Assembly: GCA_036172245.1 (NCBI GenBank)
Contig: JAYWIR010000003.1
Location: 1,984,001-2,048,000 of the forward strand
Source of the DNA: Raillietiella orientalis
Taxonomy: Eukaryota
Direction: 5' to 3'
Length of the DNA stretch: 64,000 bases
The notes beneath the pieces are model-generated. The model did no database searches and was not told where the DNA came from. It saw only the letters and a program-made list of their open reading frames with translations. How positions within the stretch are numbered: position 1 is the first letter of the stretch; every line of letters begins with the position of its first letter. A program made the translations under genes and the position numbers. Below are positions 1-64,000 of this stretch, in pieces.

Positions 1-360
1 TTTAACACCATCAGGCAATCCTATTTATCTGGAGGTGCCTGAAGAACCTGGAATAAATTCCGTGATGAGAATGGAACCCAGAAAGGTCAAATGCATGATG
101 TAAGCTGGCCCGCCTGTTTTTACGTCAGACATTTGCATGACATGTTTGCATTGCTTGGTCAGGGTCGCAAAAAGCTCTTGGAGGTAGCGAGTGGCAGGAC
201 GTAGATTTCGAACTCGGCGGCAGGTGGTCTTGGTGTAAGGGACAATCTGTGAGGACGGCTACGACAGTCCACGGTTCTCGGAGAATCGCGGGGTATTTCG
301 GTAAGGAATGGTGGAGAAAAAGGAAGGATCACCGCGACGAAGGCACGTCCGACGGCTAAT
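1..360 (-). mobile_element. Heavily decayed RT-like fragment, possibly DIRS-type retrotransposon
   Basis: Broken minus-strand frames give HLTFLGSIL, resembling the RT 'xxFLG' motif, downstream of a degenerate YxDD-like region. Many frameshifts. Confidence 0.2.
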
Positions 361-1299
361 TCGATATCAGGGTTAGAAAATTAGTAGTGATTGAGATCAA
401 AAAAATGAATTGAAAATGGGCAATTCGGGATTTCAGTTCCCTGTGGAATTTGCGTTTGAAGGGAAGGACAGTATTCAGCGGGGATTGCTCCTTCCTTGGA
501 TTTTCGTACCAGTGCCTGCATTTGCATCCAGAATAGAATTTATCGGGAGTACGTGATAGAAACAAACTTCGTGACATTCGCGTTCCTGCCTCCGCTGCGG
601 GGTGTGCAAGAGGATACCAAATCTGTGGGTTCATCTGTGAAACTCCCCGGCAGCGCCGCTCGCAGCCGAACCACGTCTGTTTATTTTCCTTTCTTTCCCC
701 AGCTAGCTCCTCATTCAGATTCCCGCCTCCGAGCTCCGCAGAGAAATGCAAAAAAGGCTATCACAATGTTTGTTCTCCCGTCTGCTTCCAATCTCCGTGT
801 TGCCGTCCGTTCTGTTGTTTCGGCGCTCTCATCCGCCCAACCCCGACCGACTGACTCCGAAAGCTTTTCCATATTGCGTGAGGGCAGCTGAAAATTCACC
901 TCGGCAGCTGCACCTCTGCCACGTCTTCGGCGTCTTGAAAAGTTGGCCGGTGGATTCACGCACGTCGGCAGCTCGGTCGGACGTGAGAAGACTAGGTCAC
1001 TCACTCATCTTCGGTTCCGGAGGAACGAAACTTCAATTCCGTTACGACGTGGGCTAGGGACTTGCTACAGAAATGTACAAGGAACACATCGGAGACATTT
1101 GGCGTTCTTTATGGTCAGTGGATTTTCTGCTTTGCTGTGAGCATTCCTCAGCTGCTTACGTAACTAGAATACATTACTTAGGTAGTAATATGTAGTGGAT
1201 ATTTTGTTTTTATGAAGAAACCATTAGTACGCATTGCTATCTTAAGGTCATTATGGGTCATTCTGTGGTGTTGAGAGTTTATACGTTGTAGTAATGAAT

Positions 1300-3200
1300 C
1301 GGTAAACGGAGCCGTACCTCTGGAGCATTTGTACTGCGTAGACTTAATTGTATTCCAGCGTTGCATTGCAGTGTTTAAGGGGAAGTAAAGCAAATCCTTG
1401 AAATTATTGATTCGCAGTGATTCTACATAGACCTCAGATAACTAGAAGGACCACTTTGTTATAAGTTTGGTTTGCGAAGGTGTTTCTTACTCCCCTCTTC
1501 AAGCATTTCTACTCAACTCCATTTATGGAAACCTCGTGTCTTCGTTCGGCAATTCACTGTGCATTCTTAAGTCTCTACTGAATCGGCTAAAAAAACGTGC
1601 AGAGGCCGTAGAAAATTTGTGAGAACGCTCTGAGGGAGCATCCGTGCGCGTTCGATTCCGAAGAGGAGAGTAGCTGCATCATGGCTCTCGTCTTTCCTAG
1701 AAGACTCCATTTTTGCCCATCGCACATTGCCAAAGCCTCATCCCTCCCGTTAAAGCTACAAAATGCAGTCCATACGAGTGCACAATTACTACTTGAGAAG
1801 TACAGAAATAGCAGCACCGAAACGTCCGTTGCTTCTCTTAGAGACAGCATCCTAGAAACAAGTACCTTTAGAAAAGTTATCAAAAGACCGACGATTCGAA
1901 TCCCAGTTCGAGGAGAAAAAACTCGGGTTCTCTTGGAAGCGGTTGCTTCTCTACAAATAACCTAGCCGTTTTCCATCTCCGATCTTAGCTATCCAAGGGG
2001 GAAAGGGAGATCCCTCCGATAACTACGATAAGATATGAATTTTGAATTTGTTTCTTTATTTAGGCTCTCCGATTTGGAAGCCAAGAGAAGAGAAGTTCAG
2101 ATTCCCTTCTGAAAACACTCTCGGAATACAAAGCAGACCGTCGTCATCCACGTTAACGAACAGCGACGTCACTCATCCTTAAGAAAAAGAACGTCGAGTA
2201 TCTTACTCCGGTGAATCCCCAAATGTAGTTCTGGGGAGCCAACATCAGAAATGGGTAGCGTCGGAATGGTGTGTCTGGAAGCACAGTAATGGTTTCCTGT
2301 TTCCACTGAGGAATATACAAATACTTTAGAGCGCTTACGTCGGGTGCTCGAAGATCGGGTGCTTTCGCCAGAGGTATTCTAGTCAAACAAATTCGCAAGC
2401 TAATTTAAGAAGGAAAATCCTGTTTTTAATCGTTTACGGCTGATTTTATTTATTATTTATATGTGAGCAATAAATTACATAATTTAACAATAACAGATCA
2501 TGAGTATCGTACTTGGAAATCCGTAAAATGTACCTCTTCTAACTCTTCCTCTTGTCCAAGAAGTTTCGATGCGTGCTGGGCATCTCCCCCCCCCCCAGAT
2601 GAAGAACAAAAGGCCGAACTACGTAGCAGCTTCGCAGATGCAACTTGGGAACAGAAAGGTCCCATACCAATGCCTCCGGGATTCAGTTGATGGCGTGTTC
2701 TCGCGTCAATTATCCAAAATGGATCCCTTAGCAAACTTATCCTCCGCATGGTTACGCAGAAAAGAAACTTGCGCACGAAAATGATGGCACATGAGAAAAG
2801 TGTACTAGAAATTCCCGGTCAGTTTTAGTTCAGAGTCTATGGATAGATACTTTTCCCCCTTAAAAGGTTACAGCTGACTAGCTAAAATTCTACTACAGTT
2901 TTGAGGATCATCTACAAGAGTTCTGCTCCTTGCAGAACCCTGTAGATTACTTCCGTGATCCTTTCCGAATCCCGTTTACACTGAGCACATCTCAAAGCAA
3001 CATCGAGATTTTTAAGACACATCCCTAGGGAAGAAGATACTTCCCGTGTGCTGAAATTATTGATCCCAAATCACTTCTGAACACTCGCGGATATCAAATT
3101 TTGCTTCCTTGTATCAGTTGGAATCTGTATCATGAGGATGGCTACTCATGCAACAAACACTCGGAATTTAATCAACTCCAAAACAGTGCACTTGAAGCCC
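1300..3200 (+). mobile_element. Decayed DIRS-like retrotransposon remnant (RNase H / MT-like region)
   Basis: LKLLIRSDST at about 1398 resembles the DIRS RNase H 'xLIRSDN' motif. ALVFPRRLHFCPSHI..LKL at 1681 weakly resembles the DIRS MT-like segment. No intact ORF; boundaries approximate. Confidence 0.3.
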
Positions 3201-3249
3201 CGACGAACATGAGCAACACACACGTATTTGGGACAGAACATTAAGCATT

Positions 3250-3900
3250 AAATTCTTTGTTCATGCATCATACACCCTCCCAGAGGTATGCGTACAAATA
3301 CAGCTTTAGGATAAGCATGGAGAAAGAGTATCCAGATTTTTTTAAGGAGTAATCTGTCTCTTGTGTTCCAATCAAGGTGCATTATTTTGGTAAAATGTTT
3401 TTTTAGAACTGAGACATCAGTAAACAAATTTATCATCTTTCCCGGAATATTTCCCAAAAGATTCCCGATGCATCACATAAGAAAGGAAAATGTGCTCAAC
3501 ATCAGCTTAGGTAGAGGTAAAAGTATGGAACAAGGAAAATGGTTTGCTGACAACCCTTTCTTTAGTCCACATCTATGGCCACACATAAAATCATGGCTGA
3601 ACTAGTTAGGAATCGAATGTTTCTAATGAGGATTGAAATTTCTATCCTTCGAAAAAGGAAGGGCAGAATCAGTATGTCGAATGAAGAAAGTTGAGAATTT
3701 TTTTCGGCATAAATTTCCTCAAAGAGCCAAGACAAAACAAGTTCCGTCTAACGAGGAAAGGCTAAAACTTTGGAAACAACAGCATGAACTTTCATTCATA
3801 TGAAAGAGGAAAAAAAAGTTGTGCAATGCCTCTATTTCTAACTAACACTCAAGTGAGAAAGAACTCTTTAGCTTGAATCACAATATTACATATGTGAGAT
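3250..3900 (-). mobile_element. Decayed DIRS-like RNase H fragment
   Basis: Minus ORF 3248-3457 contains NLFTDVS, matching the RNase H start 'LFTDAS'. Otherwise degraded. Confidence 0.3.
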
Positions 3901-5284
3901 GCAGTAAATGCTTCTGACCTAAAAGAGCAACATTTCCTGGAAAAACTGGAGCAAAACAAGGAGCATTCGACTCACTGTTTATCAACATGTTTTCTTTTGC
4001 ATCATACAAAACATGATAAATAGTGAATCGAATTTAACATTCCAATTCTGCGAAAAATCATACATCACGTTCTTTGATTTTATGAATATCATAGTCATTA
4101 AAAAAAATTACGTAACACGGACGACTGTGCTGCAATCCAGAGGTTGTTTCATATGCTTTGCAGGATATTTTGACGAAAAAATGAAATTTATAGTGCGATG
4201 AGATTTCCCTTCTAAGCAGAATATTCATCCAGTTAAGAGAAATCTGCATCATATGAAAGCAGCATCGTGATGTAGTATCATAGCACCACTCAAATTAAAG
4301 TGCAGTGAACGTTCATCTTTTTCTCCTTTGTCTCATCTGCAAAGGCATATCTATATTCGCTCACAAACCTGATAGAAACTCTTTCAAATTAGTGGCAACG
4401 TAAAAATGGGAATAAGTTTTGCCAGTACTTGAACAACACTTCAAAAGAGAATACTGAAGAAGAAACTGGACTGTACGCATGGACTAAGTTCTGAACATAA
4501 TAATCCGTAGATTTCTTCCTCATGTTTCTTCTTCTTCCTTTCTTATTCTTGTTAAAGAATTCCACTTTTACATCGTTTCGAATTTGAAAGTGAAACGCAC
4601 AGTCGTTGCATTCTGGATTTCCCAAATAATCAAGGAGTCCATTACAAGCTCATTTTTGAGCTAAAGTTGTTGCCAAAAAAAGCCTTTTCAAACAGAATAT
4701 AAATGCAACCTTAAATGAGTCTATAAATATCTTTCACTTTTCTGCTCCCCATTAGTTTCTCTTTACCAATCATAAATTAATCCTCTAATTTATTTACGAA
4801 TTTTGCTCTCTAATGAGCTCTGTTCTCACTCTAATGATATTTAAGCTTTCGAACATTTCCACTCTAGGCTGGAGTCCTTTTAAACAACAGCTCCTTTTTT
4901 ATTTTAAATGCAGAAGGTATTACGAACTGGGTATCGGCCGGTTCGTACTCATAACCGAGATTTCTCAGTCGGATTCTTGCAAATAAATGGCAGAGGATAT
5001 TTTATCACAGTATTATATACAAAGAGAAATACTTTGTACACATGACAAATGTAAAGCAGAATCGAAATATCTCGTAAAATACTTTCGAGTACAGTAGTTT
5101 ACAATTAAATAATAAGATAAAATCTGAGAAGCCAATTAGCATATATAACAACAATAAAGGATGTTTTCTATTTCCAAAAAACTTAAAGACGATAAATATT
5201 GATAATATCTTATAATAGTTGTTCTCACATCTCAATAAATTACTACAAAGTTCCCAATTTCCACCGGAATCACTTAATCTCAGT

Positions 5285-8200
5285 TCACAATTCCTCATGA
5301 GATTCTCCTTCTTTTTCTAGTGTGCTGGAAGCATCTTCAAGAAAGTCATCTAAAAATAAAGCAAGTGGTTAAACAAGAATAAGGAACAGCTTTTATCAAA
5401 ATTCACTGTATTTTTATATTTTTATGAAATACAAAAATGCAATAAATAATTAACTGTCATTCATTTAAATATTATCTAGCCAACAAATCTCAACATATAT
5501 AAATATAAACGAAATCAAAGGAATAGCAATTAAAACAGCTTCTATGAAATCAAATGCTTGATTCATACAAGTGTACAGTACAAATAGTTTACACAAATGG
5601 TTCTTGTCCTGACAGATATTACTTCCACAGAATGATTACAACCAAAAGGGATTACAATTGTTAACTGAGAAATTTGGGGGATTTTTCCTAGATATTTCAA
5701 GCAATGGTTTTGGAAAACTATGCTAAGTTACACAGTCAGCACTCTGCCTACCTTTTTCAAGTCCATCATCTGCTGGTGACTGGTCACCAACATCCAAATT
5801 TTCTTCTGTCACATTTTCCCCTGGCAAGTCAGACTCTTCTTCATTTGATTTATAAGTGTCATTGCTGTGAGTATCATTTTGAGAATGCAATGTGGCATTC
5901 CACAGTAGTTCCTCTGCCTCCTTACGCATTCGTTGTGCCTTAATATTTCGGGCTTTATTGATCAAGTACTTGATCTCTCGATCTAAAGCTGCCATCTTTT
6001 CAGCCACTTGGAGCACAGTTAGCTTTACTGGTTCAAAGAGAGGAGTAGCATCCTGTTCCTTGATCATCACCTTTTTCCATTCCTTGAAAAAAAGTTCATA
6101 ACACCCATGCAAACCACTGAATGATGATTACTTCTGTGTCATTAACAAGCTTCTGCAAAGTAAGCAACTCCACTTGTGTAAAGTCCTGCAGAGAGGAATT
6201 CAAAACTTGAGCCAGGAATGTACGAGATACATTAAGCATTTGATGCAATGCTTGAAGTGCTTCTGGACGTTGCTGATGCTCCCTGACACGGTCATACAAA
6301 TCTCGTGTCAATAGTTGCAACTCTGATAGTTTTTTCTGGTAAACTTCAGTAGGAGCATCTATTCCATCCTCATATAACCAATCAGAGAACTATGAACACT
6401 TATATAATGAAAATAGAAAAGTAACTGACCTCAGAACAGCGCTTCAAAATATTTGTTTGCTCTTCTATACCTGATGCCTTCTGGTATTCTTCCTGAGAAA
6501 GTCGATTCTGAGTATCCAAGATGAAGCTTTCAAGACCATTGAAAGCTGCCTCTCTTTTCTTCCTCTGCTGATCCAATAAATCCAAACGATGCAATTTAGC
6601 TTGAGATGCTTGCATAAATTTGGTTGTGGGATCCTTCAGGTCCATCCATTTATTTATCTGTTCCACAGGTACCTTAAGAGTCTTTCGATGCAATTTAGAG
6701 CCAACATTTTCAGTGTCATTCACAGCTGTCTGGTTGACAGAAGTCAGGTTATTCACTGCATCAGACAAATTAAATACAACAGGTGGAGAAGAAACTTCAG
6801 GAACTGCACCTCCAAATAACTTGCTGATAGTGTTGCCCAGACGAGACAAAGTAGACTCTTCATTCCCATCTGATTCATCTTCATCAACTAACACTTCAAA
6901 TATGTTTTCAATGCCCGTGATACTCAGCAAGCCACTGTCATCTAGCACAAAATGCACTTTGACTCCTCTATGTTCTGTCCTATCTGCTGGGTAATGTTCA
7001 AGAGTGCTATTAATCCCCCTAACATCAACTTCAGTCAAATTCAGAAAGCTTATAAAGGGCAAATCACGTTCAGGTAGATGTTGCAAGTCCCCAAGATTCA
7101 CATAAAACACAAAGTCATGTACATGGCGACTAAAGGTCATCACCTTCTTTTGTGGATAAGGATTCAAGGGTCCAAAAAGGATCCGACGGATTATTTTATG
7201 CTCCTGCTCAGGATCTTCTTTTTGAAAATCTACCACAATGGGGAAGAGAACAGCATCTTTGGCCAAAAACTTTTTGATCTTGAACCCTTTTGCTAATTCA
7301 GCAGCTCTAAGAGCTGCTCCTAAAGCAGCAGCTTCATCAGCATTTACTGATTTTCCTAATTCTTTGCCTACTAACTCCTGCAACTTTTTTTGCACTGCTG
7401 GAGTACGTGTAGCTCCACCCATCAGAATCACTTGATCTACATCAGCTAAAGTCAATTCTGCTTGCTGAAGAGCTACATCAAGTGGTTCATGCAATCTTTC
7501 CAATAAGTCTTGGTAAAGATCTTCAAACTCAGTACGTGTAACCAATGCCTTAAAATCTGTATCTCCTAATAAAGATTCCACTTGTGCCATGTACTGAGTA
7601 TTGGCACTCAACACATTTTTTACTCGAGCTGCCTCCCTTAATAGTTTAGTCATTGCTCGATGGCTCTCAAACACACGACCATCTTTCCCATTGTCTTTAT
7701 CAAACTGCAAAGCAAGATGATCTCTTAGCCGAATCTGCAACTCGAGGCCACCCAGAGTCCTGTCATAACTAAACAGTACAAGTAGAGACTGTTTCTACAT
7801 AATGAGAACTGACCCAACTCCTAAAATCGTGAGTTGTGGATGACTCTCTGTAACTCCTCTCTCCTTACTTTTCATCAACTGATATCCCGCCAAAGTTACC
7901 ACAGTGCTGGTGGCACCAACATCAAAAAACAAAATTTTCTGCATGCTCTCATTGAATTGCTGCCTCCGAAAAATACCATAATTTAAGGCCACTAAATACA
8001 ACAGATTTTAAGATGATTTTCCCACTTCTCACCTGCTAAATTGCTATTAATGAGCTGTAGCACTCTAAGGTCAGCTAAATCTGCTGCTCTTAAAAGAGCT
8101 CTTCTCTCAGCTTGATTAAAAAAGGGAGGTACTGTAATGACAACTTCCTTGATAGGTTTTTGACTGGTATGTTCTTCTGCAAATTCTCGTGCTTTGACTA

Positions 8201-8832
8201 GAATCATGGACAGCAACTCTTCAGGAGTAAAGTGTGTCTCTCTTGTGGGATAAATGAAAGGCATTTTAAGGATTAGAAACTACATACTCATCATGACGAA
8301 AGATGACACTACCAGTATCTGGATCAGGGAAAATATCGTAATAGGGAAACCTTTCACGAAATCTTTGAACCTGGGGATGTTCAAATTTTTTCCCCAATAC
8401 CTCCAAGAGGTAAAAATACTGTTGCTTTGGAAACCGAGTGCCAAGAATAAGTGCATCTTCACCAAAATGCCTTTCACCATCACGGAAAGCAACGCTAACT
8501 GGCGTTTTTCTTTTTGATTCCTTGTTCAGAGCAATATCCATGGGAACTCCGGGCTAAAATCCATTTTATAAACGATTCACTCAAATAATTAATAAAGCAA
8601 AATAGCTTAAGTATTGAATTCTTAGTCTACTTCCATATGAAAACAAAATGCTTTGGAATCCAAAATTATTTACCGAAACAGTGGCAACTTTCATCCATTC
8701 ACTGCCTAAATCTATGCTCATCACAGCTACTTGATTGGTCACTCCAAATAAAAACGAAAATACGAGGAATAGGAATCCGATTAACATGCTTCTACACAGG
8801 TTGGATTTGAAACCATACATCAGCGACGGCAT
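5285..8832 (-). CDS. HYOU1: Hypoxia up-regulated protein 1 / GRP170, ER Hsp70-family nucleotide exchange factor
   Basis: Signal peptide followed by VMSIDLGSEWMKVA, PMDIALNKESKRKTP, ITVPPFFNQAERRA, DVGAT, YDRTLGGLE, ILMGGATRTP and NADEAAALGA; C-terminal ER retention signal HEEL*. Predicted exons (minus): 8832-8674, 8553-8288, 8241-8033, 7991-7814, 7768-6430, 6389-6132, 6082-5752, 5349-5285. All introns are GT-AG and in phase. The start could be a downstream Met (8787). Confidence 0.96.
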
Positions 8833-10856
8833 CTGAAATATTATGATCATATTACCTGAATTATAACTGCTAAGCAAACACGAAATACATATAGTCATAA
8901 CAAATTACAATACATAACATACTCTAACATGAGCAGCTGTGTCCTCGATTCGAATTATATTTTCGAATGTATGACAATGTATGCCTTCATCATACACTCT
9001 TTAGTTTTGTCCACCTGATAACTTTATACAACCATTACCGCAAAAAAAAAAAGAAAAGAAAGAAAGCACTTATCAGCATCGTGCTCGGCAACTTATAAGA
9101 ACCAACCACGTTACCACCTGAACCCACATCCTAAGTACAATCATTGCATCATGCATACGTGTAACGACTGAAATGGAAAAGGCTGGGAAACGTGTTCACA
9201 TTCACACAAATGGTTACTAAATGGCATAGAAAATCAAACTTAGTGTGGATCAAAGCTAATAATATCTGATTGAGATTACCGGTTAAAACGTGTACGTACT
9301 ACCGAATTGTTGCATTCGTGTACCAACATCTGCATTCAAATGAGCGTGACTAAAAGAGTTGCTAAAGTTGCTAAATTGAAGAAATAATGCACTGAAAGCA
9401 ATTCGAGGCAATCAAATCAAAGTTATATTCTTTTAACAAAAAAAATTATGAAGATTCAGAGTTTTTCTTTCAGAGCCACATTTTTTTGTCCCCTACTTCT
9501 TCCAATGGATGTACTTTAATTGTTGGTGATGCACTGAGAGAAGTACTTTATAATTGAAAAAAAATTTGAGATCATCGCATCAAAATAGAGTAAAATAGTG
9601 TAAAGAAACCAGAGACTTTTATGTATCATCCTGCATCCTGTAAAAACCAAATACAATGGATGGTGCAAATACAGCTTTGCAGATTCTGCTACTTGAAAAG
9701 CAAAAAATTAACTGAAAATAACTAATCAGGAAAAAGTGAATCATGCTGAATGATGCCATCACTAATTACAACTTCATTTCAAAACACTGAAACATTTTTT
9801 ATTGTAGAAACAGTGAATATTTCAGTTGTTAGTTCTTCAATTTCTTGAGACCTATGAATTTCAGGTGACAATACACTGTTGTATGAAATGAAATTATGAT
9901 TTTATTATATCTCAATCACGGAAATACTCATCCTTTTGATTGTGAAGTATGTGTACGTAATGCATTTCAAAAGTTTCCATTTAGAAGCTTCATGTGAAGT
10001 CACAGCAATATGATTTACCCATAATCCATAATATGAAAATAACCATCTTCAGTAATAAGAAATGAGGATCTAGAAAATAACTAGTCGTCTTATTCTTTGT
10101 TGTAATATCATTGACTGTTTTAGGAAATGTATTCTAAACGGTTTCCGGTGCAATCTTTGTACCACAAGAAAATATCGTATTCTACACAGATGTTAAAGCA
10201 CTATTATTTCTGTTTCTTTTCCTTACTTATAAAAATAAAGGTGGACCAGACTTCTGTATCAACTGATCAACATGTGAGTTATTGAAATCATAAAACAGTT
10301 CCATTTCTCATTGATTATCTAGTGAAGAAGTGACCATAGCAAATTTTACGATCATCCAAATTAATGATAACACCATATGAATTCTCTTGCCCATGTTCAG
10401 ACTTTTCAACACTTGTTCTCTCGATTTTTTAATACGTTATACGAATTTTTTAGTCAAGAAGTGTGCAATGGAGCTGGTTGGCCGAGACATTCGGGCGTGG
10501 CACTGGTGGTCGTTTTAACGTTCCCCGATGAAGGCCGGAACAATGGGATTTGACTTCTAATTTCCTTTTCCAAAGTTTTAAAAGATCCTTTTGGATCATA
10601 TACTCACATCATGTGCCTGTCTTACATAAGAAATGCAGCTCCTGAAGTCACAGATAAATTTTCATTTCAGTTACTACATCTCAGTATTCTTAAATTACTG
10701 TCCTAGGAAATGTCCGAATATGAATAATTCTGAAAACCCTAGGGACTAATAAACGTGGTAACAGTGCAAATAGCCTTGTGCTATAGCAATGTTAATAAAT
10801 AAACTCAAAGAAAATTTGGAACAGAATGAATGGCGCAAAAAATTCTGACTGAGAAC

Positions 10857-12414
10857 TGAACTGACCGAATCAATGGGAAAAGGATTGGGCTTAAAAATCA
10901 ACGCCTAGAAGTCACAGCTGTTGCCTATCGGGATCCTGGACCTCTTTGCGTTAACGGTGACGGAATTCCAGTCGGTGGACAAAAAGTACCTGGGAATCCG
11001 CGTTGGAGATGTCGGAGATGCCTCGGCGTCCAAATTTTGCGGAGGGAAATCCTAAGAAAACTCAGGGAAGAAGACTCAAAATGCATTCGATTCGACTTCA
11101 GCATGAAACAGAGGACGAACTTGTGTAACGGGATGCTTCTTCTCAAGATGCTCTTCGGGGTGGGTTTCTGCCAAGTGGATAAGACGAGGATGGAGGCGAA
11201 ACAGTTACAATGGAAGATTTTATGAAGAAAACACAAGCCGCAAGTTACGCTGACACTTTTATGCCGCTTGCGAAAGAAAGGTGAGACCAGGGCGAAATCG
11301 TTGGAGCAATCCGTGGACAGCCTGGATGCGCGAAAACTCCTGGATCTCACTAACTAGGACCAGTGGTTTTATGAAGCACACAGGACCTACTCGAAGTTGA
11401 CAACTCAAGATGCTTGATTTCATCCCTAATAAACAAACATGGAGGATGGGAAGAAATCGACCTTACGTGGAAACGAAAACAGATAATGATAATGAATCAC
11501 CAAATCAAGACTGCCTCGAAGCAAGGAATTATGACAGGAAGAACTGGCAATGGTGATCCCGTATTTCATAGGGGTCTCTTGGGAGAACTGGAAATGGACA
11601 ATCCAAAGGTTATGAATAACCATCCGTGACTGCGAACAGTTCTCAACGACTGGCAGTTTCCATAAAATGCGACTGTAACTCTGCATTATGAAAATGATGG
11701 AAAGATTAAGCCACAGGACTCTCGGGCTCTAAAAGAAATTAGACAAGAATCTGGAAGAACGATTGTACTACCGGACACTCAGGATCACATCCTGATGTTC
11801 TACCGTGAAGGAATACTGAGTAGCTACAGAACGAAGCACTGGACAGACAACAGCCACGACGAGTTCTGCATGGCATGTAGAGTTAAAGAAACCCAACTTC
11901 ACCATCTCACCTGCCCGACGCTACTCCTGGACTGGGCAACGCTGATGCCATTGATGGGCCTGCCGTAGACCCCGAGAATGAAGATTTTGGCGGAAACGTT
12001 TGAAGGGAAAGGAAACGTACCCTGATACAAGCCCATGGTCCTCACTAACATCACTCTCTTCATCACAAGCATCGCGATAGGGGCAAAAATGAGCAACACC
12101 AAAGCAGTAGTGTTTGGCATCCTAAAGAGAGTTTTGCAGAGGGAAATATGTATCAGGAACTGAGACGAAATACCCGCCTGGACATACCGTTGCATGTTGA
12201 AGATGCCAGATGATTACCCAAGTGAGTGGAATGCTCACCAGACCCAAATGATCCCATCCCAGGGAGAGAATACTGAATATGACACAAGAAAGTAACACCC
12301 AGAGGTAAACTTTTCTGTCTAGAAACACTGAACAAAGTGTCTGCAATAATGTGTAAATGGAGGAATTGTATGAAAGTTCAATAAATTCACCCCATCGCTG
12401 GTCGGACTGCGAAA
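10857..12414 (+). mobile_element. 5'-truncated, decayed non-LTR retrotransposon (L1/Tx1-like ORF2 C-terminus), copy A
   Basis: Broken frames give REILRKLREED and DHILMFYREGILSSYRTKHWT..FCMACRVKETQLHHLTCP, a zf-RVT/CCHC-type end homologous to ORF 28109-28720. 3' end is AATAAA (12380) plus hairpin. Candidate 9-bp TSD ACTGAGAAC at 10848-10856 and 12415-12423. Confidence 0.75.
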
Positions 12415-13462
12415 ACTGAGAACGCAGAATAATTCTCTTCGAAGCAATTTAAGCATTTTGTAACTTTGCATTTATGATGTGGCTAAGGATTTTTCAGGCC
12501 TTCCAGCCTAACGCTGTGATTTTAGAGCATAATCGGTTTTGTTTTTCATCGATTAGGAAGCATGTAACACATGATTACCAATTTTCCTCATAGGCGATAG
12601 AACTTGAAAATTTTACATGAAATAACCTTAGCTGAATAGTGAAAAAGAAAAAACAAAAAAGGCAGATGTCTCTTGTTCGTTTATTTGCAGTTTGATGTAG
12701 ATTTCCTCCTTATATTTTTCCACTAAGACTTAATCGGGCAGTTGGAGCTTGTCTGATAGAAATAAGTAATGAGAAACACCGTATGAATGTAAGGAATATT
12801 TTAGATCCTTTTCCAGCTTGTTATGATGGGGAAAAGCTGAGTTTTAAAGATGGCGTTCTCAATGATAACCATGAAGCTGCGACTATGAAACGGAAAAGGC
12901 GATTATGAGATTTTCTCTTCCTGGTGAAAATTTGATCAGATTGAAGTTCTTTGAGGGAAATGATTATATGCGGTCACATGCGTTGGTGCATTGAGCCCTG
13001 AATGTTGGAAACGAAAATCAAGATATTTTAGTATGAATGAATGAATGCAGTATGAGTTTGTTTTATCATTTGAGTCCTATTTAAACATCGTATGGTAGAG
13101 CGCAGAGTTCGGAAGACTCTGTATCAATATGACAATGGTAAGATTAAATAATAAAAAGATGAAACAATAAATACACATCAATAAAAACTTTTTCCCCATA
13201 TCAATTGGATGTACCAGTGCATGTGTGATTTATGGAATACTTGCAGTGAAGGATTGCTTGTGGAAATGTTTATGTATACGTCCCATTGCAATGAAATGCG
13301 TATTATATGAATATGCTATTTTAAAAGAACTAATGATAATTTTTCATTCATCAGTATCTTCTGTATGCCTTATACATGAGTGTCCCCCGCACTACACCAA
13401 GAATAGTAATTCTCTACGAGAAAGAAAAAAAAAATCACATTTATTGCCAAGCGTAATTCATT

Positions 13463-15200
13463 ATGGAAATGAAGAGCTTGGATTTTTCCTTGTGGTGGTT
13501 GTTTCCATTGTTTGGATCTATATACTTGATATTTTGTCCCTATACTAAAGTGGAAGAAAGCTTCAACCTTCAAGCAACTCATGATATATTGCTTCACACC
13601 AAACACCTAGATAAAGTATAGCAGTTTCTATTTAAGGTCGTTTTCTATGGGGGTTATAGTATGATCATTTAGAATTTCCTGGAGTTGTGCCACGTACTTT
13701 TCTGGGACCTATAATGCTTTCATTTTGTTCATATCCATTTGTTACATTATTGCAAACAATGGGGTATTCCAAATTCTACATTCAGTTTACAGGTATTTTG
13801 CAGAAAAGACTTGATGTTATTTTTTATTTTGTGAAGTTCGAGGCATTCTTTTGGTTGGAATGTCCTTAGCATACTGGAGGTTTTCAAAAACTGTGCAGCG
13901 TTTGTTTGGTGCTGATACAGCAAAATGGCTACATTTGATCACTGCTTCGCAGTTTCATTTTCTGTTTTATGCCAGTCGAACACTTCCCAATACTTTGGCT
14001 CAATTTTGGGGTAAGATAGAAAACTTGAAAATCATAAAATTTTGTAGTTTTATGGGCATTTCATTATTGGATGCTGGGAAAACAAGATCAGTTTTTATGT
14101 ATGGCTGGGATTGCATGCCTTTGGTTCCGTAGTGAACTTTTCATTTTGTTGGGTATATTGCTGTTCCAAGGAATACTGCGATCCCAAGTTTCCATTCAAA
14201 GGTTAGTCTTGCCCATCCCAAGTTTTATCTAATTTGATCATTCCCAGATTATTGTGGAAAGGGATTATATTAGCTCCTATATTGATAAGCATCTCTTTGA
14301 TTGTAGATTCCATATTTTGGAAGCGTTTTGTATGGCCAGAGGTTGAAGTCTTATGGTACAACACAGTGCTCAATCAGAGCCATAACTGGGGTGTATCCTT
14401 GCATCATGATGCTAAAAAGTTTTTTTCTAAGCTCAAGTCAGACCTTGCCTTTTTTCTGGTACTGGTATTCAGCACTACCTCGAGCTCTCGGAGTAGTCTT
14501 GCCTCTGGTTGCTGTAGGACTACTACTTGATCATCAAATGATCCTGTGGCTACTCCCATCACTCTCTTATATCTCATTGTATTCCTTTTTACCCCACAAA
14601 GAGTTGCGCTTCATTATGTATACAGTGCCTATCATGAATTTAGTAGCCGCAAGGGGGTGCACACTTCTTATTCAGTCATCTTATAAGTGGAGGATCATTT
14701 TATGGACACTTCTACAAGGGAATCTCATCATAACATCTTTGCTACTGTATGTATCTTCTTATAATTATCCTGGTGGCATTGCAATGATTCGATTGCATAA
14801 CCATGTGAGTCCAGTGCAACCAGTGAGAGTGCACTGGGATAATTATTGTGCTGAAACTGGTATCAGTCGCTTTCTGGAAATGCATTCTCAGTGGAGGTGA
14901 GAAACATCCATCACTTTATATACCATGATTACTTTTTGCTCATATAGATACAACAAAACAGAAGGCCTTGCTCCCATATTTCTAAAAAACTTTACGCATT
15001 TGCTAGTGGAGGCCAAAGGATCTAAAGAAATCAAAGATTACCTCAAAGATTCACATGTTGTTGCAGATGTCATTGAGGGATTTGGAAATATTGCTACAAA
15101 TTGGTCCCAGTTACCTCCTTTCTCGATTTTATTAGAAAGCAAAGTGTTGCTATTGGAGCAAAAGGGTTTGGGATGGGGAATGAAAGTTGGTCATAATTAA
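13463..15200 (+). CDS. ALG12: Dol-P-Man:Man7GlcNAc2-PP-Dol alpha-1,6-mannosyltransferase
   Basis: [91 protein letters not shown]. Exons: 13463-13615, 13660-13792, 13837-14010, 14048-14201, 14248-14392, 14442-14896, 14948-15200. Confidence 0.96.
14393..14441 (+). other. U12-type (minor spliceosome) GT-AG intron, 49 nt
   Basis: 5' end GTATCCTT is the U12 donor consensus. Branch-like TTTTCTAAG has its As 11-12 nt before the AG. Removal restores SHNWG|TLPFFWY. Confidence 0.8.
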
Positions 15201-15249
15201 TATGTAATTTAGCATGCATCTTTTGCAGGCACTGCTTTGATCAATAACA

Positions 15250-16014
15250 ATGGGAGTAAGTATTGGTAAATGGTTTGAAGGCTAATACTTGAAATCTTAA
15301 TGTCTTTTTTTCAGAGAAGTGGTCAGAAGCGAAAGTACGCAGCTATGAAAAAACTTATCAGCCTCCGTGACCCAAGAATGTAAGGAAACCTGTGATACAA
15401 CAGTGGTTTAAATATCTTTTAGAAAAAAAGAACAGCAAGAACCCCCAAAACAAAAAGTTACGTTAAACAAAAAGTTAAACAAAAAGAAAGCTCCTGAAGA
15501 GACTAAAACTCGTCATGTGTAAGTTAGTTTTCAGTTTGCTTGTTTCTTTAATTGTTTTTTTAGGACTAAAGTGTCTAGTGCTTTATTTTTCAAACATAAT
15601 ACTCAGCTAGGCCCACCATATCACATTTTGCTAGATACTAACTTCATCAATTTTTCTATAAAGAATCGGTTGGATGTATTGCCCTCTCTCATGGACTGCC
15701 TTTATGCAAAATGTGTGCCCTATGTAACAGACTGTGTCATAGGAGAGCTAGAGAAGTTAGGTGCTAAATATCGAGTAGCACTTCGTATCGCTCTTGATCC
15801 TCGTTTTGTGAGATTGGCATGCATGCATGCAGGCACTTATGCTGATGATTGTTTAGTACAGCGAGTTACTCAGCATAAATGTTTTATTGTAGCAACATGT
15901 GATAAGGATTTGCGACGTCGTTTGCGCAAGATTCCAGGAGTTCCCATTATGTACATATCTCGGAGAAGATACACAATAGAGGGCATGCCTGATGCTTTTG
16001 GTGCTCCTAAATAA
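15250..16014 (+). CDS. FCF1: rRNA-processing protein FCF1/UTP24, PIN-domain nuclease
   Basis: [78 protein letters not shown]. Exons: 15250-15255, 15315-15379, 15423-15518, 15564-16014. Confidence 0.97.
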
Positions 16015-16043
16015 AATACACCTCATGCTTGGTACCAGTTTTA

Positions 16044-16793
<750 letters not shown>

Positions 16794-19700
16794 GATCACA
16801 AATCCGGATTCTAATAAAGCACTACTAATTATTGAAGTTCGGTAAACTTTGTCTAGGTATCATTTTTAGCTTTCAATATATATTATTAGTTACAAGTCTG
16901 TTTACAATCTGCGCGTAAAACATGAGCTAAACGTTATATTCTATCAAAATAACAGGATTATTAATTTGCCAGTGCTTTCAATATCGATTAATAAAAATCA
17001 ATATACCAGAGTCCTAAGTGTCAACTATTGTTTATATCCAAATGTAATTACGTTTAAAGGTTTTTCATTGGATTTCAGGCTTTTCTCATTACTCGCGACA
17101 CATGGCTAATGCATATTTTCAAGCCTCCACAAACAAAATATTGTTCTTTAACGTACACTCACAAAACTAAAATTTTTTGCTAGCTACATTTTCAAATATA
17201 GAAAAACTGTACAACTTTTTCATGTAATACTCATACGACTACAGACTTAGTCGGTGTGGTTTGTACACACAGGCAGGATTTTCCAGCAGGTTAACTAACG
17301 TCACCTATTTCGCGACGAAAAGAAAATCTTGTTTCAAATACACTTTCATTAATGTACCATGATAGTTAAAACTATAATTTGCAAAACAAAAGATATTAAT
17401 CACATCGTGAAAATAAGAGTGTGAAAAACTATTTTGTATTTCAACACTGGGGATAATTTTATCAACATTGAACTTTTTTATTATACAGAACCCATACGGT
17501 AGTAAACCAAACTAACACAAAACATGAATACATAACCACTACATATACATATGTATATGTACACAAGTCAGTATATGTACAAACATAGCTCTGAACATAT
17601 GCACACATACAAAGAATTCAAATTTATGTAAGTTTCTGATAGAAAGAAAATCAGAATTGTCTAAGATCCGAGTTAATATAAATTTTTTGATTTACCCTGA
17701 AAAGAAACAAAGCCAAAATGATTTCATGCTTCATTAAATCATTCCACATATTTCCCTCAAAAGATATATAATGAGTGATCCACAAATAGTAGCAAAAAGG
17801 AGGAACAAAGAAATTTGCAAACAAATCTCACCAAATTAAGTTCGTTACGATTTACTTTCACCATATATAAAAAAACAACGATAATTTGCTACCTAGTCAG
17901 TTTGTTTGTAGCAGACAGAGATCTAAACACTGTTTTATATCTTAGAGATTCTTCCAAAATCATAAAATATGTGAAACAGCAGTATTTTATTAATTTTAAA
18001 TCTGAAGGTAAACATTATGAGATAAAATCTGCACATTATCTAAAAAAACGGAACGATGCAGCAGTTACTTATTCTAAAATAAGTCACATTTATAAATTGT
18101 GGCATGAAAGTGGCATGAGCTATGAAAGTTTACAATATGATCAATTACAAAGTTTGGAAAATGAAAAGGAATAGCAAAATATACTTCAAGATTTAATTTT
18201 TGTACAACCGCTGCGGATGAGATCGGAATTCTCATAATTGGTTATCTTCAAATACATATTCCTAGACTGTTACTCTGTGATAAATTGAAATCACAAAAAA
18301 TTTCCTCAATGATTCGTTGATTGAGAAAAAGAGAACCATACAAACTAATCATATTTATGTGGTGCCACTATTATCTTATAGCGATTTGTTTCATATCAGA
18401 TGTATTAAATGATTTTTTACTAAGTGTGTGCAAAGGGCTGTTAAAGGAAACGTGTAAAAGTTGAGTTGTAAAATTCAATGGCTTCCTAAAGTTTGGTACG
18501 TTTCTATTTTCTTTGTTTGATCAATTAAAAAGGTGTACAAATGATGTTATTAAGTATGCGGCAAGGAACAGAAATACCCATGATTCAAAGATAAGTAACA
18601 TGCTAACTAGTAATGCGAAATAGTAATTACTGTATCATTATCTTTAGAGAACATACAGATTACAAATAGCGGCTTTTCAAAATAAAAGCAAACATCATTT
18701 TTTCTACCAAAGGACTGAACGATGCGAGCAGAGTATTATTTAAAAAGATTTCATTATTTAAAAAGCTTGAAGTACCTTGGAGCTTAAAATGGCTATAAGC
18801 TTAAAGAAGTCGACCGTGTACTTAGGTATTTCTGTGAACCTGCTTGCAAATGGATTGTTCACTGATGAGGACATTTGAATCCTCATTCTTTGTACCTTGT
18901 GAAAGTACATGCATTATTTGTTAAATCAGGATGAAATGTAGTATTTTAGTTCATTAATCTTTTATTAGAAGTAATATTAATGGCGTAAATATAATGTCTC
19001 AAAGCAACTCTAAAAGGAATCATGAATAATGTTTTTTTTTCTTTTTTCTCTTTTTATATGTTTTTTATTTTATGTTTTTTTACAGATGTATTTGTAAAAA
19101 CAAACCTCATCTTATTAAGCCCATGCCTTCATCAAAATCTTTAACTACTCTAAAAGATTTTAATTAAGAAATGAAAACCAAACCTTCATTTCCAACTTTT
19201 CATTAGCATTTTTTTCCAGGTTTGATGGGTCTGCTTAGTTGTTTTGAGTACCAAGACTTAGATCACTGATGAATTCATTACAACAATTTCAATTGGTTTC
19301 ACGCTATGATTTGCTATCATAATATCAGAGAAATTTCAGAGCAATGCTGTCGTACAAGATTCCAGACTTAATGAAATAATAGGAAAGTAATCGGAAAATG
19401 ACTTATATGACTTACATGCTTTTAAATATAAACATGAGCGGGACTAGATTTACGTAACAAAAGACCTCGGTTGAGAACAACTTTAGGAGAGAAAAAAATA
19501 ATGGTTTACTATCGTCTGTCCTTGATTCAGAATTTCGTATGATTTAAAATGAATGTCTTATTGTCGATAACTCTTGTGCGTTTCTCACATGCAGCAACTT
19601 TTTGAACGTGCAATGTACAATCTCAACTTAATTATTCGAGTTTTTGTTTGCTTATAAAAATTTTAAACCATTATTATAGGTTTGCAAGACCTGAAAACTT

Positions 19701-21048
19701 TGCATGCATTCACGAATTAATTTACAGTCTAAATCTAAACACCAGAGATCGTCATATCTTGTTCATTTGTAGTTGGCAATAACTCGATCAAAATTAAAAT
19801 TTCCATAATTACTGTTACAACAGTCCCGCATTAAGCGATAGCCCAATTAGTTTAATTTCTGATAATGGTAGATCTGCCACTCTAAGATTCAATTAGGTAG
19901 AACTTTTCAAGGCAAGATCAGGTGGGGGTCCGGAAAGTCTGAATTGTGGATTGACTCTTAATCTAGCATGGAAGAATGATCAAAAGGAAACGAATAAAAA
20001 AATTTCCGAGATAATAAATATGATTATTGCAAATTTAAATGTTTTGGTTATTTTCCTTGGGAGGATACCGATAAATGAGGATTCTCGCTTTATGTCTTTT
20101 CCCCAGAGGAGTCTATTTAAGATTGTGGATCTAGGAGATTGTATCACCTGTTCCACATTCTTTTGAAGTATTAGGAGATGAGCATAAAAATGATTTCAAA
20201 TCTGTATACAAACAAGAGTCCTTCAGTTTTACCACAAACCAGACAATGAAATAACCAAGACGTTGCTGGTAGCATGTACAAATTTTTCCACGAAAACTTA
20301 AATGATCATCTAATGATAGTTATTTGAATGAAGTAAGCTATAGTTTCCTGTGAAACGAGAACAAATATCAGCTCCTACTTCAACTACTGTATCATCGATA
20401 TCATGATGGCAAGGATTTTTATACAAATTGGCTTATAAAAATCTTATTTTGCATTAATCTCATTTTGAATCTGTATAAAAATAGCATGGAAAATTTTATC
20501 AGAGAGGTTGATAGCGAATTGTAGGCGTCTTGTTAGAAAGTGGCCACAGTGAATGTGCTGGCATATCTTACAGCAGAATTGCTCCCAAATGTGACAACCA
20601 CTTCATGCTGTATGTAAAAAAAGGTAACTATAAAAATAAAGTCATCGCGTACACTAAAATTTTACCTTTTATGAACTTATGTATTAACAGTTTCAAGGAT
20701 GAATTGTTAACGAGATAAATCGAACGTTAATGTGCTGTAATGTTTTAGTTTTAGTAATTACAAAAACACAAAAAAACTGTTTTATTTGGTTGAGCTGTAT
20801 TGTCGAGCATTGATTCGTCTATGTTTATTGTTTTATCGGCATTATTACGACTTTTTTTACCACCCTAGAGTGCTTTAATTTTGCCTTTTTGTATGTATTT
20901 GATTTCTTGGCTTGTTAAAGAGCTAGAGTTAAAGTAATTTTCGAACAAGTAACACGTTTATTTCACAGGCAAAACGAAATCATTGAACTTAATGTGTTGA
21001 ATATTGATGTAGTAAAGTTACATTTTTTGAAAATATTTGTTAGGTGAA

Positions 21049-22866
21049 ATGGAACGACCCTGTAAATTTAGTGTTGGAGGTAATGAATCTGAAAATGAAG
21101 GGAATTTCGGAAAGAACATGCCAAATGAAAACAACTCATCAAAAGATGCCGATGATGAAGACTTTTGGATGCAAAGTGCAGTGCAAAGCAGTATTTTCAA
21201 TGAGGAAAATGTGCAGGCCTTATAATGAATCTCAGATAAAAAAAATAAATTTAATGCATAAATAATAACATTTTTAATTAGTCTTAATTTTTGAAAATTT
21301 ATAGCACTTGCATATGTAATTGTAGGATTCCTGGATTGGTTCAGATAAGAAATCTTTGACCTCATTGGATGCAACTTTTAATGTATCTCAGGGAATATCA
21401 TATCATCAAAGGAGTTCCAGTAGTGGAAGTATTAAGTTGACTAAAAGCGTTATCACTGGTCATCAGGTAATTATGATTGAAAACTATGATTGTGAGTCAA
21501 GTAGAACTACAATTGTTATGAAACACAAACAACCCACAACATTTTATCTGATCCATGTGAAGAATTATCTAATAGTAAACTACACAAGGAGGTAGCCAGG
21601 AAAACAGTGTATCAGATTCTTCATGGAGCCCCCTATGTCCTGGAAGACTATAAGAGTTTGGCCCATAAACAAGCATTGTTGAATGCTTCAGTCAGCTTGG
21701 GTGATGGAGATGCCATTCTGGTGGTAGGTGAAATGGCCAGAAAATCACATTGTGTAGTGTGTTATGTTTTTAAAAAGAACATTGAAAAAGTCGCTGTTTG
21801 CTCAGGAGCTAAAGAAACATCCTTTGGCTTTAGCCCATTATTTACAGTACTTGAGGGAAAGAGGGCTATTCTCACAGCTGTTAGACTTGCTGAAGTAAGT
21901 TCTTTTTTTGTTTCTCAAACTCATATGAGATCAGTATTCTAGGATACAGAAGTGAAGCAGCAGTAAGTGGGCATAGAAGTATGATACTGTATAGTCCTGG
22001 TAGATGATAGAGTTGGAAATCGCACTGCACCAGTCTTTGCCAAATAGACTCCAGTCTCTAAGGAAGGTGTATGAAGCCCACTTGCGAGATAATTTGGCAT
22101 CCAAGTTTGAAGCTCAGATGATTCAGGACAGCATCCTGCTTCTTGGTAGATAGATGAGAATGGTTTTGATTAAGCATAGCATCTCAGAGTTGCAGCCAGT
22201 TTTGGAATCTGCCTGTAATACTTCTGATGCTCTGCTTGGTTTGCCTCTTCTGCCAACAATTTTTTTTTGTTGCCTTCACTTCTGGGATCAACCCCAAGGA
22301 CATCTGGGGAGTCCCCATCTCTTGAAGGCAAAGTTCTCTCTATCAGAAAAAGAATTTAACTGGCAGGTATTAAGTGCATTTGTTAAACTGCAACAGTGGC
22401 AGCAAGTAAAAGAAATGTTGTTGACCAAGGTAAGTAAAGTTACAGAGCTGATATGTGAAATAATTGTATGTTGCAGAATCTGTTGGGCTCTATTAGATTG
22501 AGAACACAGTTCCCTATCCAAAATATTATTCAGCTACTTGCAAATTCAGAAGTTCCCAAGGAGTTATTAGCATCTCTGTTACAAGCTAGTGATCTCAGTT
22601 TGGAGGATAAGCTAAGGTTGGCTTCTCGTTTGAAATGCCATAGCTTTGCTATGGAGGTCAGTCCAACTCAGCTGCATGTTGATGTTACAGTCTGCTAGAT
22701 CTTAGTTGCGCAGAAGGACAGGATCCAACTTCAGGAATACCAGAAATTGCTTGTGAAGAACTCAGTTGAGTGGCTGCATGCTGAATGGCTATTACAGCAG
22801 TTTGTAAGATTAGAACCCAAGTGATTTTAACTCAACTGTTAGCAGGATGCAAATACCAAATCCTAA
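21049..22866 (+). CDS. VIPAS39: VPS33B-interacting protein / SPE-39 / Vps16B
   Basis: DDEDFW N-terminus, PYVLEDYKSL..KQALL...GDGDAILVCVMFLKRTL, YCCL-like FFCCLHFWD, SP..LK.KF.LSEKEF.W. Exons: 21049 (or 21118) to about 21210/21216, 21326-21466, 21505-21723, 21758-21894, 21935-21962, 22004-22145, 22188-22429, 22477-22656, 22699-22803, 22846-22866. The first donor is uncertain. Confidence 0.88.
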
Positions 22867-23238
22867 CATGCAGCATCTTGGCGATTTCTTAGAGGATAGG
22901 AAGCTAATGTTAGATGTTCCCAGATGAAATTTCCACAATTGAGTTTGATTCGACGAAAATCGATTTTCAAATATCCTTGCTCAAAAGGATCAAGTGATTT
23001 TTCTTAGAAAAACAGATTTGCATAAACGATGAAACAGAATCATGATCCCCCCCAAAATAAACTTTTGTAGGTTTCAAATAAATTGCATGATTTTTTGAGA
23101 TGAATATACAAATGAGGGAAACCTTATTAATTACTTCGGAAAGCATTGCATATTTTTTGAAATCTTACCAGTGCTTTTGTAACAAAACTTTGTATATTTA
23201 GAATGCTAGCAGAAAGTGGTGGGAGCACACTTAAAAAA

Positions 23239-23304
23239 GTCAGTTTGCCCCCAGATTCGAAACATGGGCCTTTCGAAAATGTCACTCGGGACTATATCAC
23301 TGGC
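23239..23304 (-). pseudogene. tRNA-like Pol III element (tRNA pseudogene or SINE head)
   Basis: Minus strand: GCCAGT...ACTGAC acceptor-stem-like ends, B-box-like GTTTCGAATC, immediately followed by TTTTTT. The cloverleaf and anticodon cannot be resolved. Confidence 0.3.
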
Positions 23305-24949
23305 GATCAAATTCCTTTAATAAACTAAGCATCCGTTAACTAAGAATCTGTATTGAGATACAAAAAGCGAATAAGCGCTCAACGTAAGTGTAAGCAGTTG
23401 GAAGCACTATTCTTCATGATGTATTGAAACATGATTGTAGTTTTTGTCCACAGTGCTGTCGGATGAGAATACCCCATTGTGATTCATGAGTGTTTATGAA
23501 AGCTGATCTGTGAATGGGATGCAAATCATATTTGTTTTTCGCCCGGAACGCGATGTTGGGGTCGCATTGTGATTCTTTTAGAAGAGTGCTGAGGGTCCTT
23601 TCAATTGCAAAAGTGTTGACGAGTGGTGGTCACCGATGCGAAGCAGCATCGCGACAGTGTTTCTCGCACATCTGGCCTACCTGCAAATGCAGCAGCTCGC
23701 AGAACTTCGGTAATCGACATGTGTGCATTCTTCTGAGAAATAACACAGCACAGAAGGATTTTTCACCATGTCAACTGCAACTCGATATTAGCTTCTCATT
23801 ATGGTTTGTAGCTCTAGTATTCCTTTGAAAAATTTGTGAGCAAAGGCTTCACTTCTCACTTCCTTTTTTTTTTTTTGGTTCTGTTCGCAGTGCAGTGTCC
23901 GATTAAGCTACATTTATTTGCACGTATCCTCTCTAGAGGAATTGCACTTTGTTTGCTAATGTAGTGCTTTTTGATTATCACTGGTTTATTATTCAGTGTT
24001 CGAGACACAAAAAAAAAAACGGAAATGAACAAAGGGAAAGGCATTCTTGTGCAGAAAACCACTTTGTAAATAGGAACCGTACCTTCGAATGGGACACCTA
24101 TGATTAGGTATAAAAGCAGTTTGAATATTAAATTCACTATGATGTTACAAGTGCTACCTCATTTTAAATACCTGGGTATGACAGTTTTGTGCACTTTATT
24201 TTAACATCGAAATGTTTTAAGTTGGAATACAAAAATGTAGAGATCCAGTTCAGATATTGCACAAAAGAGCCAAAATGACATTCAAGGAGTAACCCGAAAT
24301 ATTAGCAAAGCAAAGTTACCAGTCACGAGATTCAACAAAATAGATAATTTCAAAGGATCAGAGTAAATTAGCTAGAAATATCATCCACCTTGGTTTGTAA
24401 GTTCATTTTTAATGTGATATGCAACCTTTGGTGTAAAACGATGTGGTTCAAATTAGGAATAAGCAAAGAATTCCATTTTTTAAAAAAAATGCGTTTATTA
24501 CATTTAATCGATACATACATGTCATTAATTCTACAAACGAACATTCAATGCTTTCTGCTGATAACAGTCACTTGCGTTTCCAGAGGGAAAAAAAAACTTT
24601 CATCCATAGGGTAATCCATTAACCATTTCATGTACATTTTACTTTCTTTTTGCAAGATACTGTACTTTCGTTAAACTTCTGAAGAATTAAAATATATATA
24701 TATATATTGTTAGCTAATAAACTTTATAGCCCGCAAATCCTTGATTGAAAGATTGTTCCCGAGTAATGCAACAACAACAGCAATGATGCCGTTACAATAA
24801 GTTCAATAATTGCAACTTTGAAAAAAAAAAGAATCAGCAGTAGGAGAATTAAATCAAGAGCGATATGCTTAATGCTTAATTTACAGTTTGCAGCGATGAA
24901 TGAGCAATTTTTTCTTCGAGCAAATCTCTGTTTAGTTTCGAAAACCAGA

Positions 24950-25300
24950 TTCGGTCAGATGCATTTAGATATGAGTTGTATCATTTCCATTTTCACTACA
25001 ACGAACATGCAAAACCTGAGGGAAAGTGTTTGGGGGCATAATTTTGGCAAATATGTTGGAGCACACGCCTTTGGCGTTGAGAATTCCTGTGGATGACCAC
25101 AGGATTGTCCTGACGCTTTATTGGAACCTCTCAGGACAAGCTCATATGTTTTGGATATTTTTTCGGGTGTTGAGGTACATGCATCCCTTATCCCCGGTTT
25201 ACCCTTTGTTTGGTTAGGATAACATGGCTTTACATTCCTGGAATGATCAAAGATTCTCACAAACCAGTGGATACAAACTGTGATCCACATTAAATGATGC
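24950..25300 (+). mobile_element. Decayed DIRS-like RT fragment
   Basis: Frameshifted reading gives PVDDHRIVL...VLDIF...SLIPGLPFVWLG, matching the DIRS RT order YxDD ... KSxLxP..xxWLG. Confidence 0.35.
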
Positions 25301-26399
25301 GGTATTACGTCAACGATCATTAACACTGCTTGCTAATGAATTGGCATTAATTATTTGGAAATCAATGAAATACCTCAGTTCAAATTACACCATGGATGAA
25401 CTCTTAAAGAAAAAATTTGGACCTGAATTATGCGTGCGTGAAATATGACCGATTTTTCTAGAGTTTCCAGAGAGTTCTCTTGTTTCCAAACAGAATGCCG
25501 AATTCTTTACTTTTTGTTGATACCTACTGGTCACAGTGCACGAACACGAGAAAAAAATATTTATTTGTTTGTTTGTTTTTAATTTCAATGACACCACATC
25601 GTTCAGCGTATTGAAATAGTAATTTTCGTAATTAGAAAAATGAGCAAACCTCAAATGGAGCTTTACAATCACATTTTTAATGCTAAGATTACGTTCCTGC
25701 TTTGCTTATATTAAGATCATTTGGTTTGATCCTTATGCTAGAGCATTTTAAGGTGACGAAAAGCATCATAGGTAGCGAGATGTAGCGTAGGTAGAAAGGA
25801 CACTACGGAAGCAGACACATTCCGTATGTGTGCCCTTTGACATTCTTTGTTTTCGCAGAGTCCAGTTTGATAGGAGAAAAAAAAAGGAAAGAAGAATCGT
25901 AAACAAAACATCCCTTTATAATCTCTTAAAGCCGGTGATGGGTGGCTTGTTGAGAGTAATTGCTCCTAATGATTCGTGATGTGGTAATAGATCGGAGTTT
26001 CCAGTTGTATGCAAATGGAAGCAAAAATTTCACCTATTGCAAATTCGAATTTTCAAATGAGTACTTCTGTCACTGGTACCAGATTCTGAAAACTGTAATT
26101 CGAAGACTAGGAAATGATTTTCAACTAAATCACAGTGCAATAGTAACAATTCCACGATTAATAAACCAAATGAAAGATACTTTGACTCCGTTTCCTTTAA
26201 CGTACCGTAATTCCTTTAACTCTGGATGCAATTCAGAGTAAATGGCATATAATTTTGAAATGTAATTGTGAAATAATTATCATAATCATCTCAGATGTGC
26301 CATTCTGGATAGATTTACTACGACGATAATCAGTCATTTGAAGAAGGCCGTGGTCCTGAAAGATCTGTACATCCCCTGATACATTTCCTGAATCATACG

Positions 26400-29300
26400 A
26401 TATTAATGACGAGTCACGGTTTGTATCCTCCCAAAATTCTCAATTCAAAGTGTACAACGATTACTGTTTCTGGGAGAGGTTAAACACGGCAGTAAATGTC
26501 GAGAAACTGTACAGGAAGCGAAAAAAATGCTTCTCGGGAGAATGCGGATTTCGTTTAGAACCCAAAACTGCAGCCTTAGAGAAAGCATTTTTCAATCTTC
26601 TGCTTTGGTTCTCCGCCTCTTTGGAAATATCGCACCTTGCAATCTTGATTAACACCTGTTGGAGACAATTATCTGATCATGCACCATGTGTTCGAATTTT
26701 GTTGAGGAATTTCGAGGCAAACCGCCACTTGCAAAATTTAAAAGGGAGCTTTTTCAATGCTGTGACATTTATTAGTTATTTTCTGGATACCGAAACCTTC
26801 AATCTTGCCGCTACTTACACTGTAATTTCAAATGCCTTTATTTTCACAACTCGTACTAATGTTGTAGCTCAAAATTTAGTAATGACAATGAGTCGAGGAA
26901 ACAAAAGTCATAAGGGTAGCAGGTGACTTCCACCTAGTTCCATGGAACCACGAAAACCAAAGAGGATTTCCCCATGATCTTCCATTATGTAATGCAAGAG
27001 CTTCCACTTCATAGGTGTCTCAATTAGTTTCCAAGCATTTCCACTTCCGTGTTCCCTATCGGAATGGCTGCAAGGATCTCCGAATTTCCGCCAAATATTT
27101 ATAGGGGATGGCATGTGCTCCGCTCGCAAGGCCGCAGCTTGTCGATCCGAAGGAATGACTAAAAGACTAAATGACTTGTGGAGGAGCAGAATTACGAGAT
27201 CAGAGTGTCCAAAAAGCCTAAAGACGATTTGCGAATCTGATTTCTTGTCTCTCGCAATGCTGTAAGTTCACACAGTGGTTATTCAAAGCTTTGATGAGGT
27301 GTAGATTTTAATGTTTGCTTGTTTACATCCATGATAGAATGAATGTCTTGGAGAAGACTTCTGTCATGCTATGCAATCCGTTAGTCAGTGCATTCAGGAA
27401 TCTTGAAACCTTTCTTTCACTCCGGAACATTTTCATTCGCTCCATTTTTTTTTTTTTTTGGCAAGCATGTATAAATTCTATTAATGTGACCAGCATATGC
27501 TGATTTTTCCTTTAAAGACGTTCGGTATTTTACAAGGAGTATTCTTAACTGATTTAAGTTTTCAAGAACCACCTTTATCTAATTTTACTCTGGAATTCCA
27601 GTTTTTTAATCAACAGGTCTATGACTGAAGCGTTCATCAGGAAAGAATACTAAGAGATTCAGGTTTCTTCAAAAGGAACGATCATTTTTTTCCTGGATAA
27701 AGAAGCAACAGTTCCGGTCAGAGTTTGAACCTTTTTCTAGTTTAAAATGAAATAGACCTACTTTATCTATAATTTTCGAATGCGCTATTCCTATTCGGCA
27801 AAAAATGGAAATCAAATTGCTTTCTTCTAGTAGCACTTCCCTGACCGTAATCCAGTCGGTCGCACAGACAGAGCAAACAGGTATTGGCATGTTAAAAGTA
27901 AGCAGTTGACTCTTGAATGAGAAACACTCATTTCGATTTTCCCCAATCCCACAAGGGTGGGGTAAATTTATTTTTCTTTTACATTCATACTACATTTTCA
28001 TTCGCTCTATTCACATCCCTAAAGTCACTTTGAGGTCACTTTCTTGAGTTTTCACTGAGGTTCTGCACTTAAGGGGAACTAGGCGTCGTTTGTGCCCGGG
28101 AGTTGTCCTCAATCCTCTTCAGGGTATGTCGGTACTTCCAGGCCGGCACTCTTTCGCAATTTCTTATGCCGACCTCCTCCTGGATAAGCGCTTTCAGGAT
28201 TTCCATTGGAGATACGGTCGTCCTGGCGGTCTTCATCTTCCATCACCACACAAGTATGGCGGTGATGAAGAGGGTGATGGTCATCCTTACCATGGGATTG
28301 TAACAGGGAACGTTCCCATTTCCTTGGAACACGCCTGCTAAAATTCCCATGGTCGATGTGGTGGGCAGTCCGATAGCCCTTTTGAGGGGGTGCCACTCTT
28401 GTTGCATAGTGGGACAGGTCAAGACATGTATCCTTGTCTCCACATGCTTTGCAGGCCTCATCTTCTCTTCTTCCCGTGAAGTGCTTTATCCTAGACCCGC
28501 TCAGGATTTCTCCGTGATAAAACATCAGGAGGTTATCCTGGGTGTCTGGCGGTAGATCCCTCTTCCAGAGCGTTGTTCCGATCGCTAACAGGTTGATCCT
28601 GTCATTCCCGTAGCTGTCGGCGGCTTCTTGGAGGACACTGGTGTCTTTGTCCTCTTCTTTCATTAGTCTTCGGAGGTCCTGCTTGTTGACCTTGGACCAC
28701 GCAAAATTGTTGTTTTCCACACTTCGCGTGTCCTGTGGGTGTATCTTCCTATCACCATCTCAATGTACTTTCGTACTCTAGAGTGGTGAAGGTATCTTCC
28801 TCGCCTTCATGCTTGAATTCTTTGCAAGGTAACTCTGAGCCTCTGGTAGATCCAGCTCCTAGTGTCAGAAGACACTAGGAGCATCCACGGGATCATCAGG
28901 ATGGATTCCTCCTGCCAGAAATCCTTGCTCCTCGGCACGATTTTCAGTTGGTGCTTTCGCTGTATCCTTCTCCATGTTGGATCGATGGTTAACCATTCCC
29001 CTGCTCGGCCTAGCAACGCAGTCATCGGACCCTTCGGGTTGTTTAACAACAGAGAATAGGCCCTGTGCGCCGCATGTGGCCAGTCGTCCCAGTGGGCAGC
29101 GATAGCCAGGATTTGTCGCGTATCCACGTAACACTCATTTCGATGCCTTTCATTAAGAATAAACTTTCTGCGGCTTCCAAATCCGTGTGAATATGTAGTA
29201 AACTTTAATTGAAAGTTCAGCGGCGCATTTCGAAATTAAAAGAGGAATTGTCCACCACCTCCACGGTTTCGACGGCTTGGCCGAGGGGAAAGTGCAGTTC

Positions 29301-29600
29301 TCCGGGTGCCCGTGGGGAACTTCATGGTGCCGTTTCGTAGAAGAGGGCATGTGCCGTCATTATTTTAATGAGAAGATGCTCACTTCTGAGCTTTCGGCGC
29401 ACCGAACAGTGAAAGCTGTGTCATATCAATTAATGCACGAGATTTCACCTCAGGAAATCTTGCATAGTTAGGAAAGCTGAATGTCTCTTGATCAGGAAGT
29501 TGTAGATTCAACAAGAAGAAACATGTACCGAGCGCTCCTTTCCTTGCAATCATTGCATTTTGGGAGATCCTCTTTTCCGCAATTCTCAATAACGTAAGCA
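26400..29600 (-). mobile_element. Decayed DIRS-like retrotransposon (RT-RNase H), interrupted by non-LTR copy B
   Basis: Minus strand in DIRS order: HEVPHGHP...ELS..YIFTRIWKP (29350-29160), then the insertion, then IPVCSVCATDWITV...IG (YLDDW-like; 27890-27700), then AEHMPSPINIW (HIPGxxN-like; about 27120). Boundaries approximate. Confidence 0.5.
27938..29129 (-). mobile_element. 5'-truncated non-LTR retrotransposon (L1/Tx1-like ORF2 C-terminus), copy B
   Basis: ORF 28109-28720 has LWKRDLPPDTQDNLLMFYHGEILSGSRIKHFT...CKACGDKDT (zf-RVT-like). 3' end is AATAAA (27972-27967), a hairpin and AAA. Perfect 15-bp TSD AACACTCATTTCGAT at 27923-27937 and 29130-29144. Confidence 0.85.
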
Positions 29601-32399
29601 TTCTTCAGTCACTGATCTATCTGCACCGTTATCTGCATCAAATGAAATCCATATTTACCTGCACTAAAATGAATTTCAAATGGCGCTGACAAGTCAGCGA
29701 GGTTCAGATTCGAAGATTTTCGACGTCCACAAGAGTTGTAAAAAAAAAAAAAAATCCATTCTTCCGTGTTTCGTCACTCCTGAAGATGCTCGATCAATCA
29801 ATTCGGTCCAGAGAAGCGCACTCTCCTGTTCTGATTTCAACAGTTATTTGTTCATTTGTTTCGCTTGCATTTGTGGGTAGGTAAACAAGAAGACAAACAT
29901 GCACTCTGCGCAGTTTTTGAACTCGAGTCATGTGAGCAAGAACCGTATGAAAGAGAAACTCTGATTCTGAGTTTCCAAATATGCCAGACTTTTTTTTTTC
30001 TAAACGATCCTATTTTTTTCTTCTTTCTTTTTTTTTAAAAAATATGTGCAAATATAACAGAGAAATTTCGAAGACTTTCAAGGACAGAACTGGAAGAATC
30101 AAGAGAGCCATTCTACGTGAATATCTCAAATTTCATACATTTCATAGCATAGTTTCATACATAGCATAGCCATTTCGAGAAATGTTCTGTAAATCTCGTT
30201 GGAAATTCGAGGATGCTGGGCATCATTCCCCGGGCAAGAAATAATTCGGATGACTGAGATGCATCATCTGTCTTAAAACACTAACCAATTAAAAGTCTGA
30301 TGCTAGAAAAAAAAAAAAAAAATGAATTTTCAAGGTAGTTGTAAGCACTCTCACGCGACTTCAGATTTTCCAGGCTTTTCTTGTCGAGAGACCGTGGGGA
30401 AAAAAGTGCATCGCAACGAAATGATCCGGTCACACATGTAAGCCGGAAACTGTGTGCACCATTTCCTTGGGAGGGTGTGTCCCTATTCGTTTCTTGAACC
30501 ACCCCGCTGTCCATTCTTCCTTTCCGCTGACCTTCATTTTTGATCTCGTCGATATAAAAGAAGATAGCGAGGACAGATGGAATGAACCAGTATCCGGTTC
30601 GTCTATTTTTCGGCCATAGATCTGATTCTATAAGGTGAGCCCTTTCCATATGATCCGAAGGATTATTCGTTTATTTCTGCAAAGAATGCTTCTTCTATCT
30701 GGCAGGTTTTTGATGACAACAACAATCTCAATCAGGAATACGTGAATCCATGATGATTACAGGGTTCATTAAAGATCTGCGAAGGCTCATGTTCTCTTCC
30801 AACATAACAGCTATGTCACGCGTATATGGCAGCTAATTCGGGTGGTCACACGCGGAGCGTGGGTATGCGGCGTCCGATTTCATGAGTCGATAGACTTTTC
30901 TGCTTTGCTGGATATACCCACGTCCTTGGATGCTAAAATCAACCAGTTTGAAACTCCACTACTCAGGAGTTTTTGATTCTTATTTCCCCTTTCATCTGCT
31001 TACTCATCTACCGCTATAGATGTCTGGATGTGCCCCCGCTGTAAGAGGTCCGGTGGTGGATCTCTTTGAATTGGAAGATGCTCAGCAGCTGAAAGCACAC
31101 GTCTTCAATTCACTTACTTCTAACGTATATTCCAAATGAGCATCTCTAATTGGTGATAAACAACTGCGATTTATTAGATTATCTAGGTTTGAATCTCAAG
31201 TATAAATAATCCAATCAATCCATCAACCTGCAAGTATGTGCAGCTCACCAGTTTCTAATCGTTCCAGTGAAGGAAGAGCAAATCTCAAAAACCGTCATCA
31301 TCCTGGTCTCGGAAAGAGATCTGAGCCTCGTCACCTGTGTTTATTGTGTTTATTACATTCCTTGTGTTTATCCCTATTACATTTTGTTCCTCTCACACAA
31401 GATCACTGTCTCCAGCTGATGGTGCTGAGATATTAATCTGAGCTGAACGTCTGGAGAGCTGAGTTCGTGGTTTCACATTCGTCAGCCTTACTGAAGGAGT
31501 CTGGGATAGAAATGATAAGCCTGATGAAACGTTTTGATCTCGGACCATGCGTGCAAGAACTGTTAGGATGCTAAAAGATCCTAATCCCGAGAAAGATTTC
31601 CATAGCCTTGGGGCAGCGGGAGGCAAATCGGAACTTTGAAGGAAGATCGAATCAAAATACAAGAGCAGAGAGAGGATCCCTTGGCTACGAAGAAGACTTT
31701 TCAATCTTCAGGGATTACCATTCTCACGGTAATGCTTGGAATCACCCGCCAAACCAAAAGTACCACGGCTCAGTTAAACGTTCGGTGGTGGTCACAAAGG
31801 GTAAGCACTGTGAATGGAGGAGGTTCCGCAAGGTTCTTTAAAAAGTGAGCGATGTTTTTCTGGTTTTGGAGGAGAGAAGTACGCTCTTACGGGAATTCAC
31901 TTTCTGTAAGTCGCTTGCGGATAGTGAGTGACACTTTCTCGTCTTGGAGCTTTCTGGTGAAATGCTAAATTATAGACAATCCAGGTTGCAAGACCGATAG
32001 GCTGGAAGAGACGGTGTGAGTTCTGCATCCTTCCAGATGCTTTTGCACCTGTATTCGGAATCTCGGGATGCAATCGCTTTCATGATTCACGACCAGATTC
32101 CTCTGTTCTCGTATCGCATATCCATCACCAATTTTTTCTGGTCGATTTGCGAGAGAGTGATTTGTTGATTTTCTTTGTTTTTTTTTTTTCTTTTCAGAAG
32201 ACGCAGCTCGAAGACTTTGAAACCAGATATAATCTCTCCAGCCACGTGCCGAAGCATGAGAGCGCGCCCTCATTTGATGAAGACCAGTGGAGAACAGCAA
32301 CGTGTAAATCAGAATATCTCTCGAGGGGCTTAGATTAAAAGGAAGTCAAAATAAAAAATGATTTTCAAAGAGTGGGAATGCCAATTTCTTGAACTCTAA

Positions 32400-32900
32400 A
32401 CTTTTAAGCAAACAAAGCGGTCTTTCCCTGATGTGTTCCTCCGTGCTTCCCGACAGCGCATTCGTAAGGCGGTAATGACCGTGAAAACTGAAGATTCGGT
32501 ATGAAAGTTGCAATTACTCAGGAAGGTATTGGTGACATACGACAGATGTCCTTCAAGACGTACAAATGACACTTTCCGCCATTTCTTCTTCGATCACGGA
32601 TAAAATTCCAAGTTCTGGATTTCATTTCGGATTCTCCAGAAGCTCTGATCAGCTGAATGGGGGAATTGTGTACAAAGCGAGGTATGCACGTGGTTCCGGA
32701 GGAAATAGAAGAGAAACTTGTCCACTCCCCGCACTAAACAAACATGGAATGGAGCCACCATTTCGATTCACCCGAGCAAAAGCATACAGGAAAGGCGGCC
32801 ATGCCAGGGTTGCCAACAGAAGTTAATGGAATTCCTCTAGATGGCCTTCGAAAACCCGTGATTTTCCAGATCAGTAGTAAATCATTTGATCTTCAGATTC
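32400..32900 (-). mobile_element. Decayed DIRS-like MT-region fragment
   Basis: Minus-strand YTIPPFS*SELL near 32670 resembles DIRS 'YAFPPFxLIxxxL'. Single motif only. Confidence 0.25.
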
Positions 32901-33061
32901 GATACTACAAAAATAAAATGCAAACTAACAATTAATAGTTGATCACGTTAAACCTATATTATTAAGCTACTACTGCACGTGTTCGATACATAAGGAGAGA
33001 GCCGTAGTGCTGGTCTTATTACTAATAGCCAAAAGAAAACCATAGAACAGTCTGTAAAGTG

Positions 33062-34648
33062 AAGGCAGCGTGAAATAGTGCTGCTGCGGCAATTTTTGTG
33101 TGCCCTGACGGAGCAAGTGACAGTGGAAGGAGAGACCGACGAAGTGCACAGTGGAGAGTGAGAGTAAGAAGACACCCACAGCCCAGACCCACGACACTGG
33201 AAGGGAATATGGAGAGGATGAAAGTGGAAGCATGATCATCGGCCACGGCGGCGGCGAAGACGGCAGCTGAGACAGCAAGCGAGGTACCTGCAGCTTGCTA
33301 TACGCAACCGTGGCAGCACCCTTGTCAAGGGGAGCGTCCGCGGCAACCACGGAACTAGGCACTATCGCCAGAAGAGAAATTAAGAAGGGGTCAGGCCCCC
33401 TGAGGGATTTTGACCCGGCGGTGAACGCCATCGCTCTCCCGATGGGATCAGTGCGGTGCGAGATATCTATCTCGAGATCCACCACCGAAGCATCGGCTTC
33501 ACGAAGATCAAAGCAATCGTGCCGTTCGTTGGGGGCTTTTCTGTATACACAAATAGCTCCGACGATCTCGTGGGCAACGGACTGCTCCAGAACGGAAGAA
33601 TCCTACACGGGATCTGAGAACAGGCGGCAATGACAGTCCACCTGTTGGACCTGGAGACCAGGACCGCAGGAGGCAGCAGATAGGTGCACTTCGAACAATA
33701 CTGCGAAGTCGTCAACATTCGAGAGAAGGTTTACAAGGACGGAGCCTTCGCAAGACAGGGTGGTGATGAAGGTCCTCTCGTCCAAAGATGCGAAGATCCC
33801 CAACCCCGTCCGGATCGACGAACACCCGCAGATGGCATAGGCAGCCTACCGTTAACAGCCTGAGTTTTGCCGGACATGTATGATCGGTTTCAGAGTAGCA
33901 ACGTGCCCCAGCACGAAATGCCAGTGCGGCAAAACGGGACATGCGTGAGCCCCAAGCGGTGCACCTTTTGCAAAGCGGCGGGTCACGAAAGCAAGAAGGA
34001 CTGCAGGAAATTTCAGCAATGGTCTGAATTCCAAAATCCACAGCGCTCGAAACTGCCGAAGAAAATCGGAATGAACAACCAGAAAGGGGAACAGACGTCC
34101 GCAACGAAATGCAGAGATGAAGCTAACTTGCAGGTAGAGGTCGAGGGTTACTTCGATCAATAGGAGCAGGAGGAGCTCGTTCTCCAGACGAGTTCCCTGC
34201 CCGACGAAACAGCTGCATAACTAGAGATCCAGTCTGTCGTACTTCCCATCGACAGGAAGAAGAAGGAAGGGCGATTTATGGTCATGCTTTCCAGGGGTGT
34301 AGATGCCACATCCCCAGGCACAGAAAACGAGGGGAGCGCAGACAGAAACTGGACTTTCCGAAGAAGAGACGCCCTGCAGGGATGCCGTTAGGGTGGCAAC
34401 AGTGGCACCAACAGGAAGAAGATCCAGCAGTGGAGTGGTAGTCGTCTCCAGACGGCTGAAAAGGAAACGGAAGGTGGTGCAGGCCGCTGCCCACATCAAA
34501 GACATAAATGTTCTGAAACCCACTGGACTGAAACCCACTCCCCGAACCATCAATAGCAGCAACAGCGAAAAGGAAAAGAAGAGCAATCGAAGTGTAATTG
34601 CCATTGTAATTTAATAAAATTTACCCTACCGCGAGTCGGACCGGGGAA
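33062..34648 (+). mobile_element. ORF1-only (HAL1-like) non-LTR element with gag-like zinc knuckles, copy C
   Basis: Purine-rich leader, then LYATVAA (ORF1 'SYAxVA'-like), VVMKVL..IPNPVRI, and knuckles CRTC..TCP / KCQCGKTGH / CTFCKAAGHESKKDC (33867-34005). A charged tail follows, then directly AATAAA (34613) plus the hairpin shared with copies A and B. No APE or RT. Decayed TSD candidate AGTCTGTAAAGTG (33049-33061) vs AGTGTGTAAGTG (34649-34660). Confidence 0.7.
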
Positions 34649-35049
34649 AGTGTGTAAGTGGTAATTAAATACTCCAACTAGTTGCCGCTGCACTACTACA
34701 ATCACAGTTTAAGCATCGAAATATTTTAATAGTGAGGAAGTCGTTTTCCTCGGCAATCGTTACCAGCAATGCAATAATTTATCGATGTGACTCGACATCC
34801 TCCGAGACCGAAACGGGGGTAGATACAATATCCGGAATTCTATTTAAGTCTATTGACAGCATCCATAACTGAAAATTTTATTTGCAACCATGGAAAACCC
34901 GTAAAATCCGTTAGGATTCCCGCTCGGCGGGATAGAATAGTTTTAGCCGCTAGATGGGTTTCGCAAAACGCTAGATCTAGCGGGAAAACCACTAAATTGG
35001 CAATCCTGAAGGCGACTGAGCTCAAATATTGGTGTTTCTAACTAAATGA

Positions 35050-36900
35050 CCCCTGCAGGATTTGACGACAGGAAGCTGTCAAGGAAATTTCGGTCGCCCT
35101 AGCAACTATGAAGGCACGGAACGACTTTCATCACTGTTGCGAAGTCCTGCTGGCTTTCCTCATCTACGCAACCAAGAGATCCAGGAGAAAGGTTTTTTAT
35201 TCAAAAGAGCAGATCCGTTCAATGGATTACTTCCAGAGGAAGGCAGAAATGAAGATGCGCACGGTCCATTTCCAAGCACGTAAATAAAGAATTCCCGTTT
35301 TGTTGTTGCTGTTGTTCTTGTTGCTGCTGCTGTAGTTGTTGGAGTAAGCCGAGAACGGTAATTCGTTTTGCCTGCCGCAGTGCTAAAAGAGCGATTCTCT
35401 GGAAGTCTGGAGTTTCGTTCCGTCATTCCTTTTAGGGCTCTTGCGGCTCTCAAAACAGGAAACCACTCGAGAAATTGCTGCGGTTTTGCACTGCCTCGGC
35501 GCACTTCACGCGAGCACGCGAGTTCCGTGTGGCACGTGAGCTCAGCCTCCCAGTACTCGTTCTTCGCCGTTCCGCTCGCCCATCCCGATGCTGATCATCC
35601 CGAGGAGCACCTGCTGCGGTGCACCACCGTGTTCGCCGTCCCTGGCTGCGCGCGCCGGTGCGTTCCTCTCGCTCTTCAAGGAGACCGACCGCTCCCGCTT
35701 TTGCGAGGACGCCCGTCGATGCGTTCGCGACAGACTCCGCGGGAATCCGTCTGCGTCTCGGGGAAGATTCGTGAACCACCCGTCCCTGAAGAACCCTGCG
35801 AGCAGGCGGGCGTGCCTGAAAAGGACACGCAAAACGCACAAACATCGCCTGCGCAGCGCCTCCCTCCGTTCGCCGCGCAGCTTTTCCCTTCGAAAGTGCT
35901 CCCCCGGCAGTTTCACTACCTCGGAAATCGGTTTTCGCTGTGCTGTTCCCGAGGACCGAGGTGGCGCGGCTTCGCCGGCGTTTTTTGCTCCCTGCAACAG
36001 CATCACGCAGCGTTCTTTATCGAATAGCTAATGAGATCGAAGCGATGCGCACGTTGGTGGAAAGAAGCCTCTCTGGCCGGGATCGCGTGCTGGAGAAAGG
36101 GGATTCTACGAATTCGATGGAAATTTCCCCCAAGACAAAACAAAGGAAGGTCGAGAAAGCGCTGCCGTGTTTATGGGTATTTCACGCATCGACGAAGATG
36201 CAAGGCAGAAGGGGGATCGGCATGCCCAAAGCACCACGTAAGCGGAGTTACCACTTATTCCTCAACAGCTGCAGGTAGCGTTGCGAGAAAGACGAATTCT
36301 TAAATAAGATTCCACGGAACGCAGTCGTTTCTCTGAAAAATCTCAGGCACGTTAGAGAAAGGAACATCATCAAAAGTGATGGCCGCAAAGAAATGGAAAG
36401 TGTGTGCGCGTTTTTCCATGTGCATCGAAGATTTCCGGTGCAAACGATTTTGACGCTGATGCATTCTGGTGGTTCCATTCCGGAGGGGGAGCGCTGAAAT
36501 CAAGAAGCCGATGCAGTTGGGTCCAACAAGAAAGGAAGGAGCCATCGGAATGAACTGGAAAGCGGGTTGCCAGAGGAACCAGCTCTTCACGCATCAAATG
36601 CTTGGAAACGGCTTGGGATTTTTTGCGGCTCTCCTCCAAGGCGTCCAATTCCAGAGGACTTCTTTGGCCGCTTCCCCCCCGCTAAGAATTCCTCCCACAC
36701 AATTCTTTCAAGTCTTTCTCATTTTTTTACAAGCGTTTTGGCCTCGCATGCTGGATGTTCTTCTGGTTCTCTGCTGACGTGGATACTCCCAGACTTTGCG
36801 ATCGGGGCAAAGCGCACCCCCTGGCGAGCTGACGCATGGGAAACAAGAAGAGCTCAAAAGAAGGAGTTTCCGATTTTCTCTTCTAGAGCAACGATTTAGC
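35050..36900 (+). mobile_element. Decayed DIRS-like retrotransposon (RT-RNase H-MT)
   Basis: Motifs in the correct DIRS order across broken frames: FRSVIPFRAL (LPFGL-like, about 35415), MLII (YLDDxLI-like, about 35590), ARWW (about 36050), WVFHAS (TDAS-like, about 36180), NAVVSLKN, IPEG..NQEADAV (IPGxxNxxAD, about 36480), LHASNAWKRLGIFC (DLFASxxN..L..F), ASPPL..FWPR (MT-like). Confidence 0.55.
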
Positions 36901-37507
36901 GCAATCAGCGTCCACACACGGGACAAGAACTGCCCCTTTTGATAGTTCCCTCCGCAGCTCAGCCTGTACTCACAAACTTTTGCTCCGAAAAGCTCCAAGA
37001 AACTTGCTTGCCATTCCCAGCCGATTCCCTGCTACCGTCTTCCTTCGCGAAGGGATGGAAGGCTGCTTGATACGCCTGTGCATCGCCCACGACAATCCCG
37101 CCTTGAAGAAACCCGCATCTTTGCATTGGGAAGATTCCGTTCGGTAGTTACGGTGATGTTTGTTGCACAGAGGTCCAGAGTGGCTTTTCCTGTGGCGTCT
37201 GACAGCTCTGTCACGGGTTCGGAATCAGTGTATCGGCAGTCCTGACTACTTCCCTGTGAAGTTCCTCATCCGTCTTGTTCACGGTACCTCTCTCACAGGG
37301 GGGTGCTTGTGTGCCCTCGCTTTATCCTCGAAACCACGACTACGTGAATGGACAATCCTACTCCATCTTTGGCAAATCAGCTGTGGGCTGTGTGCCCCCT
37401 GTTCCGAGCTCAATGGAAAAAGTGCCCCGACCACCGATGATGAAGAACAAAAAAAGACTGACAAAATGATGACAGTGGAAAAGTGGTCAGGGAACTTTTC
37501 ACTGCCA

Positions 37508-37605
37508 TCATCCCTGTCGCCGTAAATTGGATTTGGTTATGCCTGTCGGTAGGGTTCCCTGTAAGATGCTGCATCTCTGTCGCCGTAAGGATTGGATTTT
37601 TGGTT
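37508..37605 (+). repeat. Imperfect direct repeat, about 31-34 bp x2
   Basis: CATCCCTGTCGCCGTAAATTGGATTTGGTT and CATCTCTGTCGCCGTAAGGATTGGATTTTTGGTT. Confidence 0.7.
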
Positions 37606-38411
37606 CCTCGTGCTGCAATGGCATGTCACGCATGGGAGAATGCTCTCATCCCAACATACAGATGTAGTTCTCCTTAGAACTGATTAAGATCATTTTTTTC
37701 CGTATGATCGCATGCATCAGTTCTCACATAGGACATGAGGACTTTCCCTTTCAGTAAAGCGTATGCTCTCCTGAATATTGATGAACAGAAGCATCAGTAG
37801 AATCTCTTGTATTTCATTCTGGAATGGGCACGTGAATTTCCCAATTCCCTTTTCCAGTCCATTATTTTCACCATTCTGAAGATTTCTACTTTCCCTCTTG
37901 GAACTTTTCCCTCGAAAGTTGCCCTTCCTTATTTTCATTATATTTTTTTTCTTCTTTTTTCTCTTTTTCTACTGGAACACAATGCATACGGTTTGCTACG
38001 TTGTTTCTTCTTTACTTGAGGCAGATACCATTCCTATGCGACGGCAAAGATCAAACTGGGAAGATGTCCTGAACACTCGATTCGGTTTGCGCTACTCACA
38101 ACCCAAGTAAAATCTTCCACAAGTTGATCACATGCATCTCCATCGATTCTAAAGGTCTAGAGGGGACTAAAATATGGGAAGATATAATGGGATCCTTCGA
38201 TAAGCACCGAAGATTTCGCATGCAAATGATTTTAACGTTGATGATTTTGCTTTAGCTGTTAGCTGATGATCCATGGGACACCGTTAGAAAGAGCGCCAGA
38301 ACTATTTGGGTCCATGTGTGTGCTCCTCTTGAGTCACTGAACGAATAGCAGGCTGCCGCGCTCGCTTTGCCACTGGCTTGCGCATCATTGGTGAGCCTTG
38401 CTAAGTGGTCC

Positions 38412-39110
38412 TTTTTCCCAACTGGTTCCTCCAAACTTCAGGGAAAATTTAGTTTGAAATATCAGCAATGAGGGGAGCAACAGGCAATTTATATACATTT
38501 TGGTAGATACAGTAATTATTGAAGGGAGGCAGTTTTCACCCCCTTCTTCAGCGGTCTTCAACTCTTCCTGTGATTTGAGAACGTTCTTCCATGATGGGCA
38601 ATGACCCATCCGGTGTCTTTCCAGTACACACTCGGGAATGCTGCACGTTCCAGAGCACCACCTCTTTTCCACCTGCTTTTTGGAGGTCCCTCACCCCGTT
38701 TCCCGGATCCCGAGCATCCTGCCACGCGTGTTGGGAAGCCAATCCTCGCTACTCGCTCTCCCTCACATTTCGCATCGCTGTTGATGAATACCCACAAGGG
38801 CAAGCGACGTCTAGTATGATCACCACCATCCCTTTTCCCTAAGGCCCGGCCTTAGTTTTGGATCTATCCCCGGAGATGTCTGGTTGGCGGCTATTAGCTT
38901 CCAGCGTTATCGGAATGGCCCTTCCGAGCCGGGTCACCAGCTCGTCGTGCCCTCTCCCGGTTTCTGACTCATGCGTTGATACCTGGCTACACCAGAGAGT
39001 TCTGGTTAGCTGCTATAGATTCCCGGTGTTTCCGAATGACCCTTCTTGATCCGGGAAGCCAGCTGGGAAGACCTCGGCTTGAGCTCATCCAACAATGAGT
39101 CCTCTACAAG
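38412..39110 (-). mobile_element. Decayed non-LTR 3' fragment with Cys/His finger, copy D
   Basis: Minus ORF has CSGTCSIPECVLERHRMGHCP. It ends with ACTAAA-TTTTCCC...GGGAAAAA, a layout similar to copies A-C. No TSD found; the 5' boundary is uncertain. Confidence 0.4.
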
Positions 39111-40899
39111 ACATGCAGTTGGCACTTACTTGAATGAGCTTCCGGGAATTGAAGATTCCAGTGATGTAACTGCATTTCTGCAAGAGTTGCTTAATTTGCA
39201 TCTTGTTATCTGGTTTTCTGAAGATGAGAGTGGCAAGTCTCACAAGTTGCAGCTCATTATTTCCACCATTTTTCTCTTTTGTTTTTTCCCCCCTTTAGTT
39301 TGAAACTTGGATCCCTTTCGTTGAGAGCTTACGTCACAACCAGCGAAATGCTTCTTTCAAGTATCTGAAGACGATGTGTTTTCTCCTAGATGCGACAGAA
39401 GGGGGCAGCGGGACAGTCTCATATGGTGGACTCCTTCCTTGCAACGCTCACAGGCATCGCTGGACGCAGGGAAGCGCCCAACCAACTGCTCCAGATACGG
39501 GCAGAGTCTGAGTTGACCCCGCAGCTTCTCTTGGGCTGCGGAGCATGGGCGCAACGGCGAAATATCACGGTCGAGGACGGAAACGGGGGGCGTGATTATT
39601 GCAAGCTGAAAAATGGGCACGTCTGGTGACAGCCCCACAGCATCCGGACGGAAAAGTAACAAGAAAATTTCTTCAACGAATCTTCGCGGAATCGCAATCT
39701 CGTGGGATGGAGACAGTCTTGGCATCCACCACAATCCTTGGCTCTCTGGAGGAATTTCCGTCTTTTCGGTCGCGGCCTTTGTCGAGTCGCATCGAGGGTT
39801 GGGAAAGCACAAGAAAAAAATCTTTTTCTTTCTTCCTTTTTTTTGAAAAAAAAAATAGAATTCCCTTTAAACGCCTTTGAGTCACCGGGCATAAACATTG
39901 ATGGACTGTTGATGCGACAGATGCAAGGAGGCAGTCGAGGACAGGGGAGTAAAATGCTTCCAGGAGTCGGAAGGGAATGCGTATCTCGGTTTCGAGGCAA
40001 AGACGGAATCGCTGACACTCATCATGAGGAGCTCCGCATCGCTAGTGTTTTAGTCACCATGCAGTGTTTCCCATGGACCCTTTCAAGAGATATGCAGGTT
40101 ATCTTCAAGAAGAGAGGCAGTTCTCGTAGACTCCACCAGACGATTATGTACCAACACAGAAGGTTTCAGGGAAAATCCTGGAATGCTATCCAACCAGTTT
40201 GTATACACACTACATATACATACAGGTGTATCTGTGTGTGCACATCCAGTGCTTGTTTACACACATATACTGGCAGATAATTGGACACGTGCAGGACCAG
40301 GTGCACTCGACGTATTTTCGATAGCGTGGATACACGTGTTTTTAATTTATAGTATTCAATTAACATATTTGTAATTATGCCATTATTTAATTTTAATTCA
40401 TTAAAAAATTAAATCACGCATATATGTCGTGTGATGTAAGTATATTTCATTAACCGATCGTTATTTAATTAAACGTACTCACATTATGTACTTATACGAC
40501 TGGCACCACACACAGCATTGATGACGCTAATCTTGACAGAGGATTGACACATGCGTTACTTTTGTCAGTAAGATGCATACCATAAAATGCTTGGGATACT
40601 GATGATATTGATAAGTAAATAATATGAACAGTGATGATATATATTGCAGTGATGGCCAGCCCAAGATTTTTTGAGCAACAAAATTCGTAAACTCTGCCCC
40701 ATACGTATCGCAACGTGCAGGATGCAAACGTGGTGTCTCAAAAAAAACACACACACACACACGCAAACACACACACGCCCACACAGAATTCAAATAAAAG
40801 AATTCGTTTTTTCAAGATATTTATTTCAAGGAAAAATCGTCACATGACGTACCATATGTGAGTTTTACGTAACACTGCGAAGAAGAAGCACTTGGATGG

Positions 40900-43800
40900 T
40901 AGGATGAGCATTTAATTTATACATGGAAACACGAATTCTTTAGTGCACTTGGAGATTATGAATAATTTGGCTTGCAAGTTATCACCGTTAAGGAACTTTC
41001 TGAACAGCTCATAATTGCGTCCTTCGGAAATTAAATAATTCGTACTTGGAAACACGGGCTCACTCAACACGCCGGGGAAAAGATCGTGAAAGGGGAGGAC
41101 CAAATCGCTTTTTCCATGGCGCTAAACTCTAAAACGAATGGGGACAAAAATCTAACAGAATGGAATCTAAGAAACTGAACGATCGAAATCTACTGAAACA
41201 AAAAAACTTGCTCCAGAGTTTGCCGTGCGCCACCGCGGCTCGTTATCTCAGTTCGGGTCCATAAAAGAGGCGCAGTTTATTGAAATGATTAAAAATACGG
41301 TGAAGAGAGAGATCATTTCGTTTACAGTTTTTAGTAATTCCGTGGACATACGCAATGCAAACGCACACGTGCGCCCCATATCCAGTACTTTGACACGAAA
41401 AACCTCCGTGCTCTTTAAACAACTCGAATTTGTTAGTTGCAGATCACTCCGTTTCGTGGTCCTTGCACTGACAGCCTGCTGCCTTATCTGAAGAAGCACT
41501 TAATACCTGAGACATGTAAGACATATATCTTTTCCGTGGGACCGCTCATCTCACGGCAAAGATGCTTTTTCCTTTTTTGTTTCTTTCGCTTTATCTCACA
41601 TCCTTCCTTCGTTTTTCATTTGCTCTGCGTTTCTTCTTCTTCTTCTCCTGAAGCTTCATTCTACAAGAGCTTTTTGGATTCTAGATTTTTTTTTTTTTTT
41701 TTTCGTTTTGTTTTGTTGGTTTCGTCTCTCGAACCCAACGATGAGTGGTCTGCTCCCCGTCGAACTGCTTCCGGGATGCTGCTGGAGGCAAGCACCGAGT
41801 GGAACCCCTGCATTGGACGCAAGTGGCCGCTGCTTTGTTCTTCCAAGCGCGTTCGTACCATTTGTCCACCTTTTGAATGGCACGTGTTTCTCCAGTGTGG
41901 GACGGTATTTGGCTTCTTACGTCTTTGCTGAGTTTGGAATGTCTACAGATGTTTTTCCTTATCTTTTCTCTCATACCAGCAGAGTAACTGATCAGAGTTT
42001 CCTCTGGTTCTTATCTAATCGTTTTTCCTATTAACCTGCGGCCCATTGCGAAACAACCGTAGCAAGCCCAGTATCTCGGAGAAGCCCGTTTCAGGGCAGA
42101 CGACGTTCTCGGTGCCGAAGTGTGGCGAAAGACGAATCTTTTACCGCGAGTTCTACGACTTATTTGTACTCCGTCCGCATGAGACCCCTTTGCTTTCCAT
42201 TTCTTTCAGCAGAAGATGTGTTTTCTTCGTCACCACCACCGATGAATCGCCTCTCACGTAGCGGAAAGGCGGATGGAATCGAAGCAGTAAGAGAACCAGG
42301 CTTGATGTGGACCACGGGGATGCCCACAAATGCGCTGACAACCACTTCGGTGTCAGCAGCCGGAGAAGCATGCTCAGCATGCTTCAAATGCCAGATGAGA
42401 AGATGATTCCAACCAAACAACCCAGCCCCCTTCTTCTTAAGCATGATGCCTTGGGGAGCTGGAAATTTGCTCCGGATTTTTCTTCCATTCAGAGAGTTCT
42501 GAATCAGTGATCATGGGCAAAAAAAGCATCATTGATCCCTCGTGCGCCTGTGATCAGTATCTTTCATGGCTACAAGTCCACTTACCGTTGTTCTTCAGTA
42601 ACCGTCGTAATGCTTCAGATGCGCATCTGTTCACTTCTGTGAACTGAGTTTCTGGAAAGGTCTGAGAATTAAGTCTGGAAAAGGTCTGAGATTCGTTCCT
42701 GTAGAGATTTCTCCTTGAAGAGATCGGAATTTTTCTTTTCTTTTCCATTCTTCCTGTTTATTTTTTACCTTTCCTGATTCATCAGACTAGCATCAGTGAC
42801 TTTTATCAAGTCTTTCATAAGCATATTATTTGTCTCTTGTAACGGGACACTACACGTACACCTTCGACAGTTTCGAAGGCTAATAGACGATGCTTACTTT
42901 AGAAAACGCAACCAATTTTTTTTTAGAAACGGAGTGTCGAGAGGTTATTTTGCAGCGTGCCAAAGCTCTTGACATTCCCTGGTTTCTTTGCAGGCATCCA
43001 GTCAATACCACTTGCTGTTCTTTTCATTTAAACCGGTATTTTCACTACGCCGAAGGCACCAAATCTCCATCATTCAGCTTCGACAGCAGTTCCCGAAGGT
43101 CCGCTGCACGACTTCTGAGGCACCAACGAATTCCGCAGGCCGAACGAACAAAGTCTCGCAGTCTCCCGTTTGAGGGACAACTACAGAGATCAGCTTTCTC
43201 TGATTATCTTTCAAACTAGTCAAGAATGACTCCCGGGCACTCTCTGCATTTTTCAACGGACTTTGGGTCATATTCTTCTTCCGTGGGGTAACACCATCTC
43301 ACCGAAACCATTCGTGAAACATTCGATGAATGCTGTGTTACAAGAGTGTCCGGGATGAATCGCCTCTTTCCAATGAGTTTTCAACGGGAACGGTTTCTAG
43401 AGACATTGAAATCCTGGAGCATCCGGTGGCACCTTGTTTTCCCTAGGCACTCCATAAACTGATGCTGCCTGAGTTTGCAAGATCAATTTTTGCCATCGTA
43501 ATGATCTTGTGTATCCTTTCTGGGCTCCATTTTCGGTTCATGTGCAACCTTTTCTTCTGAATGCGCTAACCACAGGATCTTTATGGCTTTCAGTGGGCGT
43601 CTTTATTGAAGCGGATAATTGCTTGCTGTTTCTCAGACTGTGCATTATGTACACTTAGCGTGCACAATAGCTGAGGGACGCAGCATCCACAAATACGTAG
43701 ATTCATGGCATAGACCTTGTCCTTTTTACCGTTTGTCAGAGGAAGCGTTTTCGAGAGCTCCATGTTTCCTAATCCATGGAAACCGGAGAGGTTGGATGAT

Positions 43801-44100
43801 CTAAATCGGTTCCAGACTAACTCTTCAAGACTACTGTCTCTCTACATTAACATTTCGTGTTTTGCTAAGAACTGTCAGTTTCCCTTCTGCATGTACTTTT
43901 TTTCCTTTCAAAGAGACTTCAAAGGTGTGTTTGCATAAAGGCAACTGGAGGAAAGAATAGCTTCCTGCCCGTTGATCCTCCTCCTGGTTCTTTGATTTCA
44001 TTCAGGGCGACTGCTTCATTAGATCGATTCGTGGGTCTTCCACGGCGTAGCAGCAGCGGCATAGATTTAGAAATCCCGGAATTCCATCCGCCTGTCTGTT
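40900..44100 (-). mobile_element. Possible decayed DIRS-like element
   Basis: Scattered minus-strand motifs: QPLRFPWIR / LPLTNGKKDK (RT end, about 43780), VHIKPG (about 42300), KLFIISK (YR-like, about 40960). Weak and fragmented. Confidence 0.25.
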
Positions 44101-45033
44101 GAAATGTTTGAGCCTTAGCAGATTCTCGTCGAGTTGAGAGTTCAGTTCCGTTCTTTCGGTTATTTTGCAGGCACGCTTTGCATTAAGAGTTCAGTCAATA
44201 AGGGCAAACTTGCAGTGTTTTTCGGTGTTGGGCCATGAAAAACAAAAACACCAACAGAAAAAAATCAGATTTTTTTTTTTTTCTTTAGCATGCCCATGGC
44301 TTTGGTTTCATCAGTTATGCTAACAAAAATCTAGACTTTGTACAAAGATCGTAATTCTGTGATTATATTATGGTATCATATGTGTGCAACAGTATTTCTT
44401 CAAAGAATTACACATACTGTGTACATAGTATATGCAATAGGATGACTTCTGTGATGGTACGTAGGCGATTCGAACGAAAACCTGAAAATCATAAGATCTA
44501 AAAAATTGAAAGAAAAAGAAAAAAAAAAAGATCACGTTGTTTGTCTAAAGTCTGATGCTAACGCAGATGCAACGATCTGTATCGTACTCATGACGTCACA
44601 CCTCAAGGAGACAATACAAGATGGCGTTCCCCACTCTGGTCTCCCCTGTATATACGATCGGTAATTTGTTTTTCCGGAACGTAAGGGTTGAAACTGACCG
44701 AAGTGTTTCCACAGCAATTTCAGTATGTTGACGCACGCACTCACGTGTTTGTCGCAAGCCCATGAATTCAGGGCATTACCTCGAGTATGCTGAAGAGTAC
44801 AGTTATAAAGGAGAATTCTGGATCAGTAAATGTACAGACATGTAATTGTGATGCGTGCAAGACGGTCCATCTTCGACAGCCGGAACGAACGTCTACAGAG
44901 ATCAAGAGGCACTTGTCTTCAGCAACGCGACGCGTGCTCATACGTTGAGGAGGGTGAAATTGTACTCTGCTCATTGTGAGAGCTTAAGTGTTTGAACAGT
45001 TCCATTCGAGTAACCTTCATCTATCTATCTATC

Positions 45034-45064
45034 TGTGTGTGCGTGTGTGTGTGTGTGTGTGTGT
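45034..45064 (+). repeat. (GT)n microsatellite
   Basis: Direct TGTG run. Similar runs occur at about 45986-46001 and 58014-58039, with (CT)n at about 58375-58400. Confidence 0.9.
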
Positions 45065-45651
45065 ACACGTCACTCAGATTGGAGTCCTATCATATGCGTA
45101 TGTAATATGTTTGTATACAACGTGTAGATATTGGTTTTAGCAGTGCATGGTTAATTAGTATAAAATTCTCATCCTTCTTGTTAATCACCTATTTATATAC
45201 ATATCACATTTACGTACTGACCTTGATTACGCGTTACCATCGCTACATCTCTGCAATCATAGCCTACTATTTTCATGAGCACCTCGACCATTAAGTGGAT
45301 GAGAATGAGGGACGCGCACCGAAATCAGAACTGATATTCGTCATGCGTATTTATTTACCACTCTGAAATTGCAACCATTTTCCGTGACACACTACGCACG
45401 CGCTGGAGAATGCTCCGGCGTATCCTCCGTGCATCTGTTCCTAACGAATATGAGGGAGGCATTCTTCACGTGCTGCGCGGTGTTATTCCCGAGGAACGTG
45501 TTCTTCCTTGTCTGTTAGTCCAAGCTGCCTTTCTCCCTCCGATTCCCACCGAGCGCTCGTTACTCGGCGTTGGGCACACAGCGCACCCTCGTTCGGTTCC
45601 AAACGGGAAGTTTGTTCTTCTGTGAGTCATCGAAGAAAGCAATATCAGCTG

Positions 45652-48600
45652 ATGGTTCAGGAAGCGACCAACGTCGAGCACGTTCAGTTGCGAAAACGCG
45701 ACGTCATCAACCATGCCTCTACCACCACTTCTGCTTCGGTTGAGAATGGTGCCCGTGGTGGTCGTGACAGCAGCAACCCTGGTTGCCTGCTGTGTCTGAA
45801 CTTGGATATGCTGTCCGACACGGAAAAAAAGACGCTGTGGAGTGTTATCAACAGAGATGAAGCCCTCAAGCGCAGAGAAGAATGGCGAATCAAGTAAGTA
45901 CGTCATCTTGAATGATTCCGAAAGAAATAAAAAAAACAACAGCAAAAGATTCGCTCGCGTAAGTGTACTATTCTACTGTACAGTATGTGTGTGTGTGTGT
46001 GTTTTTTTTACAATCTACAGTAGAAATAAAGGATTCTCGGAATACTTGCGATGCCGGATTTCCAGTGGGGAGTTCCGGTTTGTTGGTCTGACAGCTCACT
46101 TCTTGGTCAGAGATGTAATAGGTAAGGACAGAACCAAAGAATTCTTATTAAGAATTGCAAGTGGTATTTCTCGAGGAGCTGTCTTTTCACAGATCGGTGT
46201 TCTTCTGTGTTTTTTTTTGCGGTTGTTATCGTTGTGTTGCTTCTCGTTAGCAGGAAAGATCTAATCGGCTAGGATTCTCCATTTCAGAACTGCAAACAGG
46301 GACAGATGTATTTGTGAATCTTCGTCCTTGTGCACAAAGTCTGTAATTGTCCTGCTCGTGATTTGTCGTCCGGGTTCATTTTCTCAAGAGCGCGAACGAG
46401 GCGTTCTTCTTGAATTTCCACGAAGCGTTTGCTCCCACGTAAAATTCACGCAAATGCATAGAGCAACGGTTTCCGGTGTTAAGTGGATGTTCCTAAAGAG
46501 TGCACTTTTACAGAAAGACGTGCTTTGTATTTATGGAGCACACACTGGCACCTCAATGTCAATTCATTCTCTTTGAGTTTCTTCTTCTTCTTCTTCTTCT
46601 TAGCGTTGCTTTTACGCAGGGTTTCGCATTTTCTGAATGTGGTATCGCAGCTATTCATTCAGTAACGATGACGTCAATCGCTAATTCTGCTCCCATAAGT
46701 TTAACCATGCTGAGGCGAATATAAAGACTGCAAAAACAGCCTCTGATAATGTTCTTGGATTGCGTCATTTATCTGACATTTGGAAGGAAAGAAACACATC
46801 CGTCAAGCTAGGGTACACGGTGGATCATGCCCGACTTGCTCCATGGTTGAACTGGCGAATTCAATAAACCCCACGTTGGATGTGATTAATGGGATTTAGC
46901 GCTCAGTGTATCCGAATGGGAGGTCCAAATTGAATGCAGGATGATTGTGCCATTGGTTTTTCCTTTTCCAAACTGAACTCGAATCCGACGAAAAGCTTCC
47001 GCCTCCAAGGAAAGTCGACTGACTTGCGGAATACACCTGAAATACTTCACCGAAAAGCTTTCTTTCAGAGGTGCGGTAGACAATCAGTACCGTGCGAACT
47101 GTGCTCCTTTCTGAGAGGGGAAGAATGGGATTTCTGTTCTCTTTTTTCTTTTTTTCCATTTTTGATCTCGTAACGCAAACACTGTGCAGCGAATGCGATC
47201 GGGATGACGGCAGGAACGAAGGGTCCCGCTAGTTTTCTGTATCCCAAGTTCTCGGCTGTCTCAAACATCCCACTCGAAACCGCCTTTTTGCAAGTCCGCA
47301 AATCGACTGCAGGTCTTCACCGCAATCTCTCCCCCCTTTCCCTCCTTCCTCGAATTTGCCCTGCCATTGTCCGCGCATTCTGGAGTGGGGATGCCGGGAT
47401 GGCGGGCACCGTTGCCTCCCCAACCTGAGAGACCTCGAACGGACATGGCGCGTCCGCCGCCTCCCCGCACTGCATTCCCGAAATCTGGCAGGACCTCGCT
47501 CTTGACCTTACACGGTGCCGATGCAGACTCCGGTTCCATCTGGCTCTGCTTCTGCGGAAACCGAGCTTCCCGGTGCTCCTCTTCGTTTCAGCGTGCACTC
47601 GCCCTCGGGTGCCCGGTCTCCCGTTAAGGAGGCGGGAACGAACACCAGTAGTCTTTTTCTTTCACTTGTCGGTTGCTAGCGTTCCTCGACAAGCTGCCCT
47701 CGGTGTTCCCCACCCGGGTGAGAGGGGTCCTTCCTGCGCGAGGTTTGTTCCTGCTGAAGACGAGTGGCCGTCCACGTTTCACCATCCACCGTCCTTACTC
47801 TTTTCCTTCTTTCTTTTTGTTTTCTTTCAGCACGCGGTTCCGGATTTCCTGCGACCGTGATCGTCGGAAGGGAATCCGCAAGGTGGCCTGCAGTTGTTTT
47901 GAACCCGGTGACACCGGTTCCTTCATGGAATCAACACACAGTAAAAAAAGAAAGAAAAATAGACTTCAAGTTTGGGGGCGGGGATGTAAGAGAAACAAAC
48001 GCACAGGGGAGCCGGGCGCCGCGGACGAAAGGTGCTCGGTTGCTCTCTGTCCGGTTGCCGTGTCGACGCGGAACTCTGGCGTGGGAGCGCGTCGATAGAC
48101 GGGGAGATTCCCGAACGATCCGCGCCGGTGGCACGCGCGCGCCAGGCTTGCTGCTCCTTCAAGGCACCTGCCGCATCGGGCACGTCGGCTCGGCCGAGCT
48201 CGGGGGCGCGGAGGACGTCACTCCCTTCCACGTCACTGGCTCTGGAAGCGCCGCCCTTCCCGCGTCGGACTCGCCCTCTTCGTCTTGGGGCTCCGAAGTG
48301 CCACCTTTCGGGCGGCACCGGAGTTGCGCGGCCGTTCGAGGAGCGCGCTGCAGGTGCGCGATTCCAGGCGGGGCGAACGCCGATCCCTTGGGTTACACGC
48401 CTACGCCTCTTCGGAATGGTGGTGGGGACGCCCTCTGATCTCGAAGGGTCCAGCTATCGGGGTGCGTCCTCTTCCTCCAGTTCCCTCGGCACCGGGGATG
48501 GAGGCTCGGAGGGAATGCGAGTGAAAGAGGTGGAACGATGCGTTTCTTTTGTGAGGCAACTTCCCTCCGTGGGGGGGAAACTAAACAAAAAAGGGGAATC

Positions 48601-51600
48601 TGAATGGGGCCTCGGCGGAATCAACGCCCGGGTTCCGTTTCCGCTCGGTCCACAGGGGCTGCACGCGGAAACGACTCGGCGGGTCGCATGCCATCCCCCG
48701 CGCCCGGCAAAGATCATGGCAATGCTATCGTTTCCCCGGCTGCGAACGGGCTGCCGCGAGATGGGCTACTACTCGCCGGCACACCGCTGCCCTCCTGAAC
48801 ACCTCAAGGGCCGCGTCTCTGTGCCAAACCGCCGCCCTACTTCTCCTCGTCCGCTCCTCCCCACTCTTGCTTCTCCTTCGGCTGCGTTGAGCGTTCCCCC
48901 CCCCCCTCTTTCTCGGAACAGAGCTTTCGAGAGTCGCTTTCTGCTTTCTTTGCCTTTCCCCTCGCCCACGACTGACACGGGCATCCTCAGCGGCGCCAAC
49001 CGGAACAGGCAGGAATGGAGTATAAAAAACCTAGGAACGGTGTGCAGTGCCACTGCCCACGCTCAAGCGAAAGCTGCTATGGCAACGGACCTCTCGGGCG
49101 AATTTCCGGATTCGCGAAACGTCCCCAAAGATCTTCGGCGTCGTGGCCCGCCGTTGCTGGCCGCACAGATCGAAGAGACTGCAGCACAAAGAGGAGTCCC
49201 ATTTGCTCCACAGTCTCTTCGATCTGCTCCACAGTTCCAGGTAACCTTTCAAAGCGTCGGAAAATGAACGTCTCCCCGAAGTCGAAATCCGTTCTCCCTC
49301 CGCAACCCGCTCGACACATTTGGGTCCGCGTGACGACAAAACAAGAGAGCTCGTTTTTGTGAACCGGCCAGCACGCCCGAGCGATGCCAGTAGATGCCGT
49401 TTCCCCGGAGATCACCAGCGTTCCCCTTTGATCTGCAACAGCAGCCCCTTGGCGCCCTTGCGCGTCCGCTGCCGTGGGTTGCGCTACTCCCTCCCCCGTC
49501 TGGGCAACCGGCCGTCTTTGTGGCTGCCCGCGTTTCGTTCCAACTTCTGTGTGTCCGTTCGTTCTGCAGCCCCGGTACCCTTTCGCCGTGTCTCGTCAAG
49601 CAGCCTGCGAGGCTCGGATGGTGCAGAAGCTGTGTCACGTGGGGACGCGGTGCTCTCGAACGCTTGCCGTACTTTCCAGTCTCGCGGGGCTTTCCGTTTC
49701 GAAGCATCAGGGAAGCTGCGCGAACACTCTCCCGCTGCAGCGACCTGCCGTGAAATTCTTCCGCGCTCACGCCTCATCACGAACGATTAATGGCAGTAAT
49801 TTCTCCGTCTGTTTTCCATCCTCCCTTCCTCACGAAGCTGCCTGTGCGTGTGTGCCCGGGGTTTCACGGAGACATGTACTCGAGCGCATGCGCACGCGTG
49901 TCCTTCCGTATACGAAACCCACCATGCTTATCGCACCCGTTAGCGCAAACAGCGGCATCTGTTTTTTCTTCTTCTTCTTCTTCATCTTCTCCCTCCCCCT
50001 CTCCCCCCCGGCACCAGATGCGAAGCGTGCGCCGGATGCCCCTCTCCTCGAAGAGACCCAGGGTCGTAAGCGTTTGCGAACACCTATCCCGTGCCAAGGA
50101 AGCGAACCCTATTGTGCACCTCAGGGCAGAAGCCCCCAGCTTCGGAGCGGGTCGGCGGCGAGCTCTCGTTGGCGCCAGCGTGACTTGGCCTGGATTGCCG
50201 CGCCTCCCAAAATTCAGCGGGGCAACGCCCGCCTGGAAAGAAGTCCTCCGCCTCTCCTCCCCCCGAAGAGTCGACTGTTCCCCGTGCTCGTGCGTGTGCA
50301 GTTTATGCGACCATTTCCAGATACCCGACTCACACGCGCGCTCGCACGCACACGCACTCGGTACGAGTCCCTTGGGTCCACCCCCGCGCGTAGTTGTCGT
50401 CGCGCGCTATCCAAAAAATGAATAAATAAGTGCCGGGCGGTTCCACCGAGCCCCACAGAGAGTGCGGGCAACGTCGAGGGGCGCGCCCTTACACCCACTG
50501 CAGGGCATCTCCCTTTCCACCAGTTGTCGAACTCTTCTAGGTCACGTACGCCTCCGTCGTTCCTGGCGTCGTGGGAGCGCCGCATTTGGGGTTCCGCATG
50601 GTCGCATGCTGTTTTTTTTTTTTTTTTTTTGGCTTCTCTTCCAAACGCATCGGTCCAGCAGTGGTGGTGGGGAGGAGTGTGCGAGTTTTCCGGTGTGCAC
50701 ACTTTCGACACGCGTGCGCTGTCACTCGGGCGCCCTTGCCTGGTGGACTCGGGGGTGTATGCACCCGCATGAAAAGTGCCCGTGGGTATCGCCTCCGCTG
50801 ACGACTTTTCCGGCTCCTTCCCGCTCTTCCAGCTTCCCAAGATCGCTTGTGAATGCAGCCGTTTCCTCATCTCTTTGCTCATGTTGTCTTGTGTTGTTTT
50901 TCTTTTTTCCCCCTCGAGTGCTGAAAGCCAAGCAGTGCTTGCATGAGGGTTGGTTTTTTTTTTTTTTTAAACAAAAAAGAAAAGAAAAGAAAGAAAAAAG
51001 AAAAGAAAAGAAAAAATATATAGGGAGAAGGGGGAAAAAAAAAATGAACGGATGACGTCAGCGAAACGCGACAACATGCTTGCGCAAGCGCAGCTTGCAA
51101 ACACGAGTGTGCATCCGGTTTTATCGCATGATGGTGTGCGCATTGTTGTGGCGGCGGCTGCGCGGGGCGACACCAGTTCGAGGCGGTGAGTAGGGGAGGA
51201 GGAGAATGACGTCAAGCCTCCTCCCCAAGCGTGCGAACCGTTGACGGCGCGCGTCACGCTCGAGATGCGGTGGACATCGGGCTTCCCCCCACGACAGCAG
51301 TTGTGGACGGTGGCGGCGGGACTCGCTTGCCTGGGAGCAGCCGAGGTGCGAGAGCTCTTCGCGCGTTTCCGTCGCCATTCGCCTCTCGCAGGAGGAGGAG
51401 GGCAGAGCGCGCCCACGGTGGCTCAGCCGGGGTGGGGGGGCAGGCACACTTCCCACCGCCTCCCGGCCTGGCTGATCTCCGTCCGTGCCTTTGAACCAGA
51501 CCCTTATCCTTTCCAGCCGCCTGTGGACCGAGCTGCAGTACTTGCGCAGGAGGTCCGTGCTCCGGCAGTCGCAACAGCCGTCGCCGTCCACGTCGAAGCC

Positions 51601-54600
51601 GAGCTGCATGCGATGCAAGGTGCCCCTGGGGATGTTCTTCTGTCGCGGGGAGCGCTGCAGGTCGTGCTCCCAGCTCGTCTGCAGGTCCTGCCAGGAACCC
51701 GACTCGTTCCGCCCCGGTTTTTGGATCTGCAGCTACTGCAACAAGAACCGGTCAGCAGCGCGGCGGCGACATCGCTTTCCTCACACGCACAGACACACGC
51801 ACGCACGCGCGCACTCCACTCCCGCTCCCCTTTCCTTCTCCCGGAAGAAAGAAAGAGAGAGAGAGAGATGGGGGTGGATCCTGCCAGGACCGCCTCCGGT
51901 GCACTCTTGCGTGTTTGCAGGGAGCTCCAGCTGGCCTCCGGTAGCTGGATGAACGCCTTCATCCGCCGTTCGAGCAGGCGACGCTCTCCCCGCTACGTGA
52001 ACGCAAGCAGGGAACTCAAGGAAACCCTCCGCAGGTCATGGGGCGGAAAAGGTACGCAGCCAGGTTAATGCAGGAGCCAGATCAGAGCATGCACCGCAGA
52101 AAGCTCACCTTCTAATTTAAGTCCCAATTATAGACCTCTGTCGGTAGACGAGTTTCAAAAGCTGTCGCTATCGCTCCGAACCCGTTCCCCGACGCAGCAC
52201 CAGTGCTTCCCCAAGGAGAGCAGCAGCGATGCCCGGCTGCCTCCGCTCCCGGGCAGCGCGCCCGGCCGAAACGCCTTGCTGCTCCTCCTCTCTGCGGCTG
52301 CTGAGGACGGTGGCTCTTACAGCGCCGCCGCCTCCTCCCCGAACGACTCCCCCCGTTCGTCGTCGTCGCCTCCTCCGCCGCCGACCCTCGGCGGGATGGA
52401 GCTCAGGAGGCGCAGGATGCTGCCGGAAGCGCCGCCGCCCACGTACCGCGCCTCCTTGGACGACGTGTCCGGCGGCAGCGCGGACGATCCTGCGCGACGC
52501 AGCGTGGCCGACTCCGGCATTTACGACGAGCTGCTCAGCCAGTCCGCGCCCGAGCTGGGCGCACCCTACAACGACGAGGAATCCGTGGCGGCGCACTCTC
52601 CCACGAAAGGTGATTGATCTCTTTCTGTGTTTGAGGGTTCATCTCTGTATCCCGAGCAAGACATACATGCCACCAAAGTGTATTGTTTTCATTTCTGCCT
52701 GCCTGCCTCTCCTCCCTTCTTGGCTGCTACTCCCCCGGCAGCCTCCCGAGTGTGCCCTTTCTGAATCACAAGAAAACCTTGCAGCGGTCTCGCCTTTCGT
52801 GGGCTGGACGTCCCGGTGAAACACGCCTGCGCCGTCTCCGCCAATCGCCAAGACGCTCACGAAATCGTTCACCTTCGCCCGCTTCCCCCCGGGCAGCGTG
52901 CAAAGAGCGAGCGGAAGTAACGGCGGAGGCAGCAGCATCAGTCTCGCGCGGAAGTCAGCTCATCCCGAACCCAGCCAGCTGTCCCCGCGGTTGCTTTCCT
53001 TTTCAATAGCGCCTCGAGGACATGGCCTGTCCCCGGGGACCGCAAAGTGAGACGGAAGCGGGCGGGAAACCGCAGGACATCCTCTTTAGACCCGCCAGTC
53101 GAGATTCTTCCGGATAACAGGGGGAATGGCAAAAGGGGAGGGCCAGGGAAGCGTTCTTCGCCGTTTCGGAGGGAAACCTCACCTCCGCGCTGTTGGTGGC
53201 ACAAGAAGCGCTTTTCGCGTCCCGCTTATCACCGGATGTGTCGTCACTGTGTTCCGTCAATCGGTCGCCACACGTGGAGAACCCCCATCATTCAATCGCC
53301 CGGTGATTACTTGCGTACCATGGGAGGCGATCGTTCCACTCGTGCACGTGTACCGTCAGATGCGCTCCGCCGCTGCCGGACCTCCGCCTCGGGGTGTTTG
53401 CTAGTTCCGAGAAATTCCGCGAGCTGCCGCGGCGGCGCACCTCCGGCGCCGATTGTGGGGCAAGGTGCAGGTTGACGCGCCCGCGCCCCAGGTGCTGCTC
53501 CCGTGCGCATCAATGAGGGCGGCGGATAGAACGAGGTAGAAGGGGAGAGGGGAAACGTTGGCGTTCATCGCCGCCAGAATTGCACGCGGAGCTTTCTTTT
53601 CCCTCCTCCACCCCCCCCCCCTTCGCTCCCACGCTTGGCCGAAACTTTCACTTCTCCACGAGAAGCGCACGCCTACGGAAAAAGCCTAGAGGGTGTGCTT
53701 TCGTGTGCACCGGGGATCGAGCGTGGAGGGAGAAAGGCTCATCCGCGGAGAGGAAAAAGAATAGAACAAAGGCCAGACGTAGCAGCAGCAGCAGCAGCAG
53801 CAGCAGCAACGCAGCCTCCGCTTCCCACCCTCGCACCCCCATCCCCCGATTTTCGTTTTTTCCTGCACGAAACGCGAACGGCGGTGTGCAGCTGCCCTCC
53901 CGCTCGCTCGCAGCTGCCCCCTCCTCCCCGCGCCAACCTCAAGGTTGCCAACTTGCGCGTGCGCGTGGCGGCGGAGAGAGACCTACTTGCACGCGCTCAG
54001 GCACTCCTCCCCAACAACCGCCCGCGGATAGGAGGAGGAATCGACGTCGCGCGGCCGCTCCGGTTCTCTCCCGCTCGCGCGCATGCGCCCCCCACCTTGT
54101 AGCGAATCGAAGGATCCGCGCGCGCGTTCCACTTGCGCAAGCCCTTCCGCCAGTGCCTGTGTGAGCAGTGAACGAGCACCGGTGTGCGCGCGCGTCGTCT
54201 GTCTTCGCCCGTGCCACACGCACGCGGAGGGAGAGAGAACGAAGACGAGAGAGAAAGGGAGAGAAACACAACAAAACAAAAGAAAACACACAAAAAAAAA
54301 AGAGAAAAACAAAGAAGAGAAAGAAAAGAAAACAGCGTGCGCAGCCAGTCATTGCCGGCTCGGCCTCCTCTCTCCTTCCTGCCCACCCGCGCTCCTCCCC
54401 CCTTCCCCCCCCTCCCTTTTTTTTTTTTTTTTTTTTTTGTGCGTGCGTGTGTGTGTGTTCTCTCCCGTCGTTCTTCGCTTGCCCGTTCCGCACGTGGCCC
54501 CCTTGTTTGCTCCCTGTGCGGTGGACTCGCAGCCAGTGTTCCCCCCTCCGCCTTCAGTGAAACGTGGACCGTACCTTTCCGTCTCGTGGGGAATGACCTC

Positions 54601-57600
54601 CCGCTTCGTCCCGGCGCCGCGGAGCGGCTGCACGGGCGGCGGCTGCGCAGCGTCGCGTACACGCACGCTCCAGAGACCGACGACAACGACGACGACAACT
54701 TTTGTGAGGTGACGGCAGGGCCCGCGCCTGTGCCCAGGAGACCATGAGCGGCGCGCGGCGCGAACTTCGGGCGGCGCCGGAAACCCGCGGTCCCACCCCT
54801 TCCGCGTGTCCGCGTGACCACCACCACCACCACCACCACCACCTGCTCTCCCGCTCCCGGAAGGTGGAGGTGGAATCGCAAGAGGTCACCATCTTCTTCC
54901 AAGGTCGCCCCTCCCCGGCTTCGTCCTGCGTTCCTCATGGAAACCTCAGCTGGTGGGTGCGGAAGGGAGGCGCGCTGGCGTGGCTTCCCCCGGCACCCCC
55001 CGACCACGTGAGCTGCGTCGTCATCCGCAGCAGGGAAAGCTCGCCCGAGAGTCCGAGGCGCCCCACCACGCTCCTGACGAGGAGCCGCAGCTTCAGCGAC
55101 GGGGAGCCCCGCCAGGGAGGGACGCTGATCCGGGTGGGAGGGGGGACCGACCCGCCGCCAGCGACCATGCCCCCTGCTTTCCTCCGGACCGGCAGGGCAC
55201 GATCCAGCGTGATCGAACAGTACGTCGCCTTCTTCGAGGAGAAAGGAACTGCCCCTGCCTCCCCCGACGGGCCGGCCCCGGAAAGCGGAGGGTGGCCCCG
55301 CCGCCGGCAGCCGACGAAGACGGCGGCTGCTGACCCCGGGCCTCTCCGCCGGGCCGGCAGCCTACCTGCCATGCCACCCATGCCGGCCCCCTGCGGCGGC
55401 GGCGGCGACGACGACGACCGCGCGGCGGAGGACAGTTGCAGTTCCCCCGAAGTCCTGATGGCGGGCGGAGCGGAACCGGAACCGACGAGCCCATCTCCCC
55501 CGCTCCTCCTGCGAGAGGTGGACATCCGGTGGCAGGAGGACCGGGCCGGCCTCAGCACGCAGGCTGTGGACCGTCCCATCGTGCCGCGCGGCGCCGGCCG
55601 GGAACCCCCCGTGGAGCGGCCCCTCCTGCTGCAGGGCGGAGCCGGGAGCGGCGACCCGCGTTCCGGTCCGCTGGTTCGGGTCGTGGAATCCCCCCGGGCG
55701 GTGACGGTGGTGCCCATCCGCGACAGCCGCCGCGTAACCGTCATCCAGGTGACGCCCGATCCGCTACCGCCGCGCGAGGGGAGTGTGGAGACCAACGTCC
55801 CTTCCCTGCGCGGCTGCCCTGCCGGTGACGATCGCTCGCCTCCTCCTGCTGCTCCTCGCAGTCCCGGCGCTATGGAGACGCCCGAACCCGCCTCCTACCC
55901 CGGCAGTGACGATGAAGTGCGGCGAGAGGACGTAGAAGAAGACAGTGAAGGATCTGCGTGCACGCGGTCCTCGCGGCAGGACAACTCGGCATCCTCGGAG
56001 GAGGAGGAGGAGGACTTTGACCTCGGGGAAGAGGGAGAGGAGGAAGACACGCTGCTGCTGGACCGCAGGAGGTTCGCGCACTTCCCCCTGCACACCATCG
56101 TGGAAGAGAGCGGGGAGGAGGAGGACGAGGAAGACTTCGGCGGCGACGACGACGACGACGGCGCCGGCGAAGGGGAAGAGCTGGAGGAAGAGGAGGAAAG
56201 GCGGAGGCAGCAGCAACGGCGGCGGCGCCCGCCGGCGGCCTTCGGAACTTCGCGCTTGGAGCGCTACTTTGTGTACGACCTCGCCGGACAGTCGGAGCAC
56301 GAGAGCCGCCGGGTCGCCAACGAGGACAGCGAGTGCAGTGATTCCTTCTCCGAGACGTCCGGGTCGGTCTTCAGTGAGGGCCTGGAACCCTGCGAGGGAA
56401 CTCCCGTCTTGGAGACCTACTTCATGACTCGTTTCGTAGGGAGCGGTGCCTCCCCGGACCTCCCGCGGAACGGCGGTGGCGGCGGCGGCAGCAGCAGCAG
56501 CAGCAGCAGCGACGGCGAGGACTCTGGGGAGGATCCGGCCGCAAAGCGGAGGAAGCCACGCTGCTGCCCCTCAAGGAGTCGCGCTCCCTGCCTCCGGGAA
56601 GAGGAGGAGGAGTGCGGGCGGCGGCTCCCGCGGCCGGATCTCTGCGGGGACGGTTGCGAGGATGGCCAGAGGGACAGCGGGTTCGCCGGCAGCTCGGACA
56701 ACTTGTTGCCAGGACCCCCCACGGACGGCGGTGGTGGCGCCGAGCCGAAGCAGCGGGAGCGCCCGAGCTCCGACGACGAGTCCAACCGCATGGTCGGCCG
56801 CCTGAGGACGCTCGTCCGAAGCTGGTCGTCGGGCACCGCCGGCGGCAAGTCCCCGCAGCTCGTGGAGTTCGAGCGCCGGCTGACGGAGCTGATGCGCGCC
56901 GTCCCCGGGGTCGATGAGAGGGATGCCCGAAGATTCGTGGGGTACCTCGGCGGTTTCGAGGACGCCTGGAGCGACTCCTCCTGCGGCGGTGGGAGCAGCA
57001 GCGGGCGAGAGAACGCCACCACCGTGCCCGCCACCGTCGCGAAGGTCTTCCGGCACGTGGGCGAGCGCCTTGCGGACCTGGTGCGCGAGGTCTCGTCCAT
57101 GGGCAAGCCGCCTCCGCCTCCCTGTGGCGGGCGGGTGCCCGCGGACGAATTCCTCCCCCTCCTCGCGCCGCCCCCGCCACCCACCCCCCCGCCTGCGCTC
57201 CGGGACCCCGTCAGCCCATCTCCCTTCATCCTCGAGGTGTCATCCGCCCAAACCCCCGGTGAGAACGCGGAAGACGCGGCGCGGGTTGTGCGGCCGATGC
57301 CGTCGCCGACGCGCCTTGTGGAGGTTCGGGGGACCAGGAAGCCCTCCTCGCGCGAGGATCCCACCGATGCATCTTCCTCCTCTCCGCCCCACCCTACCAC
57401 GTGCTTCTCTGGCGCCGTGAAGTCCGCCCGTTACCGACCCGTCCTCGACCCGACCCAGCAGCAGCGCACGATTCAGGAAAGATCGTGTCGCCGCAAGGTC
57501 AGCCGGAGTGAAGAACGTAAGTCCTGACCCGAGAGTCTTTCTGCATGTGTGCGCCCTCCTTCCTCCTCCTCTTCCTCCTCCAGCTTCCCGTCACTCCCGA

Positions 57601-58370
57601 GGCAGTGAGTGTTGCCGTGGCGCTAGTCGCTGCCCCAGCCGGATAGGGAAAGGGGAGGGGGAGGAGAGAGAGCTGGTCGTCCTCGCCGGTTCGCGTGCTG
57701 CCGTTGCTCTTCCTCCGCCCCATGATTGCATGGCGGTGTCGGGGATCGAAAGGTTTGCATCGGATGCAGTTTCCCTCTGGGGTCCAAGGGCAGCGCATCC
57801 GAGACCACCTCCTTCCCTGCATGTTTTCCCCTTTCGTTTTCGTTTCGGTTCCTCCTTCGCTGTGGTACTTCACGGCTTTTTAACTTACCCTTGTGAAAAC
57901 AGGAAACAGCTGGGGCGCCCAGAGTCGAGAGTTCACGAGTCCGCACGTCTCCCTCCTTCTCCCTCTCTCTCCCCAGCCAGCTTTCCATCCCGTAAATAAT
58001 AGCGTGGCGATTTGTGTGTGTGTGTGTGTGTGTGTGTGTGGCCAATTTTCCTTTTGTATTGTTGCACGTGACTTCTAGTGACCTCGGCTAAGAAGCTGAG
58101 GCCTCAAGAATAGCGAACGAGCGGGCGGGTGGATTCCGAAGCGAGCGCTTCGCATGTGCTCCGAATTTGCGCCATCGTCAGCGACGTCCGTGTAGCACTG
58201 CAGCGGCCTTGTGCAGAGGGAAGCTGGATGCTGGGAGGCCATCACGAGCGAAACCCAAGTGGCGTTGTGTTCCATCACGAGGGATTGCTTCGTGGAGTAA
58301 ACAATGAAATTTTGCATTTGCATCATAGTGAGGCTTTTGTGTAAGCGATGCCTGGGATTTGTTTTTTTTT

Positions 58371-58405
<35 letters not shown>

Positions 58406-59995
58406 CCCCTCCTCGTCTTCTCCCTTTCCCACTTGAGACGCGAATCTGGGAACTTTGGACGGAGAGGGGGAGAGAGAGAGAGATTGGGTGCACATTGAAC
58501 GCAGCACTCGAAGAGGACTTGACATCAAAAAACAACGCCGATGGAGCATTGCGGGTTACCGATAACCGAAGGGGTCAAAAACAAATCGAAAACGTTTTTC
58601 AACCTTTCCGAGCGCCTGTTGCTGCGATTCCAGTTGACCATCGTCCCGGCAAGAACTCAGTTTGTGATCGACTCGTTTTCACTTAAGGTGGATCGTTCAT
58701 TCGGAGGGAGAACCTACCTTCTTCACACACATGCTTCGGGGTTTTGACCAGCCCAGTGTTCTCTAACTCTTAATGTTTCTGGTATATGTAGCCGTTTTCC
58801 TGCCTTGAAAAAAACTCTGGATCTGTTTATAATAATTCGTAGGGTTGATGACAATTTGCTATCGTTTGCTTCGGGAATTATTACAAACACGCCTTGAAGT
58901 AGACTTGCACTTCAGGTCCTCAAACAGTAGCAGTCAGATGCTCCAAAAATCAGGTGATGAAGTAATTTCAAGAAAGCCAGACATGCTTGATGGACGAAGT
59001 TTGCTAGAATTGCCGGTTTGGGATTTTGCGTAACTTGCATTGAAGCCGATTCCCTTGGAAATGCATCTATGCATGCTAAATCATGCAGTGTTGAATAGCT
59101 TTACGATCAAGTTTTTCTCTTCTTGGCCACGTCACATCTAGCGCCCTTCATAATAGCAGCCACTTTATTTTCCAGGCCTTTTTTCCTTTGCAAGGTTGCC
59201 AAAAACAAGTCCATTGCTTTTTGTATTCTAAAATAGTCGATGTGCCTAAACAGAACATCGCGGTGCTTTTGGTGTTCTGTGTGACTTCGTGGTTGTGAAA
59301 ACGCAAAATCTTCCGATCCCAAACTTTCAGGGAAGATAGAATCTCCCCGTTCACCTGTAGGTATAATTCTCCACATGTGTATAGTGTAGGCTGTGGCGAC
59401 TTCTGTAAGACTGTAGCTGCTATCTAATTCCTATTTTCCTTATCTTTCGCTTGCTCGGGTATTCTAGGACGTATGCGGCAAAAAAAAAAAAAAAAAAAAG
59501 TATTCTTTTCTTCTTCCTGCGTTGCAGACTTTTCTGAGGTCATCCTTTGTATTTCGGGTTTGTGTGCTTTTCCAAACCGCCAAAAATTTCTCTTTGGGGT
59601 TTTCAGCTTAGCTCAAAGCAGACAAAGAGCGCCGTGCAGAAGTATCTCTGATGGTTCGTTGCGTGTGTGAATTTTAGTGATTTCGTGTGTGATCTGTTGT
59701 GAACAAAAAGTTCATAGTTGTGTCTTATGGTGCCCCTGCGCGCACGTCAACTGCGGCAAACTTTTTGTGGAGCGCCCTGCTGCCCGAAACTGCCCATCGC
59801 CGTGCCGGATAACCGAACGCGGAATAAAAGCTGCCGGAAAACATGAGCTTTTCCGTGGATTTAATAAATAAGCAGCAACGTTGTAGTTCATTTGCTTCGT
59901 TGGCCATCTGTTGCCCCGTTTCCGTGTTTAGCAACGCCTGTCGACCGAACTCGAGCGGATTCCATGATTTGGTGAAGCAGGGGAATATGTTATTT

Positions 59996-60028
<33 letters not shown>

Positions 60029-61660
60029 GCCCTGTGCGGAAGGTTGGGGTTGTTCATAGTTCATATGTAAGTTTCCACGTGCCCACTGTGAACTCTGAGC
60101 CTTTCACCATCCCATGATAGAGGAAACCACTTATGAACTGTTATCGGTCCGAGCGATGTTTTTGGCCGATGGAAAAGAAAAACAAACTGACTCACAATTG
60201 CGGCCAGATCGCTTGTTTTCCAAGTCATCGTGATCACTCGAGTGCCCGTTTTAATTGCGTCATTTTTTGTTTTCATCCTAAAGCAGTCTGCGTGTTTACG
60301 TAGAATTAAAACCGGTCAAGATTTGTTTGTTGCTAAGGTTTGCTCTCATTTGAGGGAGGAAGGGTGAATCTCATTGTAGCCAAATTATGCATGCTTTTCT
60401 TGATTAGACATCCTGGAATGGTGGGACGATCAAAGCTCAACATGCAGTAGTAAGAAACAGGATGTCAGAACAGCTGAATTTCAGTCCAGCATTTTTGATG
60501 ACTTCGAATGTAGCAGTCAATCAAAGAGTTCAAGAAATTCTCTCACTAGAGTGTGTGCTATCGCTATCGTTATGTTTTGCCACTGACATGATGCATTGCA
60601 GCCATGCAGCGAAACGTCTAGCGCATGTTTTATCTCTGATGATTTGGCAGAGAGTATTAATTCTACAGTGGCTGTATGTGGAGAAGTACAACTGTTAATA
60701 CAGTACAATGGACAGACAAACAATGTGGAGGTCCATGTGAAACAGTGCCGCAATCTGGCATCTGTGGATACAAAGCGAAATCGCTCGGATCCGTGAGTGT
60801 TTTACTGCATGTCCACAATTATGCTTCCTAAATCTTAGGTATGTCAAAGTCTACCTGCTGCCTGACCGTTCAAAAGCCGGTAAGAGAAAAACAAAGACCA
60901 GGAAACACACTATCAATCCAGTCTTTGATGAGGTACTCAAGGTAAGTTGCACTCCATGTTGCATGACACTGTCTCTCAGTTCTCTGCAGCTGCTAAGGAC
61001 TTATCCACTCATACTTTGTGGCTGACAGTGTGGCACAGCGATATGTTTGGCCGCAATCATTTTTTAGGAGAAGTGTGGCTGCCTCTGAGTGAAATCAATC
61101 TCCAGCAGCTAGAACCCATGTGGTATCCACTGCAGGACAGAGTTAGTCACATAAGTAACACACTGCTCCTCCATAAGTAACACATTTGTTTGCAGGGAGG
61201 ACACCTAACAGTCAGCTCTTGTTCTCAAGGGCATATTATAGTGGCATTGAAATATCTTCCTACCTCCAAAACAGATTCTCGGCGCTCACGTTCTCAGAAA
61301 GGAACGCTGTATGTATTGGTGAAGGAAGCACGTCATTTGGCAGCACCACTTGATACCTGTTGCAAGTGCCGCCTGATATCAGCTGACAAATCACGCCAAT
61401 TTAAACAAAAAAGTGATATAGTGAAGAGTAGCATCAATCCTGCATGGAATCACACATTCCTGTTTAAGGATCTCTGTAGAGAAGAGTTACACCAACGCCA
61501 AGTTGAACTGAGTGTCTGGGCTGGAAGCCTGTGCTTAGGTGGAATCCTGTTGGGATCGGAAGACAGTGGTGAAGAAGCTAACCTATGGCAGAACATGCTG
61601 GAACACCCCTCCTTGTGGGTGCAAAGCTGCTTATTCTTGCATTCCCTAACCCTTCCCTGA
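45652..61660 (+). CDS. btsz: Synaptotagmin-like protein (bitesize/Slp4-5 family): Rab-binding SHD with Zn finger, long disordered middle, tandem C2 domains
   Basis: SHD LDMLSDTEKKTLWSVINRDEALKRREEWRI (exon 45652-45893). Zn finger CMRC..CRSC..VCRSC..WICSYC (51517-51750). SGSW exon 51921-52051; exon 52148-52609; an uncertain exon at about 52785-52953; giant exon 55031-57516 (FPLHTIVEES, SRLERYF); 21-nt exon 57584-57604; unresolved exons at 58-60.5 kb. C2A GEVQLLIQYN..VDTKRNRSDPYVKVYLLPD..KRKTK..WHSDMFGRN (60602-60792, 60839-60941, 60980-61141). C2B exon 61196-61660. Confidence 0.88.
53781..53807 (+). repeat. (AGC)n trinucleotide microsatellite in btsz intron
   Basis: Nine tandem AGC units. Confidence 0.9.
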
Positions 61661-61711
61661 CAATATACACAGTCTCTAAATAATCACTTTGTTGAGAAAA
61701 CAGGAAGAATT

Positions 61712-63186
61712 TCATCGCTGTTCCATCTTGTGGCGGGGGGGTTTGAAAGGCTTTATTTTTGGTTTAGTCTTGGATCCTCCTTGGAAATCTTTCCAGCTGT
61801 TGACACGGCTTTCCCGGGATTCCTAAAAACTATTCAAAAAAAAAAGTTTTGTCAAATATGCATACTTCATAATTTTTCTGCCATTCCTTCTCACGCTGCA
61901 TCTTTTCTTCTTCTCGAATTTCCTCTTCTCTCTTTCTTTTTCTCATCTCCATATCACGAGCTTCCTGCTCTCTGCGTTTTTTTTCCATATCAGCAAAAAG
62001 CTTCATTGTGAGCACATAAACAGCACGACGGTACACTTTGGGATCATCTTCAGGAATAGCTGTCCCTTTACCCTCCTTCTTTTGTTTGCGACGCTTTTCA
62101 GCCAGCATCATATCTGTTTTGGCTGTAGCTTCTTCTATCACATCCGTACATTTAAGGCGTGTTTCCTCATTTTCAAGTGTACGATATGCCCTGTTTACCA
62201 CTAATACATCAGGTGATTAGAATTAATTATTCTTTTTCTTTTTACCATCAAATGCTACCCGAGCTCTCTCTGAGTCAGCAGGATTCTTATCAGGATGTAC
62301 CAAGATTGAAAGCTAGAAGGAGGAAAGGTTTTTGCTTGCAACAGGGGATGCTCACGTTAATTGCTTTACCCTCTTGTACTTTTTCTTCACATCCTCTAGT
62401 GGGGTTTCAGGTTCAATTTGCAAGACTTCATATGGATTGAGATTGAAATATGTGGATCCTGGTCGCAATAGGCGATCAATTTGTTGTTTTGGAGTCAGTA
62501 CTGAATCAATCTTTTCAATCTGCTTCACCTGGAAAAACAGTGGGTAAGAGTTCACAAAGTGTGTAACCAGAATATTAGAGCCTTCCAAATGTAACTAGAA
62601 ATACATGTAATAAACCATCAGAGAAACAAGATGTGAAACAATTTAATCAACTCCACAAGTATACCTCCGATTCCCTTAATCGCTTCAATAATTCACATAC
62701 AATCTCTCCCAAAACTGCATTTTTCATGTGGTGTCCAATAAAACCAAAAGTGACAAACAAGAAACAAGTGCCTACATGCATAACTACATAAAAATGAAGG
62801 GTAAAAAACTAAATGCACGCATTAATACAACAATTCGTAATACTACTTCAGTTATTGAAAGTAAAACAATGGGAATAAGAATTTATGCAAACAGCCACAA
62901 AAATTTTTCGGGTTGGTAGTTTTCCAATAACAATGATTGATTCAACACAATAACAAAAAGGGTTTTTAAATTTGATCAATGCAAAAGTACATTCATCTGC
63001 AAACTACAATGCACTTTACCATAACATTTAACACTCACTGTAACTTTAATCCACTTTAAAACAATCCGAACATTACTCAACATAACATTTATAAATGTTG
63101 ATTATTAAGATTACCTCCGAATAGAATTCCAGAAATACGTCTTTTCCATCTTCACTGGCTGACGTAGTTGACAAATTGGTAGTCAT
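61712..63186 (-). CDS. DNAJC8: DnaJ homolog subfamily C member 8
   Basis: FLEFYSE|VKQIEKIDSVLTPKQQIDRLLRPGSTYFNLNPYEVLQ, LSILVHPDKN (HPD motif), KLFADME, EWQKNYEESRESRVNSWKDF, FKPPRHKMEQR*. Exons (minus): 63186-63115, 62528-62370, 62312-62246, 62200-61866, 61822-61712. Confidence 0.97.
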
Positions 63187-64000
63187 TCTTAATTTTACAT
63201 AATTAGTTGATCATAACTGTGTCCACCTTTCCTAGCATCAGCATCATTAAAGCATAATTAGCGATGGTATGAACAGCTTAAACATTCATTATAAAAAGCT
63301 TTCATTCACGAAAAGATTAGTTTAAAAGAATGATGATATTGGTTTCTTATTTGTAGTTGTTAAATTATAGCGTGCACATCAAATTGAAAACTCAGTATTC
63401 TAGATTATTCATAAAACTGAAACAAGTCGATCCTAAGCAGATACAACAAACAGTATTAAAACAACAGCTTTGAAGACATTTCATAATTTTGCAAGACAAC
63501 GGGGAGCGCACACTTTCTCTCATAAAATCTTGCTTTTGTCACTTAAAAAAAAAATGAAATTGTGTTTTGACTGTTGTTTACACCTATCAAACTTTGCTGC
63601 CCACTTCGATCGAAAACGAGAATGCACACAAAAATTCCGAAGTACCAATACTCATTTGAGAAAAGTTCAAATTATATGAAGGAATGCACACAAAAATATT
63701 TCATTTCCTTGCTTTCATCAAGCTAAGAGGTGAAGATGATTAAAGGAACAGTGCAGCCTTAGATCATTCCTGATGACGAGTTTCGAGACGACTTATTCTC
63801 TCATAAAATTCGACATAGGATAATAAAATAAAATAATTCTCATTGGAATGGTATGTTAAAACCATACGATAAACAGTGAAAATTTCACCCAATCCTGGCT
63901 CATCATAACTCCCAGCGTGGCATTGAAAAATAACTTGCACAAATTCTTTAACGACACAATTTTAAGTATTCTATACAAACCTAAATGATTGACTCTACAA

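Follow-up and report, generated by a model that had tools for sequence, protein, structure and literature searches.

Tightly spaced ALG12 and FCF1 genes in the pentastomid Raillietiella orientalis: one case of a genome-wide gene arrangement

In Raillietiella orientalis, a pentastomid (tongue worm), i.e. a parasitic crustacean, the genes for ALG12 and FCF1 follow each other on the same strand at a distance of only 49 nt. This locus had originally been regarded as the best candidate in the window for an undescribed expression system. The same layout recurs at other gene pairs, and ALG12-FCF1 is thus one case of a genome-wide habit and not a locus-specific system. As a class, the downstream genes of such tight pairs do not carry a promoter signature, which, with CpG retention as the proxy, points to the absence of promoters of their own. 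We consider it likely that ALG12 and FCF1 are co-transcribed from a promoter upstream of ALG12, and also probable, albeit with less assurance, that the FCF1 mRNA is joined at position 15229 to a remote donor. A trans-spliced leader, so far a predicted element, would be the single likeliest source of this donor, a reading that we put forward tentatively.

The ALG12-FCF1 gene pair

The window, i.e. the whole stretch of 64,000 nt that was analysed, harbors the features compiled in Table 1. ALG12 and FCF1 both yield intact open reading frames after removal of GT-AG introns of 37-59 nt, and the observation that the ALG12 stop codon and the FCF1 start codon are separated by 49 nt on the same strand holds with respect to the coordinates as well as to both reading frames. 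ALG12 exon 6 matches PDB entry 9s6t_A with an E value of 1.9e-38, and the last exon can be aligned with the same entry as far as LLEQK, four residues short of the end of 9s6t_A. The tail following this point is variable and comprises 3-649 aa in 34 relatives. The nuclear proteins are without close relatives: matches of FCF1 reach at most 83% and those of HYOU1, which is oriented divergently to ALG12, at most 53%; they mostly stem from arthropods. A COX1 located on contig C282, in contrast, matches Armillifer armillatus (77%), A. agkistrodontis (76%) and Linguatula arctica (75%), all within the top four of the 120 matches listed, in line with a pentastomid. A fusion of both genes into one protein can be dismissed, as all eight donors tried lead to a stop 12-83 nt past the AG at 15228 and as the Fcf1 domain is present in none of the 34 ALG12 relatives.

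A second copy or retrocopy of the ALG12-FCF1 region was not found in the genome (210 Mb, 491 contigs). Copies of other kinds do occur. Fifty-four COX1 matches, many of them broken, reside on nuclear contigs and represent abundant mitochondrial insertions, and one sampled locus features a short tandem duplication at the start of COX2. Identical inverted duplications 9-23 kb apart are present on contigs C4 (3957766/3980604), C5 (3770343/3792661) and C82 (34058/42822) and are either true segmental duplications or assembly artefacts. Within the window, a stretch located between HYOU1 and ALG12 (10450-12420) is related to a second one at 28100-29240; both are decayed, repeat-like and higher in GC and probably constitute retroelement remnants. 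At 45450-61660 there is a large gene, rich in GC, whose FYVE-like and C2-like exons lead us to presume a resemblance to synaptotagmin-like (bitesize).

Table 1. Features in and around the ALG12-FCF1 gene pair (positions within the window)
Feature	Position	Strand	Remarks
CpG-retaining zone upstream of ALG12	12600..13462	+	CpG o/e 0.69-0.78
Strong 5' splice donor ATG/GTAAGA	13138..13144	+	score 5.6, top within 12400-13463
Weak acceptor	13430..13451	+	score 1.8; 11 nt before ALG12 ATG
ALG12 alpha-1,6-mannosyltransferase	13463..15200	+	7 exons (13463-13615, 13660-13792, 13837-14010, 14048-14201, 14248-14392, 14442-14896, 14948-15200), 488 aa, Pfam Glyco_transf_22
Two weak local donors in last ALG12 codons	15166..15192	+	
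Stop-to-start gap, 49 nt	15201..15249	+	between ALG12 TAA 15198-15200 and FCF1 ATG 15250-15252
Strong 3' splice acceptor TTTTGCAG	15221..15228	+	28 nt past stop, 21 nt before ATG
FCF1/UTP24 PIN nuclease	15250..16014	+	4 exons (15250-15255, 15315-15379, 15423-15518, 15564-16014), 205 aa, Pfam Fcf1; start context ACAATGG
AATAAA overlapping FCF1 stop	16010..16015	+	sole AATAAA between 14900 and 16100
Convergent TVP23-like gene (DUF846, Pfam)	16044..16793	-	predicted stop about 29 nt from FCF1 stop

Splice sites at tight gene junctions

All splice scores were derived from the matrices of a small gene finder trained on sampled loci. The AG at 15228, which had been proposed as a splice acceptor within the gap, is indeed strong. 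Its score of 5.9 corresponds to the 92nd percentile of 169 predicted introns from loci outside the training set, a reference whose scores are favoured upward because these introns are themselves predictions. Scores this high arise in 1.3% of mononucleotide shuffles, in 3.9% of dinucleotide shuffles, in 2.8% of 250 non-coding 49-nt windows and in none of 51 ordinary 3' flanks. A branch-like TTAAT is located upstream of the acceptor at 15197. Two ATGs in the gap, one at 15202 (ATG TAA) and one at 15214 (8 codons, stop at 15238-15240), both precede the AG, and none is found between the AG and the FCF1 ATG, so that an unspliced dicistronic mRNA, the third of three models considered originally, fits less well. 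The reported lack of AATAAA in the gap is correct (ATTAAA is also absent, with ATTAA present at 15196) but uninformative: 91% of 250 non-coding 49-nt windows contain neither AATAAA nor ATTAAA, and one of the two is found within 50 nt of the stop in just 22 of 51 other genes. As context for the single signal at FCF1, 26 of 51 other genes are devoid of AATAAA within 150 nt of their stop.

Donors close to the acceptor are far less convincing. Those at 15166 (score 3.2) and 15186 (score 3.0) would create introns of 63 and 43 nt, respectively, up to 15228; among predicted donors they occupy only the 18th and the 15th percentile. As a donor of at least 3.2 occurs in 17% of random windows, the local donors near 15228 are at chance level. 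Use of the intron 15186-15228, a possibility beyond the three models considered originally, would shift the ALG12 stop to 15238-15240 and leave a spacer of 9 nt up to the FCF1 ATG.

Further tight pairs were collected from 40 stretches of 10 kb (proteasome and DEAD-box genes), 60 loci of 3 kb (WD40, DnaJ) and 16 more; about 0.9 Mb of the 210-Mb genome thus underlies the class counts. Our own sampling yielded NUBPL-QTRT1 (69 nt), SIRT4-VPS37 (87 nt), DDX54-EF-Tu (122 nt), CIAO1-NIF3 (159 nt), PPP4C-SIRT4 (176 nt), MDH2-DDX55 (189 nt) and ACOT13-HSCB (overlapping ATGA). Additional pairs were confirmed for PGAP1-STRAP (67 nt), SFR1-MRPS18C (30 nt), SMIM20-ANAPC4 (12 nt) and COA4-RNASEH2C (26 nt), as was the three-gene chain Ku80-CHRAC1-EF1delta with gaps of 113 and 121 nt. 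The names are backed by Pfam for NUBPL, TGT/QTRT1, MDH, the DEAD helicases, EF-Tu, NIF3, Mod_r/VPS37, HSCB, BCCIP and DUF846 and, among the added pairs, for PGAP1, Mei5/SFR1, ANAPC4, RNase H2C and Ku. SIRT4, PPP4C, ACOT13, CIAO1, STRAP, CHRAC1, EF1delta, COA4, SMIM20, MRPS18C and the DDX numbers are presumed names.

Thirteen junctions were counted, comprising ALG12-FCF1 and 12 others with gaps of 12-189 nt; ACOT13-HSCB (no gap) and BCCIP-DDX (381 nt) were left out. An acceptor scoring at least 5 is present in 8 of the 13. Among ordinary 3' flanks, this applies to 0 of 51 (49 nt), 3 of 51 (100 nt) and 7 of 50 (150 nt). With ALG12-FCF1 excluded, Fisher combination yields a P of 0.0096 in the comparison with shuffles and of 5e-4 in that with flanks. 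Some of the 13 junctions were chosen for splice signals, and the seven pairs from our own sampling were tested apart: a strong acceptor occurs in 4 of these 7 vs 7 of 50 flanks (P 0.02). At the eight strong-acceptor junctions, the top-scoring local donors reach 3.2, 0.0, 3.1, 2.7, 2.4, -0.2, 0.2 and 2.1. Their median of 2.25 resembles that of random DNA (2.2, n=222), only 30 of 169 predicted donors are that low (P 3e-5), and not a single one of the eight junctions features a good local donor. In a post hoc comparison, strong acceptors were seen only where the upstream ORF is long (8 of 10, vs 0 of 4 for short ones; P 0.015). Five of the 13 junctions do not contain a strong acceptor; DDX55 and EF-Tu have ordinary local 5' introns.

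Tight pairs hold about 5 of 104 anchor genes according to a hand count that is a lower bound. Genes in convergent orientation lie just as close to each other (15-73 nt), and compaction is therefore general, as the convergence of FCF1 and the TVP23-like gene also shows; it explains the closeness of the genes, not the acceptors. At such convergent housekeeping genes, including those meeting at 16014-16044 of the window, the 3' UTRs must overlap the coding sequence of the neighbor. Two more arrangements deserve mention. A chain of PPP4C-like, SIRT4-like and VPS37 genes (contig C4, about 2390200-2393600) has gaps of 176 and 87 nt with an AG right before each downstream ATG. An intronless CpG-rich BCCIP gene is located 381 nt before a DEAD-box gene, with an acceptor of 5.6 in the middle of the gap and no good local donor.

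CpG retention and the position of promoters

In arthropod genomes with methylation, promoters stand out by the CpGs that they retain; here, CpG retention is used as a proxy for a promoter only. The genome of R. orientalis appears to keep gene-body methylation; CpG is depleted within its genes (about 0.37), and it harbors two DNA-methylase loci. In the 600 nt before free starts the CpG o/e amounts to 0.79-0.85 (36-38 genes), and before tight downstream genes to 0.26-0.34 (6-7 genes, P 2e-4); in the 400 nt preceding the FCF1 ATG it is 0.22. The DNA before tight downstream genes is coding, and gene starts and gene ends were therefore compared like for like. The first 400 nt past the ATG gave 0.56 for 39 genes vs 0.29 for seven tight downstream genes (P 0.008), and the last 400 nt before the stop gave 0.40 for 51 genes vs 0.29 for seven upstream partners, with 0.20 for ALG12. 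Seven further junctions exhibited values of 0.29 and 0.28 and no rebound. The first 400 nt of FCF1 itself, with 0.44, fall between both classes. Exceptions are DDX54-EF-Tu and COA4-RNASEH2C, with an upstream value of still 0.7, and, in the other direction, four of the 38 free starts, which do not exceed 0.33.

The CpG-retaining zone before ALG12 differs from the DNA across ALG12 and FCF1, for which o/e values of 0.19-0.48 were obtained, and we infer that it constitutes the shared promoter region of both genes. A third gene at 12420-13260 was neither predicted nor indicated by a Pfam match. The zone includes the donor at 13138, a candidate for the end of a non-coding first exon; donors of this level (5.6) occur in 2 of 32 overlapping non-coding 600-nt windows, where they probably are donor 13138 itself. 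Among four candidate acceptors, that at 13451 is alone in leaving no upstream ATG. Directly 3' of donor 13138, three AATAAA lie within 37 nt (13150-13186); no gene end was found there.

Formation of the FCF1 mRNA

The likelihoods assigned to the transcript readings below are our judgements and were not computed. Of the models considered originally, trans-splicing of a polycistronic pre-mRNA and cis-splicing from a shared upstream exon are both leading, and the co-transcription they imply is supported by the CpG and acceptor tests for the class, although DNA does not decide between the two.

Under the first of them, one pre-mRNA for ALG12 and FCF1 would originate from the promoter upstream of ALG12. 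The 5' end of the FCF1 mRNA would be formed by splicing of a distant donor onto 15228, with removal of the two upstream ATGs, and the donor would be supplied in trans by a spliced-leader RNA, in the manner known from the intercistron-less operons of Ciona. For ALG12 this would imply an mRNA whose 3' end coincides with the AG or directly precedes it, the 3' UTR being no longer than 28 nt and devoid of AATAAA, and the poly(A) signal of the FCF1 mRNA would be the AATAAA that overlaps the FCF1 stop. Extending this to the species group, it is conceivable, though far from assured, that pentastomids own SL trans-splicing that resolves Ciona-type housekeeping operons and exists beside gene-body methylation and small-ORF dicistrons. 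ALG12-FCF1, NUBPL-QTRT1, PGAP1-STRAP, Ku80-CHRAC1-EF1delta, PPP4C-SIRT4-VPS37 and others might then belong to these operons. The excess of acceptors, the chance-level donors, the low CpG values, the three-gene chains, the likeness to Ciona and the existence of leaders in crustaceans favor a leader. Counted against it are the lack of an SL gene among our search results, the CpG value of 0.44 at FCF1, the five of 13 junctions without a strong acceptor, the small number of genes in tight pairs, the tight convergent pairs and the strong-5'-donor layout at three genes.

The searches for a leader gene were of low sensitivity. Rfam SL1 was not detected among the 50 of 32641 candidates scored, six 5S loci hold 5S only, and the amphipod leader motif has no match in the genome. 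A pattern of snRNA promoter, donor and Sm site gave one match in the genome vs three in the control, patterns of donor and Sm site gave 38 vs 95 and 54 vs 96, and the snRNA promoter motif alone gave 16 vs 46, with only U5 recognisable. Six leader candidates have no Rfam match, and the only hit present in duplicate is part of an identical inverted duplication of 900 nt. The flanks of snRNA and 5S genes, when scanned for repeats, revealed no unexplained short one. A CCACTAC-type motif, a candidate for an element of snRNA promoters, is common to three U5 genes and precedes them by about 60 nt. The six U2 snRNA matches listed all lack the first 35-40 nt and begin at one common position preceded by AT-rich DNA. 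These truncated copies look like insertions of U2-targeting retrotransposons, presumably of the Utopia or Keno type.

Somewhat unlikely in our view, but next in line, is a non-coding exon ending at 13137 that is cis-spliced either to the weak acceptor at 13451 (ALG12) or to the strong one at 15228 (FCF1), ALG12 thus being nested in a 2.1-kb first intron of FCF1. Such a shared exon predicts an identical CpG pattern and unpaired acceptors, needs no new machinery and accords with the strong donor at 13138 followed by a weak proximal acceptor at ALG12. The same combination of strong 5' donor and weak proximal acceptor is found at NUBPL and DDX54 (with ALG12, 3 of 6 vs 2 of 32, P 0.02), but the layout is absent at CIAO1, BCCIP and SFR1, and a donor of at least 4.5 within 350 nt is also present in 15 of 32 ordinary genes. 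Moreover, seven exons would have to be skipped at ALG12 even though introns are mostly 40-70 nt long (140 of 169), 12-16 predicted exons would have to be skipped at DDX54, Ku80 and PGAP1, and the putative exon before 13138 is rich in ATGs (nine in its last 150 nt) and itself ends in ATG. If the shared exon holds, long-range skipping would provide one promoter for two unrelated multi-exon genes at many loci, which is still unusual.

A dicistronic mRNA of the Drosophila type, reaching to the FCF1 poly(A) signal and giving rise to FCF1 by re-initiation or internal entry, appears unlikely. There is precedent in the 159 Drosophila pairs (PMC4528330, excerpt), the pair shares a single AATAAA, and gaps of -4 and 12 nt elsewhere in the genome leave no room for an acceptor. 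In its best version, the terminal ALG12 intron 15186-15228 would be removed, ALG12 would end with MKALL and both upstream ATGs would be gone. The gene finder picked this intron, its 43 nt are a modal length, ALG12's own donors reach down to 0.3 and 2.2, and the ALG12 tail is variable among relatives. The donor at 15186 is at chance level, however, and at 4 of the 7 other strong-acceptor junctions the best donor nearby scores between -0.2 and 2.1, so that terminal introns do not explain the class. In addition, re-initiation after a long ORF, here of 488 codons, is inefficient.

An FCF1 promoter of its own in the last ALG12 exons, with a 43- or 63-nt 5' UTR intron and an ALG12 3' UTR overlapping FCF1, is quite improbable: the two local donors give normal intron lengths, overlaps of 3' and 5' UTRs are regarded as common by FlyBase and the first 400 nt of FCF1 keep their CpG o/e of 0.44, but the last 400 nt of ALG12 (0.20) lie below ordinary 3' ends (0.40 pooled), the 0.22 before the FCF1 ATG contrasts with about 0.8 at free starts, and the class is without CpG rebound.

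Functional considerations

The original suggestion that N-glycan synthesis is coupled to 18S rRNA processing is unsupported, because all pairs seen unite unrelated genes and ALG12-FCF1 was not encountered elsewhere: in 80 metagenome FCF1 loci (44 with the full 3 kb upstream), mostly from distant taxa and thus a weak comparison, neither an ALG12 nor a TVP23 match was present. The tight pairs may either constitute a set of genes with shared promoters as in Drosophila or operons resolved by a leader, which may then be the first of their kind among arthropods. If a leader is indeed added to FCF1, operons would have arisen in arthropods as well, and trans-splicing would have originated independently once more in a parasite. 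As the genome appears to keep gene-body methylation, one could then also test whether trans-splicing, parasitism, compaction and methylation loss are linked as proposed for chaetognaths. The leader, if real, would furthermore serve as a species-specific primer for parasite cDNA.

Comparison with known systems

Among crustaceans, SL trans-splicing occurs in copepods, parasitic ones included (PMC4664967, excerpt), and in amphipods (PMC5111886, excerpt); operons are stated as not reported for the trans-splicing crustacean groups (PMC7986045, excerpt). Raillietiella resembles copepods and amphipods in being a crustacean but differs in that leaders are known there, whereas no leader candidate was found beside the six 5S loci here. 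Literature searches, from whose scope subscription journals largely fall out, gave no spliced-leader report for pentastomids, branchiurans or ostracods among the matches listed and no report of operons in pentastomids; nothing relevant was found on Bka or on shared-promoter skipping.

The spacer in C. elegans operons comprises roughly 100 nt. Unlike in C. elegans, a member of another phylum, there is neither an AATAAA plus spacer nor, among the candidates scored, an SL1 gene match in our case. Chains of housekeeping genes and a TTTTCAG-like acceptor shortly before the downstream ATG are features shared with the SL2/SL1-type operons of that organism (partly PMC1488885, excerpt).

With about 5 of 104 anchor genes in tight pairs, R. 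orientalis is nearer to Drosophila, in which 2.5% of the genes are polycistronic (PMC4528330, excerpt), than to chaetognaths with 18%. The shared-promoter and dicistronic loci of Drosophila are similar in several respects: they belong to an arthropod, involve a few percent of the genes, mostly unite unrelated partners and have gaps ranging from negative values to about 300 nt, specifically -34 to 319 nt in obligate pairs (PMC4528330, excerpt). In contrast, small ORFs are over-represented there, whereas 8 of 10 long-ORF junctions here have a strong acceptor but neither a good local donor nor the signature of a promoter. A search of 12 supplementary files of the FlyBase paper gave no match for Bka, Alg12, CG8412, wmd, Ku80 or Sirt4, the polycistronic list possibly being in another file.

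The closest resemblance that our preferred reading, a leader added in trans, relies on is that to operons of Ciona intestinalis, which have no intercistronic DNA and lack AATAAA in 16 of 18 cases (PMC1488885, excerpt). Unlike the present pairs, the Ciona operons come with a demonstrated leader, dicistronic cDNAs and 3' ends, and short gaps are rare outside the trans-spliced same-strand group, whereas convergent pairs are also tight in R. orientalis (PMC1488885, excerpt). Both organisms have in common same-strand pairs less than 100 nt apart, unrelated partners, an acceptor at the junction without an evident partner donor and an upstream gene that is usually devoid of AATAAA (PMC1488885, excerpt).
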